From Candidatus Multivoradales bacterium (GTDB lineage: Bacteria; Acidobacteriota; Thermoanaerobaculia; Multivoradales; JAHEKO01), in contig CBDFIJ010000004.1 in NCBI GenBank assembly GCA_965248055.1, forward strand, positions 832,001 through 896,000: 64,000 nt of DNA, written 5' to 3'. How positions within the stretch are numbered: the stretch's first letter is position 1; each line of letters begins with the position of its first letter. The notes beneath the pieces were generated by a model. The model was not told where the DNA came from, did not search any database, and worked only from the letters and a program-made list of their open reading frames with translations. The translations under genes were made by a program, and so were the position numbers. Positions 1 to 64,000 of this stretch are shown one piece after another.

Positions 1-11
1 TCCTATATTGA

Positions 12-2786
12 TCATCGACTAAACCGCCAAGTAATCCGGCCGACTTCTTCGCCCCGATAGAGCTGCCGAATGGCGAGGCTATGCCCAACTCGAAGGCCAT
101 CGGTGTTGCGTAGCTTGAAGTGGCAGCGAAAATCGATAGCAGCCGGCAGAGGCGTGCTGCCAAGAGAAAGATTCGGTTGTTTGCCCAGGTGAATAGTGGC
201 CAGGTCAGCCCCGCCGACAATTGCCTTTTGTAACCGCCCGCGTGAGAATTTATAAGCCAACGGCAAAGGTGCTTCGAACTCCACCTGGGTCTCCCAAGGC
301 AGCTTCTGGATCACTTCAAATTCAAACAAACGCGGGGCGTCCGGGGTGCCATTGATGTCGAAAGTGAGATCGACGGGTTCCTGATTGACGTCGCTTGGAA
401 CCTCAACCCCATAGACATTGCGCACGGAGACATTTCGTTGGCGACGCATCATGCGTAAGTAGCGACCCCAATGGAAGTTCAACTTATGACACGGAACCGG
501 TCCCTCCTCGCCACCCTTGTACTGCGCCACCGCTACCAAGCACTTGCGCTCGTTGATGTCAAAAGGGACCGAGTCGCTGAGCGAAAAGACATCTCCTTGC
601 GGCACATTGGAAATCGAAAGGCTAGACGCGTCGGGTGTTGAGGCAGTGGGAGGAAACTGGCGCCACCGATCCGGGGTCACTAAGGTTGACACCGGCGCCT
701 GGTAAATCTCGCACGACACCTCGGTCGCTTCTCGCAAACCACGGTTACAGACGCGGACTTGAATATTCTTCGTCCCCGGTGACTCGAGTCCAACCTCAAA
801 AACGTCCTGATTACTGAAAATACCGCGGCCAATAAAATCGTTCGACTCATCGCCATCTGCTCGCAGCAAGATGTCCGGCGAGCAGAATTTCCTCCTGCTC
901 GACTGGCCGTCGTCACCCAAATGATCTCTAAGATAGACCTGTGGCACGATACCCAACGATCGTTCTACAACTAAGCGCAGGTTGGGCATCACTCCGATCC
1001 AGCCACGCCTTCCTCTGCCTTGACGGGTTCCCGTTCGGGGCTCTGACAGCAGGGAACGCATCTGGGTTGGCGACAGTCTCTTCCACTTCTCCTCGCCGGT
1101 CGCGGGTGACGCGTTCTGAGCATAGAGGCTCTGTACCAAGGCGGCGGCGCCAGCAATCATCGGCGCAGCGCTGCTGGTCCCCGAAAAGGTATCGGTATAG
1201 GAACTGGTGTCTATTCCGTCGGAAAAATTTCCGTAACCGGCGGCCACCACACTGTCTCCCCAGCCGAAGCAATCCACCCGTCCACCGTAATTGGAATACC
1301 AGGAACGGTTGTGAGGCACCGCTGATCGAGCTGCTCCAACCAGGATCGCCCCCGAATCAACAAAATATGGGCTTCGTCGATTCAGCGAGCGACCATCTAC
1401 GGTTTCCAAGCGATCAAGGTTGAGCCAGCCATTACCGGCGGCTTCCACCACGATGATGCCGTGGGCGACCGCCAGGCGGATAGCGTCAAAAGTCAACGGG
1501 TTGACCTCTTCTGGTTGACCCGCACGTTGCACTTCGAGCAGCAATACGTCTCCCGGTTTCAGCACCGGAGTGTCTCCGGTGATCAACGCCGCGATCGCGT
1601 CCGCCACGCGTCCGCTGGAAGCTGAGGCGTCGCCGTCACCCTTCTTGTAGTGAGACGCCAGCGAAAGAGTGGCAACCCCGGAGGCAATTCCAATAACTCC
1701 GAGCTGATTATCGTGATTGCCAACCAATTGACTGGTGACGGCGGTGCCATGATCTCCCAGGTAAAGATCGGGCTCAAGGTGGCGATTATCGCCATGCTTA
1801 AGTAACGGATTGGGCAGGTCCTCATGACCCGGAATCCAACCCTGCTCAATGTCGGCGAGGCCGATTCTCACCGCGTTGGAGGCCAGATGAGCTCGGGCCC
1901 AACGCACCCCCAAACCTAATGGAGCTTCATCTAAGTACAACTGGAAATCGGACAGCTCTTCAGCAGAAGGCTCTTCGCCAGCTCCAGAGCCAGGTAGGTG
2001 GTCGGGGTCAGAGGCCTCGAACTCGCGGTACGCCAGATCCACGACACTCAAAGCGTTTAGCTGCTCAACTAGATGATCTGCGACGGCGTCACTCGAATGC
2101 GGTAACCCGTGTTCAGGAAGCACTTCATTACCGTTCGCTTCAATCGGCGGCAGGTTGCGTGCGTTGAGCCGCCAATAGGACCACAGACTGTGGCGAGGCG
2201 GAAAATTACTGCTAATCGCCTTGCGCTCCAGTTCATTGAGAGATCCCCCCAACTCCGAACCACAAGCCGCATCATCGAGATCGGCGCCCGGACCACCAGC
2301 TCGATCAGTCGTAATCGCTCGCCCAAAATCTGGCTGACCAAATCGTTCTAGAACGGTTTCCAGCTCGGCCAAAGCGAGCAAGGTTGCGCTTTCCGAGGTT
2401 GGAATCAGGGGTGAGAGACGGACGATGACATCGCCACTGTAGCGTTGCTCCAAAACTGGAATGCCTGTGTTCTCGGTTCCGATCGGTTTGGGAGGGCCTA
2501 GTTGCGCAATGCGGAGGGCCTGCGTGTGCCCCTGACAATGAGCGTCATCAAAATCGGGGTCATCAGGGGGGAGATCACGATCAGGGTCTGGCGGTCGTGG
2601 ATCGTCGGGCGGGAGATCACGCTCGGGATCTGGAGGACTTGGATCGTCAGGTGGGAGATCACGCTCAGGATCTGGAGACCTTGGATCGTCAGGTGGGAGA
2701 TCACGCTCAGGGTCTGGAGGACTTGGATCATCAGGTTCGATATTCCTGCCAAGAAGCCCGAACCTCGCGCCTTGCTGTTTACTCAT
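12..2786 (-). CDS. S8 (subtilisin-like) serine peptidase with N-terminal Asp/Pro tandem repeat and C-terminal beta-rich domain
   Basis: Catalytic motifs IGLADIEQG (Asp), GDHGTAV (His), AAGNG (oxyanion Asn), FSGTSSAAP (Ser). Start moved to ATG 2786 behind RBS AAGGAGGAG. No signal peptide. Confidence 0.9.
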   Translation of the reverse strand: MSKQQGARFGLLGRNIEPDDPSPPDPERDLPPDDPRSPDPERDLPPDDPSPPDPERDLPPDDPRPPDPDRDLPPDDPDFDDAHCQGHTQALRIAQLGPPKPIGTENTGIPVLEQRYSGDVIVRLSPLIPTSESATLLALAELETVLERFGQPDFGRAITTDRAGGPGADLDDAACGSELGGSLNELERKAISSNFPPRHSLWSYWRLNARNLPPIEANGNEVLPEHGLPHSSDAVADHLVEQLNALSVVDLAYREFEASDPDHLPGSGAGEEPSAEELSDFQLYLDEAPLGLGVRWARAHLASNAVRIGLADIEQGWIPGHEDLPNPLLKHGDNRHLEPDLYLGDHGTAVTSQLVGNHDNQLGVIGIASGVATLSLASHYKKGDGDASASSGRVADAIAALITGDTPVLKPGDVLLLEVQRAGQPEEVNPLTFDAIRLAVAHGIIVVEAAGNGWLNLDRLETVDGRSLNRRSPYFVDSGAILVGAARSAVPHNRSWYSNYGGRVDCFGWGDSVVAAGYGNFSDGIDTSSYTDTFSGTSSAAPMIAGAAALVQSLYAQNASPATGEEKWKRLSPTQMRSLLSEPRTGTRQGRGRRGWIGVMPNLRLVVERSLGIVPQVYLRDHLGDDGQSSRRKFCSPDILLRADGDESNDFIGRGIFSNQDVFEVGLESPGTKNIQVRVCNRGLREATEVSCEIYQAPVSTLVTPDRWRQFPPTASTPDASSLSISNVPQGDVFSLSDSVPFDINERKCLVAVAQYKGGEEGPVPCHKLNFHWGRYLRMMRRQRNVSVRNVYGVEVPSDVNQEPVDLTFDINGTPDAPRLFEFEVIQKLPWETQVEFEAPLPLAYKFSRGRLQKAIVGGADLATIHLGKQPNLSLGSTPLPAAIDFRCHFKLRNTDGLRVGHSLAIRQLYRGEEVGRITWRFSR
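2556..2735 (-). repeat. 42-bp coding tandem repeat, about 4.3 copies (PDDP[S/R][P/S]PDP[E/D]RDLP)
   Basis: Directly visible in DNA and translation. Confidence 0.95.
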
Positions 2787-2853
2787 GATTCTCCTCCTTC
2801 TAGGTTGATACTTGCTCCGACGTACCAATAGATCCCTAACGCAATCGGCAGGT

Positions 2854-5800
2854 TTACTCGCTGGCCGGAAACATTGCTAGATACTCACCTTGCAAGACCA
2901 AGCCGGCCCAGTAGTAGGGCGCCCGTTGCTCGCGCCACAAGGAGATCTGCGCCGCCCGTAGCGCCGCAGAAGGCGAAGAACCAACCACAAACAGCTCTCG
3001 ATAGAACCGCTCCATCAGCTCGGCCGTGCTCCGGTCTTCGACACTCCAGAGGCCTGCGACCACACGCTGGGCGCCTGCGTATGTCAATGCCCGGGTCATC
3101 CCCACCAAGCCTTCGCCTTTGACCTCTTTTCCCAACGCGGTGCGGCAGCCACTCAAGACAACCAGATCCGCCGACAGACGCAGATTGTAGAGTTCGTGAG
3201 CGCGCAGAAAACCATCCTGGTCTGCACCGCTACGGTCGACCAGGGAAAAGACGATGCCAGAGAGGCCAGGGCGGTTGGAGTCAAGGACCGCGTGGGTCGC
3301 TAGGTGGATGATTCGATAGTCGGCTAGCACACCATCCAAGACCAGTTTCTTGGTGGCCTCGAAATCGAATGCTTGAAAAGACGATCCTCTCGGCGCGATA
3401 GCCAAAATGGAGTTCGCCTCCCGACGCGAAAAAGGTAGCCGCTGGTATTCACCGGCACCGCTAACCTCGATCGGTCTGGTGCCTTGTGTCCGACTACGAG
3501 GGGCAGTTGCAGCTGAGACTCCATCCAGCCGTCGATCCGCCTGCGAAAAGACCGGATCAGCTATCACAGCGACGACTCCCTTAGGACGCGGCCGTCCTTC
3601 GGTCTCTTTGCGCTGGAGGGCGAGGGTCGACGCCGATGGTAGATAAGTTGTTTGGTTGGCCAGCAACAGAGGCCGGGCTGCCCAACACTGTCCGAGATCC
3701 CTCGGGTCGGCCAGGGCGCCAAACGGCAGATACTGGAGGGCGCCGTGGGCGACGATCACCAGTTGATTGTCTTTGAGGCGGTCGGCGATTGGCTGGACCA
3801 GGATCCGACTCAAGTCGCAGAGGGCATCCTGTACGGCTCGTCGAGCTTCCGGACGATGGCTGGTCGCCAGCAACCGATGGGTGCGCATTACCTTCCGTTC
3901 CAGTTCCTCCCTGCCGGGCAATTCGAAGCTGGAAAGAGAGTGCGGCGACACGAGAAAGAGGAAGCTGCGTTCAACGCCTAGCCAGTACTCGAGCAGGAGA
4001 GTCTCTTTGCCCAGGACCGATCCCCTTATTTCGTCAAGGGCGAGGGTCTGCGGTTGTGTTAGCGCGGCATAGTGGGGGCTTTTACGTCGTATCTTGGCTC
4101 GCAACTGGCCAAGCTCGTCGAGTAGCCGCCGTACTTCCCTTGTGGCCCCGGCGCGCTCTTCGTCACTCCGCCTTCGATCCTGATAGAGATTCAGGCGATA
4201 TCGCTCGGCGACATTGACCGCGTTCTGCAACTCCAGTTCGTGTTCGACCAAGCCGGGATCTACACCCGCGCGGACCTCCGCCCCAGACTCATCGAGCAGA
4301 TCCAACAGCCCACGCGCTCGAGCACGCTCGCTCGCCGCCAATGCTTTTGCATCGTGGCCAGCCGACGGCATCAGCCGGTGCAAATCCATCTGCAAGTCAA
4401 TGTAGAACTCAAAGTAGGGCTGCGCTCGGGCGAAGAAGGAGTGGCTCAGATCATCGCTAAAGCTCCTGGGCCGGACTGACTCCATGAGCTCAATAGCCGC
4501 CTCAACGGCCGTGACCGCCCCGGACAGCTCTCCGCGGCGCCTCTCGGACCCTGCCAATCCCAACAAACTCTCAGCTTCGCCAGTGAGATCCCCAACCTGC
4601 CGACAGAGCTTGAGTGACTGCGTGTACAACGAGAACGCTTCGTCGGGGTTGGTGAGGGCGCCTAAATTGCGCAGCAGGCGCGACTCCGCCACCGGCGACC
4701 AAGTGGCCCCTAAACGTAAGAGTTCGAGGGCTTTCCGGTACAAGTCCGCCGCCTCGCCCTGCTCGCCCAAAGCCTGTCGTAGCTCGCCTAGGCTGGTCAG
4801 GATCGCTACTTGCCCGCTGCTATGCCCGGTCTCGCGCCGTAACTCAAGCGCATCGTTGAAGTCCCGTTCCGCAGTTCCTAGATTGCCGAGTACGAGAAAC
4901 AGCCGGCCCCGCTGGTGGATCGAAGCTGCGCGGCCGTTGCTGTTGCCCAGTTTCGCCCAGGTTGCTTCCGCTTCGTTGAAGTGATCCAAGGCCGAATTGG
5001 TTTTCCCCATGGTCCTATAGAGCAGACCCATCTGGTGGAGGGTTCGTGCGCTGGCGGCGGGATTAGCACCGCTCTGCAACAGCCGCCGCGCTTCGCTGTA
5101 TTGTTCCAACGCGGCAGTAACTTGGTCGAGCGCTTGATACGTCTGAGCCAAGTTGACTAAAGTTGTTTCGCGCCAAGCACTTCGGTCTTCAGAAAGGAGT
5201 CCCAGCTGGCGCTGGAAAACTTCCAACGCTCCGCGCGCATCGCCAACCAGATAAAGAGACGTTCCCAATCCCTTGAGCGCGAGCCATTGCCCAGGAGTGT
5301 CACCCGCTTCCCGAAAGCATAGGTCACTTTCACGGTATTTTTCTATGGCTTCACGCCACCTGCCTAACCTCTTGGCGACGAAGCCAATGCGTTCCAGCGT
5401 CTCAGCCCGCCAAAAAACATCGTCCACTTCCCGCCATATTCCAAGCGCCCAGCGATAGCTTTCCTCGGCAGCATCGTAGTCACCTACTAGACTTAGTTCT
5501 TCGCCCCGCTCAACTGCCTTCGCCGCGTCAACCCGGGCCCGGTCTGAAGCCGTCGCTTTCCGCAAGTCGGCTACATTCACTTGGTAGATACCCTTACCTG
5601 GATTCTCGTTGAAGCTTCGCACTTCGATTTGATAAATGCCTTGCTGCACCACGAGTCCAAGCAGTGGCTCATACCCGTGACCTCCAATCGGACGGTCGAT
5701 ACTCCTCGCTACCGCCTCACCTCGTGGATCAAACAAAGTGGTGACCACGTCGATACCGCGCTGGTCAACGACCACCTCAATGAAGTGATCGGCCCTCAAG

Positions 5801-6015
5801 TCGAGAGCGTAGAAATGGACCTCCCCGGGAGCGATTTCGCGCTCGATCGGCTGACCCATCTCCAGAACTGAAACCAACGAGCCCTCCGGACTGTCGGAAC
5901 CGGACTCCGGGTCAGGATCTTCAACCGGCTGGCAGGACAGTGTGTAACAAGCTAGGAGGACGATTGCCGCTAGTGCATGCTTAGTTCCGCCAATAAATCT
6001 CTGTGGAATGATCAT
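2854..6015 (-). CDS. CHAT-domain (caspase-like) protease with PPC-like domain and TPR array, probably exported or lipid-anchored
   Basis: CHAT motifs IHLATHA (His), LVVLSGCRTALG (Cys), SLW-like GLWSVED, PYYWAG; TPR repeats; hydrophobic LAAIVLLAC..LSC near N-terminus. Start uncertain (ORF extends to 6147). Confidence 0.9.
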   Translation of the reverse strand: MIIPQRFIGGTKHALAAIVLLACYTLSCQPVEDPDPESGSDSPEGSLVSVLEMGQPIEREIAPGEVHFYALDLRADHFIEVVVDQRGIDVVTTLFDPRGEAVARSIDRPIGGHGYEPLLGLVVQQGIYQIEVRSFNENPGKGIYQVNVADLRKATASDRARVDAAKAVERGEELSLVGDYDAAEESYRWALGIWREVDDVFWRAETLERIGFVAKRLGRWREAIEKYRESDLCFREAGDTPGQWLALKGLGTSLYLVGDARGALEVFQRQLGLLSEDRSAWRETTLVNLAQTYQALDQVTAALEQYSEARRLLQSGANPAASARTLHQMGLLYRTMGKTNSALDHFNEAEATWAKLGNSNGRAASIHQRGRLFLVLGNLGTAERDFNDALELRRETGHSSGQVAILTSLGELRQALGEQGEAADLYRKALELLRLGATWSPVAESRLLRNLGALTNPDEAFSLYTQSLKLCRQVGDLTGEAESLLGLAGSERRRGELSGAVTAVEAAIELMESVRPRSFSDDLSHSFFARAQPYFEFYIDLQMDLHRLMPSAGHDAKALAASERARARGLLDLLDESGAEVRAGVDPGLVEHELELQNAVNVAERYRLNLYQDRRRSDEERAGATREVRRLLDELGQLRAKIRRKSPHYAALTQPQTLALDEIRGSVLGKETLLLEYWLGVERSFLFLVSPHSLSSFELPGREELERKVMRTHRLLATSHRPEARRAVQDALCDLSRILVQPIADRLKDNQLVIVAHGALQYLPFGALADPRDLGQCWAARPLLLANQTTYLPSASTLALQRKETEGRPRPKGVVAVIADPVFSQADRRLDGVSAATAPRSRTQGTRPIEVSGAGEYQRLPFSRREANSILAIAPRGSSFQAFDFEATKKLVLDGVLADYRIIHLATHAVLDSNRPGLSGIVFSLVDRSGADQDGFLRAHELYNLRLSADLVVLSGCRTALGKEVKGEGLVGMTRALTYAGAQRVVAGLWSVEDRSTAELMERFYRELFVVGSSPSAALRAAQISLWREQRAPYYWAGLVLQGEYLAMFPASE

Positions 6016-6453
6016 TTCCGTCCAGTTGTGCAATCGTCTTTCGCCTGCAGCCGCAGATCTAACTCTCTTGTTGCTCCTTCTCCCAACACTAAACCGAATT
6101 GTCAGCTCCTTGTCAACAGACCCGGCACCCATCCGTTTGCGAACCATATTGCGATGCGGTGCATTGCCGGAGACAGACTCAGGGCTGGTGAGAAGGTGGC
6201 TTCGCTTTTCGACCCCAACGATCCGAAATGGATCCGTCCCAAAGTCAACCTCCCACCCAATGATCCATAGAAGTAGGCATCAGCTGAAGAGTAGCCACTA
6301 ATTCATAGACAGAGGAGACAGCATGAAGTAAGAACTGATCTTAGAGCCGGCGAGGGGGACGAGCGATTTCTCGAACCCGACGACCGTTAGACGAAGTCGC
6401 ATCCAAGCGCCTATTTTGCAAGTTCCTAAGATGTCGCTCTCTTTTCTTGGGAA

Positions 6454-7233
6454 CTACCTATCAAGGATCTGCAGTGAGGTTTCGATAATGGTTTCTTTGC
6501 CGCCATCAACGGTTCCTTCGATCCGCACGCTGTAGTCCCCTGGTGGTAGTAGCTCTCGCGGCAGCCGCATTCTGAGTGTCGCTTCTTCGCTTAGTCCGAG
6601 GCCACTGGCACGCCACACTGCGCCTCTCTTTCTAGACGTCACCGTCGCGGAAAAATTGGAGAAAGTATCCGGTGTACTTGGGATCGCAATCAAAAGAACA
6701 AAGGGTTGATCGGCGGAAAGTTCAGCGGTGACCCCGGACGGTTCACTCCGGGTGACCTCATCCAGATAAATAATCGGCGGGTTGACCTGTGGTTGAGTCA
6801 GATCTGCCACCTGCTGCCGCAGATTCGAAGTCGTTTGTCGCAACTGGCTCACGGAAAACAACAAACCCACAGTCGCCACCAGCAACGAAGCCGCGATCGC
6901 CTCACGCCAGCCAAAGCTCCGCACCGGCACCGCAGGTTCGGAGGCAGTCAGCCTGGCTTGGAAATCGCGCCAAGCCGCCTCTAACATAAAATCAGCTAGC
7001 TCGCCGGATGCCTCATCCGGGAACACCAAACACTCTAGATCGAGCACCTTCTGGGCGCATTCTTTGCAGCCAGCCAAATGATCTTGCACCAAGCCGTCGG
7101 CTTCCGAGCTGAGTTCGCTCGCTAGGTATTCGACCAGAGTGTCAGCCTCTGGATGCTCTCCGGCTCGGCCGGTGGCGTCCTCTACCAGAAGGCGGCGAAA
7201 GGCTTCGGTGTCAGTGCTGTGATGAGTTGACAT
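6454..7233 (-). CDS. zf-HC2 membrane anti-sigma factor
   Basis: HLAGCKEC (HxxxCxxC), TM helix AIAASLLVATVGLLFSV, C-terminal Ig-like ..LLPPGDYSVRIEG; directly downstream of ECF sigma; RBS GAGGA before ATG 7233. Confidence 0.88.
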   Translation of the reverse strand: MSTHHSTDTEAFRRLLVEDATGRAGEHPEADTLVEYLASELSSEADGLVQDHLAGCKECAQKVLDLECLVFPDEASGELADFMLEAAWRDFQARLTASEPAVPVRSFGWREAIAASLLVATVGLLFSVSQLRQTTSNLRQQVADLTQPQVNPPIIYLDEVTRSEPSGVTAELSADQPFVLLIAIPSTPDTFSNFSATVTSRKRGAVWRASGLGLSEEATLRMRLPRELLPPGDYSVRIEGTVDGGKETIIETSLQILDR

Positions 7234-7247
7234 ACAGTTCCTCAAAT

Positions 7248-7901
7248 TCAGTCCGGCAGATCCACGGAGTACGGCCCAAGGCTCTCTTGGAGTCTAGCTT
7301 TCGCCTGCGATAGGTGTGCTTTTACCGTGCCTATCTTGAGTTTCATGACGGTCGCAATCTCTTGATAGCTAAGGTCGTGATAGATACGAAGCGTCAGACA
7401 CCGGCGCATTTGGTCCGGCAATTCTTGAATGGCATCTCGCATGGTCTGCTTTCGTTCGTCTCTCAGGACATCATCCAGTTGGTCGGCAGGTACTTGCGTC
7501 GCCTCGTAGGCAAATCCGAGTTCATCGTGTGGTACTTCCTGGCCAGTTCTTTTCGCCGTAGACCCGGTTCTCAATCTCTTCAAGTAAGTGGTCGTTGCGA
7601 TTTGATAGAGCCAAGATTCGAATCGATCCTCATTGCGGAGCCCCCTTAACCCCTTATAGATCCCAAGAAAGGTCTCTTGGGTTAGGTCCATCGCGTCGGT
7701 TGTATTAAACCCCTTGCGAGCAAAAAACCGCTGTAACGGCCGATAGTAGATCTCGAACAGAGCCCTAAATGGGTCGTCAGGGTTGTCGCCGGTGCGTAGT
7801 TGTCGTACCAGTGTTGTCGCGTGCTTCCTGCGTGCGGCGGTAGCAGCCCCAGCTCCCCCTGAATCCCTACTACTGCTTGAATCAGACTCCGTCCACTTCA
7901 C
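7248..7901 (-). CDS. ECF RNA polymerase sigma factor
   Basis: Region 2 DAMDLTQETF..FESWLYQIA and region 4 LPDQMRRCL..LSYQEIA..GTVKAHLSQA. Likely GTG start at 7901 behind GGAGAGGA. Confidence 0.93.
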   Translation of the reverse strand: MKWTESDSSSSRDSGGAGAATAARRKHATTLVRQLRTGDNPDDPFRALFEIYYRPLQRFFARKGFNTTDAMDLTQETFLGIYKGLRGLRNEDRFESWLYQIATTTYLKRLRTGSTAKRTGQEVPHDELGFAYEATQVPADQLDDVLRDERKQTMRDAIQELPDQMRRCLTLRIYHDLSYQEIATVMKLKIGTVKAHLSQAKARLQESLGPYSVDLPD

Positions 7902-7949
7902 CGGATTCCTCTCCCAACACTCGTGTTGCGTGTGCCTCTGTCCGCAGCG

Positions 7950-7958
7950 GTTATACCA
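7950..7958 (-). promoter_or_regulatory. Putative extended -10 promoter (TGgTATAAC) for the ECF operon
   Basis: Minus-strand TGTGGTATAAC about 50 bp upstream of the ECF start. Confidence 0.45.
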
Positions 7959-8156
7959 CACAGGCTCCAAACTCGCAGTTGTGCGGAAAACACTCTGGAC
8001 ATCACCAAATGACGACTTCGATACCAGATTCAATTCGGCCGAACGTCATCACTTGGCAACCTCGCTCAACCCCAATCGCGCTGAAGGCCTCAATAACTAG
8101 GCTATCCGGGCAGTATTGGCTGCCGGTATACTTCGGTCGCTCAGGAACCCTCTCCC

Positions 8157-10415
8157 ATGAATAGCACTACCCGATTGGTTCTCTGCTCCCTCAGTCTGGT
8201 GTTAGTGCTGTTTCCGCTCACCGCGGCCCAGCCTGGGCAGCCCCCGACCCTGAAAGCCGACGAACCGGCTTATTTCTTGATGTCTTTGAGTCTTGCTGAA
8301 GACGGAGATTTGGTGGCCGACTCCGACGATATCCGCCGTGCGTTTGACCATTACCCATATCTTCCGGTCGCCAACCTAATCCTTATGTCTCCCGACCGCT
8401 GGGAAACCACATACTTTGGTAAGCCATATATCTATTCTTTTTTTGCCACTCCGTTCGCTGCTCTATTTGGCAGTAACGGTTTCAAGTCTTTCAACATGTT
8501 GATGCTGGTCGCCATGGTGTGGATGGGCACATCGTATCTACGAAAGTACAACTCGGACGGGGTTGCAGCGCTCTACTCGACTCTATTTTTCGTTCTCAGC
8601 CCGGCGTTCGCCTACGTGTTTTGGATCCACCCCGAGATCTTCAACATGTTCTCGATCGCCGCGTGCTTGTACTTGGCATTTCACCAACCGGAGACCTCGG
8701 AAACACCAAACCGCTTAAGCCTTCCAAGGCGCCTGTGGGGAACTGTCACCGGCGCCAGTGCACGACCGTGGTGGTCCGGGGCAGCCCTAGCCCTGGCGAC
8801 CTACAACAAGCCGATGCTAGGACTGATGGGGGTCCCGGCTCTGTTCTACGTGTTTCGCAAGCGCGGCTGGAAGTCCGCGACCGGTTGGATTGCCGGGGCG
8901 GCTCTAGCCATGACTTTGATCGCTGGCATCTCGGTGGCCTACACCGGCAAGCCGAGCGCCTACCTAGGGGTTGCTCGCGGTGGTATCAACATTCTCAAAC
9001 CGGAAGACTACGAGACCTCGATCCGCAACGTACGCCTGGCCACCGCCGCCCACAGAGACGAAAAAGCCCCCAATTCCTGGCACTGGATGTTTCGAGTGCC
9101 CGATGTCAAAGCCAACAAATTTCTCACCGATGTCCGCTACTTTCTGTTTGGAAGGCACACCGGCCTAGTGCCCTACATGCCTTTTGCCGTGCTCTCGGTC
9201 CTGTTTTTCCTATTTCAAGGGCGTGGATCGCGCGCCCGTTGGTTGACGCTAGGGTCCTTGGCCCTGGTAGCCCTAGTTTTTCTACTATGGATACCGTTCA
9301 ATTGGCACGGTGGTGGCGGCTTCGTCGGTAATCGCTACTACGTCAACGTCTACCCGGCATTCTTGTTCTTAGTGACCGCGATACGCCCTCTGTCTCTTTC
9401 CCTCGTTGGTACCGGCTTCGCCACCCTGCTTCTGGGTTCGATTTTGTTCAACCCTTGGGGTCTCCCCGTTCCCCACCCAACCCTGCAGTCCCATACCCGT
9501 GGCGGCCTATTTCGTTATTTTCCGCTCGAACTTTCGCTCCACAGCCGAATTTCCGGCTATTCCGTATTTGGCAGTAATGAAGTGGGCATTATCGGTCGCA
9601 AGGACGTCTTCAAACAGGTTGACGAACTGGAAGGGGTATTTTGGACCCGAGGCGGAGCGACCGCCGAAGTTTGGGTTTTCGCCAATGACCCATTGGGAAA
9701 ACTGTATTTTGACGTACAGAGCTGGGCCCCCACCAACCGCATCATCCTCAAACTGGGGCGTTCTAAGGAAGTACTCGACTTTGTCGACATGGAGCGCAAT
9801 TCGGAGCACGTACGCACCGTAGGTCTGACGCCATCACGACCGGTGGTCGTCACCAGTGCCAACGGCAAGAAAAAACACTATTACTACAAACTCCTGGTGA
9901 CTTCGGATACCGGAATTCACGAAGGCGGCAACATGGTCTTGGCGAAAGTCGACCCGTTGTTCTATGTCGGTGCATCGCTGACATACCTGGGCGCAGAAGA
10001 ACCAGGACCACGCGACCAAGACTTCAGGGTCAGTTGGCAAAAATGCGAGATCCCGAAGCGCCTCGCCACCGGGTCTCGCAGCCGAATCGACATTCGTGCC
10101 ACCAACGTTGGCAAGCGCACTTGGCAAGCTCTGGGCGAGACCCCAGTGCGTCTTACCTACCATTGGCTTGATGGTGATGGGAATCCTGTCCGCATGCCGG
10201 ACCAACCGCGACCCAAACTGCGGCGCAATGTGCCCCCTGGCGGTGTCGTGCTGAAAACGCTGACCGTCTACGCTCCGGAGAAACCCGGACGTCATACTTT
10301 GGTATTTGAGGGTGCTCGTAGACACCTCGGATGGTTTCCACGCCACGAAGGAGGTTCCTGTGCGAGCGATGTGGTGGTCTACCGAGATCCCGGCGGCAAG
10401 TCAGCTACTCAATAG
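8157..10415 (+). CDS. Polytopic membrane protein, GT-C/PMT-like glycosyltransferase, with C-terminal Ig-like domain
   Basis: Many TM helices, KADEPAY loop motif, WHGGGGFVGNRY, C-terminal VRLTYHWLD..APEKPGRHTLVF Ig-like domain. Confidence 0.65.
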   Translation: MNSTTRLVLCSLSLVLVLFPLTAAQPGQPPTLKADEPAYFLMSLSLAEDGDLVADSDDIRRAFDHYPYLPVANLILMSPDRWETTYFGKPYIYSFFATPFAALFGSNGFKSFNMLMLVAMVWMGTSYLRKYNSDGVAALYSTLFFVLSPAFAYVFWIHPEIFNMFSIAACLYLAFHQPETSETPNRLSLPRRLWGTVTGASARPWWSGAALALATYNKPMLGLMGVPALFYVFRKRGWKSATGWIAGAALAMTLIAGISVAYTGKPSAYLGVARGGINILKPEDYETSIRNVRLATAAHRDEKAPNSWHWMFRVPDVKANKFLTDVRYFLFGRHTGLVPYMPFAVLSVLFFLFQGRGSRARWLTLGSLALVALVFLLWIPFNWHGGGGFVGNRYYVNVYPAFLFLVTAIRPLSLSLVGTGFATLLLGSILFNPWGLPVPHPTLQSHTRGGLFRYFPLELSLHSRISGYSVFGSNEVGIIGRKDVFKQVDELEGVFWTRGGATAEVWVFANDPLGKLYFDVQSWAPTNRIILKLGRSKEVLDFVDMERNSEHVRTVGLTPSRPVVVTSANGKKKHYYYKLLVTSDTGIHEGGNMVLAKVDPLFYVGASLTYLGAEEPGPRDQDFRVSWQKCEIPKRLATGSRSRIDIRATNVGKRTWQALGETPVRLTYHWLDGDGNPVRMPDQPRPKLRRNVPPGGVVLKTLTVYAPEKPGRHTLVFEGARRHLGWFPRHEGGSCASDVVVYRDPGGKSATQ

Positions 10416-10421
10416 ATCAAT

Positions 10422-12017
10422 ATGAACTCCTCGCTCCGGCTTGACTACGTTTCGCCACTACCTCCGGTGCGCTCCGGAATTGCCGACTACAGCCTAGATT
10501 TGCTGCCAGAGCTAGCCTCACTCTGCGATCTACGGGTGATTTGCCTCGACAACCAATCATTGCCTCAGCAACTGCAGGAAACGTGCGATTCCGCTCCGGC
10601 TGCCGATTTGGCGACCGGCGACCGCACGCCGCTCTACCATATGGGCAACAACCACCACCACGTGCAGATTTGGCATTTGGCTCACCAGATTCCGGGGATT
10701 CTCACCCTGCACGATTTGGTTCTGCATCATCTCTTGGTCGAAGTGACCTTGGGCGAGAACGACTTTGAAAGCTACGCAGAGCGATTGCAAAAAGACCATG
10801 GGTGGCTCGGCGAGTCGGTGGCCCACGCTCGGCAATGGCACGAACTGGGAAACTCTGCGATGTTTGGCGTTTCTGGGCACCGCACTTTGCTACGACGCCA
10901 ACGTGGCGTGTTGGTACACAGTGAATGGGCAGCGCGGACCCTGCGAGAAGAAGATGACGAGTTAAGCGTAAGAGTCGTGCCGATGGGGATTCCACTACCG
11001 GATCTGGTAGAGCCAAAAAACGCGGCGGCTTGGAGGGAAGAAAAGGGCATCCCTCCCGCGGTACCCCTCTTGGGCACATTTGGTTTTCAGACTCCTATCA
11101 AGCGTACCGATCGCGCAATCGCCGCGCTCAGTCATCCGCGTTTACAAGATGCGCATCTAGCGATCGGCGGAGAGATCTCAGGCAAATTGGATCTCAAGCG
11201 CCAAGCTCGAGGGGCTGGGGTGCTTGATCGGGTGCATTTTCTCGGCTTCCTGGACTTTGACGAGTTTCAAACTGCCATCGCCGCCTGCGATCTGTGTCTC
11301 AATTTGCGCTATCCGAGCGCCGGAGAAACCTCGGCCTCGTTACTTCGAGAGCTGGCCCTGGGGCGCCCGGTTGTGGTTTCCGACTACGCCCAGTTCGCCG
11401 ATTTCCCGGACACGGTAGCTCTCAAGGTGCCGCTCGGTGACGGCGAGGAGGGGCACCTTGGCTCAGCCATCGGCGAAGTGTTGCGTGATACCGACCGGAT
11501 AGACGAAATGGCAGCAGCTGCGCGCAGATATATCGAAAGAGAACATGACCCCAAGCGCGCGGCAGAGTCGGCAGTGAGCGCCTGCCTCGAACTTGTCGAC
11601 CTAGAGCCGCCAGGGGACAAACCTCCGCCGAAAATCGTTCCCACGAGTTTTCTCTGGCGCAAGCTACACGGCGAGATCCAAGTCCGAGGGGTGGACGAAG
11701 CGTGGCCGATCGGCGAACAACGGAAACTGACGATTCACTTGGCCAACAACAGCCTAGCGCGCTGGTTGGCGGCCGAACATGACGTTGGTGGAGTGATGGT
11801 TGGAGTGCACTGGCGCCAGGAACCCAAGGATGCCCCGAACGAACAGCAGTGGCTTCCTCTTCCCCACCCTCTCGATCCAGGGGAATCCATCGAACTCCAA
11901 CTGGAGATCCGACGACCACCTGAAAACTCAAGATTCTTGGTGGTTGAACCACACCTTCGTGAGATCTGCGGCTTCAATGCGGTCGAGGGACCAACCTGGG
12001 AGATGGAGCTATCGTGA
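10422..12017 (+). CDS. Glycosyltransferase family 4 (GT-B) with C-terminal Ig-like domain
   Basis: SPLPPVRSGIADYS, YHMGNN, NLRYPSAGETSASLLR..GRPVVVSD motifs. Confidence 0.9.
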   Translation: MNSSLRLDYVSPLPPVRSGIADYSLDLLPELASLCDLRVICLDNQSLPQQLQETCDSAPAADLATGDRTPLYHMGNNHHHVQIWHLAHQIPGILTLHDLVLHHLLVEVTLGENDFESYAERLQKDHGWLGESVAHARQWHELGNSAMFGVSGHRTLLRRQRGVLVHSEWAARTLREEDDELSVRVVPMGIPLPDLVEPKNAAAWREEKGIPPAVPLLGTFGFQTPIKRTDRAIAALSHPRLQDAHLAIGGEISGKLDLKRQARGAGVLDRVHFLGFLDFDEFQTAIAACDLCLNLRYPSAGETSASLLRELALGRPVVVSDYAQFADFPDTVALKVPLGDGEEGHLGSAIGEVLRDTDRIDEMAAAARRYIEREHDPKRAAESAVSACLELVDLEPPGDKPPPKIVPTSFLWRKLHGEIQVRGVDEAWPIGEQRKLTIHLANNSLARWLAAEHDVGGVMVGVHWRQEPKDAPNEQQWLPLPHPLDPGESIELQLEIRRPPENSRFLVVEPHLREICGFNAVEGPTWEMELS

Positions 12018-13420
12018 GCAATGAATTTCCTCGGGTCGATGACGCGGATCTCCCCAAGTGGCGGGAGGTCTGGGACGGCAATCAGCCCCTGCCCTTACCG
12101 CGTCGGCCGGGCCTGACCGGAAAGCTAGTTGCGCTTTTTCGTCGCTTGCTTCGCCCTCTAGTGACCATGGTCCAAGCGGACCTATGGGAACGACAGCGAA
12201 TTTACAATCAATTGATTCAACACCACCTAGAAGCGCGGTATGACCTGGCTGAATCAGTGGCCAAAGCTCAGGACAGCCTATGGGCAGCTCTTGAGCAGCA
12301 GCAAACCAGCCTCGAAGAGGTTAATGACAAGCGTGAGTCCGACACCAAGGCGGTGTACCAAGAACTCCTGAGCTACTCCGATGCGCAGCAGAAACGGATC
12401 CACCGCGTCGAGGACATTCAAAACCAGGGGCTCGATCATATTCGCGAACACCATGACGCTGCCTTCGCGATCATCGATCACAAATTGGATAAGTATCGTC
12501 GCAGGGCTGAAGAGCACCATGAAGCCACACTCGGGCACCACGACGCGATCTACTCGTTGATGGATCACAAACTGGAGCGCTATCGCAGTGCCGATAGGCG
12601 CTTGCAATCCGAGCTAGCTAATCTTCTCAAGGTTGCTGAGGCCGCGTCTTCGCAGTCTGGAACTCGCGCCAACCTCGTTCGCACGCTCGACGAACAGGCC
12701 TACCTGGAACTGGAGCGTCGCCACCGAGGTACCGAACAAGAGATCGCCGAACGGGTCGAGCCTTACCTCCCGTTCCTGGCCAAGGCTCACAAACAACACG
12801 CAGAAGCTGAGGAAGGCGCAGGCATCATTCTGGACCTCGGGTGTGGTCGGGGTGAAGCGCTGGAAGTCTTTCAACAGCGTGACTGGACCGGTCTGGGCGT
12901 CGATTCCAACGCTCAGATGATCGAACAGTGCAAAAAAAAAGGACTTGATGCAGTCGTTGGTGATCTATTCGAGGTCCTCGTTAGCACTCCAGCTGGTTCT
13001 CTCACTGGGGTCGTTTCCTTTCACGTTATTGAGCATCTTCCAAACGATGCGCTGCAGCAACTCATCAACCTCAGTTGGAAAGCGCTCAAACCAGGCGGAG
13101 TGCTGGTGGTGGAAACCCCGAGCCCTCTTTCTGTCATCGTCGGAGCTCGCAATTTCTGGCTTGATCCCACCCACCAGCGACCGGTGCATCCCCAAAGTCT
13201 CAAACTCGCCTTTGAACTGGCCGGGTTTGGAGACGTTGAACGCATCGATCGCCAACCCTTTGCTGACGAGCAGCGCCTGCCACAGGTCGAGACCACAGAA
13301 CTTTCCGGAGAGCTCCTCGATATGGCCCATCAGGTCAACTTGCTCCGTGACCAACTCGACAACTTGCTCTACGGATTCCAAGACTTTGGCATGGTCGGGT
13401 GTAAACCCCGTCTGGAATGA
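12014..13420 (+). CDS. Class I SAM-dependent methyltransferase with N-terminal coiled coil (glycan capping type)
   Basis: ILDLGCGRGE, SFHVIEHL, LKPGGVLVVETP, FWLDPTH; GTGA overlap with GT4. Confidence 0.88.
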   Translation: MSNEFPRVDDADLPKWREVWDGNQPLPLPRRPGLTGKLVALFRRLLRPLVTMVQADLWERQRIYNQLIQHHLEARYDLAESVAKAQDSLWAALEQQQTSLEEVNDKRESDTKAVYQELLSYSDAQQKRIHRVEDIQNQGLDHIREHHDAAFAIIDHKLDKYRRRAEEHHEATLGHHDAIYSLMDHKLERYRSADRRLQSELANLLKVAEAASSQSGTRANLVRTLDEQAYLELERRHRGTEQEIAERVEPYLPFLAKAHKQHAEAEEGAGIILDLGCGRGEALEVFQQRDWTGLGVDSNAQMIEQCKKKGLDAVVGDLFEVLVSTPAGSLTGVVSFHVIEHLPNDALQQLINLSWKALKPGGVLVVETPSPLSVIVGARNFWLDPTHQRPVHPQSLKLAFELAGFGDVERIDRQPFADEQRLPQVETTELSGELLDMAHQVNLLRDQLDNLLYGFQDFGMVGCKPRLE

Positions 13421-13971
13421 ATCAACTCAATCAGCGTTTCCGAATGCTGATCGCGTCTACTTGGGACGGACATGACATTGATCCCGGCGAGCAAGCCCAA
13501 ATCGTGCTGCACTGGGATCAAGATTCTCTCTATATTCAAGTCGACGCCCCCTTCCACAATGACCCTTCCCCTCCCGGACCTGCTCGATCTACTGATCGAC
13601 TTTGGGATTTCGAAGTCGTGGAAACCTTCATTGCCAACGCCTTGGAGGCAACTCGACCGCTCCATGCAGAGATCCGGTATACAGAGATCGAGCTTTCTCC
13701 CCATGGTCATTTCTTGATTCTGAAGATGAATGGCATTCGCCATCCAGTGGAAACTGTCGTCGAGGTCGATTATCGCGCGACTATCGATGGTAACCGCTGG
13801 CAGGGAAAGCTTTCACTGCCGCGACATGATCTGCCAGATCCTCCTTATGTGGCCAACGCCTATGCGATCCATGGCACTGGTGATGCCCGAACTTACTTGG
13901 CGGCAACACCGGTCCCGGGAGACCAAGCAGACTTCCACCAGCCGCACTTGTTTTTGCCCCTTGGAGGCTAA
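13417..13971 (+). CDS. UPF0462/C4orf33-like protein (CBM9/DOMON-like)
   Basis: TWDG, APF..DP, LWDFEVVETF, YTEIELSPHG, NAYAIHG, PVP..DFH match the C4orf33 family pattern as recalled; ATGA overlap with the methyltransferase. Confidence 0.8.
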   Translation: MNQLNQRFRMLIASTWDGHDIDPGEQAQIVLHWDQDSLYIQVDAPFHNDPSPPGPARSTDRLWDFEVVETFIANALEATRPLHAEIRYTEIELSPHGHFLILKMNGIRHPVETVVEVDYRATIDGNRWQGKLSLPRHDLPDPPYVANAYAIHGTGDARTYLAATPVPGDQADFHQPHLFLPLGG

Positions 13972-14145
13972 ACGGGCGAGCGCCACAAACCATCGACCGG
14001 TATTCGCACCAGTTAGACTTGTCCCGACTCACCCCCGAGGTGAAGCGGGTTCTGATCCTGGTGGATGGAACGGCTCACCACAAACTCATCGGAATCGTGA
14101 GAGGACCGAGAGCTGTCAACCGTAATTGACAGCCATCCCTGACTT

Positions 14146-14664
14146 CTACTCCGCTCTCACCCTCTGGTAAATGAACTGGGCCTCCTGTGCCTCTTCCCCA
14201 TCTTCACCACCAATCAGCACCCACACATGCAGTTCGTCCTCAGTCACCCGCTCAAAGGTCATTCCGGCGAAATAGGCGGCGTTCTCGGCCAGCTCGACTA
14301 GAGGGAAATCCACCGTCTCGTCCTTTTCTTCCCAGCCCTTCAAATCACCGTGGAAGTGCTTGAGCTGCAGCACCAAGCTTTCCTCCACCTCCCGAATCAC
14401 CTCGATCTCATAGAACTGCACCACCCCTTCGGCGACTAACTTAAACGACGCCATCATGCTGTCGCCCAACGGTGGCGTCCACACCTCTTCAGTCACTCCG
14501 CCGAACGCCTCCCCACTCCAACTGCCGGCAATCCATGCAATGTCTTCAATCGCCGCGGGCGGTGACGAAGCTCCTTCCGCCAACTGTTTGGTGTGCGCAT
14601 TGTCGGCCATAACGGCGCTAGCAGTGAGTGCAACAACCAGCAATATCAGTACTCTAAGTCTCAT
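14146..14664 (-). CDS. Secreted DUF6265-like protein
   Basis: Signal peptide; DIAWIAGSWSG..EEVWTPPLGDSMMASF..LKHF..WEEK pattern; RBS AGGAG. Confidence 0.75.
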   Translation of the reverse strand: MRLRVLILLVVALTASAVMADNAHTKQLAEGASSPPAAIEDIAWIAGSWSGEAFGGVTEEVWTPPLGDSMMASFKLVAEGVVQFYEIEVIREVEESLVLQLKHFHGDLKGWEEKDETVDFPLVELAENAAYFAGMTFERVTEDELHVWVLIGGEDGEEAQEAQFIYQRVRAE

Positions 14665-14713
14665 CTTTGTCTCCTATCGAAGTCTCATTTCTTCACTGCG
14701 AACCCACCTGAAT

Positions 14714-14772
14714 ACGTCGCTGCGAGCGACACGTCAAGCGGACATGTCGCAATTTCTCAATTCTTGCGACAC
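14714..14772. repeat. Array of alternating GTCGC/GCGAC inverted motifs (operator-like)
   Basis: GCGACACGTC-N5-GACATGTCGC (9/10 IR) and TGTCGCAA-N11-TTGCGACA (perfect 8-bp IR). Confidence 0.65.
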
Positions 14773-14795
14773 CTTTCAATCCGAGGATTCGTAGG

Positions 14796-15965
14796 TTATA
14801 AGGGCTCAGTTCCTTCACCTAGAAGCCTCAGATACTCCTTGTACACGTAAATTCGACGCCAGTTTCGTCCACTAACCTCCTCGACGATGTCGAGGCCCAC
14901 TAGGCGGTCAATAGCGCGCTTCACCGTCGGTTGAGATAGCCCAGTAGTCGCAGAAACACTACCAACTGTCGATACAGGCCTTGCGCAATAACTATCCAAG
15001 ACAGCTAGTGTTGAACCTTGCGCCTGTCCAGCCACGGATCTGGTGCAACCCCGGTCGTGTTCAAACATCGTGGTTAACTCGCGTGCAGTCACTACTGCCT
15101 GTTCGGCGGTTTCGGCAACTCCATCCGCAAAGAACCTCAGCCAACCTTCCCAGTCACCCGACTCGCGCGTGAAGCTAAGTAGCTCGTAGTAGCGCGATCG
15201 GTTCTTCTTTAAATAGAGGCTTAGATAGAGCAACGGCTCGTGAAGTACGCCTTCGGCACTCAGTATCAACGCAATCAGCAGACGCCCGACCCGGCCGTTG
15301 CCATCCAGAAACGGGTGGATCGTCTCGAATTGCAGATGAGCAAGCGCCGCTTTGATGAGGGCTGAAGTTCTCTCCGGCTGATCGTGAATGAAGGATTCAA
15401 GATCAGCCATACAATTGCCAATCCGATCTGCAGGCGGTGGCACAAACACCGCATTCCCCGGCCTAGACCCGCCAATCCAGTTCTGAGATTTACGAAACTC
15501 CCCCGGCTGCTGGTGACTGCCCCTCCCGCTGGCTAGAAGACGCTCATGCATCTCGCAAATCAAGCGATTGGAGATTGGGAAGCCGCCACGGATTCGCTCC
15601 AAACCGTGGTCCAGTGCGGCGACGTAGTTGGATACCTCGGTGACATCATCGATTGGTACCCCTGGAGCCTCATCCATCTCGAACAGGAGCAGCTGCGAAA
15701 AGGAACTCTGGGTCCCCTCAATCTGAGAAGACAGCACCGCCTCCTTGCGAACATAGCTGTAGATAAAAAGGTGCGGCTCGGGGAGGATTGTCGAAACAGC
15801 GTCCAATCGTCCCAGCGCAGTAAGAGCATGATCGAGCGCATCGCGCAACTCGCTGCTGAACTCAAGCGGTGGACGAGGCGGCAACGGGCTCGGTACAAAC
15901 GCCTCGAACGGCTCGGGTCCCACGTGCGTCACCGTAACGTAGGCGCCCTGACTAGTACGGCGCAT
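14796..15965 (-). CDS. Fic family protein (Fic N-terminal domain, Fic, C-terminal wHTH)
   Basis: EAVLSSQIEG, canonical HPFLDGNGRVGR, C-terminal HTH ..LSQPTVKRAIDRLVGLDIVEE. Confidence 0.93.
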   Translation of the reverse strand: MRRTSQGAYVTVTHVGPEPFEAFVPSPLPPRPPLEFSSELRDALDHALTALGRLDAVSTILPEPHLFIYSYVRKEAVLSSQIEGTQSSFSQLLLFEMDEAPGVPIDDVTEVSNYVAALDHGLERIRGGFPISNRLICEMHERLLASGRGSHQQPGEFRKSQNWIGGSRPGNAVFVPPPADRIGNCMADLESFIHDQPERTSALIKAALAHLQFETIHPFLDGNGRVGRLLIALILSAEGVLHEPLLYLSLYLKKNRSRYYELLSFTRESGDWEGWLRFFADGVAETAEQAVVTARELTTMFEHDRGCTRSVAGQAQGSTLAVLDSYCARPVSTVGSVSATTGLSQPTVKRAIDRLVGLDIVEEVSGRNWRRIYVYKEYLRLLGEGTEPL

Positions 15966-16046
15966 AATAAAGAGAAATTAACACATGCGGCCTTTTTCGT
16001 TAGAAGCTCGAATCACTTTTAACACCCCTCCGCGCCACCACCACCT

Positions 16047-16086
16047 CGTCATCCCGGCGCGCGGGGGTCTAGGGGGGTCGGGATCT
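16047..16086 (+). repeat. REP-like palindromic element, family A (CGTCATCCCGGCG...GGGATCT)
   Basis: Related copies at 17230 (+) and 34693, 36580, 36711, 37780 (-). Confidence 0.75.
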
Positions 16087-16166
16087 TTAGCAATCGCGCG
16101 ACTCGGCTATGCCATCCCTACAGCTTTCTGCCGCTTCTCCCAACTCTCCCACTTCCGACCCAGAAG

Positions 16167-16219
16167 GTCGTCCTGAGCGAGCCCGAGCAGCGCCGAGGTG
16201 GAGCCGAAGGATCTCAACG
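16167..16219 (+). repeat. REP-like element, family B (GTCGTCCTGAGCG...CGAAGGATCTCAACG)
   Basis: Inverted counterpart at 34571-34616. Confidence 0.75.
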
Positions 16220-16234
16220 GGCCGTTAGGGCTTC

Positions 16235-16516
16235 CTACGCTAGGCCCGCCGCACGCTGACGCTTCGCCCATGTCGCTTTCGCCTTCGCCCTCTCCTCTTC
16301 GCGATCCTTGCTCGGAGCAGTGGTCACCAAGCCATCAATCAATCGCCTCGACGCCACCGCCACCTCTTCCACCGCCCGCTCGAACACCGATTCATTCACC
16401 TGCGACGGCGCCCGCATACCGGACAGCTTGCGTACAAACTGCAACGCAGCATCGCTCAGCTCTTCGTCAGTCGCTGGTGGATCAAAGTTAAACAGGGGTT
16501 TGATATTTCTACACAT
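16235..16516 (-). CDS. DUF2277 family protein
   Basis: MCRNIKPLFNFDPPATDEE..AALQFVRKLSG signature. Confidence 0.9.
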   Translation of the reverse strand: MCRNIKPLFNFDPPATDEELSDAALQFVRKLSGMRAPSQVNESVFERAVEEVAVASRRLIDGLVTTAPSKDREEERAKAKATWAKRQRAAGLA

Positions 16517-16542
16517 AATTCCTTTCCGCGTTTCCGTCGAAC

Positions 16543-17013
16543 CTATCGACCGATATGAATCGTGGCCTCGGACTCACCCAGTTTCAGGGTGAAGTTCTTG
16601 AGTGGCTGCACCACAAAGCGATGCTCCCCAGGGCTGAAGTAGCTGGCAAAGAGGACCCCACCCAGCGCCCCACGGCGATGATCGACCGTCTCCGTCACCC
16701 CAGCCGAGCCAGGTACCCACTCTCGCGCATGGACCTGCAACATCTCAGGTGCCGCGTCCGCCAGGAACTGATCTCGCCCCTCGAACCACTGTTCAGCGTC
16801 CATCCCCTGCAACGCCTGGTACAGCTCCTGGTCATAAACGATCAGGAAGTCCACCGCCACCGGGTGGTTCCCATTCATCTGCCCATCGACCTCTACTTCG
16901 AAATCGATCTTGCCGCCGAACGCCCGGCCCGAACCCAGACTGCTGCAACCACCTAGAATCAAACAGGCCATCAGCAGGCATCCGGCGAGTCTCTTGGTGT
17001 TGTGCAACGACAT
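16543..17013 (-). CDS. Lipoprotein resembling T6SS TssJ/SciN (orphan)
   Basis: Lipobox LGGC; N..PVAVDFLIVYD..AEQWF..WVPG..LFASY..PGEHR pattern; RBS AAGGAG before ATG 17013. Confidence 0.6.
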   Translation of the reverse strand: MSLHNTKRLAGCLLMACLILGGCSSLGSGRAFGGKIDFEVEVDGQMNGNHPVAVDFLIVYDQELYQALQGMDAEQWFEGRDQFLADAAPEMLQVHAREWVPGSAGVTETVDHRRGALGGVLFASYFSPGEHRFVVQPLKNFTLKLGESEATIHIGR

Positions 17014-17229
17014 CTCCTTTTCAGCTTCCGGATCGATTCTACGAAAAACTAATCGAACTCCACCCCTACTACCAACCCTGATGAACAAGAGGACCCCATT
17101 CGACCTATCCCGGTGGGGCTCACTCTTTCCTTGAGCCTGCCCCGCGTGCGACGGCCCTTGGGGGGCGGGAGCCATCCCGGCGGCGCCCCTTCTTCCTTCC
17201 TGTGATTTCTGGCGGGCTCTTCCCACTCT

Positions 17230-17269
17230 CGTCATCCCGGCGTGCGGGGGTCTTGGGGGGCCGGGATCT
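17230..17269 (+). repeat. REP-like element, family A
   Basis: CGTCATCCCGGCGTGCGGGGGTCTTGGGGGGCCGGGATCT, close to the 16047 copy. Confidence 0.75.
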
Positions 17270-17298
17270 ATCCCAATCCCTTCCACCTAGACCAATAA

Positions 17299-18030
17299 CT
17301 ACCCGCCACCAACCAACGGAACCCGGTTCAACTCATCCCGCTGCACCCGCCAATCCGGTAAGAACTGATCCAGCAACCCCCAAAACCGAGCGTTGTGGTG
17401 TCTCTCCAACAAATGCGCCAGCTCATGCACCACCACGTACTCTAGACACTCCGGCGGCTTCTTCACCAACTCGGTATTCAAACGAATGGTCCGAGCCCGG
17501 ATATTGCAACTCCCCCACCGAGTATTCATCCGCCGTACGTAGAATCCTTCCGTCCGTACGCCCATCTTTGGCTGCCATGTTTCCAATAGTAGGGGAATCG
17601 CCAACTTCAGTTGCTCCCGGGACCACGCCTCCACCACTGGCTGACGCTTGGCTCGGTTCGCACCGGGCCTTACCGACAGCTCCAAAACCTCATGGTTGAG
17701 CCTCACCTCCGGAGTTTGATCGCGCTCGACCACCGCCAGCCGATAGCTCCTCCCCCACACCCAGTGCCTCTCGCCATCCACATACTCGGGTCGAGCCACC
17801 CTCCCCCGCGCCCGGATCTTTGTCTGTTGTCGCACGATCCAATCCAACCTAGATAGCGCAAACGCCCGAATCGCCCGCAACGGCATCCGCTTGGGAGCGG
17901 AAAGCCACACCCGCCCATCTGGAGCAGTCACGTGTAGGTGGAGGTTCTTGATGTTCTTGCGAACGAGCTCAATGGGTATCTCACCCGCGACAAAGTGCGA
18001 TCTCGATTGCTCGTTCTGTCGGTTCATCAT
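17299..18030 (-). CDS. YgjP/DUF45-type zinc metallohydrolase
   Basis: MNTRWGSC, LNTEL, EYVVVHELAHL..HNARFW; family often linked to type I R-M. Start uncertain. Confidence 0.9.
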   Translation of the reverse strand: MMNRQNEQSRSHFVAGEIPIELVRKNIKNLHLHVTAPDGRVWLSAPKRMPLRAIRAFALSRLDWIVRQQTKIRARGRVARPEYVDGERHWVWGRSYRLAVVERDQTPEVRLNHEVLELSVRPGANRAKRQPVVEAWSREQLKLAIPLLLETWQPKMGVRTEGFYVRRMNTRWGSCNIRARTIRLNTELVKKPPECLEYVVVHELAHLLERHHNARFWGLLDQFLPDWRVQRDELNRVPLVGGG

Positions 18031-18133
18031 GATCGCGGTCACCCGGACCTCTATCCTTAAGCATTTGGCATTCTTCTCCAAGGAAAAACTCTCAGGGATC
18101 GTTTCCAAATGGAACTGGAACGATGACTCTTAA

Positions 18134-18212
18134 CGCGCCACTTAAAGTTGTTTTAGTGGCGCGGACCCTTGATTTTCGAACTTAGTGGCGCGATAATACG
18201 AATCGCGCCACT
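18134..18212. promoter_or_regulatory. Four AGTGGCGCG motifs forming two inverted-repeat pairs (operator-like)
   Basis: CGCGCCACT-N12-AGTGGCGCG (18134-18163) and AGTGGCGCGAT-N7-ATCGCGCCACT (18184-18212), just before the RBS of the HTH-Fic gene. Confidence 0.75.
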
Positions 18213-18224
18213 TTGGAGTGCCTA

Positions 18225-19628
18225 ATGCCCCGGAAAATTCCTGAAACAGAACTGGACGCCCTAGCCAACGCCGCAGCAGAGTCCGCTGAGGGCCTCGGAG
18301 TCTCTGAGCTGCAGCAAGCCTTCCCGGAGATGCCGCGCCGCTCGATGCAACGCCGCCTGGCCCTACTGGTCGCGAAAGGCCGAATCAAAAAGACTGGAAA
18401 GGGTAGAGCAACTCGATACCAAGCGCCGAGGCAGAGCTCGGCAGACGCCGTCGAAGTCCACGAGCCAAGCAACGCTCCCGAATTACCAGGACTATCGCGC
18501 GAAGCACTAGCGGTGCGTCAGCTGGTCCACCGCCCCATCGCTGCTCGCACTCCTGTGGGATACCAACGAGCGTTTCTGGGTGAGTATCAACCGAATCAGA
18601 CTCGCTACCTGCCGGATGAGCTGCGTGAACAGCTACACGTGCAGGGTCGTTCACCTGTGGGAGGCCGACCCGCCGGCACCTATGCCCTTCAGATTTTGGA
18701 TCGATTGCTGATCGACCTTTCGTGGGCGTCCAGTCGTCTGGAAGGCAACACCTACACCCGCCTCGACACCCATAACCTGATCGCCTTTGGCAAGGCTGCT
18801 GAAGGCAAAGACAGTGTCGAGACCCAGATGGTCCTCAACCACAAGCAGGCGATCGAGATGCTGGTCGAGGGAGCTGAAGTCATCGAATTCGATCGCTTCA
18901 CCTTCCAGAATCTCCACGCGCTGCTGGCCGAGAATCTACTCTCCGAATCAGGTGCTGCCGGCCGCCTGCGCGAGATCGAGGTTGGCATCAGTGGCACTGT
19001 CTACCAACCGTTGGCAATCCCAGCGCAGATCGACGAACTCTTCGGCGAGATCTTGGAGAAGGCCGACGCGATCGACGATCCCTTTGAACAGGCGTTCTTC
19101 ATCATGGTGCATTTGCCCTACCTGCAGCCATTCGAAGACGTAAACAAGAGGGTCTCGCGACTAGGCGCGAACATTCCACTCATCCAGCACAACCTCGCCC
19201 CACTGTCTTTTGTCGACGTACCGCGGGAGGAGTACATCAGCGCCACCCTGGGCGTCTACGAGTTGAACCGCGTCGAACTCCTGCGCGACGTCTTCGTCTG
19301 GGCATACCGCCGATCGTGTCAGCGCTACACCGCCATCAAAGATAGCTTGCCCCAACCCAACCCGCTACGCTTGCGCAACCGCGACGCTCTAACCGAGGTG
19401 GTCAGTGCCATGGTCCGCGACATGGCCAAGATCGATACCCACGTTATCCGCGAGCTCGCTACGTCGCAGGTAGCAACGGCGGACATCAACGACTTTGTCG
19501 CGCTGGCCATGAACGAACTCTTCCAATTGCATCAGGGGAATCTGGCGCGTTTCCGGCTACGACCCTCTGAATTTGAACGCTGGCTTGTCGTGCGTGAGGG
19601 TCAAAGGAACGAACCCAAACACAGTTAG
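18225..19628 (+). CDS. Fic family protein with N-terminal wHTH and non-canonical motif
   Basis: SWASSRLEGN, YLQPFEDVNKRVSR, N-terminal PRRSMQRRLALLV..GKGRATRY; GGAG RBS before ATG 18225. Confidence 0.9.
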   Translation: MPRKIPETELDALANAAAESAEGLGVSELQQAFPEMPRRSMQRRLALLVAKGRIKKTGKGRATRYQAPRQSSADAVEVHEPSNAPELPGLSREALAVRQLVHRPIAARTPVGYQRAFLGEYQPNQTRYLPDELREQLHVQGRSPVGGRPAGTYALQILDRLLIDLSWASSRLEGNTYTRLDTHNLIAFGKAAEGKDSVETQMVLNHKQAIEMLVEGAEVIEFDRFTFQNLHALLAENLLSESGAAGRLREIEVGISGTVYQPLAIPAQIDELFGEILEKADAIDDPFEQAFFIMVHLPYLQPFEDVNKRVSRLGANIPLIQHNLAPLSFVDVPREEYISATLGVYELNRVELLRDVFVWAYRRSCQRYTAIKDSLPQPNPLRLRNRDALTEVVSAMVRDMAKIDTHVIRELATSQVATADINDFVALAMNELFQLHQGNLARFRLRPSEFERWLVVREGQRNEPKHS

Positions 19629-20346
19629 CTAGTACCAAATCGCCATCCTCAACCCCTTCGCATCCACCTCAGGATCTTCAGGCAGGGTCTTGGCTGTTCC
19701 TCGATAGATCCGCTCAGCACTCCACACGGCGATGTGGGCATCGATCAGGTCGTCCAGCGCGACCTCCTTTCGCAAGTACTTGCCATCGGCCTCATCATTC
19801 CACCACTGCCACCATCGCTCCCCCAGCAGCCTACGCAACAAAGCCAACCGTACCTCTCGTCCCGCCCGAGACTTCTTCTTCTCGACAATCGCACGATCGG
19901 CATTGGCAGCCCAGAATGAAACTTCGGGGTGCACTTCCTTGACCACGGACTGCAGCTCCGACGTCATCACTGCATCGACTTCTCGCAGCTTTGGAAATAT
20001 TGCCAGAATCTGCAGGGTGAGCCCCACGGGCCGGGTTGCATTCTTTGGCTTTCTTCTCCGATTTTGCCCAGATCGCTGAGCGGCAAGGTCTGGAGAACAC
20101 ACTGGTCATGCGCGGCCAGCCAAGCACCGCTCTCGCCGCCCGATCCACCGATGCCCCACCCTTCTGGGCTGCCTCAGGGAGCGCAATCGGAACATCCACC
20201 GCCACAACTTCTGGAGAACCTGGTAAATGCAAGAGATCCTCGAACCGCGGCACCCTCTGCAAGGCCCACTCTCCGCTGTCTAGATTCTTTGAAACGGCAA
20301 TCCAGCCTGACGGGCAACCGTCGACACCAGTTACCCAAAGCCCCAC
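19629..20346 (-). pseudogene. DUF429 (predicted RNase H-like nuclease), split by a frameshift near 20020-20040
   Basis: N-half GVDGCPSGW..VDVPIAL..DRAAR..SVFSRPCR in ORF 19831-20346; C-half PKLREVD..EVHPEVSF..DDLIDA..GLRMAIWY in ORF 19629-20102. Confidence 0.8.
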
Positions 20347-23300
20347 TAGCCGGCCTCCACGCTCAGACCTGCCTTGATCTCGGCCAGCTTGCCAAAGATT
20401 CCATCGATCACATTCTTTTTGTCGGCAAACAAAGCATCAGGGCCGCCGTCGTGCAGGTTGCTGAAGGGAGATTCGTAGAGAGCCGAAGCCTCCATGACCC
20501 CGCGAGCGGTTAGCTGATCGATCACCATCTCGACGAAACGGATCTGCTGGGGTGTCAGGCTGCGGTCGGCCAGGAAGCCGGAGAATGCGGCCTGAGCCGC
20601 GGAACGGTCCAGCCCCACCAGGTGGCGAACAAAGTGGACTAGCGAAGGTGCCTCGTTGCGAGCCAGTAAGCCTGAAAGCAGCGTCTGGCCATCCTCCTCA
20701 CCGATCTCGGCCAGCGTGTCTTCCAACCCCTGCAAATCGGCCACAGTGAGAGGCTGGTTGGTCCGAAGGCGGCGGATAACGATGTGGTCGAGGTGATTTC
20801 GCAGATACTCCCTGACCTTCTTCTCGTACTGCGCACCGGTCATCTTGGGCATGTACACAACTTCGTTTTCGCGCACCCCCATCACCTGGTCTTGGAAGTC
20901 GGTGTAAACGATCTTGCGCTTTTTCTTGTCTAGGAAAGGTACCAATTCACGCAACCGTAGGCGTAGATCCTCAAGGCTCTTCAGATCGATCCCTTGCCAA
21001 AAACTGCTCTCCTGCATCGCAGTCAAGTAGGCCAATTGAGCCTTAACCGCTGGAATGGTGTTCTTCTCTTCCAGCAGCATGGCGATCTCGACCATCCGCT
21101 GACGCTGGCTCTCTAAAACCGCCGCGGCACCTTCCGCTAGAGCGAGTTGCATGCGCAATGCGGTGAGATCGAACATGCGCGACTCCAGCTCATCGCTCTC
21201 AACTTCAGTCGGTAGCCGCGCGATCTCACCCTGCAACTTCTCACGGTCGTCATCACTGAGTTGTTCCCAAGCCTTGCGCTCTCGGAAGCGATTCACCGGC
21301 TCCAGATGCATGCGCACGATGAAGTTGTCCCGGTTCATGGCCGCCACTTCCCCGTGTAATCCGCTGGCAAGCGATGCCCTGAGTGCAGAATCCGGGTCCA
21401 ACTCCGGCATCGCCTGAATATGGGACAGCAACTGCACTCGAGAGCGGAACAGCCGAGTGCCCAACGGTACGCCGCTACTAGCCTCGATGCCGGGCGGGTG
21501 CTCATTGAAGAAATCGAAATTGAAGCAAAAGTCGAAGACTCGGAAGTCCTGCTTGTCTTCATCCGGCCCAAATAAATCGGGGCACAAGCGTGTACCGCGC
21601 CCGATCATCTGCCAGAACTTGATCTTCGAGTAGACCGGTTTAAAGAACACCAGATTTGCCACCTCTGGCACATCGATGCCGGTGTCGAGCATGTCGACTG
21701 AAATTGCGATGTGCGGAGCCTTTTCTTTCTGAGAAAAATCGTCAAGCAGGCTCTGCGGATACTTAGCGTAGTGGTCGATGATGCGGGCAAAGTGGCCCTT
21801 GTACTGCGGGTAGTGGTGGTTGAACCGCTGCTCGATGAACTTGGCGTGCTCGTGGTTACGGGCAAACAGAATCGTCTTGGCCAGCCGATCGCCGCCTTCG
21901 ACCTTATGCCCGTGTTCCATCAGGTGCTGTAGCACCTTGTCTACGGTGTCCTTGTTGAACAGCCAACTGTTGATGGCGGCAGCGTTCACTCGCTCCGGTA
22001 CGCCGTGCTCATCCGCATCGTCGCCCCAGTCGAGGCCTTCCCACTGCTCCTTCTCCTCGTCGCTCAGCGAGTCGTAATCGATGCCTTCATGAGGAAACTT
22101 CAAATCCACCTGCTGCACTCGCGGCGGCACCAAGAAGCCATCCGCCACCGCAGTCTCCAACTCATAGGCGTCGGTCGGCACCCCTGGCTCCAGATCAAAC
22201 AGGGTGTAGGTGTTTTTTTCCACCTGCTCCCTTGGCGTTGCCGTCAAGCCCACCAGCAACGAGTCAAAGTAGCTGAAGATCGCACCATATCTCTGGTACA
22301 CCGAACGATGAGCCTCGTCGATAATCACCAGGTCGAAATGTCCTACGCTGAAGCGGGCCTCATCGCTTCCTCGATGGGAAATGGTTTCGTCGATCAGCCC
22401 CATCATGGTCGGATAGGTAGATATATAGACCCGGCCCGTCTGATCCTTCTCGGTCACCAAGTTCACCGGGCTCGACTCCGGTAGATGGGTCTTGAAGGCG
22501 CTTACCGCTTGATTCACCAGAGCCACCCGATCGGCCAAAAACAACGCCCGCTTCACCCAACCCGCCCGCTGCAGAACGTCCACTAGCGCAACCGAGGTAC
22601 GGGTCTTGCCGGTACCGGTGGCCATCACCAACAGTGCCTTGCGCCGTGCTTGGGCGAACTGGCCCCCAATGCTGCCGATAGCCCGTTTCTGATAGTAGCG
22701 ATCGACGATCTCGTCCTTAACCTGGCCCACATCCAGCGGCTTCCGCTGGGTTCGGCGCAGGATCACAGCTGCCAGCTCACCTTTCTTATAGAACCCGGCA
22801 GCGGTGCGGGGCGGGTAGAGCAGGTCATCCCAGATCCAAGTCTGATAGCCGTTGGTGTAAAAAATCACTGGACGTTGACCGTGCATCGCCTCCAGGCAAT
22901 CGGCGTAGAGCTTGGCCTGCTGCTGCCCCACCTGCGGGTCGACGGTGGTCTTCTTGGCCTCCACCACCGCCAGTGGCTTACCGTCGTCACCCCACAGGAC
23001 GTAGTCGGCATACCCGATGCCCGAGTCGTTCGGCATGCCCTTGACCTCGTATTCGCGGTCATACGGCTTATCGAGCGGCCAGCCGGCTCGCTTCAGGGCG
23101 AGGTCGATAATGAGCTCGCGAGTCTTGTCCTCGTTCCAATCGTGAGTGTCGGGGACCGCCTGGTTCTCCGCCTTGAACGCCGCTAGCCGTTCGCGCAGCG
23201 CCTCCAACTCGCTCTCAACTTCCTTGCGCGCCTCTTCCGCCACATCCAGCTTCTTCTTGAGCGCGTCCAGTGCCTCGACGCTGGCGGGCTTAGCTTGCAG

Positions 23301-23753
23301 CTCCGTTTTCGGCACCAATGCTTCGTCGAAGGTCTTCCCTTGCAGGCTCACCGCTCCTTGGCGTAGATAGGAGCGCCCCGCCCAATAGCTGACGTGGTAC
23401 AGCTCCCGCACAATCTCAAGTGCCTTCTCGGCCGTGGGCATTTTCTTGCCGTGCACCGCCACGTTGCCCGCCTGTCGGATGTACTCGGCCTTCTGCCACA
23501 CCACCTCCGGCACCAGCTCCTGGAAGGCGGGTTCCTGGAGGTAACCATCCAAGTTGGTAACCCTCGGCGGGCTCAGTGTGCTGTCAACCCGGTAGATCCG
23601 GGCCAACAAGCGTTCCAGCGCGTGCCGGGAATGGAAGCACGAGGCCCGCGGGTCGCCGTATACCTGCCGCTCGGCGTAACTCGCGCTCTCCGCCGCGTGC
23701 GGGAACTCCTGCTTCAGAAAGGCGAAGTTCGACGTTGAGTCGATACCGGTCAC
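20346..23753 (-). CDS. hsdR: Type I restriction enzyme R subunit (EcoAI/EcoEI-like, DUF4145-like N-terminus)
   Basis: ADYVLW..VEAKK nuclease motif, [30 protein letters not shown]. Confidence 0.95.
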
Positions 23754-24874
23754 ACCCGCACCAGCTCCATCAATGGCTCGAATCGATAGACCGCCGAGCG
23801 CCGTCCGGATGCCTCCCGCACTGTGTGCAGCAAGCCCTCTTGCAGCAGCCCGCGGGTAAACCGGCCCGCGGTCGCGACGGGTATCCCGGCCTCGCTGGTG
23901 AACCGGCTGTTACTAAACACCGGCCAGGTGAACAGATAGTCCAACGCCGCGATGGAATGCTTGGAGGCCAACAGATCCGCAAAGCGAGCCTTCATCTCCT
24001 GGTAGCAAGCGCGAATCTCCTGAGCGACTTTCAGGTTGTGGACTGCTTGCTCCTCCACAGCGGTCAGAAAGAAGCTACACCACTCCTGCCAGTCGCCGCG
24101 CTCCGACACCCGGCGCAAACGGTCAATGTAGTCATCCTTGTGGTCCTCGAAGTATCGGCTGATATAGAAATGCGGTGCGGAAATCGCTCCACCGTTCCAC
24201 AGCATTAACGTGATCAACATCCTCCCAAGCCGGCCATTGCCGTCCTTGAAAGGGTGCAGCGCCTCGAACTCGGCGTGCGCCAGGGCAGTCCGCATCAAGA
24301 TTGGGACACTGTCATCTCCAATCAACCGAAACAAAGCCTGCATTCCAGCTTCTAGGTGCTCCGGGGCAATGGGTACGAAGCTGGCCTCGCGACCACCTCG
24401 GGCACCAATGTAGTTCTGCTCCTCCTTGTAGGCGCCCGGCGACTTGCTCGCACCGCGGCCGAACGAAAGGAGGTGCTGGTGGATGCTCTTGATAAGGGAC
24501 TCCGACAGCGGACGGCCTTCTTCGAGTTGCTTGTGGGCTGCACTCAAAGCTCGCCGGTATAGCGCTGTTTCGAGGACCTCGGAGCGGAAACCCCTCGCCG
24601 CACCCTCCCCATCGTCGCCGTACTCCGCCTCCAGTTGAAGGATTTCGTCCATCGTGCTGACGGTGCCTTCCATGCGCGAAGAGACCACGGCCTCCTGGCT
24701 GCGCATCGGGGCCAGAAAGAATTCGCTGTTGTGCATCCCTTGGAGCATTTGGTCGTAGCGAGCCAACGCCTCAGTGGCGGCCAGTAAGCCCGGCAGCAAG
24801 CGCCCAGGATCGAGCTCAGAGGGTGGAAACTGTCCAATGTGGTAGTGCACTGCGTTGCTGATATCAATAGTCAC
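23750..24874 (-). CDS. Fic family protein with C-terminal HTH, embedded between hsdS and hsdR
   Basis: EAVVSSRMEG, HPFKDGNGRLGR; GTGA overlap with hsdR; RBS GAGGAG. Confidence 0.93.
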   Translation of the reverse strand: MTIDISNAVHYHIGQFPPSELDPGRLLPGLLAATEALARYDQMLQGMHNSEFFLAPMRSQEAVVSSRMEGTVSTMDEILQLEAEYGDDGEGAARGFRSEVLETALYRRALSAAHKQLEEGRPLSESLIKSIHQHLLSFGRGASKSPGAYKEEQNYIGARGGREASFVPIAPEHLEAGMQALFRLIGDDSVPILMRTALAHAEFEALHPFKDGNGRLGRMLITLMLWNGGAISAPHFYISRYFEDHKDDYIDRLRRVSERGDWQEWCSFFLTAVEEQAVHNLKVAQEIRACYQEMKARFADLLASKHSIAALDYLFTWPVFSNSRFTSEAGIPVATAGRFTRGLLQEGLLHTVREASGRRSAVYRFEPLMELVRV

Positions 24875-24901
24875 GGGACCGGCTCCTCACCGAATTTTAC
24901 T

Positions 24902-25005
24902 TTGTTGATCATTTTAGTCGAAATTTGATCAACAAAACAACTGGACCTGCACGGATGAACAACAACGTGACTTGTTGCTCACGAACTCGACGATTTGATC
25001 AACAA
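24902..25005. promoter_or_regulatory. Five TGA[T/A/G]CAACAA motifs including two inverted pairs with 14-bp spacers
   Basis: TTGTTGATCA 24902, TGATCAACAA 24926, TGAACAACAA 24956, TTGTTGCTCA 24972, TGATCAACAA 24996. Confidence 0.75.
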
Positions 25006-25148
25006 CGGACTTTGTTCGCCTCAGACGAGCGACAACCCCGCACCCTCACCGTTGCCAGCGTAAACACCGCGATCATCGACAGGACAGGCCATAGGCTGAC
25101 ACAACAGAAATTCTTCGCCGTGACCACTCCGCCGCCCACCGGCGAAAA

Positions 25149-26321
25149 CTAGAGCTCGCCCTGAAAGGCGCTGGATTGCAGCGAGGCAAAGAGCGTGTCG
25201 AGTTCGGCGAGGTGGGCGCGTTGGCTGGTCTTCTGTTGCTCGATGGAGTCGACGATATCGGCGAAGCGACGTTGGCGTTCTAGCGGGGGCAGAGGGATCG
25301 GGAGCTTTCGCAGATCTCGTACATTGAGGTGCTTTGATGTGGAACCCGTCATCAACCGACCTAGACGTTCCGGCGCTAGGTCGTGAACCAGAAGGCGCAG
25401 CAGGAATTTTGGATGCAACTTCGACTCGATCGTCCGAAGCTGGACGAGCCGCTGCCCCATGCATACGCGCATGCCTTCGGCCACCAGAGCTAGGACACCG
25501 ACTGTGCCTTCACGACTGAGGACGATGTCATCTGGGAGGATCTCGCTCCGCTTCGTGCGCTCCCTATAGTCGTCCTCCGTAACGAACCGAGTGTCGGTCC
25601 AGATCCACTCTCCCTTACCGAGATTCGACGTCCGCAGACAGATCACCCCCGCGTCGCTCCAGCGCGGAGTCGAGTGGGGGCAGTCGACCACCTTCTCGCA
25701 GACTTCCTCCAGACAGGGCTTCTCCCACCCCATCGGATTGGTGACAGGGTCGCCGAACAAGTCGAGGAAGGTGGATTGGAGCAGGGTGTCGAGCTGGGCG
25801 AGGGACTCGCGGCGCTTGGCCCGCAATCTGTCAGCCTGATCCAGAATCCCCGCAATCCGCTTCTGCTCGGCGAGGGGCGGGAGGGGGATTGCTGACGCCT
25901 TGACTTTGGCATCAGACACAGCCGGATAGTTCGCTCCAGTCGCCACGTCGACCATTCGCTGCACGAAGACGCCAGTCCTGACCCAGTGAAACAGGTACAT
26001 CGAGTCGAGTTCGTCGTCCTTGGGTCGAAGGACGCAGTAGCCCGTCGATGCGGTCATTCCACGCTGGGCACCATTGACGAGAGCGACACCGTTGAGGTTC
26101 GGGCGAACAGTCGCAACAAGAACGTCGCCTGTCTCTACGAGCTGCCTTGCTCTACTGGGCGCCTTGGAACACTCGTAACATTGGATAGTCACGATGGCCT
26201 TGGCGTCCTTGTCCACCGAACTCAGATCTATGTAGTCGAAGCTGCCGGAGCCAGTAGTCCGTGGATTCCAGGTATTGCACTTGTCGACGAGGTCGCCGAT
26301 GGGCTGCTCTTGCCACATCAT
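25149..26321 (-). CDS. hsdS: Type I R-M specificity subunit
   Basis: Two TRDs and conserved regions IPLPPLAEQKRIA..LFGDP..NPMGW and IPLPPLERQRRF..AFQGEL. Confidence 0.95.
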   Translation of the reverse strand: MMWQEQPIGDLVDKCNTWNPRTTGSGSFDYIDLSSVDKDAKAIVTIQCYECSKAPSRARQLVETGDVLVATVRPNLNGVALVNGAQRGMTASTGYCVLRPKDDELDSMYLFHWVRTGVFVQRMVDVATGANYPAVSDAKVKASAIPLPPLAEQKRIAGILDQADRLRAKRRESLAQLDTLLQSTFLDLFGDPVTNPMGWEKPCLEEVCEKVVDCPHSTPRWSDAGVICLRTSNLGKGEWIWTDTRFVTEDDYRERTKRSEILPDDIVLSREGTVGVLALVAEGMRVCMGQRLVQLRTIESKLHPKFLLRLLVHDLAPERLGRLMTGSTSKHLNVRDLRKLPIPLPPLERQRRFADIVDSIEQQKTSQRAHLAELDTLFASLQSSAFQGEL

Positions 26322-26410
26322 CCCAGCATCCCCTCCAACTCCTCACGCCCCTTCGCGATCTCCTCCTCCAGTTCCGCCAGCCGCTCAGCATTCCGATTTC
26401 TGCCTTCCAT
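26318..26410 (-). CDS. 30-aa mini-ORF duplicating the HsdM C-terminal helix
   Basis: MEGRNRNAERLAELEEEIAKGREELEGMLG versus HsdM ..ERLAELEKEIAKERENLAEMLE; purine-rich AGGGGTGAG before ATG; ATGA overlap with hsdS. Confidence 0.55.
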   Translation of the reverse strand: MEGRNRNAERLAELEEEIAKGREELEGMLG

Positions 26411-26423
26411 GCTCACCCCTGCA

Positions 26424-26620
26424 ACCGGCTCGCTTTCCGTCTGAAATCGGCTCAATTCAATGCTGCTCGCTTCAAGAAATCGCCTTCTATGGGCGCCGAC
26501 TCGATTGGTAACCGACACAGAATCAGCAAGTTCTGCCAGCGGTCGCCCTAGGATCGTCGGCATCGGCTCACGGTTGACGAATCGGATCATAATCGGCTCA
26601 AAACGGCTCGGTGAGCCGAT
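26424..26620. repeat. Array of ATCGGCTCA-like 9-mers at the 3' end of the DUF4062-wHTH gene
   Basis: Exact copies at 26446, 26562, 26592, inverted at 26612; variants at 26424, 26581, 26602. Confidence 0.7.
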
Positions 26621-28118
26621 AATGAGTGGATCTTCCCGCACCTACTTTGGTCAAGGTTCCCTCCTCAACCAGGCCAGCCAGCAGACGCTTGGCCGTGGCA
26701 CTAGCCATGCCCAGGCGCTGGACGCAAACCTTGGTGGAAATCGTTCCAACAGCCCGGACCTCCGCCAGAACCGCTTCCCTGGGAGGGAGTTGGTGTTCTT
26801 CGCCAACGGCGGAGGCCCCACTTCGCTTCTTGGGCGATGCTTTCTTATCAGTCGCTGAGGGGCGGAGTTCAACCACCAGGCAGTCGTGATCGATGCTGAA
26901 GATGGGTTTGGGGTGACCGAACTGTTCCAGCAAGCGGACCATACGCGGGATGCCGCTGCCGCGCTCGTCCATCAACTCAAACCAGGACAGGCCCTGCACC
27001 AAAAGAGGATTTCGGGCACGCGATCGGGCTTGCCCGCGAGCCAAGCGCTCGAGCGACTGCCCCCCGGGGGGATGGCCGGGACTGCTGACCAGAAGGCGGT
27101 CAGCAAATAGTTCAATGCCGATTTTGGCACCCGCGTCCCCGTAGTCGCGATGGGCCACGGCATTGACCACTACCTCGCGCAAGACCTCCTGGGGATAGGT
27201 CTCGGTATTGACCCGCTTCAAGCCTTTGACGATCAGTGGCTTCGCGGAGTTGCGCCTGATGAACGCCACGGCGCTCTCGATTACCTGTGGCAGCGGAAGG
27301 CTCAGAATCTCTGAATCCAGGGCATCCCGGTGGCGATCGATTCCGGGAAAAGCATCCATCTGCACCCGCGCCTGAGGCAAGACGACGCCTGGGTTGCGGG
27401 CCAGCAGTAAAGCACCGGCTGTGGTGGGGCGTAGAGTGTCCCCGTCTTTCCACAAGTAACTGCGCGATAGCAGCAGCCGGTCAAGTTCACCCGGATCGAT
27501 CTGATCTTGGTCTTGGTCTTCGGCACTGGCCATCATCTCTAAAGCTAGCCCCGTGTCCAACTGGTCATAACTGAGAAGATGCAGAGGCTCCTTTTCAAAC
27601 GGAGCGGCGGAACGTCGATTCCGGTCCGCCTGTTCAAGCTGCGCGCGCCGAGGCTCAATGGAAAAAGTCTGCTCGATGTGTTCGCGGAGTCGTTTGCCAA
27701 TCGCTTCGAGCAAACTCTCTCCATCGTCGAAACGACTGTAAGTGTGACCGTGGTTTTTGATTTCCTCAAAGAACTGGCGCGCCTTCTTCTCTCGATCCGC
27801 ATCTTTCCCTTTGACGCAAACCAGCGTGGGCATCTGCAGTTCCTGGGCGAGACGATACTCTTCGTGGGTAGCGGACAGTCCGTCACCAGCGTCCGACCCA
27901 TACTTTTCGCCGAGGATCAGGAGATAGAGCTGGCATCGGCGAAGCAGGTGAAGGTAAGCCTTCGGGTTCGGGCGCAAGGGCGACGGATAGTCCTCGAAGA
28001 TTCTGGGCGCAGTGCAATCGCGCAGAAAATCTTCGGTCGAAAGGAAGCTCCCGGTGGCGATCCGTTCCGAGCGTAGCTCTTTTTGCACCGAGCTGATAAA
28101 TACCTTGAGGCGAATCAC
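26598..28118 (-). CDS. DUF4062 domain + RecG C-terminal-like (HATPase_c_4) domain + wHTH protein
   Basis: KVFISSVQKEL..ILGEKYG..SATHEEY (DUF4062); YP..LREVVVNAVAHRDY..SPG..RNPLL..ERGSGI; C-terminal HTH; GTGA overlap with hsdM. Confidence 0.85.
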   Translation of the reverse strand: MIRLKVFISSVQKELRSERIATGSFLSTEDFLRDCTAPRIFEDYPSPLRPNPKAYLHLLRRCQLYLLILGEKYGSDAGDGLSATHEEYRLAQELQMPTLVCVKGKDADREKKARQFFEEIKNHGHTYSRFDDGESLLEAIGKRLREHIEQTFSIEPRRAQLEQADRNRRSAAPFEKEPLHLLSYDQLDTGLALEMMASAEDQDQDQIDPGELDRLLLSRSYLWKDGDTLRPTTAGALLLARNPGVVLPQARVQMDAFPGIDRHRDALDSEILSLPLPQVIESAVAFIRRNSAKPLIVKGLKRVNTETYPQEVLREVVVNAVAHRDYGDAGAKIGIELFADRLLVSSPGHPPGGQSLERLARGQARSRARNPLLVQGLSWFELMDERGSGIPRMVRLLEQFGHPKPIFSIDHDCLVVELRPSATDKKASPKKRSGASAVGEEHQLPPREAVLAEVRAVGTISTKVCVQRLGMASATAKRLLAGLVEEGTLTKVGAGRSTHYRLTEPF

Positions 28119-29611
28119 TCCAGCATCTCCGCCAGGTTCTCACGCTCTTTCGCGATCTCTTTCTCCAACTCCGCTAGCCGTTCCAGGATCAGCTTCGGCG
28201 GGTCGTATTCCACCGCCTCGTAAACCACTTCTTTATAACGGTTGATGGAAAGGTCATAGTCGTTGTCCGCGATCTCGGCTTTGGGTACCAGGAAGCTCTG
28301 GTCTGTCCGCTCGCGATCAGCCTCGCCGTCACGGTTCTGCCAACGAACGAGAATGTCCGCAAGGTCACTCTTGTCCGGCTGCGGGGTGCGCTTGTCGTCA
28401 AGAGAATAGCCGTCAGCTTGCATCTCGTAGAACCAGACGTCGTCGGTTCCGCCCCCTCGGGGATGGTCTAGGGGACTGGTCTTAGTGAACAGCAGGATGG
28501 CGGTGGAAACTCCGGCGTAAGGCTTAAAGACGCCTGAGGGCATGGAGATAATGGCGTCGAGCTTCTGGTCCTCGACCAGAATCTTGCGGAGGGTCTTGTG
28601 CGCCTTGCTGGACCCAAACAGCACCCCGTCGGGCACGATGACGGCGGCGCGGCCGCCGGTTTGGAGTTGGCGCAGAAACAAGGCGAGAAAGAGCAGTTCG
28701 GTTTTCTTGGTTTTGACGATCTGTTGCAAGTCTTTGGCGGTGGATTCGTAGTCGAGGCTGCCAGCGAAGGGCGGATTGGCGAGGACCAGCGAGTAGTTTT
28801 CCCGATCATCGTCTTCTGCTTGAGCCAGGGAGTCCCGGTAACGGATGTCCGGATTCTCCACCCCGTGCAGCAACATATTCATGCTGCCGATGCGCAGCAT
28901 GGTGTTGTCGAAGTCGTAGCCGTGGAACGTGCCCGCGTTGAAGCGACGGCGGGCCTTTGCGTCTTTGTAGATCGTGTCGCTGTGGTGCTCGCGCAGGTAT
29001 TCCGAGGCGGCCACCAGGAAGCCGGCCGTGCCGCAGGCCGGGTCGCAGATCACGTCCTTGGGTGTGGGCGCGGTCATCTCCACCATCAGCTTAATAATGT
29101 GGCGCGGGGTGCGGAACTGCCCGTTCTGTCCGGCCGTGGCGATCTTGCCGAGCATGTACTCATAGAGGTCGCCCTTGGTGTCGCTGTCAGACATGTCGAT
29201 GCTGTCGAGCTGGTCGACCACGTTGGCGAGCACCCGGGCCGTCGGCATCATGAAGAGGGCGTCCTTCATGTGGTGCGTGTAGGTCGAGTCTTCCTTGCCG
29301 TCTCCGTTGTTCCCCAGTGACTTCATGAACGGGAATACCTGGTCGCGCACGGTCTCAAACATCGGCTCCGGGGCCTCCTCTTTGAAACGCGACCAGCGCA
29401 AAGGCTCCTGATCCTCTGAGAACAACGGATCCTCGATCGGCTTGCCGGTTCGTGCCGCCTTGTCTTCCTTGCGCGTATGCAGCTCGTCCAGCCGCTTGAT
29501 GAAGAGTAGGTAGGTCAACTGCTCAATCACCGACAGCGGGTTGGAGATGCCGCCGGACCACATCGTGTCCCAGATTCGGTCGACTTTGGATTTCAGTTCA
29601 CCGGTGATCAT
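28115..29611 (-). CDS. hsdM: Type I R-M N6-adenine methyltransferase M subunit
   Basis: MITGELKSKVD start, GQFRTPRHII, DPACGTAGFL, LANPPF, YDLSINRY. Confidence 0.96.
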   Translation of the reverse strand: MITGELKSKVDRIWDTMWSGGISNPLSVIEQLTYLLFIKRLDELHTRKEDKAARTGKPIEDPLFSEDQEPLRWSRFKEEAPEPMFETVRDQVFPFMKSLGNNGDGKEDSTYTHHMKDALFMMPTARVLANVVDQLDSIDMSDSDTKGDLYEYMLGKIATAGQNGQFRTPRHIIKLMVEMTAPTPKDVICDPACGTAGFLVAASEYLREHHSDTIYKDAKARRRFNAGTFHGYDFDNTMLRIGSMNMLLHGVENPDIRYRDSLAQAEDDDRENYSLVLANPPFAGSLDYESTAKDLQQIVKTKKTELLFLALFLRQLQTGGRAAVIVPDGVLFGSSKAHKTLRKILVEDQKLDAIISMPSGVFKPYAGVSTAILLFTKTSPLDHPRGGGTDDVWFYEMQADGYSLDDKRTPQPDKSDLADILVRWQNRDGEADRERTDQSFLVPKAEIADNDYDLSINRYKEVVYEAVEYDPPKLILERLAELEKEIAKERENLAEMLE

Positions 29612-29697
29612 TAGTTGTTCCTTGTGGTCTCGGTGGCAGATTTAGGTACTTCGGTGATCGGTTGTGCTCTTCGTCCTCGTTCACGAAAACCCGGGAC

Positions 29698-30564
29698 TCA
29701 CTCTTCCGCTTCGCGTTGCTGATGCTCCTTGAGCGACATACCCTCCGCGTCCTTCCATTCGGTACGGCCATTCGCGTTACGTCCAAGGACCATGCAAGCC
29801 GCCAATGATGGCGAGGAGAATTCATGATCAGCGGTGAAGCGCAACGTATCACCCTCCAGCACCATCACGCGGTCTTCTATCAACCGCTCGCGGACGTTAT
29901 AGAGCCCCGGTGAATGTTCCTTGAAGGATGGCACGGTTGTTGGTCGTGCCTTGCTACCCGCGAAGACGACGAAGCCTGAGGCGGTCTCGGCTCCCTTACC
30001 ATCCCATTGTTTTCCCTTGAGAAAGTAGGAGCGCTTACCGGGTATGGTCTCTCCAGAACGTTCAAATGCGTTGACACCTAGCACCGGTAGCAGCGGGAGC
30101 ATCTCAGCCAAGTAGCCTTCGACCTGAGCTTCGTCCGGTTCCGAGAGTCCTGGCCTTTGCGGCCTATTGGCATTATCCAATCGGCAACGTTTGGCCTCCG
30201 TCGCCAACTCCACCAGCCGAGCTTCCAGGTATTGCACCTCCGCCTTGTTCAGCGGATCCCCCTTGGTAGTGAAGGCGACTGCAAGTTGCCAGAAGTCTTT
30301 GTTGGCGTGGTGGCTATCGAGTCGGGTGCGTAGAGTCTCAGCTTCGCCGACGTAGATAGTGGGTCGTTGCTCATCGCCCTCGTGCCCCATGAGGATGTAG
30401 ACGCCACTGTTCTGGAACTCAGGTCGCTTCTTCACCTCAGGATAGCGGCCCCGGGGGCAAACAATCCCCTGCCCCACCCAATTTGATTTCTCGACGAACC
30501 GTAACCCGTCGGGGATGCCCTCGGCGACAAAGATGCGGATGTTAAAGGGTCGAGGGTTGCTCAT
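29698..30564 (-). CDS. GIY-YIG nuclease family protein with C-terminal DUF4357
   Basis: SGVYIL..IYVGEAE..RL..H..KDFW..YLE; FSSPSLAA..VLGRNANGRTEWK. Confidence 0.88.
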   Translation of the reverse strand: MSNPRPFNIRIFVAEGIPDGLRFVEKSNWVGQGIVCPRGRYPEVKKRPEFQNSGVYILMGHEGDEQRPTIYVGEAETLRTRLDSHHANKDFWQLAVAFTTKGDPLNKAEVQYLEARLVELATEAKRCRLDNANRPQRPGLSEPDEAQVEGYLAEMLPLLPVLGVNAFERSGETIPGKRSYFLKGKQWDGKGAETASGFVVFAGSKARPTTVPSFKEHSPGLYNVRERLIEDRVMVLEGDTLRFTADHEFSSPSLAACMVLGRNANGRTEWKDAEGMSLKEHQQREAEE

Positions 30565-30846
30565 GGGTTACTCCCGAACGAAGTGCCGTTGTCAAGAGCG
30601 GGTATCTTCTCAAGCGTCTATTGCGAGCCGACGAGACCCTCTGCGAGCGCCTGTTCACAGTCCATTTCGGGTCGTTTGGATTCTATACCGTAAACTGGCG
30701 ATGGCGCTGATGACAGCACCTCCGTGACTTGGAGCTCTGCGGAGTAGTAAGGTTCATCACGTTGTGAAACATCGCTCCGTCATTGTCTGCAGGGGGATAT
30801 GGCCACTTGTCGCCTGGATCCGCGGGTACTGAACAAGGCGAGCCTA

Positions 30847-30987
30847 TTGCCTTCCACGCTAACTTGGCTTGACTACTCCGAACGCGATCGACGTCGCGCG
30901 CTAGACGTTATTGATCTGTTCCGCGAGAGTGGCACGGTCGACGAACAACTTCGACTTGACCACGGGCTTTGGAAATCCACGCCGTAA
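30847..30987 (+). pseudogene. N-terminal remnant of a DUF6361-like gene
   Basis: PSTLTWLDYSERDRRRALDVIDLFRESGTVDE resembles the DUF6361 N-terminus; similarity ends abruptly after about 33 codons. Confidence 0.65.
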
Positions 30988-31011
30988 AGTTCGATGCAGG
31001 CCCGTCACTGG

Positions 31012-31812
31012 TCATTCTTGTGCCAGTGGTTCTTCATAGAGCGCCTGGGCGACATAGTTGATCAGCGAAATAGCTTTGAGACTGTTCGTCCTGGTGTCAT
31101 AGTCTAGTGATCGGCCGTGCAATACAAGGTGCCGATTCAAAGAGCCGCACTCATCACTAGAATCGTGCACGGACCTGTTGATAGGTAAGACTTCACAAAA
31201 CGGACTGAGGATTGCTGTGCGCATTGTTCCTACAACTTCCTTGTTCACATATTCGGCTGTCTTGAGCTTTCCGTTCTCTTTGCTGAAAATCGACAAACCC
31301 GTGACATCTATGCAAATCCCCTCGGTTTGTATGAGTAGGACGGGTATTGAGAGTGCGAACTCAGCCATCCTGTGCGCTTTGAACGCCGCCGTGATGAAGC
31401 GAGACCTGGAGCGAAAATCCACGGACAATGACTGTTCAATCGCTTCGGACTGTTTTTCAAAGTACTCGCTCAGGACCATCTCTGCGGTAGGCGCGTCGCC
31501 CTGGGTTAACTCAGCCGCGACTCTAAACAAGGCATTCATAGGCATTTGGTGGTCCAAGTACCACCCATGCTCACCTAGTACAAGAAGTGCATCCCTAACC
31601 TGTGGCGGGAGCTCCTGCTGCCAGCTGGCCGCCAAACACGCGATTTGATCGCTAACGGATTGAAGTTTCTGACGGCTGGGCTCGACGGATCGCCCGATAG
31701 CTCGCAGTTGTGTTTGCACGCTTGCAGCAATCGTCTGCATTTCGCGCGAGTGCTTCTCTAGACAGCTCTTGATCGCTTCAGCTACGAGCTGAGTATCTCT
31801 GGTGCTGGTCAT
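31012..31812 (-). CDS. Hypothetical protein with C-terminal RHxxxHG motif (HEPN-like)
   Basis: Long ORF; EHGWY, LSIPVLLIQTEG and LNRHLVLHG. Start uncertain. Confidence 0.6.
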   Translation of the reverse strand: MTSTRDTQLVAEAIKSCLEKHSREMQTIAASVQTQLRAIGRSVEPSRQKLQSVSDQIACLAASWQQELPPQVRDALLVLGEHGWYLDHQMPMNALFRVAAELTQGDAPTAEMVLSEYFEKQSEAIEQSLSVDFRSRSRFITAAFKAHRMAEFALSIPVLLIQTEGICIDVTGLSIFSKENGKLKTAEYVNKEVVGTMRTAILSPFCEVLPINRSVHDSSDECGSLNRHLVLHGRSLDYDTRTNSLKAISLINYVAQALYEEPLAQE

Positions 31813-31900
31813 AATGACTGCCCCAAAACCTACCACGAAGGTCGACAATTCCGATTTACGGCGCATTCCCTGCGTAAGCGCGAGCCGGAAGCCAACTCGA

Positions 31901-32146
31901 TCAAAAGCCACCCCAACTTGAGGTCACAGTCTGTGATCTCAAGTCATTGAATTCTTGCTTGCTCAGCTGGAACATGAAGTCGTTTGGAAAACGTTCCTTG
32001 TTCCGGTTGACGGCCTGCACCAGCAGCCTGGTCTCAACGCCATAGAGCACCGCTAAGTCGGCATCCAGCATCACCTTCACCCGGCGAAAGAGGATGATCG
32101 CGCGAGTGATTTGCTCCGTCGAAACTAGGCTGACGCTCTCAGCCAT
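31901..32146 (-). pseudogene. Truncated ORF6N (KilA-N-like) DNA-binding protein
   Basis: KVMLDADLAVLYGVET..QAVNRNKERFPNDFMFQL..SSWGG then stop; the usual PYAFTEQG segment is absent. Confidence 0.75.
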
Positions 32147-32172
32147 CAAACCCAACCCCCATGGGTTGTTGG

Positions 32173-33024
32173 CTACAACTCGACATCCAACACAACTTCC
32201 TCCGTCTCCCCACCTGCCTCGATTTCAAACCGGTTGATGCCTTTGGTGAAGTGTTCGCCGATTTCTTTCAAATTAACGACAGCTCTGGAGGTTAGGCAGT
32301 CGCCTTCTTCAGTGACCGCACCTAGGGCAACATCGATCGTGGGGATCTTCTTTTCGTTGATGGTGACCACGGACGCGCTTTCGAGAGCGTCGCCGTCGCA
32401 CAGGGTCATCTGGATTGGCAGATCTGGGGACTTACCTTCTTCGTCCATCTCGTCGTAGAGGGGTTCGAGGTCGAGGCTTGTCCCAAAGCCGCCAAGTCGG
32501 ACTTTGACCGGTGATTGGGAATCGTCGCCAATTGCGAACTCGGTATCTGCCTGGATAACGCCGTCAAATACGGTTCCCGTTTCGAGCACGGCTTGTTTGC
32601 CCTTGATGAAGATCAGCGGCCAGGCGACCAATGCGAATAGGGTGACCGACAGGGCTTTGCGCCCCTTGCCTGACTTGTCGTAGCCACCGTCCAGAAGGAT
32701 CTCCGCGCCGTCGATAGTCCGGGTGGATACGGCTTCGAGCTCCAACTTCCCTTTGCGACCGGCGATCTTGGAGGGCTGGGCCACGGAGACCTTGAGCAGC
32801 ATAGGCTCGCCCGCCTTGATCACGGTCTTGCCATCGACCACGACATTCCTCCAGACCCGGGCGCGGACGATGTCGCCAACCGTAGTTTCTTTCTTCTTCG
32901 AAGAGACGGTTTCATCCAGCTCTCCGTAGATTGAGGTCCCGGACGGAATAGTCATCGTTTGTCCTACCAACATCTGTGCGGGCAAAAGCAGAAGGGCCAG
33001 AACCAATGCGATTGTTTGCTTCAT
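32173..33024 (-). CDS. Secreted/membrane hypothetical protein
   Basis: RBS GGAGG before MKQTIAL signal peptide; TIPSGT..LDETVSSK..GRKGKLEL plus a hydrophobic segment. Confidence 0.75.
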   Translation of the reverse strand: MKQTIALVLALLLLPAQMLVGQTMTIPSGTSIYGELDETVSSKKKETTVGDIVRARVWRNVVVDGKTVIKAGEPMLLKVSVAQPSKIAGRKGKLELEAVSTRTIDGAEILLDGGYDKSGKGRKALSVTLFALVAWPLIFIKGKQAVLETGTVFDGVIQADTEFAIGDDSQSPVKVRLGGFGTSLDLEPLYDEMDEEGKSPDLPIQMTLCDGDALESASVVTINEKKIPTIDVALGAVTEEGDCLTSRAVVNLKEIGEHFTKGINRFEIEAGGETEEVVLDVEL

Positions 33025-33208
33025 ACGTTTTCCTCCCTCTGAAATGTAAACTTCACAAACGACAACACGCGATGCTTGGCCGTGGCCCAGCTGTGCGAGC
33101 AAATCGGATCGGACGATTGTATACCGATAGACAGGTGGGTTTCGGCCTCGCCGTTTCTGGTTCACCGTTCGCTTGCGGGACGCAAGTGCATCGGGTTATC
33201 CTACCGGA

Positions 33209-33237
33209 GTCATACCATGGTCATACTCTAGTCACAT
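33209..33237 (+). promoter_or_regulatory. Putative RHH operator: GTCATAC/GTCATAC/GTCACAT at 11-bp period
   Basis: Direct repeats at 33209, 33220, 33231 just upstream of the antitoxin ATG. Confidence 0.55.
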
Positions 33238-33251
33238 CCGAGCAAACCACC

Positions 33252-33581
33252 ATGCCCAAGACCGCAAAAATCTCAATCAGCCTACCCGACGATGTTCTGA
33301 GCCGCGCAGATCGCAACCGAAGTGAGCGTGGGGAGAGTCGAAGCGAGTTTTTCCGCCGGGCCCTGGAGGCACTGTTTCGCGAAGAGGAGCGACGGGCGGC
33401 GGTGGATCGCTATGTCGCTGGCTATGTTGCTGAGTCCGAGAGTGAGTACGAAATCGACACCGCCAACGCAGCCGCGGCTGAAGCTTGGGGGGCGCAGGAG
33501 TGGGATGAGGGTAATGACGGCCAGGATGCTCCGGAGTCGACGGAGACCGAGCCAAGTAACGCTCGGGAGACTCAGGGTTGA
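33252..33581 (+). CDS. Ribbon-helix-helix (CopG/MazE-like) antitoxin
   Basis: AKISISLPDDVL..SRSEFFRRAL; acidic C-terminus; TTGA overlap with the toxin. Confidence 0.85.
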   Translation: MPKTAKISISLPDDVLSRADRNRSERGESRSEFFRRALEALFREEERRAAVDRYVAGYVAESESEYEIDTANAAAAEAWGAQEWDEGNDGQDAPESTETEPSNARETQG

Positions 33582-33892
33582 GACGGGGCGAGATTTGGTG
33601 GGCAGAGCTTCCTGCACCCGCTGGCCGCCGCCCGGTGCTGTTGCTGTCGCGGGATGAGGCCTACGCGGTGCGCAGCCTGGTGACGGTCGCGCCGATCACG
33701 ACTCGCATTCGAAATATTCCTGTCGAGGTAGAGCTCGGGCCGGGCGACGGCCTGCCGAAGCGGTGCGTTGCCAATCTGGATTCGATCGTGACGATTCCCC
33801 AAGCGCGGCTCAGGCACCGAATCGGCCCCATCTCCAGGGAGAAGAGTCAGGCCGTTGAAAGTTCGATTCGGTTCGCGTTGGGGATGGATTAA
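33578..33892 (+). CDS. mazF: PemK/MazF family endoribonuclease toxin
   Basis: MRRGEIWWAEL..RRPVLLLS..VAPITT..ANLDSI. Confidence 0.92.
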   Translation: MRRGEIWWAELPAPAGRRPVLLLSRDEAYAVRSLVTVAPITTRIRNIPVEVELGPGDGLPKRCVANLDSIVTIPQARLRHRIGPISREKSQAVESSIRFALGMD

Positions 33893-33911
33893 AAGGCGGT
33901 GGTCCTAGGAA

Positions 33912-34508
33912 TCAACTTCCCTGCTCGGCGGACAGAGCTGCCTCAAGGTCTTTTGTACTCGCCACCCATCCCCTATTCGAAGGTCGCCACATCCAGAACG
34001 GCTGTCCCACTCGCATGACGACAGAGCCAGCCATAAAGTCGTGGATGGCGCGGCGTTTGTCGTTCGTCAGCATGGTGCCGATCTCCAACCAACTCCAAAC
34101 AATCAGTCCTGTGAAAACCGCGGAAGGATCCAAGGCAGTAAAAGAGAGCGCGATCCATAACAATGGCACTAGCCCGTCACGGACAAAGGCGCGAGATAGA
34201 CCGAGGGTGCTGTGGTCAGTGTTCTTGACCACCCTGACACCCATCAACCACTTGCCAATAGTGCCAGAGAAGAGGCCGTGACCGATCACAGGATAAGCAA
34301 GAATCAGAAGGAATAGACCATCCGAGATCCAACCCAAGGTTGGCGACTCCTCGATAAATACTTTCCGGAGTACGAATCCGACTGGCATCAAAGCTATTTC
34401 AATCACCAGAATGTCTAGCCAGTGTGCGAGGAATCGGGGCAACGCTGTTGCGTAGACGGTGTCGCGGATGCGGTCGTCTTCGGTTGGGTGGTAGATCTTG
34501 GTGCTCAT
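33912..34508 (-). CDS. RDD family membrane protein
   Basis: RFLAHWLD, TIGKWLMGVRVV, RRAIHDFMAGS. Confidence 0.88.
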   Translation of the reverse strand: MSTKIYHPTEDDRIRDTVYATALPRFLAHWLDILVIEIALMPVGFVLRKVFIEESPTLGWISDGLFLLILAYPVIGHGLFSGTIGKWLMGVRVVKNTDHSTLGLSRAFVRDGLVPLLWIALSFTALDPSAVFTGLIVWSWLEIGTMLTNDKRRAIHDFMAGSVVMRVGQPFWMWRPSNRGWVASTKDLEAALSAEQGS

Positions 34509-34570
34509 ATTTGGCCTCTGGGTTCCATCCGTTGGTTCAAGGTGAGAAAAAGGATGTCAGACCTAACAAG

Positions 34571-34616
34571 CGTTGAGATCCTTCGACTTCGGGCTGTGCC
34601 CTCCGCTCAGGATGAC
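34571..34616 (-). repeat. REP-like element, family B
   Basis: CGTTGAGATCCTTCG...CGCTCAGGATGAC, inverted relative to 16167-16219. Confidence 0.75.
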
Positions 34617-34692
34617 AAAGAAGCGTTGTGGGGGATGTCGTTTCAAGCGTCACTGAGAAGGCTGTTTCCGGGAAGCGAGAACCAAACTGGGC

Positions 34693-34818
34693 AGCTCCCG
34701 GCTCCCCGCCCTCGCCCCGCCGGGATGACGAGTGATGGAAGTCGACCCGCCAGGATGACGAGTGGTGGAAGTCGACCCGCCAGGATGACGAGTGGTGAGG
34801 GTCGACCCGCGGGATGAT
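34693..34818 (-). repeat. Family A element followed by a 30-bp tandem repeat (about 3.3 copies) of its end
   Basis: CCGCC[G/A]GGATGACGAGTG[A/G]TG[G/A][A/G][A/G]GTCGAC at 34717, 34747, 34777, partial at 34807. Confidence 0.85.
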
Positions 34819-34890
34819 CCCAGGCCACGCATTCGGGAGCAGGCAACGGGAAGGTCCCCACCCTCTGAGGTCACGACCCGCAGGGCAGGC

Positions 34891-35223
34891 TCAGCGTCCC
34901 TCAATCGCCCGCGCAAACTGAAAATCCAATTCCGTGAGCTTCCCCCCAACACTGTGGGTGGAAAGCGTCAACGTGACCTTGCGGTAACGAATGTCGATAT
35001 CCGGGTGGTGGTCGATGGATTCGGCGATTTCACCAGCGAATTGAACAAAGGCGAGGGCGGCGCGAAAGGAGGGGAAAGTGAAGGTCCGTTGGATGGCACT
35101 GCGACGATCTTTGCCGGTCCAGCCCGCAATGGTGGCGAGTTCAGCGGTGATTTCCGTCGGTTTTAGCGCTGGATTGGACGTGGTGACGCGATCAGTTTTG
35201 GCGGTTGGTCTTTTCTTGGCCAT
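34891..35223 (-). CDS. Pterin-4-alpha-carbinolamine dehydratase
   Basis: IQRTFTF..AESIDHHPDI..LSTHSVGG.LTELD. Confidence 0.9.
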   Translation of the reverse strand: MAKKRPTAKTDRVTTSNPALKPTEITAELATIAGWTGKDRRSAIQRTFTFPSFRAALAFVQFAGEIAESIDHHPDIDIRYRKVTLTLSTHSVGGKLTELDFQFARAIEGR

Positions 35224-35494
35224 GAGAATCCCCCTGAATCACTGCGACTGAAGCAATGCGGCGCTCTTCTCTTTGCCGCAACCTCTTAAATAACTATGTG
35301 ATGCTAGCAGATACTGTGCTCTGTTCTGAATCTAGTGTCGCGCAAGCAGTTCCTGCGACCTGGAGCAGGCTGCATATGTCGCTGACTCGGCGGTCTTGAT
35401 TTCTAGAACAGTCGAGCAACCCTTCTGGTTCTGAGGTGACGAGCAGAGCATCTATCCCCTCTCTTCACCTCTGGAGCGGGACAACCAGCGCTGG

Positions 35495-36508
35495 CTACGG
35501 GGCTCTTTGGCGCAGGTTCAGCAGGACCTGCTGTGCTTGTTTATCTTCAGGGTGCTTCTCGATCCAACGTTCGAGAATTGCAAGACCATCTTCTGTCTGC
35601 CCCACATCAAAGAGCGCTTCAGCCAGGCTCTCGTTGGGCACGTACTTGTCAGCAAACAATTCGGCATTGCGGTGAAACAGTGCCAGTGCATCTTGTTGGC
35701 GGTCTTTGCGAAAGAACGCCCAGCCGATGTTGTCGAGTACGGTCCAATGGATGGTGCCTTCGGGCTCGCTGGAGCGAGCGTTTTCAAGCATTTCGAGCGT
35801 CGTTTCGACGCCATGGTCTGACAACTCCTGCTCTAGTTTGAGCATCAAGGTTTTGCGCCGAATGTCGAGGTCTTCCGGGTGAAACTCTTGGTTCGCCTGC
35901 GACAGGGCCACTGCATCCTGGTATTTACCCCGCGAAGCCAGTTCCAGGGCATATCGAAATAGCGTCGATGGCCGAAAGTCGTAGGCGTCGGAGCCGTAGT
36001 AACGCTCGCGAGTATCGCGATGCACTGTGATCGCCGCATCGATTCCATCTGCACGATAGGCCTCGTCCATCAGGTCGGTAAGAGAACGCGGGTCGGTACG
36101 ACCTTTGTGGCAGGTGTAGCAGGTGACTTCTAGCTCTGGAGCAACACGCCCTTCAAGCGTAGCCAGACGCTGATTGATCTCGGCGGTCATGGCGATCATC
36201 TCTCGAGCTTTGCGCTTCTCCACTTTCTCGTCGGAGGCGAAATCCCAGGCATCACGGGGCCCGTCCATCGAACCGACATGGCAAAAGAGACAGCCTTTGC
36301 CTCCACGGCGAGGCAGACCCAGACCGCGCAGGTTGTTGATCATGACCTGGCCCAAATCGTCATTGCTGATGTCGGTGGGGAGCACTTGAAGGTTGGTGTA
36401 CACGCGGTCCTGAGCAGTGGCGAAATCGGTGTTGAGGGCCCATAGTGGGACCAGCAGGAGCAGCAGTCGCGGAACAGAGGCCGAAGATTTGGCAATCGAG
36501 GTAGTCAT
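35495..36508 (-). CDS. Di-heme c-type cytochrome (reaction-centre cytochrome c-like) with C-terminal TPR
   Basis: YTNLQVLP, CLFCH, FASDEK..AREMI.M..EIN, VTCYTCHKG; signal peptide from ATG 36508. Confidence 0.85.
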   Translation of the reverse strand: MTTSIAKSSASVPRLLLLLVPLWALNTDFATAQDRVYTNLQVLPTDISNDDLGQVMINNLRGLGLPRRGGKGCLFCHVGSMDGPRDAWDFASDEKVEKRKAREMIAMTAEINQRLATLEGRVAPELEVTCYTCHKGRTDPRSLTDLMDEAYRADGIDAAITVHRDTRERYYGSDAYDFRPSTLFRYALELASRGKYQDAVALSQANQEFHPEDLDIRRKTLMLKLEQELSDHGVETTLEMLENARSSEPEGTIHWTVLDNIGWAFFRKDRQQDALALFHRNAELFADKYVPNESLAEALFDVGQTEDGLAILERWIEKHPEDKQAQQVLLNLRQRAP

Positions 36509-36561
36509 GACCGTTGTACGGGTTGTTGGGGAATCGGGTTCTGGCGCGGTGAGGATCTGGT

Positions 36562-36630
36562 CTTGGTGATTCTGGGTGGAGATCCCGACCCCAGCCCCAG
36601 TGTCATTGAAGAGTTCCGCGCCGGGATGAC
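36562..36630 (-). repeat. Extended family A element (about 70 bp), direct repeat of 37761-37830
   Basis: CTTGGTGATTCTG..GGAGATCC..CCCAGTG.CATTGAAGAGT..CGCC.GGATGAC shared by both copies. Confidence 0.8.
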
Positions 36631-37003
36631 TATCCAACCGCGGGCTGGGGGTCTTGGGGGCGAAAATCTGTTGGACGAACGGGGGCCGGTCCTTGGTGGC
36701 TATGCATTGGAGATCCCAGGCCGCCGCCCTCTCCACCGCTGGGATGACGCCATCAGGAATAACTTGTTTGAAAAATGGTCCTCCCTCTCCTCCCACCCTC
36801 CGCGGAAGGGCGAAGGGTGGGAGGCCTCGTCGTGTGATGACGAGGGAGGATAAGGGTGGTTTTGGTGGCGAGGAGACCCTGGCTCCTCGAGCTGGATCAG
36901 GGTTCTCCGCCGCAAAGGCAGGAGGCCCGATACCGGCTCTCTTACTTTACACCCGCTGGCTTGGTTTGCCAGTGATTTTTGGTCTGCTCCTATGCTGGCG
37001 CTT

Positions 37004-37059
37004 TGACTGGCTGTCTGATTGGCTCTCTGATTGGCTCTCTGATTGGCTCTCTAGTTGGC
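37004..37059 (+). repeat. 12-bp tandem repeat TGATTGGCTCTC, about 4.6 copies
   Basis: Directly visible just downstream of the SnoaL gene. Confidence 0.85.
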
Positions 37060-37069
37060 AGTTAGCTTT

Positions 37070-37613
37070 CTAGCCTTCCGCTTTCTCAACGGCAGGGGGC
37101 ACCAGGGTGAAGCCGAGTTGCTGGTTGAGCTCAAGGTCGTCCCAGCAGACGATTTCTTCAACCGGCTTGCGATCTTGGTAGCGCATTATCGTTAGGCTGG
37201 AGACCTTGGCGCTCTTGCCGGTTGTAGGAAGATCGCCCAAGGGCCTGTCGTTGGTGCCGTTGAAGGTCCAGTGGTGAAACGAGACCCCGTCTGCGAAGTA
37301 GCTCTCATCGTTGGTGACCACGGCATCGGAGTAGGCAGCGCGTAGTCCGGTCATGACGGGTTTGAGTTCATCCATCCCGGTGGCGTCCCCCGCTTGGCCA
37401 CGAGCTGCGCGGCTGAAATTGGGCGAAAACAAGACGTCAAAGTAAGCGTCGACGGCTGGGCTGTACATGGCTGCGTAGTCGGGTGCGAGTTGTGCCGCCG
37501 GCTGGCAGCCCAGAGCTAGCAGGGCCAGGACTGCGGTGAGCACCATGGCTCCGCTGAGACCAGGGTTCGGGTGAGCCAGGGTTCGGGTGAGCCAGGGTTC
37601 GGGTTGGTTTCAT
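37070..37613 (-). pseudogene. SnoaL-like ester cyclase lipoprotein, frameshifted in its signal peptide by a 16-bp tandem repeat
   Basis: HWTFNGTN..PTTGK..EEIVCWDDL..QQLG; lipobox ALGC; strong RBS AAGGAGG precedes ATG 37613, which is 67 nt (out of frame) upstream of ORF 37070-37546. Confidence 0.7.
37560..37607 (+). repeat. 16-bp tandem repeat CCAGGGTTCGGGTGAG, 3 copies (third diverges at its end)
   Basis: Directly visible. Confidence 0.9.
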
Positions 37614-37760
37614 GCGTTAACCTCCTTGGGTATGTCAGGGCTATCCCAGCGCTGTTCGCTGCCCGCGCCCGGGTATTCGCGAAGGTCGGGGGACGAGCAC
37701 GAAAGCTGGATGTGACGATAGTCACACAGGTAGGAATTGGCGAATTGGAGTGGGGCGATC

Positions 37761-37830
37761 CTTGGTGATTCTGCGTTGGAGATCCAGACCCCCGCCCAGT
37801 GGCATTGAAGAGTGCCCCGCCAGGATGACG
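37761..37830 (-). repeat. Extended family A element
   Basis: See 36562-36630. Confidence 0.8.
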
Positions 37831-37998
37831 AGGTGGGGGTAGGCAAAGGGGGGCACCCACCGGGATGACCCGTTGCGGCATCCGCCGAGGTGGCTCGGTG
37901 GAGATCGGAGGTGGAAGTGTCGGGGATCGGTTCCGACGACGGATGTTGTAGCAGGGACAGAGGTTGCGGCTGGAGTAGCCTTCGAAACTGGGTCAAGG

Positions 37999-38045
37999 AC
38001 ACAACATATTGGGCTCTCAGCTTGACGCGACGCCACCCGTAGTAG
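37999..38045 (+). promoter_or_regulatory. NrdR box (ACACAACATATTGGGC), degenerate second box 31 bp downstream, and TTGACG -35-like hexamer
   Basis: Fits acaCwAtATaTwGtgt consensus upstream of an RNR gene; second box at 38030-38045 is weak. Confidence 0.7.
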
Positions 38046-38129
38046 AGGATCGGAAGTCCCTGAAACTTGCTCTGAAGCGACCGCTTGAGCCGGGGTAACC
38101 GTCTTGTTTGAGATCCATCGCGGAGTGTC

Positions 38130-40979
38130 ATGACCACTGAAAGCCGAGCTATTCCCACCGAGGCCAACGAGGCCAAACTGTCGATTCCTAAGGCTGTTAC
38201 ACCGCTTCCTGAACCAACTCGACGTGGAAGCTCGGCTCAGAGCCAGGGCAAGCCCGAGGCCAAGCCCAACGCAAAGCAAGGACTGCGTTTTGAGCACCTC
38301 TTCTCCACTCCAGATACCGATCCGTTCGACCTGGTTAGCTGGGAGAAGCGCGATGCGGTGATCAGCGGTGAGGCTGGCCAAGTGGTGTTTGAGCAAAGGG
38401 GCGTTGAGATTCCGACATTTTGGTCGCAGACGGCAACCAACGTGGTGACCAACAAGTATTTTCGCGGCCAGATGGACACACCCGAGCGTGAATCGAGCGT
38501 GCGCCAACTGATTGGCCGGGTGGTCGACACCATTCATGGCTGGGGCAAGAAGGACGGCTATTTCGCTAGCAATGAAGATGGCAACACCTTCGCCGCCGAA
38601 CTCAAGCACCTGTTGTTGCACCAGATGGCTTGTTTTAACTCTCCGGTGTGGTTCAACGTCGGCACCGAGCCCCATCCACAGTGCTCAGCCTGTTTTATCA
38701 ATTCTGTGAATGACGATCTGGAATCGATCTTTGGCCTGGCCAAGACCGAGGGCATGCTTTTCAAGTACGGCTCGGGGGCGGGATCGAACTTGTCCTCGCT
38801 GCGTTCTTCCAAAGAACCTCTGTCGGGAGGCGGTACTTCCTCAGGGCCGGTGTCTTTCATGCGCGGCTACGACGCTTTTGCCGGGGTGGTCAAGAGCGGT
38901 GGCAAAACCCGACGCGCAGCCAAGATGGTGATCCTGAACGCCGATCATCCGGATGTTGAAGAGTTCATCACTTGTAAAGAGATCGAAGAAAAGAAAGCCC
39001 AGGCTTTGATTGACGCCGGCTATGACGGCGGCTTTAACGTGCCGGGAGGTGCCTACGATTCGGTCGCCTACCAAAACGCCAACCACTCGGTACGCGCTCA
39101 GGACAGCTTCATGGAGGCAGTTGAGAACGATCAACCGTGGACCACTCACGCGGTCACCGACGGAGGCACTATCGAAGAACTGTCAGCCAAAGAGTTGATG
39201 GACAAGATCGCCCAGGGGACCTGGGTCTGTGGTGACCCGGGCTTGCAGTTTGATACCACCATCAACGACTGGCATACCTGCCCTGAATCGGCTCCGATCA
39301 ACGCCAGTAACCCGTGTTCCGAGTACATGTTCGTTGATGATTCAGCCTGCAATTTGGCATCGATGAATCTGTTGCGTTTCTGGGACGACAAAAACGGATT
39401 CGATGCCACTGGATTTCGCCACGCCTGCGAGGTAGTGATCACCGCGCAGGAAATTCTGGTTGACAACGCCAGTTACCCGACCCCGGCGATCGCAGAAAAC
39501 TCAAGGGCCTTCCGACCGCTGGGAATCGGCTACGCCAACCTCGGCGCGCTGTTGATGGCTAACGGCCTGCCCTACGACTCGGATATCGGTCGCAACTACT
39601 CGGCGACCCTGACCGCGCTGCAGTCAGGGGCTTGCTACACTCAGTCGGCGCGAATCGCAGAAACCCGCGGTGCCTTTGAAGCGTTCGAGATCAACCGTGA
39701 ACCGATGCTGCGTGTGATTGGCAAACACGCTGCGGCGGTCGAAGACATCGACGCCCAAGACCTGCCGTCTGACTTGGTGCAAGCCGCCCGTTCTAGCTGG
39801 AGTGACGCGCTGCAACTCGGCGCTGCGTCGGGTTTCCGTAACAGTCAAATTTCCGCCATTGCCCCCACCGGCACCATCGCCTTCATGATGGACTGCGATA
39901 CCACCGGTATCGAACCGGATATCGCCTTGGTCAAATACAAGAAGCTGGTAGGTGGCGGACTGATCAAGATCGTCAACCAAACGGTGCCGCAAGCTCTCTC
40001 TCGCCTGGGTTACGACGAACCGCAGCGCGAGCAGATCCTGCAGTGGGTCGAAGAACACGACACCATCGAGGGCGCACCACACTTGGCTGACGAGCACCTG
40101 GCGGTGTTTGATTGCGCTTTCAAGGCCACCAACGGCAGCCGCAGCATTCACTACTCGGGTCACCTCAAAATGATGGCTGCCGCGCAACCGTTCATTTCGG
40201 GTGCCATCAGCAAGACCATCAACATGCCCGAAGAGGCAACGGTGGAAGAGATCCGCGAGGCCTACATGGAGAGCTGGCGGCTGGGGCTCAAGTCAGTGGC
40301 GATCTATCGTGACGGCTCCAAGCGCACGCAACCGCTGTCGACCTCGCTCGACCAAGAATCGGAAGAGACCGCGGTTGCCAACGGCCCCGCCCGGCGCAAA
40401 CTGCCCGACGAGCGACAGGCGATCACCCATAAATTTGCAGTGGCTGGCCACGAGGGGTACATCACGGTAGGGCTCTACGACGACGGTAAACCGGGAGAAT
40501 TGTTCCTGGTGATGGCCAAGGAAGGGTCAACCATTTCCGGCCTGATGGACGGACTGGCGACCTCAGTGTCGATTGCTCTGCAGTACGGAGTGCCGCTGGA
40601 GACCCTGATTCGCAAGTTCTCGCACACTCGTTTTGAGCCCTCAGGATTCACCGGTAACCGCGAGATTCCGATGGCTAAGTCGATTACCGACTATGTCTTT
40701 CGCTGGTTGGGGTCGAAGTTTCTGCCACGCGAGGAACAACAAGCTTTGGGCATTATCTTGCGCGATGAAGCGGGCAACCCCGAGTTGGTGGCACCAACTA
40801 TTTTGCTGGCGTCGGCCAGCGACCAACAACCGAACTCGACAGCGGCGAAGGCTTCCGGCTATTCCGTTTTCGTCAACCAGCAAGACGCACCAAGTTGTGC
40901 AGACTGCGGATCGATCATGGTGCGCAACGGTGCTTGCTACCAATGTTCCAATTGCGGAGCTTCCAGCGGCTGCGGTTGA
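38130..40979 (+). CDS. nrdJ: Vitamin B12-dependent (class II) ribonucleotide reductase with TSCPD domain and zinc ribbon
   Basis: FNSPVWFN, PQCSACFI, SNPCSEY, SACNLAS, IAPTGTI, YRDGSK; terminal CxxC..CxxCGxxSGC. Confidence 0.96.
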   Translation: MTTESRAIPTEANEAKLSIPKAVTPLPEPTRRGSSAQSQGKPEAKPNAKQGLRFEHLFSTPDTDPFDLVSWEKRDAVISGEAGQVVFEQRGVEIPTFWSQTATNVVTNKYFRGQMDTPERESSVRQLIGRVVDTIHGWGKKDGYFASNEDGNTFAAELKHLLLHQMACFNSPVWFNVGTEPHPQCSACFINSVNDDLESIFGLAKTEGMLFKYGSGAGSNLSSLRSSKEPLSGGGTSSGPVSFMRGYDAFAGVVKSGGKTRRAAKMVILNADHPDVEEFITCKEIEEKKAQALIDAGYDGGFNVPGGAYDSVAYQNANHSVRAQDSFMEAVENDQPWTTHAVTDGGTIEELSAKELMDKIAQGTWVCGDPGLQFDTTINDWHTCPESAPINASNPCSEYMFVDDSACNLASMNLLRFWDDKNGFDATGFRHACEVVITAQEILVDNASYPTPAIAENSRAFRPLGIGYANLGALLMANGLPYDSDIGRNYSATLTALQSGACYTQSARIAETRGAFEAFEINREPMLRVIGKHAAAVEDIDAQDLPSDLVQAARSSWSDALQLGAASGFRNSQISAIAPTGTIAFMMDCDTTGIEPDIALVKYKKLVGGGLIKIVNQTVPQALSRLGYDEPQREQILQWVEEHDTIEGAPHLADEHLAVFDCAFKATNGSRSIHYSGHLKMMAAAQPFISGAISKTINMPEEATVEEIREAYMESWRLGLKSVAIYRDGSKRTQPLSTSLDQESEETAVANGPARRKLPDERQAITHKFAVAGHEGYITVGLYDDGKPGELFLVMAKEGSTISGLMDGLATSVSIALQYGVPLETLIRKFSHTRFEPSGFTGNREIPMAKSITDYVFRWLGSKFLPREEQQALGIILRDEAGNPELVAPTILLASASDQQPNSTAAKASGYSVFVNQQDAPSCADCGSIMVRNGACYQCSNCGASSGCG

Positions 40980-41089
40980 ATCGGTCACAGAACAAGACAC
41001 CCGAGAAACTGCGGGCACAAGTCTTGCTCGACAACAGACTCAACGAGTGGCATCTTGACGCCATCGATCAACCCAAGGAGACCAGAACG

Positions 41090-41635
41090 ATGAAAACGCG
41101 CCTTGCTTTGCAGCTGTTGACCATCGCTTTGCTGGCTGGAGTTACCCTCTCCGGCTGTGCCTCAACCCGTCCTATCAGCGACCAGTTTGAAGACGGAACG
41201 ATCACCACCAAGGTGAAGTCCAAATTGGCGGGCGACCCAGATATCAATCCGTTCAACATTGACGTCGACACGTTAGACGGGGTGGTCACTTTGCGTGGCG
41301 AAGTAGAAAAGGAACGGGCTCGGGATGAGGCGCAACACCACGCAGAAAATACTCGCGGGGTAAAACAGGTGATCAACGAAATTCGTGTGGTGTCGGCCGC
41401 CTATGAAGACGACGAACGCTACTCGGATGTTTGGATCACCACCAAGATCACCACTAAGTACACCGCCGATCCGCAATTGAATCCTTTCAATATCGATGTC
41501 GACACGCAGGATGGTCACGTCACTTTGTCGGGTCGAGTGAAGACCGAGAACGCTCGCAACGAGGCCGAGAAACTGGCCAACGACACCGCCGGTGTGATGA
41601 GTGTCTCAAATCAACTGGAAGTCGAGGCACCGTAG
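41090..41635 (+). CDS. Dual BON-domain (OsmY-like) lipoprotein
   Basis: Lipobox LSGC; two DxxITTK..IDVDT..GxVTLxG repeats; RBS AAGGAG. Confidence 0.92.
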   Translation: MKTRLALQLLTIALLAGVTLSGCASTRPISDQFEDGTITTKVKSKLAGDPDINPFNIDVDTLDGVVTLRGEVEKERARDEAQHHAENTRGVKQVINEIRVVSAAYEDDERYSDVWITTKITTKYTADPQLNPFNIDVDTQDGHVTLSGRVKTENARNEAEKLANDTAGVMSVSNQLEVEAP

Positions 41636-41708
41636 CCTAAGCACCCTCGTTTTGCTACTCCAGATCCGCAACTTGGTTCGCTCACGAGTCCGCCACTGGC
41701 GCACCGGG

Positions 41709-42344
41709 GTGTCGAGGATCGAACAGTCGCGCGGTGAAGAGATCGCCAACAGCATCAGCCACGGCGTCGGCCTGGTGGCAGCGCTAGTCGGTACCGGCTT
41801 CTTGATCGCTGCCGCGGTACGACAGGGCCATCCGATGACCATCGCGGCGCTGGCCGTGTTTGCCACCGCGATGATCTTGGTTTACCTGACCTCAACCGTG
41901 TACCACGCCTTACCCCGCAATCGAGCCAAGGAAGTATTTCGGGTGCTGGATCACCTGGCGATCTATTTGTTGATCGCCGGCACCTATACCCCGTTTACTC
42001 TTCTCGTGATGCGTGGCACCTGGGGTTGGACCTTGCTGGGCTTGGCTTGGGGATTCGCCTTGGTCGGCGTCTTGTTCAAGCTCAGCGCGCGGTTTCGCTT
42101 TCCCATTCTTTCGACGGTGATCTATCTGGTGATGGGTTGGATGTCGGTGATCGCGATCCAACCACTGTGGGAAGTTATGTCGGCATGGGGTCTGTTCTGG
42201 TTGGCTGCCGGAGGCTTGGCGTACACCTTAGGCATTCCGTTTTTCGCCGCCAGTCGTCTTCGCTACGCCCATTTTGTCTGGCATTTATTCGTGCTGGTGG
42301 GCACCGGCTGTCACTTCGTGGCAGTCTGGCAGTCGGTTATCTAA
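41709..42344 (+). CDS. Hemolysin III / PAQR family membrane protein
   Basis: EEIANSISHG, STVYH, DHLAIYLLIAGTYTP, HFVWHLFV. Confidence 0.92.
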   Translation: MSRIEQSRGEEIANSISHGVGLVAALVGTGFLIAAAVRQGHPMTIAALAVFATAMILVYLTSTVYHALPRNRAKEVFRVLDHLAIYLLIAGTYTPFTLLVMRGTWGWTLLGLAWGFALVGVLFKLSARFRFPILSTVIYLVMGWMSVIAIQPLWEVMSAWGLFWLAAGGLAYTLGIPFFAASRLRYAHFVWHLFVLVGTGCHFVAVWQSVI

Positions 42345-42432
42345 CTCGATAGAACGCCGAGCCAGCTAGGCGTTGGCTTCTCCGTTCATACAGCCTTTGG
42401 TGGGGGCCGCCCCTTTAGTCTAGGCAGTTAGT

Positions 42433-42478
42433 CTGGCCATGCAGGCTGGCCATGCAGGCTGGCCGTGCAAACTGGCCG
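42433..42478 (+). repeat. 13-bp tandem repeat CTGGCCATGCAGG, about 3.5 copies
   Basis: Visible between convergent genes. Confidence 0.8.
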
Positions 42479-42483
42479 AATAT

Positions 42484-43443
42484 CTAGTCGCCGATCACTT
42501 CGGCGACCGGATGAGCCACGGTCTCGCGCCCAAGGGCGGATAGGATCGATCCGGCAACCACTAGCAGAGCACCCAGCCAAGCGATCGGTCCCAATTTCGA
42601 CCCCAGCTCGGCTTGGGGCCAAAAGAAGATTGCGGCGTAGACCACACCAACCGTGACTAGCGGGGTCAGGGAAATCACCGCGCTGACTCTCGAAACCTCC
42701 CAATGATCCAACGCTTCGGCAAAACAGCCATAGGCGGCCAAAGTATTGAACACACCGAAGGCCAAGAGTCCCCAGCCGAATCGATCCAGAGCTAAGACGC
42801 TGGAGACCTTAACCATCGGCAACAACAGGAGGCCTGACAGGGTGTAGATCAAAAGCAGAATGTTTTCAGAAGGCAGAACTTCCAATAACTTTTTTTGCGC
42901 CAGGGCATATGCCGCCCAGCAGATCGCCGCGACAACGAGTATCGCCACCCCTTTACCTTCGTTGCCGGACAGTGTCAGTAGCGCGGGAATGCGTTGATTG
43001 AAAAACAGCAGCAAGCCGACAACTAGCAGAGCAAACCCAACCCACTGCAGCACCGCGAACTTCTCGTGAAAAATCATCAGCCCACCGACCAAGAACAGCA
43101 GCGGTGCCAACTGAATCACCAACTGGGCGGTCGCCGGTGGAACATAGTTGAGAGCGGTGATGAAGATGACGTAGTTCCCCAGAAGGCCAAAGAGAGCGAC
43201 CACAAACAATCCCCATTCGCGACCACTTAAGCTAGTCAAAGACGGAAGCTGTCCCCTCCACGCCTGATACCCACCCAGCAACAACGCGGCCCCCGCCATG
43301 CGGAACCAGGTTACGGTGTACGGGTCCAAGCGGCGCAATAACAAAGTCAGTGCGACGGCGAGAAATCCCCAAAGCACAGCGGTGCACAAGGCCAGCCCGA
43401 AGCCCAGACGCGGATTACCAAGATGTGTGGCAGACATCGACAT
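42484..43443 (-). CDS. EamA/DMT family transporter
   Basis: About 10 TM helices in two EamA repeats. Confidence 0.9.
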   Translation of the reverse strand: MSMSATHLGNPRLGFGLALCTAVLWGFLAVALTLLLRRLDPYTVTWFRMAGAALLLGGYQAWRGQLPSLTSLSGREWGLFVVALFGLLGNYVIFITALNYVPPATAQLVIQLAPLLFLVGGLMIFHEKFAVLQWVGFALLVVGLLLFFNQRIPALLTLSGNEGKGVAILVVAAICWAAYALAQKKLLEVLPSENILLLIYTLSGLLLLPMVKVSSVLALDRFGWGLLAFGVFNTLAAYGCFAEALDHWEVSRVSAVISLTPLVTVGVVYAAIFFWPQAELGSKLGPIAWLGALLVVAGSILSALGRETVAHPVAEVIGD

Positions 43444-43519
43444 CCGGTGACTTTACGGCAAGTCGCCAGATGCCGATAGTGACAGGAGTTGCCAGAATCA
43501 GGTTGCCCCTCAAGCAGCG

Positions 43520-44333
43520 TTACCGTCGCCCCAGTGTGCGCGTGACTCCCAGGTGTATTCCGATATCAGGACTGTTGTCGAAATTTGCTACGTTCTCCGT
43601 AACCCCAATGAAAAGGACCTGAGAACCTAGGACGTGCTTGAACCCCAAAGTTACTTGTGTCGAAATCGCCGCCAGTTCTTCCAGCTTCAAGTCTGCAAAT
43701 GGGCTCTGCAACAGGGTGGCCTGAATCAGTACCGTACTCTTATCTCCCACAACTCGCTCAAAACCAATCATCCCTGAAGTTCGCACTTGATCATTCAGGC
43801 CGAGTTGCTCCATCTCGCCAAGCATCAATGCACCTATAGACAGGTGTAAGCATGACTTTCGGAAGTACTGCGTGGCCAAGAATTCCACACCGAAATCGAG
43901 CGATCCGGAACTGGTAAACGCACTCGACTCCCCGGTAGGCAGTTTGATTTTGCCGCCAATCGCCAACTCCAACGACTTCGACCTTCGGCGCGGGAACAAA
44001 TCCGTTTTCACGCCCAGGATAATGTCCCCTAGGGAAAGCGCCGGATCATCGCCGACAAAAAGCTCCTGTTCACCGGATTGAACAAATACCACGAACCCAT
44101 CTTGGTTGGCGCCCAATCGACCAGCTTGCCCAAGGCTGAAGAGCTCGTGAAACCCCTCGATCGTCGAGTCGAGGAAGCCACCTTGAAAGCTGATGGTATG
44201 AACCAATATCTCGACCTGGGTGCCATGACCAATTCCACGGCGTAGCGCTAGTGCAGCGCGATAATGCTCCCCGTCGACCAGAAATAGACCGCCACCAGGA
44301 TTTTCAGACTCGACTGCGCGCAGCCAGCTTTCA
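43520..44333 (-). pseudogene. DUF3187-like outer-membrane protein, 5'-truncated at the IS
   Basis: VDGE, GGFLDSTIEGFH, KLPTG..SGSLD, ENVANFDNSPD; no start or signal peptide outside the IS. Confidence 0.7.
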
Positions 44334-45118
44334 CTAGGGCGTGTTAACACTAGATATAGCATCGACAATGAGTGCGAAGTGTATAAAGAATGTGAAGATT
44401 ATGTCCAATTTGTCGAAGCGTGAGAATATCCGACGAAACCCCTTCAAGCGACGAAACAAGCGCTCGACTTCATTGCGCTTCTTGTACATTTCTCGGTCGT
44501 ATTGCCAAGGTTGTAATCGATTGCTTTTCGGCGCCACAACAGGTGTAAGACCAAGATCGAGCACGAGTTGGCGTGTTTCATTACCTTCATACGCTCGGTC
44601 CATAATCATGTATTTGGCCGATAGGGTTGTTTCTCTCAATAGTTTACGCCCCTCTGGCGCGTCAGCAGCATTGCCAGGAGACAGAGAAAAATTCACTGCG
44701 GTCCGAGCATCTGCGGCAACCATATGAATCTTTGTAGTCCATCCTCCCCGCGACTTGCCGATCGCCTGTGGACCGTTTTTTTTAGAGCGCCCGTTCCATC
44801 AGGGTGTACCTTAACCGCTGTGCTATCGAGTGAAACCGCCTCAACACGGACCTGAATGACTTGCTGGCGTTGCAGTTCACTAAACACTCGATCCAGCACG
44901 CCTTTCTTTGCCCAACGGTTCATACGCGTATAGACGGTATGCCAATTACCAAAACGCTTCGGCAGCCCGCGCCACTTACAGCCATGTTCTGCAACGTAAA
45001 GTATCGCGTTGAGCACCTGGAGGTTATCTAACGATACATTGCCACGCTGTCGTGGAAGGAAAGGCTCGATTCGGGCAAATTGTTCTATTGTTATTTTCAT
45101 CCACCGAGTATACATCAA
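44334..45118 (-). CDS. IS5-family transposase, orfA/orfB joined by a probable -1 frameshift at A8 (44776-44783)
   Basis: GCKWRGLPKRFGNWHTVY, SLDST, DRAY, YKKRNEVERLF..RFDK; stop codon lies in the CTAG target site. Confidence 0.92.
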
Positions 45119-45134
45119 CTAGTGTGAACACGCC
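44338..45134 (-). mobile_element. IS5-family insertion sequence (797 bp)
   Basis: 16-bp TIR GGCGTGTT[A/C]ACACTAG, flanked by CTAG at 44334-44337 and 45135-45138. Confidence 0.93.
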
Positions 45135-45314
45135 CTAGTTTCTGTTCGCCTTCGTTACCGGTGTCTTTGTTCGCCGCAGCGGCATCAACCGCCTGCTGAA
45201 ATTCGGCAAATGAGAGCGCATTGCTAGCGTGATAGATGTGCGCCTGCCCAAGCTTAGGGCGACTTCGATTACAATTCGAGCCTGATTTGCAGCAACGCAC
45301 AAGAGGAGTACCCC

Positions 45315-45911
45315 ATGCGATTCAAGATTATCAGCGCAGCCATATTGATTCTCACCCTCGGATTTGTTGGTGAGACTCTAGTCGCTCAAGACCTTCATCC
45401 CTCCCGGCGGCCAAGCCCCATGGGGATGTCTCGAATCACCGTCGGCGACACCTACATCCGCGTGGTCTACAGCCGTCCGTACAAGCGCGACCGCGACAAT
45501 ATCTTTGGCACCACCGAGTCCGAGGCCTTGGTGCCCTACGGCGAAGTCTGGCGCACAGGCGCCAACGAGGCCACTGAGATCACGGTGACCAACGACGTGA
45601 CGATCGGCGACCAGATCTTGGCAGCAGGAACCTATTCGATCTTCACCACTCCTAACGAGGAGAGCTGGACGGTTCATTTCAACAGCGCCCTCGGCTTGAC
45701 CGGTGCTGGTACCTTCGACCCTGAGAACGGCTTTACCCCGGTCGAACTGGGTTCAACTGAAGCGCTGGTCGTCACCGCCTCAGTCGGTACTCTGGAAGAA
45801 GAAGTCGATCAGCTGACCATCGCCATGGACGCTACCGATTCCGGTGCCGATATGTGCCTGCGGTGGATCATCACCGAAGTTTGCGTCCCGTTCACCGTCG
45901 CTAACGAGTAG
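45315..45911 (+). CDS. DUF2911 family secreted protein
   Basis: RPSP, YSRP..R.IFG, LVPYGEVWRTGANEAT, AGTYSIFT; RBS GAGGAG. Confidence 0.9.
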   Translation: MRFKIISAAILILTLGFVGETLVAQDLHPSRRPSPMGMSRITVGDTYIRVVYSRPYKRDRDNIFGTTESEALVPYGEVWRTGANEATEITVTNDVTIGDQILAAGTYSIFTTPNEESWTVHFNSALGLTGAGTFDPENGFTPVELGSTEALVVTASVGTLEEEVDQLTIAMDATDSGADMCLRWIITEVCVPFTVANE

Positions 45912-45935
45912 TCGTCCACCCTAGGTTGGCACTGT

Positions 45936-45963
45936 CGCGGCGAAGCCCCTGGGTTTCGCCGCG
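45936..45963 (+). terminator. GC-rich hairpin downstream of DUF2911 (no U-tract)
   Basis: CGCGGCGAAGCC-loop-GGTTTCGCCGCG. Confidence 0.45.
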
Positions 45964-46049
45964 CAAGGTCGGACCTTGCTGGTCTGCACATGCTGTGCTT
46001 GGCACATGCTGGCCCGGCATATAATTCGCAATGAGGTAGTCGGGGTTGG

Positions 46050-48032
46050 TTGCAGTCGAGGAAGGAGATGGAATTTCTTCCATCTGAACAGCCAGCGGGA
46101 AACTGGGCTCGCGATGACCGACTCTTACGATCGTTTGCGCTTCTCGATGAAGCGTCCCACTTCACCGAATCTAGCTATTCGACAATCAACTTGCGAGACA
46201 ACGTGCGCCAATCATTGAACGCCCATCCAACGGCAAACGGTAGCCGACTAGCCCCGATTCCACGCCAAACTTCTGGAGTCGATCGATCTCGCTCTGGGCA
46301 ACGGAATACGCCGGTATGGGTCGCACTGACCTTGGTGATCGGGGTGTTGACAATCGGAGCGTCGCTACCGCTTCGCGGTCAGGAAGCGTTGGGAAATGAG
46401 GCCGACGAAACCGTTTTTATCGAGACCACAAACGTCCGTGTGGTTAATGTGGATGTTTATGCAACAACTAGGGATGGTAGCCCGGTTACCGATCTCGAAG
46501 CAGAAGACTTCCACCTTGAGGAAGACGGTCGACCTGTCGCGTTGACCAACTTCTACAAAGTCGTGGACGGCATTCCGGTCAACCAGTTCATCGAAACCCC
46601 GACGGGCACGCAATCAGAAAACGTGCCCGCGATCCCCGAATCGCCTGGCCCTCCCACCGGCCAGCCGCCAGCACAGCAACCGGAAGTTCCAGAGACCCAA
46701 CGTCTTTGGTTGGTTGTCTATTTGGACAACCACAACATGAATCCAATCCATCGTACCCGCGTCCTGGCACAGCTCAATGAGTTCATTGACGCCAGTGTGC
46801 GCGGCGGCGATTACGGAATGTTGGTCAGTTACAACCAAACGCTCAAAGTACACCAACCGTTTACCGACAACTCGTCAGCGTTAATTCGAGCGGTGGGAGA
46901 CTTGGAGAAAGCGTCTGGGCGCCCCACATCTTTCGCCCGCGAGCGAATAGACCTTCTGCGCGATATCGAAGAAGCCGAAGTCCAGGGGGTTCTAGCTGGC
47001 CGGATTCGACAGTACGCGCAGTCTGTTGAGGTCGATCTGCGATTCACCTTGGAGTCGATGACCGATATGGTCCGTTCCTTGGCAGGGTTGCCTGGGCGCA
47101 AGGCAATGCTCCATGTCTCTGACGGCATGCCGATGACGCCAGGCAAGGATCTCTACTACGCACTGCGGAATAGATTTCAGGACGCTCCAGCGTTCGCTGG
47201 CGCCTCGGAATTCGACATGACTCGGCGACTTCGGCATTTGGAGCAATTGGCCAATTCGAACCGGGTGTCCTTTTTCACTCTCGATGCAACTGGACTGCAA
47301 ATGCCTTCCGGTTTCTCTGCGGAGAATCGGGGCGGCACCTTCGCCAATGACATGCGTAGTTCGGTCGACTCCTTGCATCAGGGCAACTACCAAGACTCGA
47401 TTCGCAGGATCGCGGTGCGCACCGGTGGTGTTCCGATTCTCAATACCAACAATGCAGCACCAGCCTTGCGTAAAGTCAGCAAGAGTCTACGCAGCTACTA
47501 TTCCCTCGGATACGCGCCCCTTCAGCAGGAGGACGGGCGTTACCATCACATCGAGCTCAAAGTTGACCGGCCTGGGGTGCAGATTCGTTACCGTGAGGGT
47601 TACCGTAGCAAAGACACAGCAACCCTGGTTGGCGAATCGCTACAGGCAGGAATGCGTTATGGCATTCAAACCAATCCACTCGCCGTTCGCGTCGAGATTG
47701 GAGAACCAGAGCCCTACGCGGACGGTTACCTGCTACTGCCGATGACCCTTCGCATTCCGATTGGCAAACTCCTTTTGGTACCACAAGGAGCGAAATATCG
47801 GGCTCAAGTGGATCTATTCTTCTCGGCGTTGTCTGACGAAGGAAAGGCAGCCGACCTGGTTCGGGACACCATCAACCTGGAGATCCCTCCGGAAGATCTC
47901 CAGGTCGCTCAGAACCAGATTTATCGCTTCGATACCAAACTGCAAATCAAGCCCGGCCCCCAAAGGGTTGGCATCGCAGTGCGCGATATCCTGGCCGACA
48001 AGACGTCGAAAATCGTCTACCCGCTTCACTAA
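46050..48032 (+). CDS. VWFA-related (acidobacterial-type) domain protein
   Basis: VVNVDV..PVTDL..DF.L.EDG, LPGRKA..VSDG, TGG, YYSLGY..DGRYH.I..YREGY. Start uncertain. Confidence 0.88.
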   Translation: MQSRKEMEFLPSEQPAGNWARDDRLLRSFALLDEASHFTESSYSTINLRDNVRQSLNAHPTANGSRLAPIPRQTSGVDRSRSGQRNTPVWVALTLVIGVLTIGASLPLRGQEALGNEADETVFIETTNVRVVNVDVYATTRDGSPVTDLEAEDFHLEEDGRPVALTNFYKVVDGIPVNQFIETPTGTQSENVPAIPESPGPPTGQPPAQQPEVPETQRLWLVVYLDNHNMNPIHRTRVLAQLNEFIDASVRGGDYGMLVSYNQTLKVHQPFTDNSSALIRAVGDLEKASGRPTSFARERIDLLRDIEEAEVQGVLAGRIRQYAQSVEVDLRFTLESMTDMVRSLAGLPGRKAMLHVSDGMPMTPGKDLYYALRNRFQDAPAFAGASEFDMTRRLRHLEQLANSNRVSFFTLDATGLQMPSGFSAENRGGTFANDMRSSVDSLHQGNYQDSIRRIAVRTGGVPILNTNNAAPALRKVSKSLRSYYSLGYAPLQQEDGRYHHIELKVDRPGVQIRYREGYRSKDTATLVGESLQAGMRYGIQTNPLAVRVEIGEPEPYADGYLLLPMTLRIPIGKLLLVPQGAKYRAQVDLFFSALSDEGKAADLVRDTINLEIPPEDLQVAQNQIYRFDTKLQIKPGPQRVGIAVRDILADKTSKIVYPLH

Positions 48033-48036
48033 TCCT

Positions 48037-49797
48037 GTGACTCATTTCTCCAGTCTGCAAGGGCTGCGTTCCTCTCTTTTCTTGAGTCTCGTCGGCCTCT
48101 CGTGCGCGTTGACTGGGGGAACCGATCAACTATCCGCCCAGACACCGCCACAGACACCGACCGTGCAGCCGCCTTTCGTTGATGTCAGTGAGCGCGCCGA
48201 ACTCGATTTCGTCCACTTCAACGGGATGACCGGTGAGTACTACTATGCCGAAATCGTCGGTCCCGGAGTGGGGTTGTTTGACTACGACCGCGACGGCGAC
48301 CTGGATATTTTTCTTCCGCAGGGGAAGTTATTGGGCGCTGAAAAGACAATCGACGATGCAGCATTTCAACCTGCAAAGAGATTTCAACAAGGCGGTCGTT
48401 TGTACCGCAATGAACTAGTTCCCTCTGGCGATCTCAGATTCACCGATCAGACCGCGGAGAGTGGAATTAGGGCGAACGGATATGGCATGGGTGTGGCAGT
48501 GGGAGACTACGACGGCGACGGATGGCTCGATCTATACCTAACCAATCTCGACGACAATCAATTGTTGCGCAATGAAGGCAACGGAAGGTTCACCGATCAA
48601 ACCAAATCGGCAGGAGTCGAAGAGGCTCGCTGGAGCGTTAGCGCGACGTTCTTTGACTACGACGGCGACTCCGACGAGGACCTGTTCGTAGTCAACTACG
48701 TCGACTTCTCCATCAGTGAGCACAAACCGTGTTTTCGCAAATCGAGCGCTCGGGACTACTGCGGACCGCAGTCTTACAATCCGTGGCCAGACCGCTTGTT
48801 CAGCAACCAAGGAGACGGCACCTTTCGCGACGCGGGGACCGCCAGCGGAATTGCGCAATTGCCCGGAGCAGGGCTCGGCGTCGTGGTGTTTGATGCCAAT
48901 GGCGACACCAAGCCGGATCTTTACGTGGCAAACGACGGCATGCAGAACTTCCTCTGGACCAATCAGGGGGACGGCACTCTCAGCAATCAGGCGCTCATGG
49001 CCGGGGTCGCCGTCAACATGAGCGGTGCTGCCGAGGCGAGCATGGGCGTCGATGTCGGCGATTTTGACAACGACGGCGACGACGACATTTTTATCAGTCA
49101 TTTGAGTCGTGAGACCAACACTCTTTACGTCAATGACGGCAGCGGTGGGTTTTCTGATCGCACGGTGCTGCAGGGACTGGGCCCTGGGAGCATCGCCTTC
49201 ACGTCCTTTGGAACCGGGTGGTTCGATTTCGACAACGACGGTCTGTTGGACGTATTCCTCGCCAACGGTGAAGTCAAAGTCATTGAAGAGCTGGCACGCC
49301 AGAAAGACCCCCTGCCGATTCATCAACGCAACCAGTTGTTTCGCAACCATGGAGAGCGATTTCAACAGGTGCAGCCGTTCGCCAACGCGACCGGGGACCT
49401 TTCTGAAGTCAGTCGTGGTGCCGCGTTTGGTGACATCGACAACGATGGGGATACCGACATCGTGGTCGCAAACAACGCTGGCCCAGTCAGGCTGTTAGAA
49501 AACCTGCTGGGCAACCAAAACTCGTGGATCGGTTTCGAACTCGTTGATCCAAGAAGTGCTTCCGGTGCAGTCAATGCGAGGGTAGTCACCCAGCTCCCAT
49601 CCGGAAGATCGCTGTCGAGACGCTCTCGCCGGGACGGCAGTTATGCCTCCGCCAACGATCCGCGGATTGTAGTTGGCCTGCTGGACACCCAAAAGCCGGT
49701 CACCGCAGTCGTTCACTGGGCGGATGGATCGAGTCAAACGTTTGCCAACTTAGCGGTCAATCAGTACCACCGGTTGAAGAAAAGTGCTTCGAAATAG
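48037..49797 (+). CDS. CRTAC1/ASPIC-UnbV family FG-GAP repeat protein
   Basis: Repeated DYDxDGxxD motifs, SRGAAFGDIDNDGD, SYASAND; probable GTG start at 48037. Confidence 0.92.
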   Translation: MTHFSSLQGLRSSLFLSLVGLSCALTGGTDQLSAQTPPQTPTVQPPFVDVSERAELDFVHFNGMTGEYYYAEIVGPGVGLFDYDRDGDLDIFLPQGKLLGAEKTIDDAAFQPAKRFQQGGRLYRNELVPSGDLRFTDQTAESGIRANGYGMGVAVGDYDGDGWLDLYLTNLDDNQLLRNEGNGRFTDQTKSAGVEEARWSVSATFFDYDGDSDEDLFVVNYVDFSISEHKPCFRKSSARDYCGPQSYNPWPDRLFSNQGDGTFRDAGTASGIAQLPGAGLGVVVFDANGDTKPDLYVANDGMQNFLWTNQGDGTLSNQALMAGVAVNMSGAAEASMGVDVGDFDNDGDDDIFISHLSRETNTLYVNDGSGGFSDRTVLQGLGPGSIAFTSFGTGWFDFDNDGLLDVFLANGEVKVIEELARQKDPLPIHQRNQLFRNHGERFQQVQPFANATGDLSEVSRGAAFGDIDNDGDTDIVVANNAGPVRLLENLLGNQNSWIGFELVDPRSASGAVNARVVTQLPSGRSLSRRSRRDGSYASANDPRIVVGLLDTQKPVTAVVHWADGSSQTFANLAVNQYHRLKKSASK

Positions 49798-49824
49798 ATT
49801 TCGCCAATCGTTCTCCCAGGGACA

Positions 49825-51477
49825 ATGACCGCAGTGCGACGCGTTTCCCGACTCCTTTCATCCGCTACTCTGGCAGCGCTGGCAGCGCTGGCAGCGTTGG
49901 TGGTAGCTCAATCAGCAAGTGCACAATCAACCCGTGTCGAACAGAGCTCGGAGGAAACACGGAAATGGGGCTCCAGCCTTTTGGCAATGATCCCGAAACC
50001 CAACACCGAAGGTCTGGAACCAAGGGTCACCGCGCTGCTAGAGAGCAGCTATATGAGTTTGGTAGATGTTTTTGACCCTTCCTCCGAGGAGAGCGCTCTT
50101 GAGCAAGCCGAGACGTTGGGGATGGCGGGGGAAGTGTTCCACGCCCACGCCGCATTGGGATCAGCGATCGCTAGCTATCGTTTGGCGCACGAACGTGACC
50201 CTCAGAACGCACGCTGGCCCTACCTGCTGGGCGTAATTGCCAAAGGACAAGGAGCCTTAGAGGAGAGCCTGACACTGCTCGGCCGTGGCCACGAGCTGAG
50301 GCCAGACCCATTCACCATGTTTCGTATCGCTCAGATTTATCTGGAGCAGGGACGTATCGAAGAGGCTGTCTCGGTCCTTGAACCCTTGCGGGAAATCGAA
50401 GGACTACAGGCGGCGACGCTGGCTGAAATGGGCAAAGCGGCGCTACTCATCGGCGATTTCTCCATTGCAGTCTCCCATTTCACCGACGCACTAGAACAAC
50501 AACCGGAGGCGGTCAGCCTTCACTTCCCCCTCTCGCAAGCCCATCGTGGTAGTGGCGATCTCGACTTAGCTCAGCACCACGCAGAGCTGGGGGGGCAGCG
50601 AAAGGTACGGGCGCTTGATCCGATCCTTCAACAAGTCGGCGAGCGTTCGGTGAGTTCAGAAACCTACGTCACCATGGGAGCGCAAGCGCTGAGAACCGGA
50701 CAGGCGGAGATTGCCGGCGCTGCCTACAGCAAGGCGGTGGAACTCAACCCAGAAAACTATCGCGCTTGGATGAACCTTGGCGTTCTGGCGATGGAGGCAG
50801 AGAACTATGCCAACGCTGAAGATCTGTTTCGCAAGGCCCTGGAACTAGACCCTGAATATGGTTTCGCCCATTTCAATCTGGCCGAGGTGCTGGTCAAAAT
50901 AGATCGCCCGGGCGACGCTCTGGAGCATTTGCGCCAAGCGGTGGTGGTGAACCCCAGCAACGTGGAATTCGGCATGGCCTACGCCGACCAGTTGATGCAC
51001 GCCGAGAACTGGACCGAGGCAGCCGCTCAATACCAACAGGTGGCGAAGGAGGCTCCAGACTTCGCCCGACCACGTCATCTGCAGGCTTTGGCCTTGGTCG
51101 CGCTTGACGACTTCGACGCCGCCTTTGGCTCGATCCGCGAGGCGTGGAAGATTGACCCGACTAACGTCTCTGTCGCCAGTGCGTTGATACGTCTGGCCTC
51201 AACCTCAGGCTCGGACGAGACAGCGAGAGCCGAAGCCTTGCAAGTCGCGAAAGAGCTCTTCCAACACGAACAGTCGGTGGAAAACGGAGAGCAGCTGGCA
51301 ATGGCGTTTGCCGCAACCGAGCATTTTGCCTTGGCGGTACAGATTCAGGAATCAATTACGCAAGTAATGCAAGACAGTGCTGCACCCACCAAAATCCTCT
51401 CATTTGCGCTGGAGAATCTGCGGCGATACAAGAACCAAACAACCGCGCTCGCCCCCTGGCCCGCAGGCTCTTTCTAA
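49825..51477 (+). CDS. Secreted TPR protein
   Basis: Signal peptide (with 9-bp LAA x3 repeat) and multiple TPRs. Confidence 0.88.
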   Translation: MTAVRRVSRLLSSATLAALAALAALVVAQSASAQSTRVEQSSEETRKWGSSLLAMIPKPNTEGLEPRVTALLESSYMSLVDVFDPSSEESALEQAETLGMAGEVFHAHAALGSAIASYRLAHERDPQNARWPYLLGVIAKGQGALEESLTLLGRGHELRPDPFTMFRIAQIYLEQGRIEEAVSVLEPLREIEGLQAATLAEMGKAALLIGDFSIAVSHFTDALEQQPEAVSLHFPLSQAHRGSGDLDLAQHHAELGGQRKVRALDPILQQVGERSVSSETYVTMGAQALRTGQAEIAGAAYSKAVELNPENYRAWMNLGVLAMEAENYANAEDLFRKALELDPEYGFAHFNLAEVLVKIDRPGDALEHLRQAVVVNPSNVEFGMAYADQLMHAENWTEAAAQYQQVAKEAPDFARPRHLQALALVALDDFDAAFGSIREAWKIDPTNVSVASALIRLASTSGSDETARAEALQVAKELFQHEQSVENGEQLAMAFAATEHFALAVQIQESITQVMQDSAAPTKILSFALENLRRYKNQTTALAPWPAGSF

Positions 51478-51510
51478 GGCCTCAAGTCGGGTAAGGATTC
51501 GGGCAGAAAT

Positions 51511-53964
51511 TCACTGTTCCAGGTCAGATAAAACCTGGTGTAAGCGGGGTTGATCCGAATTCAGCGCCAGGGAGATCTCCAGCGCTTCCCTCGCTGCACC
51601 AATGTCTCCGGCGCAGGCGGCTCCGAGACCGTAAAAGGCATGGACCGGTGCGCTGGCTGGGAACCGACTCGACGCGGCGGCTCCAACTTCAGCGGCGCGC
51701 TTACATTCTTCCAAGCGAATCAACACAACCATGTAGTGCACATGGAGCGGCTCGTGCCCGGGAAATCTTTGCAACGCACCGGTGAGAATGGTTGCCGAGC
51801 GCTCCGGTAAATCCAAGATGTCGTAGTCGGCTGCTGCCTGATCTAGGCTGCGCTCGGACGACCTCAGCCCTTTGTCCACAGAGATCCACAGCTCTCGGTC
51901 GGCGTCATCGTGCCGCCCCATTTCTATGTACATGCGCCGCAAGTTGTAATGCGGCGAGGGGTATTCCGGGCTGAGCTCAATGGCTTCTCTGAGAAGAGCT
52001 TCAGCTTCCTCATATTCTTTCTCGTTGATCTTGAGCACCGCAAGGTTGTTCAACTCACCACGGGTACGGACTCCGCTGGCGGGCGACGCCGGAGTCGATT
52101 CTGGGGTTACTGGAGCTGAACTCTGCGAAGAGCCCACAGACTCCACAGTGGAATCTCCTCCGAGGTAGCCCAATGCCTGCAACTTGGCGATGAATTCTGG
52201 ATCCTGGGCCAACGCGACTTCGGCGCCAAACTGCTCTCGTGGCAACACTGTCAATCCAGAATAGTCGACCGCCGGAAGCGCCGCTGGAGTCGGAGATCCT
52301 GGGAGTGGTTTACCAGTCCAAGATTCGTCGGCGGGAATTCCCAGGGCTGCGGCAATGGTTGGAGCCACGTCGTAGACTGAAGCCTCATCGCTAACCTGGC
52401 CCAAGCGCCGTGTGCCGACCCCGGCGACCGCAAAGGATGCATCGGTGGCATGCCACAACGGGGCGGTGCGCCCGGAGAATCCACCCAGTCCTCGAGGTCT
52501 TTCGTCGCCCCATTTGAAGCCATGGTCCGAAACCAAAATCCAAGTACACTCAGAGAGTGGGCACTCTTGGAGGTAGCGACCGATCCAGCGATCTGCGGCC
52601 TGGTAGTAACGAGGAATCGCCTCAGAGTAGCGCGATGCCTCCTCAACACTGACATCAGCGTCAACCGGTGGTGATTGGTATCTCGCTAGCAAGTGGCCGA
52701 CCGTATCGGTACCCTCAAGGTAAGCCATCAACAGATCGGGTTTATCTTGTGCCACCAATAATCCAGACCCCATGTAGGTTCGCGTCGAGGCAACAATCCG
52801 CCGAAATCCATCGATCGGATCTTCCATTCCCGCGTCCGCGGCAACCGCCTCGGCGTATTCATCTGCCGGCACCGCCATGAATGGATTCACGACCTGCCAA
52901 TTGGTCTCTTCCACAGCGCGGTTTCGTAAAGAGGTAAATTCCTCAGTTCGCGAAGCAGGATAAACCAAGTGTTCAGGATCGCGGCTAAACACGCTCTTGT
53001 CGATCCCCTGCGTCAGAGTGTAGTAAAGGCGATCCGAGACCAAGGTGCCATTCAGCTCGGTCGCAGGCCAAGAAGCCCACCACCCGATAACTCCAACACG
53101 CTTACCCAGAACCGACGCCATTTCCCAAATCGTGGGTGACTTGCGACTGCGAGCACTGACTGGCACCACCTGACCGGTCTCTGGATCGCGTTCGACAAAA
53201 TCCAAAATGCCGTGCTGGTCAGGGCTAACACCCGTCGCCACACTGGTCCAAATCAGCGGGGACAAGATGGGCACCAGTGTTTCCATGGTTCCCCAAGTCC
53301 CGGCCTGCAAGAGATTGGTCAGGTTGGGCATCCGACCCGACCTTGACAACGGTTGAACGAAATCCCAATCCAAACCATCGACCGCCATCACCACCACCCG
53401 AGCCGATCGCGACGGCAAGGTCGCCCGAATGCCACGCGCAAGATACCGCTTCATCGACTGGGCGGAACTGGTGAATTCGACCCCCAGTCGAGATCCCGCG
53501 AGATCTTTATCTTGCTGGAATCCGGACCCCGTTAAGGCTGCGGCGACCTGTTGCGCCAACTCACTAGCAGGGTTTGGCGGACAATCGGGCTCCGCCAATG
53601 CGGCAAAAAAGCAACCGAAGGAGATTTTCTCAGACCACGTCCGGAGGGAATCTTCCACCACTTGTTTAAACGCTGTAGCGGGGTAGTCCGCAGCAACTAG
53701 CTGTACCAGAGTCCCTTTGGGCGGTGTCCAACGCAAACCAGCTTGAACGGTCTCCCCGCTGGCGGTCGGAAGTTCTATTGCAGCGGAGAGGGGAACTCCT
53801 CCACTCGACTGCCAGCGCCAACGCGGGCTGGGGGAAAAGAACGAAGATGCTTTGATCTCGCCCGTGCCCGGATTCCAAAGCAGTTCCCCGGATCTTGTCC
53901 AACGGAACGCAAACAGCAGAGTTAGCGGTAGGACGATCGCCACGCCTATGATCAGTTTTCGCAC
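51511..53964 (-). CDS. Alkaline phosphatase superfamily (type I phosphodiesterase/NPP-like) protein with C-terminal TPRs
   Basis: AVDGLDW, SPLIWTSVATG..HGI.DF, D.VGH, VSDHGF, DVAPT, LQALGY, then TPRs. Confidence 0.88.
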   Translation of the reverse strand: MRKLIIGVAIVLPLTLLFAFRWTRSGELLWNPGTGEIKASSFFSPSPRWRWQSSGGVPLSAAIELPTASGETVQAGLRWTPPKGTLVQLVAADYPATAFKQVVEDSLRTWSEKISFGCFFAALAEPDCPPNPASELAQQVAAALTGSGFQQDKDLAGSRLGVEFTSSAQSMKRYLARGIRATLPSRSARVVVMAVDGLDWDFVQPLSRSGRMPNLTNLLQAGTWGTMETLVPILSPLIWTSVATGVSPDQHGILDFVERDPETGQVVPVSARSRKSPTIWEMASVLGKRVGVIGWWASWPATELNGTLVSDRLYYTLTQGIDKSVFSRDPEHLVYPASRTEEFTSLRNRAVEETNWQVVNPFMAVPADEYAEAVAADAGMEDPIDGFRRIVASTRTYMGSGLLVAQDKPDLLMAYLEGTDTVGHLLARYQSPPVDADVSVEEASRYSEAIPRYYQAADRWIGRYLQECPLSECTWILVSDHGFKWGDERPRGLGGFSGRTAPLWHATDASFAVAGVGTRRLGQVSDEASVYDVAPTIAAALGIPADESWTGKPLPGSPTPAALPAVDYSGLTVLPREQFGAEVALAQDPEFIAKLQALGYLGGDSTVESVGSSQSSAPVTPESTPASPASGVRTRGELNNLAVLKINEKEYEEAEALLREAIELSPEYPSPHYNLRRMYIEMGRHDDADRELWISVDKGLRSSERSLDQAAADYDILDLPERSATILTGALQRFPGHEPLHVHYMVVLIRLEECKRAAEVGAAASSRFPASAPVHAFYGLGAACAGDIGAAREALEISLALNSDQPRLHQVLSDLEQ

Positions 53965-54008
53965 CAGCAGAGGCTATCGATCAGGAGGTTGATTAGCAAA
54001 GAGTAGAC

Positions 54009-54039
54009 AAAAAGAAAGGGGGGCTGATGCCCCCCTTTC
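54009..54039 (-). terminator. Rho-independent terminator of the TonB receptor gene
   Basis: 11-bp stem GAAAGGGGGGC/GCCCCCCTTTC, 4-nt loop, U-tract on the minus strand. Confidence 0.88.
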
Positions 54040-54061
54040 GTACACGCTGTTAAGAGCGGAC

Positions 54062-56986
54062 TTAGAAGCTAAAGCGAACACCCAAACGAATCGACCGCGG
54101 ACGCTGCCATGCGTTCGTTGTGTTGAACGCTGTGTTGGTCGGCGGACGCGCGCTATCGCCAGGTTGGATCGGTGCATAGTGCTCACCGGTCACCCAGTCG
54201 AGAACTCCATAGTCCTCTTGAGGGGGCGTGTAGCGATTACTGCGCAAAGTCTCACCCTGCAGGTCGAGTAGATTGAATATGTCTACCAGCAGGTTGATCT
54301 CAGTACCGTTGCTGAGTGAAATCGGGTAACCCACATGGAGGTCAGCCTCATACTCAGTATCTGTGCTACCGAAAGCTCCGCGCTCGGAGAGGTAGTACTC
54401 CCAGTTGGAGTAGCCTTGTGAATACCCCATTGCCGTAACCGGCGTACCGTCGCGCATGTAAGCGGAGGCACCCAAGACAACGCCATTCTCAAAGCTGTAG
54501 GAACCATCCCACTTGGCCTGGAACGGACGATCATTCGACAATTTACCGGTGTTATTGACCGAGAAATCGAAGTAGTCGAACGCCGAGTTCAGGTTGGGAT
54601 CGAGTTGACCGGTAGAGGCCTGGAACAATCCGTCATAGGTACCTTCAAGATCTGAGAAGAGCAAGGAGGCGATGAACTGGAAGTTCTTGGTTGGGCGCTT
54701 GGTTAAGGTCACCTCAAAACCAGTAAACGAACGGGTCGGAACCGGTAGGGTGTGCAAGGTCTCGTTATAGCCAAAGGCATAGCCCAGGTCATAGGTACCT
54801 TGCATGTCACCGCGGCCAGGGTTGCCGATGAAGTAATCACCGTCAGCAGCTAGCGCGTCTTCCATGATGTTTTCCAACTCACGGTCGATGTACTTGATGC
54901 CCAAACCGAGTCCCTGTGTGAGCTCGTACTCAGCACCCAGAACGATCTCTTCGATGTGTTGGCTCTCAGTCGCAGGATCGACACGAGAAAATCCACCACC
55001 CAAGGTACGAGAAGGCCTGATACTGCTGTCGTTGGCGATGTTGTTCGGGTCATCAGTCAAGTTGTATGCAAAGACTGAAATCTCACCGCCGTAGGAGCGA
55101 ATCACGATATCCATTGGGATGGTCTCGTAAAACGTGCCGTAGTGACCATAGATCTTGGAACGCCCGTTCTTGAGCGGATCCCAGATGATACCAATGCGAG
55201 GTGCAGTGGCGTCATCCAGCTCTTGGTGAGCAACACCGTCCCCGTTGAACAGAGTCTGGGTATCGTGACGCACACCCAAGTTCAGGGTGAGATTGTCGGC
55301 CACGCGCCAGGAATCCTGCACGAAGAATGCGTCATCTTCCGCTTTGGTCTTGACCGTCAACGGATGTTGCAGATCAGCCAGGGTAGCGAAATTCGGATCG
55401 ATCTTTGAACTCACATAGTAGCGATGACGATAGTAGTAGTCCTGGTCACAACGACTGCCGCAGTTGAAGCGATAGATCCGCTGACCTCCTGAATTGGTGT
55501 TGGCGTTGTCCACCGAGATCTCCTCGGTCTCAGCACCAAACTTGAACTCATGGTCACCACCGAAATCGTTGGCAAAGTAGGTCAGGTCAACACGAACTTG
55601 GTCGCGGCCAAACTTTTGATTCTGGTGAAAACCGAAACCGGAAGCCGAAGGCGCACCAGGCCAACCCCAAACAGTGGTGCCGTCGCCCAGAGGATTACTG
55701 CTATCGATGAAGCCGATCAAATCAGCACCGGCTCCAGCCAATGACGACTCTTCTTGATGCTCGGAAATTCGGCCTGAGACCAAGACGTTGTCAGTAAAGA
55801 CGCCGTCGTAGTTCAAAGCATAGTCAGGAGCACCAGTGTTGAGGACACCGGTGAAATGAGTCGGAGGGGCTGCCAAGGAATAGCCAGCCAGCAGTCCATT
55901 TTCACTACCAGAATCGTCAAAGTAGGAACCCGCCAACGTGTGGGTTGGAGTCATTTTCCAGGTCAACTTGGCAGCAGCCAAATCACGCTCGGTGGTAGTG
56001 GTAAACGCATCGCCGAGACCAGGTGCACCCGCCACAAATGGGGCGAAGTTTTCCAACGATTCTTTGTCGTCTTGATTGTCGACACGGTCATAGGCCACGA
56101 AATACCAGAGCTTGTCCTTCGAAAACGCACCGCCAATGTCGAAGCCAAGGTCTGAGCGATTACGGCCAACCGTCTTGGTCGAACCGGACACCGCACCAGC
56201 GGCCGCCTCGGAAACAAGGCTGGACTCGAGGGAATCGTCATCCCAGTAACCGAAAATGTCACCGGTCAACTCGTTGCCACCCGACTTGGTCACCACTTCA
56301 ATGATGCCACCCGTGTTGCGGCCATACTCGGCGCCGTAGCTACCGGTCTTGACCTGCACCTCTTGGATGAACTCAAAGTTGAGCGATTTACCCTGTTGCC
56401 CGAGCTCTACGCCGGTGGTGTTCACACCGTCGATGTAGTACGCATTCTCGGCACCAGTGGAACCATAAAAGGTGGTTCCGGAGGCGTCGGTCTGTGCACC
56501 AGGCGCCACTTGTGCGGCACCAATATAGTTGCGACCAGCAGGGTTGTTCTCAAAATAGTCAGAACCCAACGTGATACCACCTTCGGTACTCGAAGTGTTG
56601 ATCAAGGGGCGGTCGCTACCGGTCACCACAACGGTGTCGGTGAAGCTGGAGTTCATCGTCACAGCCAAGGGGGTATTCCCCGAAAGAGTAACTCGAACAT
56701 CCTCTTGGACCACGTCCTGAAAGCCTTCAATGCTGAAGGTCACACTGTAGCTGCCCGGGGGCAGTGGGACCAAACGGAATGATCCGTTGGTGCCGCTAAC
56801 CACAATCTTCTCACCCTGCAAAGCGGGCGAAGCAGCGGTAGCGGTGACGCCCGGAAGCGTCGCGCCGTTCTCGTCGACCACGCGGCCCGAAATCGCGCCA
56901 GTGCTGGACTGAGCAAAGGTGACAGACGGGACCAACAACAAAGCCACTGCAAGCAGGGCTAAGCCTAATGTCCTTTTGTCGTACAT
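54062..56986 (-). CDS. Oar-like TonB-dependent receptor with carboxypeptidase-regulatory-like N-domain
   Basis: Signal peptide, GAISGRVVD..LPGVT, EVQVKTG.YGAEYG..TKSGGN, FVQDSW, terminal RLGVRFSF; RBS AAGGAGG. Confidence 0.93.
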   Translation of the reverse strand: MYDKRTLGLALLAVALLLVPSVTFAQSSTGAISGRVVDENGATLPGVTATAASPALQGEKIVVSGTNGSFRLVPLPPGSYSVTFSIEGFQDVVQEDVRVTLSGNTPLAVTMNSSFTDTVVVTGSDRPLINTSSTEGGITLGSDYFENNPAGRNYIGAAQVAPGAQTDASGTTFYGSTGAENAYYIDGVNTTGVELGQQGKSLNFEFIQEVQVKTGSYGAEYGRNTGGIIEVVTKSGGNELTGDIFGYWDDDSLESSLVSEAAAGAVSGSTKTVGRNRSDLGFDIGGAFSKDKLWYFVAYDRVDNQDDKESLENFAPFVAGAPGLGDAFTTTTERDLAAAKLTWKMTPTHTLAGSYFDDSGSENGLLAGYSLAAPPTHFTGVLNTGAPDYALNYDGVFTDNVLVSGRISEHQEESSLAGAGADLIGFIDSSNPLGDGTTVWGWPGAPSASGFGFHQNQKFGRDQVRVDLTYFANDFGGDHEFKFGAETEEISVDNANTNSGGQRIYRFNCGSRCDQDYYYRHRYYVSSKIDPNFATLADLQHPLTVKTKAEDDAFFVQDSWRVADNLTLNLGVRHDTQTLFNGDGVAHQELDDATAPRIGIIWDPLKNGRSKIYGHYGTFYETIPMDIVIRSYGGEISVFAYNLTDDPNNIANDSSIRPSRTLGGGFSRVDPATESQHIEEIVLGAEYELTQGLGLGIKYIDRELENIMEDALAADGDYFIGNPGRGDMQGTYDLGYAFGYNETLHTLPVPTRSFTGFEVTLTKRPTKNFQFIASLLFSDLEGTYDGLFQASTGQLDPNLNSAFDYFDFSVNNTGKLSNDRPFQAKWDGSYSFENGVVLGASAYMRDGTPVTAMGYSQGYSNWEYYLSERGAFGSTDTEYEADLHVGYPISLSNGTEINLLVDIFNLLDLQGETLRSNRYTPPQEDYGVLDWVTGEHYAPIQPGDSARPPTNTAFNTTNAWQRPRSIRLGVRFSF

Positions 56987-57124
56987 AAAACGATCCTCCT
57001 TTGGGGATTAATGGGGTGATCGAATATCCGCGACCAAGGTTTTGGGCGAGTGATTTCGACCGCTTCTTAACATTATCTTTTGTTATGTAGTAGTACTGCA
57101 CGCAGTACCTTCGTTGGGAAAAGT

Positions 57125-57140
57125 TGCAATCCCTGTACCA
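57125..57140 (-). promoter_or_regulatory. Sigma-54 (-24/-12) promoter TGGTAC-N5-TTGCA
   Basis: Fits TGGYAC-N5-TTGCW about 140 bp upstream of the TonB receptor start. Confidence 0.7.
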
Positions 57141-57319
57141 TAGGACGTAGCAAGGCAGAACTCAACCCCTAGGGCGCCAAGAGCAGCCTAAGTGTCTCTA
57201 TTTATGCGACTAACGGTCCCATCTGACGACAGACCGAAAGTCCATTCTGGGTTCTCGGTCTCTCTGGGAATTCAATGAATTGAAGTGTGATCCGGATGGT
57301 TGGAATTTATTTCCGAGTG

Positions 57320-58291
57320 TTACTCTAGGTAAGTCATCATTTCTGCGGCAGTGGCCGCATCTTCAGTCCCAGGAGCAAGCTCGACGACCCGCTCAAAATG
57401 ATGTCTTGCCTGGTCACTGTCCCTAGCATTCACGTAGCACAGTCCGAGTTGAAAATGAGCGGCAGGCAAGTCGGGGTTGAGTGCCAAGGCGTGGTTCAGG
57501 GAACTCTGCGCAGCATCCATGTCACCGGCGTTGAAATGCGACAACCCCACCTCGGCGTGTCCGGCGGCAGCCTTGATAGGAGACACCTCCTCCAGCTCCA
57601 CCAACATCGGCATCAGCTCTTCCACCGAAGCACCATTGTGCTTAAACGCCATATAGCGGAGTTCGATCCCTTTGACATTGGAAGGGTCAAGCTCGACTGC
57701 CCTAGTAGCCAGCTCGCTGGATTGTGCATAACTACCCTGTTCCAAACGGATGGCACTCAACGCGACCAACGCAGGCACCACCGAGTCGTCCAACGACAAG
57801 ACCTCTTCAAAGGCAGCGGATGCACTGTCGTAGTCGCCCTGGCGGGCTGCTTCGAATGCCCGGTCATAAGGCTTCACCGCGTCGGGGTGCATGGCATAGC
57901 TACCATCAGCCATGGCTCCACCCTTGACAGATGCTAGCGACGGCAGGGTCATGTTGTACTCGTCGTTCGCCTTGACTGCAACCGACAACTGTTGAGCCAA
58001 CGGAACATATCCCTCCTTGCTCAGCCGATAGAGATAGCTCACCGTCGCGTCATTGATCAGCAGCGAATAGGCCCCCTCAGCATCGCTGACCGTCTCAGCA
58101 ACCACTTCACCGGTATCCGGTGACTCAGCCGTAATCGCCACCTCAGCAAGCGGAACCCCATCCTGATCCGAAATCACCCCCCACACCCGCGCCTGCTTCC
58201 GCTGGGCCATGGCCGGGCTCGCCAAAACCAACACTGTGATGGCAGTCGCTACCACTCCTAGCCACGTTCGACTCTTCTTGCTATAGATCAT
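57320..58291 (-). CDS. Secreted carboxypeptidase-regulatory-like domain + TPR protein
   Basis: Signal peptide, WGVISDQDG.PL, SKEGY, TPRs. Confidence 0.88.
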   Translation of the reverse strand: MIYSKKSRTWLGVVATAITVLVLASPAMAQRKQARVWGVISDQDGVPLAEVAITAESPDTGEVVAETVSDAEGAYSLLINDATVSYLYRLSKEGYVPLAQQLSVAVKANDEYNMTLPSLASVKGGAMADGSYAMHPDAVKPYDRAFEAARQGDYDSASAAFEEVLSLDDSVVPALVALSAIRLEQGSYAQSSELATRAVELDPSNVKGIELRYMAFKHNGASVEELMPMLVELEEVSPIKAAAGHAEVGLSHFNAGDMDAAQSSLNHALALNPDLPAAHFQLGLCYVNARDSDQARHHFERVVELAPGTEDAATAAEMMTYLE

Positions 58292-58484
58292 TTGTCATGA
58301 CTCCTCGTCCTCCTGGTAACTGCTGAAAGAAGCAATTCAACCTCGGTTCTCCATTTTATCGTCGCCCGGCTAGGTTGCCCAAGCTCGACGCGACAGCGTC
58401 ATTGACACAGCGCAAACTCCGTACCAACTACCCATCTGTGGATCAATCCATCCGAATTGCACAGCCACTTGATATCGTTGGCCG

Positions 58485-59255
58485 ATGATGCTCAAGCGAC
58501 TCCTGATACTGACAATCACCGTAGCAGTTCTCTCACCCACGCTCCTCGCCTCTCAAGCCAACGACCTTGACCCTTCCAGAATCCGCATGGCCGAGTCGGC
58601 AACCGACAAGGGCAACGCATTTCTCAAGAAAGAGAAGTATGAGCGCGCAGAAGGGGAATTCCGTCGGGCGATCGAGCACGAAAAACGATATCCGTCGGCG
58701 CATCTCGGCTTGGGTGCCACTCTGGTAGCCACGGCACGCTTTGACGAGGCCGTGACCGCCTTGCAAGATGCGGAACAACAATTCGCAGACTGGTTGGCGA
58801 TGAATCAAGTTGCCGGACTGCAAAATCGCCAGGCGTTCGCGGCCAGAGAGCGGAAAGCGCTGGACGCTGCTCGCCAGAGCGGGGCCTCGAACACTGGCAG
58901 TGGCAACGTTAATACCGGGGCCGTAATGCGGGAAGTCGAGATGGAGCGCCACATGGCCGACCGCATTCGCCCAGAAGATGTGGCGGGCATCCCAGCTCAG
59001 GTGTTCTACCTCAAGGGGCTGGCGCTGCTGCGCATCGGCAGTCGCGACCAAGGAATCGAATCGCTGTTGACATGCCTGTATATCGACCGCAAACACGCCC
59101 TCTCTCACTACAACCTTTCGGTCGCTTTCTTCACCGGAGGGGAGTTGCAGTCAGCCAAGCAGCATCTGGATGCTGCAATCGAGAATGGAGCCAGTCCGCA
59201 CCCGCAGTTTGTTGCAGACCTTGATGCGGCGCTGAATCGGCAGGCTCCATCATAG
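58485..59255 (+). CDS. Secreted TPR protein (paralog 1)
   Basis: Signal peptide; TPRs; GIPAQVFYL..HALSHYNL..PHPQFVADL. Confidence 0.85.
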   Translation: MMLKRLLILTITVAVLSPTLLASQANDLDPSRIRMAESATDKGNAFLKKEKYERAEGEFRRAIEHEKRYPSAHLGLGATLVATARFDEAVTALQDAEQQFADWLAMNQVAGLQNRQAFAARERKALDAARQSGASNTGSGNVNTGAVMREVEMERHMADRIRPEDVAGIPAQVFYLKGLALLRIGSRDQGIESLLTCLYIDRKHALSHYNLSVAFFTGGELQSAKQHLDAAIENGASPHPQFVADLDAALNRQAPS

Positions 59256-59269
59256 GAGTGATTGAGTAG

Positions 59270-60085
59270 GTGGCGCTGGCGGTCCAATCTGCTACCCTCG
59301 CTGAAACTATGGACTTGCGTCGGCCCCTCACGTTCGCAGCCTGCTTCGTTTTCGCCAGCTCGATAAACGCTGGGCCAAGTCGTGACATCAACCCTGCGCG
59401 TCTCAAGATGGCGCGCTCTCTGACCGATCAAGGAGACGTCTTTCTGCGCCGAGGCGATTACGAGCGCGCCGAAGAGGCCTTTGTTCACGCCACTGAGCAG
59501 GAACCGAGATACGCAGCAGCCTATCTCGGACTGGGAGCTACCCTGGTCGCCACCCAACGCTTTGAGGCTGCGATAACCGTTCTGCAGGAAGCTGAACGCA
59601 GGTTCGCCGAATGGCAACAAATGCATCAGGTGGCGGGACTGGTTGATCGCCAACACAACGCCGACCGGTCTCGAGAGATCCGAGACTTCGCAGCACAATT
59701 GAGGCAACGCACCCCCGCGAGCGCTGGCCCCACCGTCGAGCAAAACCTGCGGCGAGAAATCGACACCGCGGATCGTGGGCGGTTTGTTGCCGATCGTTTG
59801 CGTCCCGATCTTGTCGATGGAATCCCCGCTCAGGTGTTCTATCTGGAGGGGTTGGCGCTGCTACGCATTGGTCGAGCCGCGGACGGAATTGAGGCGCTCC
59901 GAACTGCTCTACTGCTGGACTCGAAGCATGCGCTGTCGCACTACAATTTAGCCGTAGCGTTGTATGTCCGAGGGGAGCTAGAACCGGCCAAGCTCCACCT
60001 CGACACAGCCGTCGACGAGGGCGCCCAGCCCCATCCCCAATTTGTTGCCGATCTCAACCAAGCGCTAGACGCAGCTTTGAACTAG
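59270..60085 (+). CDS. Secreted TPR protein (paralog 2)
   Basis: Same motifs as 58485-59255; start may be ATG 59309. Confidence 0.85.
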   Translation: MALAVQSATLAETMDLRRPLTFAACFVFASSINAGPSRDINPARLKMARSLTDQGDVFLRRGDYERAEEAFVHATEQEPRYAAAYLGLGATLVATQRFEAAITVLQEAERRFAEWQQMHQVAGLVDRQHNADRSREIRDFAAQLRQRTPASAGPTVEQNLRREIDTADRGRFVADRLRPDLVDGIPAQVFYLEGLALLRIGRAADGIEALRTALLLDSKHALSHYNLAVALYVRGELEPAKLHLDTAVDEGAQPHPQFVADLNQALDAALN

Positions 60086-61260
60086 TCGAGCTGCTCTTGC
60101 GCTTCTTGATCCTCTGCGACGAGGGCCGCCGCAGAAGGTAGAGTTTCGAGCTGCCGCAACAAGCTGCCTGCCCAGCGACCCACCTCAGACGCCAGCTGTT
60201 GTGACGCTTCAGCCGTAGGTTTTCGCTTCAAGGCCCGGTCGCGGTTGGCACCAACGATTCCGCCGCGATCACCTGCCATTTCCCGCTCGGCCAAATAGCA
60301 GGACACGACCGAGGCCAGCTCATAGTGATGTTCACGGTGAAGAGGGCTATAGAAAGTAGATCTATCGGCTGCAAACACCGGCTCAAGATCCAATTCCAAC
60401 CGCTGTGCCGACTCACGCGTGCGGGCGAAGACCGCTCTGGTACCGGTATGCGTAACAGAAGTCTGTTGCTCGCTAAACCCCGCCCGGTGATAGACCAGCA
60501 CCGGACTGAAGGTCGTCGACCCTTCAAGAGTTCCTTGATCGCTCAACAAGCCAAAACAACCTGCGACACCTTCCTCAAGCCAAACTGGGAGATGATCTCC
60601 GAGCGCCACCCGGTTGAGCAGGTGAACAGCCTCATGGGTCACCGCCTTTTCGGTTGCTGACCATGAGTCGCCAACCAGCACTGCCGCCACCCGGCCAGCA
60701 GCCAATGCTGAATGGTCGCTTCCCTCGCCACTCTGGTATCGCTGCCAAAACTGCTGATACTCGCGCGGTTCGACCATGATCGCGATCCAGGACACCGCGC
60801 GATCCAGTTCGAACTCGCCATACCGCTGGCGGTAGCGACCCGGCAACTGTTCTAGCAGGCCCTGGTAAGTGGCCACTTCGTCTCCATCAGGAAGATCAGT
60901 CAGCAACCACACCCATCCCAAGTTGCGGCACCACAGCCCACTCGCTGGATCCACATCGGCACAGGGCGAGGACAAAACTTGCTGCGGAAGATGAGAACCG
61001 TAGTCGGGCTTTTCCAGCCAGCCTGACCGACCCAAGTAAACGACTCGGACCCACCCCGCGACACCCTCGCTCACCCTCAGTTCGACCAGGGTTTGAACGC
61101 GCGCCACTTCCTGCCCGTGTGGCCCAGGACGATTCCATAGAACGCTACCGCTATCGGCCCAAACCGTTGTCGGCTGCTGCTGGGCGTGAGCAACCCCCGG
61201 CGTCGCCAGCGCGCAGCAGAGCAGGAATCCGTTGAACGTCGTCGCTGAAACTCTGGCCAC
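60082..61260 (-). CDS. Secreted SH3-like + gluzincin-type (HExxH) metallopeptidase-like protein
   Basis: GWVRV.Y.G..GW, THEAVH..LPVWLEEGVA; probable GTG start at 61260. Confidence 0.7.
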   Translation of the reverse strand: MARVSATTFNGFLLCCALATPGVAHAQQQPTTVWADSGSVLWNRPGPHGQEVARVQTLVELRVSEGVAGWVRVVYLGRSGWLEKPDYGSHLPQQVLSSPCADVDPASGLWCRNLGWVWLLTDLPDGDEVATYQGLLEQLPGRYRQRYGEFELDRAVSWIAIMVEPREYQQFWQRYQSGEGSDHSALAAGRVAAVLVGDSWSATEKAVTHEAVHLLNRVALGDHLPVWLEEGVAGCFGLLSDQGTLEGSTTFSPVLVYHRAGFSEQQTSVTHTGTRAVFARTRESAQRLELDLEPVFAADRSTFYSPLHREHHYELASVVSCYLAEREMAGDRGGIVGANRDRALKRKPTAEASQQLASEVGRWAGSLLRQLETLPSAAALVAEDQEAQEQLD

Positions 61261-61261
61261 G

Positions 61262-62578
61262 CTAGTGAACACTGTCACCAATACTGCGTTTGGGTTCGAC
61301 CAAGATTTCCTGCGGCAGATGAAGACCAGAAATCCATGCGACCCGCTGATCGTCAACGATCGTCCGCAGGCGGGAGATCGCGCGTTCAACCGAACGCGGC
61401 GACCACAAATGCTGCACCTCGCCCCAACGACTGGGGCCATCTTCTCCTACCGCCCACACCAGCAACGGCACCCGCAACTCGGCCAGAAAGGACCTCGCCT
61501 CCGCAGCCGTGAAGCGATCGCCAGTGGGCGCCGTGAGGTCGCCAGGTGACTGCACCTCGGTGACCAGCACTACCCCCCGGCGCCGACTGCGTGATGCCGC
61601 CAAAAGACCCGCCACAGCCACCGCATCTGCCAGTCGTACGTCAGAGGGGTGGATCGCGTGAGGAGGACTGGTGCGGCGCAGGATCTCCACTAAGCTGCCG
61701 TCTCTACGAGTCAGATCACGGGAGTAATCAAAGAGCTGGGTGCTCTGAGCATTTGGATGACCATCGGAAGCCATCGGCCAAACAAAACGAACCCAGTCTT
61801 GATCTTCTAATACCGAGATCTCTTCAGCAAAAGCGGCTCCCCTGCCGGCCCTGCGCTCTCGGCGCTTGAGGGTTGCCACATCGAGGCGCTCACCAAACTC
61901 GCCTATGACGGCCGGATCGACCACCATGATGATCTGTGCCGGCCCGCGCTCCACAGCCAGCAATCGCGGTGATCGGCCATCAACCGACACCCCTCGAAAC
62001 GATGCCCCAACTCGGTCTGCACTGTCGTGACGAATCGGAATGGCGGTCAATTCAACGTCTTCACGAATGAGCTCTCCACCTCGCAACACGACGTCGGCGG
62101 TAGCAACCGAGAAGTCAGGAAACTCGACTTCCAAACGAACGAGTTCGATCTCCTGATCACCGGTCGGCAATGCTACCCAAGCCGGATCTTCGATTTCGAC
62201 ACCCACGCCACCCACTGTAAGGCGTAGCTCTCGAGGTTGGTGGCCGAGAACATGTGCCCAACGCAGCCGCAACGCGGCCTGGTCAGAGTCCGCCTTGACG
62301 AGTTCGATTCCCGCCTTGGCTGGCCCGCTTGGCAAGTTGATCCACTGTTCACTCTCGGCGGTTACCGTTCCTGCGCGATCCATCGCCTGTGCAACGAGAA
62401 GATGGGGACTAAGGCCTTCGCCGAAGTCGACATCAGCCTGCCACGGAGATCCCTTCAGTTCTGCCACTGGCTGATGGTCCAGGAACAGGCGAACCAGTGC
62501 GGTTGCTGCGGGCGGCTGAAGCTCCACAGTTGTTGGCCCCACGACTAGGCCTAGAAAGATGGTGACAAAGATGTTCAA
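61262..62578 (-). CDS. Conserved hypothetical protein (Ig-like N-domain + degenerate VWA-like region)
   Basis: PWQADVDFG..PH.L.A.A..EQWINLP, RLADAVAVAG; TTGA overlap with the VWA gene. Confidence 0.7.
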   Translation of the reverse strand: MNIFVTIFLGLVVGPTTVELQPPAATALVRLFLDHQPVAELKGSPWQADVDFGEGLSPHLLVAQAMDRAGTVTAESEQWINLPSGPAKAGIELVKADSDQAALRLRWAHVLGHQPRELRLTVGGVGVEIEDPAWVALPTGDQEIELVRLEVEFPDFSVATADVVLRGGELIREDVELTAIPIRHDSADRVGASFRGVSVDGRSPRLLAVERGPAQIIMVVDPAVIGEFGERLDVATLKRRERRAGRGAAFAEEISVLEDQDWVRFVWPMASDGHPNAQSTQLFDYSRDLTRRDGSLVEILRRTSPPHAIHPSDVRLADAVAVAGLLAASRSRRRGVVLVTEVQSPGDLTAPTGDRFTAAEARSFLAELRVPLLVWAVGEDGPSRWGEVQHLWSPRSVERAISRLRTIVDDQRVAWISGLHLPQEILVEPKRSIGDSVH

Positions 62579-63681
62579 CGACGCCTATTACCCTCCGGTA
62601 AATAGAAGTAGCCAGGTCTCGCCACCACCTTCAAATTGGGATTGGCAACCTCCACTTCCACCTCGCGGAATCCTTCGTCTTGAGGCGTGTGTTGCACTTG
62701 ATAGCTGACCATGTAGTAGGCAACATTGCTCACCGCGATGTCTTCCATACGCGCTGCGAATCGCTCCACATAGGGGGCAAAGTCACCGCCAGTGTCACTG
62801 GCGATCTGCTGCAAAGTCGCGCTTTGTGAATGCTTTATTCCGGTGGGCGTGGTGTCGACTGGAAATACCGACACGTTGTTGTCATCCAACTTGGCGATCA
62901 GTTCGTCATAGCGTCGGCGGTCTGGCCACGCCATCCCTTGGCTCGTATTGTCCAAATCTCCAAAACCGGGGGAGTAGAGCACTAGGATCTTACGACCGAC
63001 GATACGGCCGGAAGCGTCTGCCAATAGCCCCAGAGCGTCATAGATGTTGGTTGAGGCTCGGATCAGCTCGCGATCACGGGGCAGCTCGGCAGATAGTTCC
63101 CATGGTGATCCGTCACCCTGTCGCCAAGGTCCAGACTTGGCGCGTTTTCCGCGCCCGGCGTTCTCGATACCAGTACGCAACGCCTCTCGATCTTGGGTGA
63201 AATCCTGCAGAATACTCAGCGAGGTCTGATAGGAAACAACCGCGATCCAATCACTCGGCCCTGGGCCGGACTCCAACCACTCCGAGAGATCGCGGCTCAT
63301 CTGCAACCTACGGCGGATTGCACCGGTGCGCTCGAACTCGGTACCCAATGGAGTGTGAACCACCAGCATGATAAAGCGGCTGTCGGGGTTGCGATCGGCA
63401 CTCCCGGTGTTGCGGGTCGAGTATCCGTTGACTCCGACCACATTCATCGGAACCCCGTTCTCGGTGACGGAGAAATCGCTCGGTGCCAGCCCGAGCACCG
63501 CATTGCCGAACCGATCGGTTACCCGTACGTCGATCGACACCTCAGTGACGTCGATTTCATCTCCAAACTCGGGTACGTTCTTGTCGGCGGCCTCTTGAGC
63601 GACTGAAACTGCACTGACGGCTAACACCGACAACAGCCAGATCGTGAGGCTAAGAATTGAACGGTTGGTTCTTATTGTCAT
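62575..63681 (-). CDS. VWFA-related (acidobacterial-type) domain protein
   Basis: Signal peptide, IDVRVTD..GL..SDF.V.ENG, QDFTQD, GRKIL..S.G, TGG, YY..Y..RPGY. Confidence 0.88.
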   Translation of the reverse strand: MTIRTNRSILSLTIWLLSVLAVSAVSVAQEAADKNVPEFGDEIDVTEVSIDVRVTDRFGNAVLGLAPSDFSVTENGVPMNVVGVNGYSTRNTGSADRNPDSRFIMLVVHTPLGTEFERTGAIRRRLQMSRDLSEWLESGPGPSDWIAVVSYQTSLSILQDFTQDREALRTGIENAGRGKRAKSGPWRQGDGSPWELSAELPRDRELIRASTNIYDALGLLADASGRIVGRKILVLYSPGFGDLDNTSQGMAWPDRRRYDELIAKLDDNNVSVFPVDTTPTGIKHSQSATLQQIASDTGGDFAPYVERFAARMEDIAVSNVAYYMVSYQVQHTPQDEGFREVEVEVANPNLKVVARPGYFYLPEGNRRR

Positions 63682-63926
63682 CGCGTCACCATTTTTACGA
63701 AACTAGAGTGAATGGGGATTGGCAGCATCAAGCCTTCGGATTCGGTAGATCTCCCGACCAGGAAGAGGGTTAGTGAGACTACTTGCCTACAGTCCTATTG
63801 TAACCACTTGTTGGGCGGAACCCTGGGTGCTCGATGACTCGGTGGCCAATCCCGGGGCGCCCTTGTTCTTCGTCAGGTGGCCGTCCAGCGTTCATCGCAG
63901 TTTCAACGTCACAAGTTTCTTTTGCA

Positions 63927-64000
63927 CTAGCAACTGACGGTTGGTGCTCGCTCGCCCTTGAGATAGCGCACCACGTCGGAGATATCGATCAGTAAGGAAA
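63927..64000 (-). CDS. Possible 3' end of a gene running off the window
   Basis: Open frame ..SLLIDISDVVRYLKGERAPTVSC-stop; too short to assign. Confidence 0.3.
   Translation of the reverse strand, partial: SLLIDISDVVRYLKGERAPTVSC

Follow-up and report, generated by a model that had tools for sequence, protein, structure and literature searches.

A putative split DdvA-like proteolytic switch of an ECF sigma factor, a membrane anti-sigma factor and a TPR-CHAT protease, next to a repeat-bearing S8 protease

At the edge of the window (the whole stretch of 64,000 nucleotides analysed here), four co-oriented open reading frames lie on the minus strand between positions 12 and 7901. An earlier note on this DNA had described them as co-oriented genes with catalytic residues, which the ORF positions, Pfam matches and motifs confirm. 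The genes and their features are:

7248..7901, minus strand: ECF-type sigma factor, about 217 aa (Pfam Sigma70_r2 and r4_2, NCBIfam)
6454..7233, minus strand: single-pass anti-sigma factor, 259 aa, with zinc finger, TM helix (about aa 113-131), coiled linker and Ig-like ectodomain (aa 152-259)
6739..6765, minus strand: predicted CHAT cleavage loop of the anti-sigma, aa 157-165, with Arg162 (codon 6748-6750) followed by Ser (conservation, low pLDDT)
2854..6015, minus strand: PPC-like/TPR/CHAT cysteine protease, 1053 aa from the ATG at 6015 (Pfam, motifs, Foldseek)
3292-3294 and 3145-3147, minus strand: CHAT dyad, His908 and Cys957 (conservation)
3418-3420 and 3034-3036, minus strand: candidate S1 residues of CHAT, Glu866 and Asp994 (conservation and covariation)
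12..2786, minus strand: S8 subtilisin-family protease, 924 aa, without signal peptide (Pfam, triad motifs)
2556..2735, minus strand: four 14-residue (42-nt) units bracketed by five Asp-Asp-Pro sites, S8 aa 18-77, a candidate repeated peptide precursor

The anti-sigma stop (6454) and the CHAT start codon are separated by a gap of 438 nt, and the S8 gene starts 67 nt past the CHAT stop, with a strong RBS ahead. An RpoE-like -35 element is found at 6420-6426, with a -10-like partner 26 nt off (read by eye). The promoter and terminator scan performed no better than shuffled sequences and found no sigma-specific promoter. The only long repeat within positions 1-8300 is the coding 42-nt repeat of the S8 gene, and no Rfam family was matched. 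A glycosyltransferase cluster adjoins the locus, an island with type I restriction-modification, Fic and GIY-YIG genes lies 7-23 kb from it, and the window carries acidobacterial VWFA markers (NCBIfam).

We observe the anatomy of the four genes directly. The sigma factor is matched by Sigma70_r2 (E 1.9e-11) and r4_2 (E 3.8e-15) in Pfam and by the sigma70-ECF superfamily model of NCBIfam (93.5 bits, cut-off 42.9), which alone passes its cut-off among the NCBIfam matches listed. Its open frame reaches 8033, and the GTG at 7901 was chosen as the start from RBS-like purines. In the anti-sigma, the zf-HC2 match is weak (E 2.8e-4; 21.4 bits, under the cut-off of 22.2), and the residues His52, Cys56 and Cys59 are kept in 97-99% of 157 relatives. 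The protein has a single hydrophobic stretch, and its all-beta C-terminal domain resembles Ig-like and beta-sandwich folds (best Z 10.2, rmsd 2.7, 106 residues aligned). Conserved His and Cys residues, hydropathy and fold match thus agree with the earlier description of a zinc finger, one TM helix and an outer Ig-like domain. The anti-sigma family comprises 4319 representatives at E<=0.001 and 1530 at E<=1e-10, and the nearest Atlas clusters are for the most part from Acidobacteriota. No match was found when the anti-sigma was compared to plasmid sequences. Homology of the ectodomain to DUF928 was considered and not detected; the two share just a similar Arg-Gly motif, seen by eye.

The TPR-CHAT protein matches TPR_12 (E 1.2e-36) and CHAT (E 1.1e-63). 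Its hydrophobic N-terminus ends in Leu-Ser-Cys28, and a hydrophobic N-terminus is also present in 99 of 120 CHAT matches. Signal peptides and topology were judged from hydropathy windows and motifs, and on this basis the protein is probably exported and lipid-anchored. The earlier assumption that CHAT and the anti-sigma ectodomain share one compartment is consistent with these N-termini. The catalytic dyad is conserved across the CHAT matches (His908 in 120/120, Cys957 in 119/120). The hydrophobic, Cys-containing N-terminus, the TPRs and the His/Cys dyad of the earlier note are therefore borne out; the match of its PPC-like domain (E 0.0034) does not reach the cut-off. With the structure model (pLDDT 86.7), Foldseek places DdvA on top (E 6.6e-16), followed by separase and Csx29, and the closest likeness of the TPR part is the peptide-binding TPR of LGN/Pins. 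Searching the sequences of solved structures with a three-sequence CHAT profile retrieved no protease.

The S8 protease matches Peptidase_S8 (E 8.1e-18; 65.2 bits, cut-off 21.8) and has the triad motifs with Asp312, His346 and Ser538; its C-terminal ~300 aa have no Pfam match. Its N-terminus is not hydrophobic, in agreement with the missing signal peptide of the earlier note. Named relatives come mostly from Thermoanaerobaculia. An identity as cyanobactin PatA/PatG protease was rejected (TIGR03895, 16 bits, cut-off 421).

Next to the gene anatomy, we directly observe that the core of sigma, anti-sigma and CHAT recurs, in Granulicella and in eight of nine hand-picked Bacteroidota plasmid loci. 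A plasmid of Granulicella tundricola encodes an exported CHAT, a sigma factor and an anti-sigma that is homologous to the present one (E 1.4e-5) and whose Arg falls at the corresponding position. The eight Bacteroidota loci combine sigma and TM anti-sigma with an ectodomain that is TPR, not Ig-like, and that has the same loop. Furthermore, one anti-sigma match and one CHAT match come from the same source and from contigs of identical length (0.007 expected). Among 21 plasmid CHAT loci, 12 have no annotated sigma nearby. The S8 gene, in contrast to the three-gene core, is outside what is conserved: one S8 occurs in nine other sigma/anti-sigma/CHAT loci, and it is unrelated to the present family. 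Contigs of equal length link S8 and CHAT matches indirectly in two cases (0.16 expected), both with array-bearing S8s. A scan of a genome collection with the single CHAT returned three generic loci (two cyanobacterial, one weak planctomycete TPR) and no synteny; thus, four-gene synteny across Acidobacteriota was not directly observed. Of the four-gene co-occurrence expected earlier, the three-gene part stands and the S8 part is weak.

The predicted cleavage loop, which the earlier note does not include, lies directly outside the membrane in a variable and indel-rich segment whose pLDDT falls below 50 at aa 159-164. Within it, Arg162 is 97% conserved among 157 aligned anti-sigmas, a rate that equals that of the zinc ligands. 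An Arg occurs within a 9-residue segment in 155 of 156 anti-sigmas compared to 90 expected, where the segment was chosen around the Arg of the query once this had been noticed and the sequences are related. In 149/156 anti-sigmas the loop has Arg plus a small or polar residue. From this pattern, we infer that CHAT would cut the anti-sigma at Arg162.

On the protease side, none of the 120 close CHAT matches, cyanobacterial ones included, deviates at Glu866 or Asp994, and both residues are also conserved in the CHATs of loci without sigma; they are thus general CHAT features. When comparing ten CHAT/anti-sigma pairs, we directly observe that the loop residue and the pocket covary: a loop Arg accompanies Glu866 and Asp994 in 8/8 pairs, and a loop Met (Met-Ser) accompanies Leu/Val at 866 and Glu/Asn at 994 in 2/2 (Fisher p 0.022, a value that depends on two exceptions among hand-picked loci). 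For locus L023, the Arg loop was forecast from the CHAT sequence ahead of any look at its anti-sigma. Just 3% of bootstrap trees unite the two Met-type CHATs in a clade, and the AU test does not reject a single origin (p-AU 0.21). Reading by eye contributed to the assignment of the loop residue: the alignment places the Met of L024, and likewise the Arg of both L025 and L026, one or two columns away. At the 866 column of L013, MAFFT first placed another Glu, and the residue is Leu when the protein is added to the 120-sequence alignment. Asp994 was also considered as the counterpart of the separase S1 aspartate, Asp1082 (PMC4626109), and this was rejected because the latter lies four positions further on. 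By motif counting its equivalent here is Ala998, and separase therefore gives no prediction of Arg specificity.

The locus looks most like DdvA/DdvS of Myxococcus xanthus, as if DdvA had been divided between two proteins, a small anti-sigma in the membrane and an exported TPR-CHAT. Both systems have an ECF sigma, a zinc-finger single-pass anti-sigma and a TPR-CHAT with His-Cys dyad that is extracytoplasmic (here as suggested by hydropathy), and both have a peptidase gene downstream. For DdvA, site-1 cleavage by CHAT near the membrane was proposed and RseP cleavage of a truncated protein was demonstrated, whereas no CHAT activity was observed (PMC11506125). That study calls anti-sigma cleavage driven by CHAT unprecedented and left it untried because the activating signal of DdvA is not known. 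In contrast to DdvA, the TPR-CHAT is here a separate ORF with its own hydrophobic N-terminus and PPC-like domain, the anti-sigma has its own Ig-like ectodomain, no CBASS or CRISPR genes were seen among the large ORFs scanned, and a repeat-bearing S8 takes the place of the downstream C25. The best 150 of the 4319 relatives of the anti-sigma all measure 168-341 aa, and none of them is fused to CHAT.

The earlier note took the locus for a CRISPR-independent version of type III-E CRISPR CASP. The likeness stands in so far as a TPR-CHAT protease of the same fold acts there on a separate sigma inhibitor; as a precedent, DdvA/DdvS, the top fold match, fits better. Csx29 is cytoplasmic and gated by Cas7-11 and target RNA, and Csx30 is no zinc-finger/TM anti-sigma (PMC10028731), whereas the signal peptide-like N-terminus of CHAT and the TM anti-sigma argue against a cytoplasmic location here. 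Craspases cut after Met or Leu. Within the window, Cas7-11, Csx30, Csx31 and a CRISPR array are absent from the locus, where the neighbours form the glycosyltransferase cluster. In Actinobacteria, the ECF54 sigma also adjoins a subtilase and a CHAT-TPR protein, and proteolytic regulation has been proposed; according to the accessible parts of the sources (PMC7826278 supplement, PMC8999054), however, ECF54 is 100% actinobacterial and has no recognised anti-sigma, a carboxypeptidase-regulatory-like gene occupies position +1, where we find the zinc-finger/TM anti-sigma, and repeats are not mentioned. The order of a site-1 ectodomain cut, a site-2 intramembrane cut and sigma release is that of DegS-RseA-RseP, but the predicted site-1 enzyme is here a caspase-fold cysteine protease encoded beside its own anti-sigma.

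Our main reading, with a probability of roughly 0.7, is that the locus is a split DdvA-like switch of regulated proteolysis in which the exported CHAT cuts the membrane anti-sigma at Arg162. We infer each catalytic and regulatory step of this switch. At rest, as known for such families, the zinc-finger domain of the anti-sigma would hold the ECF sigma at the inner membrane, while the exported and probably lipid-anchored TPR-CHAT would be kept inactive by its own TPR/PPC part, by analogy to Csx29 and DdvA. A protein or peptide signal would activate CHAT, which may then act as site-1 protease and cut after Arg162 by means of an acidic pocket with Glu866 and Asp994 among its residues, as conservation and covariation suggest. 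Once the ectodomain is gone, RseP-type and cytoplasmic proteases would release sigma, where the RseP step is known for DdvA only. The S8 protease would be locus-specific cargo, probably co-transcribed with CHAT. The earlier claim that CHAT cleaves the anti-sigma ectodomain is thus favoured in so far as the predicted site of the cut changes together with the pocket of the protease.

It is improbable that CHAT is instead a co-regulated protein or scaffold and that Arg162 serves docking or structure or is cut by another protease. Such a role would agree with DdvA, whose dyad mutants have no phenotype at rest and where phage Mx4 triggered no autoproteolysis (PMC11506125), and with the many CHATs without sigma neighbour. 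It fits poorly with the almost invariant dyad, with an Arg in a low-confidence, indel-rich loop that survives a change of the ectodomain fold, and with the joint loss of loop Arg and acidic pocket residues. Similarly, we consider it improbable that the physiological purpose is an early warning against phages like that of the DdvS regulon. The DdvA precedent and the restriction-modification/Fic/GIY-YIG island point in this direction, but PADLOC returned only a generic TPR match on the window, the large ORFs scanned in the window, at whose edge the locus sits, include no CRISPR or CBASS genes, no Rfam family was found, and the nine related loci adjoin lipoproteins, proteases and transporters, not defence genes.

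Two further readings concern the S8 protease and its repeat array, a feature absent from the earlier note. Comparable arrays are present in 58 of 71 S8 homologues of at least 870 aa and in 0/40 of 770-869 aa, with a period of 12 in 38/58 and Asp-Pro or Asn-Pro at both ends in 48/58. A bracketed unit is found in 64/71 long compared to 1/40 short homologues, and 48 of 49 repeat cores are distinct. In a quick tree that left out nine proteins below 770 aa, arrays occur in several deep lineages, and 38/40 short forms are one clade. An array of variable cores with constant boundary motifs resembles a peptide precursor fused to a protease. Repeated-core precursors such as fungal alpha-factor with Kex2, cyanobactin PatE with PatA/PatG, and plant BURP-fused peptides also combine variable cores, constant boundaries and a subtilisin-family protease; in contrast, the candidate cores here are part of the S8 polypeptide and lack an export signal. 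We thus consider a self-encoded peptide signal, added to the split switch, in which S8 frees Asp-Pro-bracketed 10-14-mers that the TPR/PPC part of CHAT binds, which triggers cleavage. Besides the arrays, the likeness of the TPR to LGN/Pins and the two indirect CHAT links of array-bearing S8s agree with such a signal, as do two repeat-less S8 relatives on plasmids, neither of which adjoins a CHAT or sigma gene. However, a hydrophobic N-terminus is present in only 4/111 S8s, and without an export signal the peptides begin in the wrong compartment. An array of n units with n+1 boundaries also arises by slippage between two Asp-Pro codon pairs, spacers rich in Pro and Asp are common, and subtilisins seldom cleave adjacent to Pro. 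Furthermore, the ORFs of 27 fetched loci contain no Asp-Pro array, and just 2 of 57 other array-bearing S8s are tied to a CHAT, indirectly. An Arg site ahead of the arrays was dismissed as too weak (36/56, 25.6 expected), and an Atlas search with the S8 N-terminus gave no usable match. Overall, the peptide signal, which would make a quorum-sensing or lysis-alarm loop, is doubtful. Still more doubtful is a widespread and as yet undescribed one-locus peptide signalling system of Acidobacteriota, in which repeats released by S8 act on the TPR-caspase lipoprotein, the cognate anti-sigma is cut and sigma feeds back on the locus. Such a system would have polymorphic Asp-Pro-bracketed peptides and a coded cut residue, Arg or, in variants, Met, and its CHAT and Arg-loop logic would also serve other outputs, e.g. 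cyanobacterial DUF928/CHASE2 loci. It is possible, on tentative grounds, that the freed sigma instead induces S8 as a degradative or defensive effector, with the repeats serving just as spacer or latency element. The S8 gene closely follows CHAT on the same strand, and proteases are found repeatedly at comparable loci: the ddvS operon has a C25-type peptidase, L008 an M4-like peptidase and L012 an S8, while ECF54 is accompanied by a subtilase with CHAT-TPR and ECF33 by a subtilase. The earlier claim that sigma drives S8 gained no support from the promoter scan, and the conserved Asp-Pro boundaries with hypervariable cores, which such an effector leaves unexplained, suggest another role for S8.

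Searches of the open-access literature turned up no account of the split system, of the Arg loop or of the repeats. In comparison to the fused DdvA, the split form names a substrate, a predicted scissile residue (Arg162) and two candidate pocket residues, and the natural Met-type pairs are ready material for a specificity swap. If the S8 repeats are indeed the ligand, the locus would also represent a novel type of peptide signalling that brings its own activating signal. As the anti-sigma family is large and the core recurs in Bacteroidota, the split switch may be a major uncharacterised signalling class, which may sit in abundant environmental bacteria and may explain what many exported TPR-CHAT proteins do.

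The four co-oriented genes proposed in the earlier note are present: four minus-strand ORFs fill positions 12-7901 and give the expected domain matches. Gene starts were picked by RBS-like purines, and the anti-sigma, TPR-CHAT and S8 proteins are found in the protein collection at the same chosen lengths.

Features of the locus
7950-7958, minus: extended -10-like element (TG-n-TATAAC), seen by eye ~50 nt 5' of the sigma start, absent from the promoter-scan list
7248-7901, minus: sigma, ~217 aa, Sigma70 r2/r4_2
6454-7233, minus: anti-sigma, 259 aa, zf-HC2 match just below cut-off
6387-6426, minus: RpoE-like -35 (GGAACTT) and -10-like (CGTCTAA), seen by eye in the anti-sigma/CHAT gap
2854-6015, minus: TPR-CHAT protease, 1053 aa, TPR and CHAT, PPC-like match below cut-off
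12-2786, minus: S8 protease, 924 aa, Peptidase_S8
2556-2735, minus: S8 N-terminal repeat array, four units of 14 residues each, bounded by five Asp-Asp-Pro sites

The gaps are 14 nt (sigma/anti-sigma), 438 nt (anti-sigma/CHAT) and 67 nt (CHAT/S8). The 26 nt between the two elements at 6387-6426 exceed the spacing of a normal ECF promoter. Divergent from sigma, positions 8157-13420 (plus) hold a membrane glycosyltransferase-like gene, a GT4 glycosyltransferase and a methyltransferase, possibly surface-glycan genes that share their upstream region with sigma. A defence-like island (14796-30564, minus) contains type I restriction-modification genes (HsdR 20346-23753, HsdS 25149-26321, HsdM 28115-29611, minus), Fic proteins (14796-15965 and 23750-24874, minus; a third at 18213-19628, plus), a YgjP-like metallopeptidase, DUF4062-ATPase-HTH and GIY-YIG/DUF4357. 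The window also has the following features.

35495-36796: photosynthetic-reaction-centre-type cytochrome c domain with TPR
38130-40979: class II ribonucleotide reductase
46050-48032 and 62575-63681: two acidobacterial VWA proteins (TIGR03436, above cut-off), which together with the S8 relatives below make an Acidobacteriota host probable

A genome scan was uninformative on recurrence, and we used two indirect routes instead. Among 119 x 118 S8-CHAT combinations, two pairs share contig size and source (0.16 expected; a third size-matched pair was excluded as its sources differ), as does one among 7 x 118 anti-sigma-CHAT combinations (0.007 expected) and none between the anti-sigma and S8 match lists. 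In 21 CHAT loci hand-picked from >200 plasmid records, sigma and a membrane anti-sigma adjoin CHAT in nine, namely Granulicella tundricola, whose anti-sigma fits the family profile (E 1.4e-5) with Arg in register, and 8/9 Bacteroidota. S8 is near just one of these nine (L012, Chondrinema), and that protein has a signal peptide, is repeat-free and is distantly related. Thus, of the proposed four-gene co-occurrence, the conserved core is three genes, sigma, anti-sigma and CHAT, without S8.

Proteases other than CHAT lie close to the core on Chondrinema plasmids (L008 8808-9926 and L012 10231-13080): an M4-like metallopeptidase without signal peptide in L008, a putative metallopeptidase lipoprotein and the secreted S8 of L012. 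A single Chondrinema strain carries five CHAT/sigma loci of this type. On Aureibacter plasmids, lipoproteins with a variable acidic tail and terminal Pro are directly upstream of the core (L025 411-1100, L026 1804-2529); for the Bacteroidota form of the system they are candidates for a peptide ligand.

No sigma is annotated in the remaining 12 plasmid loci; one of these records lacks annotation, and a search there with the window sigma gave no match. In six of the 12 (Calothrix with DUF928, Gemmatirosa, Variovorax, Pseudosulfitobacter, Deinococcus, Sphingobium), Arg then Gly or Ala, a short motif found by eye, occurs near the folded-domain start of an apparently exported CHAT neighbour; no homology was seen. 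At L007 9346-11534 (Calothrix plasmid) and L017 2991-5204, CHAT adjoins CHASE2 and DUF928 or a similar exported protein. The motif precedes the folded domain of this exported protein, and these loci may follow the anti-sigma substrate logic with a different output. Our open-access search found no literature linking DUF928 to CHAT.

The intact CHAT dyad was confirmed, with His908 in 120/120 and Cys957 in 119/120 listed matches (120 of 4765). Since 99 of these 120 start with a hydrophobic N-terminus, 24 of them also with a lipobox-like motif (crude hydropathy test), the family is probably exported, in line with the proposed envelope location. Cys28, where the hydrophobic N-terminus of our CHAT ends, is probably lipidated. 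Three aligned Bacteroidota relatives have a hydrophobic C-terminal tail (by eye) that may be a membrane anchor. The CHAT structure model (pLDDT 86.7) matches DdvA, a Myxococcus xanthus anti-sigma fused to TPR-CHAT, best in Foldseek, followed by separase and Csx29; TM-scores are low (0.2-0.4) because the domain arrangement differs. The TPR part most resembles LGN/Pins.

The anti-sigma profile search gave 4319 representatives at E<=0.001, of which 1530 remain at 1e-10. Protein length ranges over 168-341 aa in the best 150 of the 4319, so none of these is a CHAT fusion. The ectodomain is a beta-sandwich. Across 157 aligned anti-sigmas (eight from one search, 149 more from the profile search), Arg162, just outside the membrane, is 97% conserved, on par with the zinc ligands, in an indel-rich, low-confidence loop; the next residue is mostly Ser or Gly. 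A column-independent count finds Arg within a 9-residue window in 155/156 (composition predicts 90), and Arg accompanied by a residue that is small or polar in 149/156; this window was placed after Arg was noticed, and the sequences share kinship.

We compared 10 sigma/anti-sigma/CHAT pairs, including our own. In eight anti-sigmas the loop that follows the TM helix contains Arg, and all eight partner CHATs have Glu866 and Asp994, candidate S1 pocket residues. The other two (Chondrinema L013, Emticicia L024) show Met-Ser there and no Arg; in the CHATs paired with them, residue 866 is Leu or Val and residue 994 is Glu or Asn (Fisher p 0.022, n=10, partly by eye). The exceptions cluster in only 3% of bootstrap trees, but a single origin is not rejected (p-AU 0.21). 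The loop Arg of L023 was predicted before its sequence was read, and the prediction held. This covariation, our best evidence albeit from few pairs, suggests that the loop residue is the P1 of the adjoining CHAT. Glu866 lies at what we take to be the position of the Arg-binding Asp of paracaspases and gingipain. An acidic residue of that kind is reported in helix alpha1 in PMC4626109, and the second separase S1 residue given there falls on Ala998 of our CHAT.

We favour, at a probability of roughly 0.68, a switch in which a signal would activate the exported TPR-CHAT, which would cleave the anti-sigma on the C-terminal side of Arg162. Sigma would next be freed by proteolysis of the RseP type and in the cytoplasm. 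The later steps are taken over from DdvA, where RseP degrades the protein once TPR-CHAT is removed (PMC11506125).

The role of S8 is a separate question. Its named relatives are, among the matches listed, mostly Thermoanaerobaculia, and a signal peptide, absent from our S8, is rare (hydrophobic N-terminus in 4/111). Among 120 listed of 184 homologues (nine below 770 aa excluded), an N-terminal tandem array occurs in 58/71 proteins of at least 870 aa versus 0/40 of 770-869 aa; under a permissive pattern, 64/71 versus 1/40 have a bracketed unit. Asp-Pro or Asn-Pro stands at both ends of 48/58 arrays. Units are near-identical inside one protein and differ among proteins, with 48 distinct cores among 49 twelve-mers. 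In a quick tree, arrays are spread over several lineages, and 38 short forms are one clade. Among homologues P0002-P0120, the long ones also tend to have at least three Cys in the first 140 aa, in a patch after the array (56/71 versus 5/40 short), and a beta-strand-like leader (51/71 versus 0/40), possibly an export or metal-binding signal.

In repeated-core peptide precursors, a unit that is bounded and hypervariable has typically been amplified repeatedly and independently. The S8 arrays look alike in this respect, which speaks for S8 as the source of the activating signal via repeat peptides; however, the rarity of export signals, the absence of such arrays from 27 other loci and the fact that slippage at Asp-Pro codons yields the same repeat phase make this unlikely. 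That S8 is a regulated output of sigma, as the earlier note had it, is a tentative possibility, but the promoter scan gave no evidence for sigma-driven S8 expression. Unrelated cargo or other roles take up the rest.

The favoured switch would work like DdvA/DdvS, but its protease is not fused to the anti-sigma and it is thus not a member of that system. With type III-E CRISPR (CASP) it shares the logic of a protease cutting a sigma inhibitor (PMC10028731), whereas our system shows no Cas genes among the ORFs scanned and is probably extracytoplasmic. Of the suggested CRISPR-independent Csx29-like version, the common logic and the missing Cas genes stand, but the predicted working resembles DdvA/DdvS. 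By itself the set of genes is not novel, because an actinobacterial ECF54 neighbourhood of sigma, CHAT-TPR and subtilase, with no anti-sigma, is on record (PMC7826278, PMC8999054). Our searches of the open-access literature turned up nothing on the split system, on the Arg loop and its covariation with CHAT, or on the S8 repeats; the DdvA homologue table may mention split forms. We conclude that the locus is real and probably encodes a new, split form of a DdvA-like switch, with a known kind of logic. It yields a precise, testable cleavage prediction, and the unexplained peptide repeats of S8 could make the locus a new signalling system.

Follow-up and report, generated by a model that had tools for sequence, protein, structure and literature searches.

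The locus described here raises the question of how a complete gene can come to stand between hsdM and hsdS of a type I restriction-modification (R-M) operon. In close hsdM relatives the two genes normally overlap. Of 62 relatives in which hsdS could be identified, 59 have its start 4 nt inside hsdM (-3 from the hsdM stop), and one additional locus with adjacent genes (L147) has an interrupted hsdS. Since hsdS begins inside hsdM, the final hsdM codons also carry the ribosome-binding site and the start codon of hsdS. For EcoKI, in which the hsdM end overlaps the hsdS start, translational coupling of the two genes has been reported (Roer et al. 2012, PMC3510504). The same type of junction is retained before hsdS in our window, i.e. 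the whole analysed stretch of 64,000 nt from a Candidatus Multivoradales genome (contig CBDFIJ010000004.1). However, in place of hsdM itself its upstream partner here appears to be a frame of 90 codons that closes with a surplus hsdM tail, and another gene occupies the former place of hsdS behind hsdM.

All genes of the operon are located on the minus strand in the order hsdM, a defence-type gene with DUF4062, HATPase_c_4 and winged-helix parts (in the following called the cargo), an orphan hsdM tail, hsdS, a SoFic gene and hsdR. Three intact ORFs provide the predicted set of type I R-M subunits. The methyltransferase subunit HsdM (28115..29611, 498 aa) carries the Pfam domains N6_Mtase (1.5e-64) and HsdM_N (1e-17) and matches PADLOC MTase_I (1.7e-195 over 1-498), the specificity subunit HsdS (25149..26321, 390 aa) contains two stretches of Methylase_S, as expected for two target-recognition domains, and matches Specificity_I (1e-79 over 4-390), and the restriction subunit HsdR (20346..23753, 1135 aa) has ResIII, EcoEI_R_C and Helicase_C domains and matches REase_I (1e-173). 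A second embedded gene, of the Fic/DOC type and SoFic-like (23750..24874; Pfam Fic and Fic_N, PADLOC SoFic 7.5e-102), is situated between hsdS and hsdR, and its stop overlaps the hsdR start by 4 nt; no duplication of the hsdS tail was found at this insertion (alignment score 24 against a shuffle maximum of 29). A scan of 25900-29900 for promoters and terminators gave no more hits than shuffled sequences and none in the spacer between cargo and hsdS, which also has no Rfam match up to E 1 and a fold z-score of 0.73.

The preliminary description of this DNA had reported direct repeats of the hsdM 3' end on both sides of the cargo, and these were borne out by our analysis. The functional copy (28115..28183, minus strand) comprises the final 22 hsdM codons and the stop (ERLAELEKEIAKERENLAEMLE followed by TGA), while the orphan copy (26318..26386, minus strand) encodes ERLAELEEEIAKGREELEGMLG followed by TGA and contains GGAGGGG 8 nt upstream of the hsdS ATG; both peptides are encoded as previously given. 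The copies are identical at 54 of 69 nt without gaps, extendable to 55 of 70 nt (26317-26386 and 28114-28183; 79%), and represent the top repeat of the region, whereas their 30-nt flanks match at 10 of 30 positions only. Each copy ends in the 4-nt stop/start overlap that had been noticed before, GTGA at 28115-28118 joining the hsdM TGA to the cargo GTG and ATGA at 26318-26321 joining the orphan TGA to the hsdS ATG. It might be argued that two Glu/Leu/Ala-rich coiled-coil coding stretches of low complexity in a G+C-rich genome resemble each other by chance. However, the local alignment of the hsdM 3' end with the downstream DNA scores 65, while 200 shuffles gave a mean of 20.1 (sd 2.2) and a maximum of 29. 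Moreover, the position of the orphan coincides exactly with the hsdM end of the relatives, whose tails it matches at 87% identity, and the same pattern occurs at 21 other loci. The probability of a chance likeness is thus close to nil, and for practical purposes this explanation is refuted.

Regarding the origin of the two copies, the comparison with relatives indicates that the 69-nt copy before hsdS is the original hsdM 3' end. It agrees with the native tails of cargo-less relatives at 60 of 69 nt, the functional copy at 57 of 69 at most, which is in line with the earlier suggestion that the downstream copy is the displaced one. The orphan differs from the consensus of 40 tails at only 4 of 66 nt (native tails of the relatives: minimum 6, mean 14.3) and shows no amino-acid change from the usual tail of its sub-clade, whereas the functional tail of the window is 15 of 66 nt off the consensus, a value typical of native tails. 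The related proposal that the cargo had brought a replacement hsdM tail with it gained no support from the loci compared. L028 and L036, both with cargo, agree with the window's functional tail at 47 and 44 of 69 nt, whereas cargo-less loci reach up to 57, and a sliding identity comparison with 17 relatives revealed no recombination breakpoint in the hsdM of the window. The nearly pristine state of the orphan points to a recent event. Its near-perfect conservation over 66 nt extends beyond the reach of a 20-nt initiation region, hence, recency or another constraint is needed for explanation. As an alternative to a recent event, the orphan might have been refreshed by recombination with related loci; under this alternative, the tail copies and the flanking hsd genes would serve as homology arms for cargo swap or loss.

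The preliminary description had extended its explanation to type I loci in general, and orphan hsdM tails are indeed not rare elsewhere; we found them in 22 loci covering several hsdM lineages and more than ten cargo types. Among the loci collected around cargo homologues, the tail of the upstream gene is duplicated in 7 of 44 tested (z 8.6-16.5; the rest at most 2.2). All seven have the order hsdM-cargo-hsdS, and they belong to two hsdM lineages with a mutual identity of just 25%. A tail copy is also present at the second locus of the same genome (z 8.9), and orphans of 43 aa and 114 aa were found at loci with toxin-antitoxin cargo. The survey of the phylum (98 usable hsdM loci, 301 genomes) added 10 loci at z of at least 8.1 and 2 weaker ones that were accepted, with cargos including AlbA_2-HATPase_c_4, Fic, ORF6N, DUF1016/YhcG, NYN, RNA ligase, DUF2442 and DUF4258 proteins; in 7 of 9 tested survey loci the ORF downstream of the orphan is a Methylase_S protein. 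One further candidate (L248, z 5.0) was rejected, its match lying within a 563-codon ORF. Of the loci in which hsdM and hsdS are separated by a gap, 11 of 55 have an orphan, as compared to none of 29 with adjacent genes; the interrupted class was defined by means of an uncurated in-house HsdS profile and a minimum ORF length of 170 aa. This profile is restricted to the domain and replaced an iterative phmmer search, which was at risk of drift via a DUF559 insert. The 44 interrupted loci in which an orphan was undetectable imply that hsdS can be expressed without one.

The ORF that ends in the orphan tail is probably longer than initially thought. The ATG of the orphan copy, noted before, is present at 26410-26408 and gives the 30-aa mini-ORF (26318..26410, minus strand), but the frame is open from 26641 and an earlier ATG is found at 26590-26588, 8 nt past the cargo stop and not overlapping with it. 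Hence, the mini-ORF, formerly taken as 30 aa, probably comprises 90 codons, the 30-aa version being an internal ATG of the same frame. The 90-aa bridging or relay ORF (26318..26590, minus strand) covers the entire gap between cargo and hsdS, closes with its TGA on the hsdS ATG and matches no Pfam family. Within the 211-nt spacer only the bridging frame is open (shuffle chance 0.042) while the two other frames are closed. The same tendency was observed across the orphan loci. In 18 of 22, the orphan frame is uninterrupted back to the end of the preceding ORF, and in 8 of 22 a start codon overlaps the stop of that ORF by exactly 4 nt. The preceding ORF was taken mechanically to be whichever open frame of 70 or more codons stopped last, and it may be spurious in G+C-rich DNA. 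In 16 of 22 the next long ORF begins on the stop of the orphan. These relations would fit a role of the retained tail in the initiation of hsdS or in its coupling, the latter as had been proposed. A conserved frameshift uniting the cargo and orphan frames was also considered and rejected, the frame offset varying between loci.

Orphans at other loci are found in different stages of decay. At L028 the 5' half of the orphan is degraded and hsdS appears broken, whereas just 13-20 nt with ribosome site and start are left at L029 and L036, the latter with a 1-nt deletion. Older orphan copies thus decay, and in some of them nothing but the ribosome site and the start codon is left. When orphans are compared with the functional tails of their own loci, identity is highest at residues -16 to -9 (0.73) and amounts to 0.57 in the last eight residues, so a constraint on the initiation region only is not visible in this comparison, in which, however, both copies change.

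Collectively, these data are best explained by an insertion scar in which the initiation region of hsdS was preserved and a relay ORF was kept, a reading to which we assign a probability of roughly two in three. A gene would fit between hsdM and hsdS with both unbroken only if the shared stretch exists twice; one tail copy would then complete HsdM and the other remain joined to hsdS. The orphan would persist because its final 20 nt or so are the hsdS initiation region, its upstream part being a young scar that decays over time. The relay frame might be kept open from the end of the embedded gene, or from close to it, up to the hsdS start, so that ribosomes could be handed along from hsdM to the cargo, the relay ORF and hsdS. 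A purely neutral and recent scar, in which hsdS uses its own ribosome site, nothing past the start region is maintained, and the open bridging frames arise by chance or as a side effect of the repeat motifs, is regarded as unlikely, though several observations would suit it. Orphans are detected in just one fifth of the interrupted loci and form a decay series, the copy in the window looks young, and one locus (L050), in which hsdS is intact and an orphan is present, works although the bridging frame is not open. Furthermore, the GC3 of the bridge in the window is 0.54 as compared to 0.66-0.80 in the adjoining genes, hence it lacks a coding signature. The frequent open frames and exact stop/start overlaps across the 22 loci speak against neutrality. 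Among the first 7 loci the spacer frame is open in 5, while 1.17 were expected (Poisson-binomial P 0.0009; some of the loci are related), and the remaining two frames are closed in most spacers.

The preliminary description had further suggested that the orphan may act as a peptide modulating methyltransferase assembly. According to this explanation, the bridging or the 30-aa ORF is a small protein under selection, whose HsdM-tail helix binds the HsdS coiled coil and tunes complex assembly. We consider this idea rather improbable as a whole. In the fold model the 30-aa peptide is placed on residues 155-187 of HsdS, the central conserved helix, with a score of 0.73, while the best of 3 controls reached 0.00; the mark applied is attained in 51 of 78 solved complexes and in 2 of 108 mismatched pairs. 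At least 97% of the contacts are shared between runs, and the partner pLDDT is at least 85. Such placement is in accordance with the M.EcoKI model, which has the HsdM C-terminal region on the HsdS coiled coil (PMC2647291). However, the docking pass may stem from likeness to solved type I complexes, and the predicted docking shows likeness, not expression. Some product is likely made, judging from the 8 loci where the start overlaps the cargo stop, and the unchanged amino acids of the window orphan would suit a selected peptide. The pooled pN/pS of four second-lineage orphans, 0.28 as compared to 0.29 for functional tails, points in the same direction (13 codons, pairs non-independent), but it was possibly inherited from the period as a working tail or from conversion by a working tail. 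The start codon of the orphan frame varies in kind and in position (-40 to +8, further in a few), changes that break the helix occur at three loci (Leu replaced by Pro in L246 and L264, Ala by Gly in L284), and a peptide function is difficult to reconcile with orphans that are degraded in their 5' half or reduced to a few codons, or with the 44 loci without any detectable orphan. Moreover, a mutual orthology of the orphans is not evident from the identity matrices.

The cargo itself (26598..28118, minus strand, 506 aa) starts with GTG, in agreement with the consensus MIRLKVFISS of the alignment of its homologues, and matches DUF4062 (3.7e-17, residues 5-91), HATPase_c_4 (4.5e-20) and DIP2311-like_C (8.5e-8); a winged helix is present at the C-terminus. 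The DUF4062 part can be assigned to the TIR-like NADase fold family. PADLOC gave weak matches only, to Argonaute-associated proteins. In total 313 homologues were found, the closest being 71-73% identical, and no close homologue was found in relatives of the host genome; scanning the genome contigs with the single cargo protein gave no match, while an alignment-based scan gave loci. An array of 9-nt repeats begins over the cargo stop codon. Seven copies of GAGCCGATT with no more than 1 mismatch, six of them in minus-strand orientation, cluster at 26423..26621, so that 7 of the 22 matches in the window sit within 200 nt. Of 60 related loci, 55 have a similar array behind the cargo stop, as compared to 35 of 226 control windows. 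The repeats are candidate binding sites of the winged helix of the cargo.

The comparison of loci with conserved flanks points to cargo turnover. Between the second locus of this genome and L067/L050, nucleotide identity amounts to 80-82% through the hsdM end and again from the orphan into hsdS, while their cargos lack nucleotide homology and are 34% identical as proteins. The idea that recombination between the tail copies would excise the cargo cleanly is possible in principle, but the longest identical run between the copies in the window is just 11 nt, which makes clean excision unlikely at present. The stretch occurs in the Logan contigs of a single sample, comprising 4 runs from one study, which is perhaps the source of the window itself, and an excised junction was absent from them; three contigs aligned whole, with no joint, and one did not align. 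Because rare variants are dropped in contigs, this check does not address rare excision.

Defence genes inside type I R-M operons have been described before, for example TgvAB on VPI-2 of Vibrio cholerae (PMC11411939) and DarTG2 on the RRDM island of EPEC (PMC12255303), and the likeness consists in extra defence genes within the hsd operon, of which the window has two (the DUF4062 protein and SoFic). In the EPEC island the embedded genes are placed between hsdS and hsdR (PMC12255303), and the available portions of both accounts contain no mention of a duplicated hsdM end (PMC11411939, PMC12255303). The Fic gene of the window, located in the EPEC-like position, is likewise without duplication. 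With regard to the cargo, Swarozyc, Evangelion and NIR are DUF4062 defence proteins of the TIR-like NADase type (bioRxiv 10.64898/2026.05.01.722283, 10.64898/2026.06.25.731849, 10.64898/2026.09.04.749371). They resemble the cargo in having an N-terminal DUF4062 domain and a variable C-terminal part, which in the cargo, however, consists of HATPase_c_4 and a winged helix. Searches of the three texts gave no hit for HATPase, methyltransferase or Schlafen; restriction is absent from two of them, and R-M appears only in passing in the introduction of the third. A structural parallel also exists outside of R-M systems. Genomic islands that integrate into tRNA and tmRNA genes supply a new 3' end for the target, and the original end persists, displaced, as a direct repeat. 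Here as there, the insert lies between direct repeats of the target 3' end, one of which completes the gene while the other is displaced. In contrast to these islands, the insert in the window is a single gene with DUF4062, HATPase_c_4 and winged helix only and without integrase or recombinase (Pfam, PADLOC), the length of the hsdM repeat varies by event from 13 nt to 114 codons, and the displaced hsdM copy probably serves the gene that follows it.

While defence genes embedded in R-M operons are already known, we found no paper on the duplicated hsdM end, and the entry of a gene between overlapping, coupled genes without breaking either of them is apparently undescribed in the literature searched. 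The orphan tail provides a simple searchable footprint of such insertions, present in about one tenth of the hsdM loci in a blind sample, and its state of decay dates them. Moreover, the orphan loci are testable cases of relay ORFs preserving translational coupling. A more far-reaching proposal, a long shot at present, sees a cargo slot between two hsdM tails, with the downstream copy forming the end of a small HsdS-binding relay protein and the tails acting as portable homology arms for cargo swap or loss between related loci. If true, each embedded defence gene would have a built-in modulator tying HsdS supply and methyltransferase assembly to cargo expression. Should the product with the tail prove to bind HsdS in cells, it would represent a new kind of built-in restriction regulator.

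The type I locus of the window has all its genes on the minus strand and comprises hsdM (28115-29611), a cargo gene (26598-28118) encoding a 506-aa protein with DUF4062, HATPase_c_4 and a C-terminal winged helix, hsdS (25149-26321), a Fic gene matching the PADLOC SoFic model (23750-24874) and hsdR (20346-23753). A gene for a GIY-YIG and DUF4357 protein is situated directly upstream of hsdM (29698-30564, minus strand). A TTGATCAA-type palindrome (GTTGTTGATCAAAT and similar) occurs three times in the gap between hsdS and the Fic gene (24875-25148), which likely serves as operator or promoter region of the SoFic gene. Cargo gene and hsdS are separated by a spacer of 277 nt, the final 69 nt of which (26318-26386, the orphan) repeat the final 69 nt of hsdM (28115-28183, the functional tail). 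The two copies are identical at 54 of 69 nt without gaps, extendable to 55 of 70, and their flanks match at 10 of 30 nt; since the alignment score of 65 compares with a mean of 20.1 (sd 2.2, maximum 29) among shuffles, the direct repeat claimed in the preliminary description is real. The stop/start overlaps described at each repeat end are also present, hsdM and the cargo gene overlapping by 4 nt at GTGA (stop TGA, start GTG), the orphan frame and hsdS at ATGA (stop TGA, start ATG).

As reference for native tails, a metagenome scan with HsdM provided 80 loci, 67 of them usable, and hsdS starts 4 nt inside hsdM in 59 of the 62 loci with an identifiable hsdS. At another comparison locus, L147, hsdS adjoins hsdM by the usual overlap and is itself interrupted by an A+T-rich stretch of ~120 nt at about 3020-3140. 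The native tails of relatives resemble LERLAELEEEIAKGREELEGMLG; identities with them reach 60 of 69 nt and 20 of 23 aa for the orphan and no more than 57 nt and 18 aa for the functional tail. Relative to the consensus of 40 tails (66 nt), the orphan has 4 differences and the functional copy 15, a divergence of ordinary size given that native tails have at least 6 (mean 14.3). Because it is nearest to both the native tails and the consensus, the orphan is the canonical hsdM end, which agrees with the proposal that the displaced copy is the original tail. No recombination breakpoint was found in the window hsdM, and its functional tail is not particularly similar to the functional tails of other loci with cargo (47 and 44 of 69 nt); neither result supports a tail brought in by the cargo.

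For the cargo, 313 homologues were identified, and an alignment-based scan yielded 79 cargo-centred loci. In 44 loci the cargo is complete and the upstream ORF ends at most 40 nt away; the last 30 aa of this ORF served as query there. A downstream tail copy was found in seven of these loci (z 8.6-16.5; the remaining 37 had z of 2.2 or less), all arranged hsdM-cargo-hsdS and belonging to two hsdM lineages of ~25% identity, namely the window, L028 and L059 versus L050, L051, L053 and L067. Merely 13-20 nt, with ribosome site and start, are left at L029 and L036, the latter with a 1-nt deletion, and the same test found no tail copy at L095. In an HsdM tree from which the tail was left out, cargo-bearing loci are scattered and the window is nested among cargo-less ones. 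Extra genes lie between orphan and hsdS at L051 (a KilA-N-like ORF) and L053 (a RhuM-family gene); the L053 bridge joins VEFLGIWET, a fragment of the L051-type ORF, to the tail, which points to repeated rearrangement of the slot.

A blind survey of the phylum was based on PF12161 (HsdM_N) matches in 133 of 301 genomes; 100 stretches were taken among the matches listed and 98 were usable. Ten showed a tail copy with z of at least 8.1, and of three further loci with z 4.4-5.0 two were accepted as orphans. The third weak match sits inside a long ORF and was rejected. The cargos include AlbA_2-HATPase_c_4-wHTH, Fic, ORF6N, DUF1016/YhcG, NYN, an RNA-ligase domain, DUF2442 and DUF4258, and the ORF following the orphan is Methylase_S in seven of nine survey loci tested. 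Orphan tails are thus not rare, as the preliminary description presupposed, occurring in 10 plus 2 of the 98 loci and with many cargos. By hsdM-hsdS spacing, classified with an uncurated in-house Methylase_S profile, they occur in 11 of 55 gap loci, 0 of 29 adjacent loci and 1 of 13 in which HsdS was not found. L246 (G275:C1:780965-788465) carries a cargo-less tandem tail duplication at about 1959-2063, 14 nt after the hsdM stop; two Leu residues are replaced by Pro in its second copy, which overlaps the GTG of hsdS. The duplication represents either an empty slot or the leftover of cargo loss. Outside this survey, toxin-antitoxin cargos were found as well, a DUF433/DUF5615 pair with an almost identical orphan of 43 aa at L159 and a UPF0175-like pair at L181 (= L182), where an hsdM C-terminal fragment of 114 aa (6719-7465) continues in frame with remains of the pair's second ORF and its end coincides with the hsdS start.

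Outside the window, the genome harbors one more type I locus, which belongs to the other hsdM lineage (G000:C4:541678-545950) and has a frameshifted hsdM (stop at 543227), a distant, split DUF4062 cargo, a bridging ORF of 39 aa (544587-544706, C-terminal ARETDKALSEILEKIGI, orphan z 8.9) joined by ATGA overlaps to the cargo stop on one side and to the hsdS start on the other, and an intact-looking hsdS. A partial copy of 4.3 kb, 97.8% identical, lies near C4:3.29 Mb. Between this second locus and L067 and L050, nucleotide identity is 80-82% along hsdM and, beyond the cargo, from the orphan onward into hsdS, whereas the cargos are unrelated as DNA and 34% identical as proteins, which suggests cargo exchange between conserved flanks. 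Clean excision by recombination between the copies, as initially proposed, is disfavored, because the longest identical run common to the two window copies is 11 nt. Locus-bearing contigs came from a single sample and include no excised form.

Regarding translation, the proposed mini-ORF of 30 aa does have its ATG at 26410, but this may not be its full extent; its frame is already open at 26641, and with an earlier ATG at 26590, which follows the cargo stop by 8 nt, the predicted product could comprise 90 aa. Among the first seven loci, five have such a frame running open through the spacer, compared with 1.17 by shuffles (P 0.0009, some loci being related). Among 22 orphan loci, where the preceding ORF was set by a mechanical rule (the last stop among all open frames of 70 codons or more), the orphan frame is open back to that stop in 18, the start codon overlaps it by 4 nt in eight, and the next long ORF overlaps the orphan stop in 16. 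The open frames and overlaps fit a chain in which ribosomes would pass from hsdM to cargo, relay ORF and hsdS; translational coupling of hsdM and hsdS has been reported for EcoKI (PMC3510504). A GGAGGGG in the orphan lies 8 nt upstream of the hsdS ATG. A long-evolved bridge gene is disfavored, because the GC3 of the bridge is 0.54 compared with 0.66-0.80 in neighboring genes, no Pfam family was found for it, and L050 has the orphan without a bridge.

A peptide modulating methyltransferase assembly appears unlikely. In fold models the 30-aa piece docked on HsdS residues 155-187 with a score of 0.73 versus 0.00 for the best of three controls (the mark is attained by 51 of 78 solved complexes and 2 of 108 mismatched pairs), with contact agreement between runs of at least 97% and partner pLDDT of at least 85. 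This docking is consistent with the M.EcoKI model (PMC2647291) and may originate in likeness to it. Other orphans show Pro/Gly changes and decay. The pN/pS of four orphans, 0.28, equals the 0.29 of their functional tails, over 13 codons and with orphan orthology not supported by matrices. Identity between orphan and functional copy peaks at 0.73 at residues -16 to -9 and is 0.57 in the last eight.

Direct-repeat arrays of 9-11 nt begin where the DUF4062-HATPase_c_4-wHTH gene ends, at its stop codon (26423-26621 in the window; loci L028-L106), typically at offsets -1, +10 and +31, a set often recurring further on, with lineage-specific motifs (GAGCCGAT, GAGGCGAT, AATCGTCCGAT, AATCATCCGAT). Three or more copies are present in 55 of 60 loci versus 35 of 226 control windows, four or more in 34 versus 3; the arrays are probably sites for the cargo protein's own winged helix. 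DUF4062 is described as a TIR-like NADase defence domain in 2026 preprints (bioRxiv 10.64898/2026.05.01.722283, 10.64898/2026.06.25.731849, 10.64898/2026.09.04.749371), in which a term search found no mention of such arrays.

Defence genes embedded in type I operons are already known (PMC11411939, PMC12255303); literature searches yielded no description of an hsdM end that is duplicated. Collectively, the initial observation is confirmed and its interpretation partly supported: the orphan tail is an insertion scar, common and apparently undescribed, which likely plays a role in hsdS initiation.
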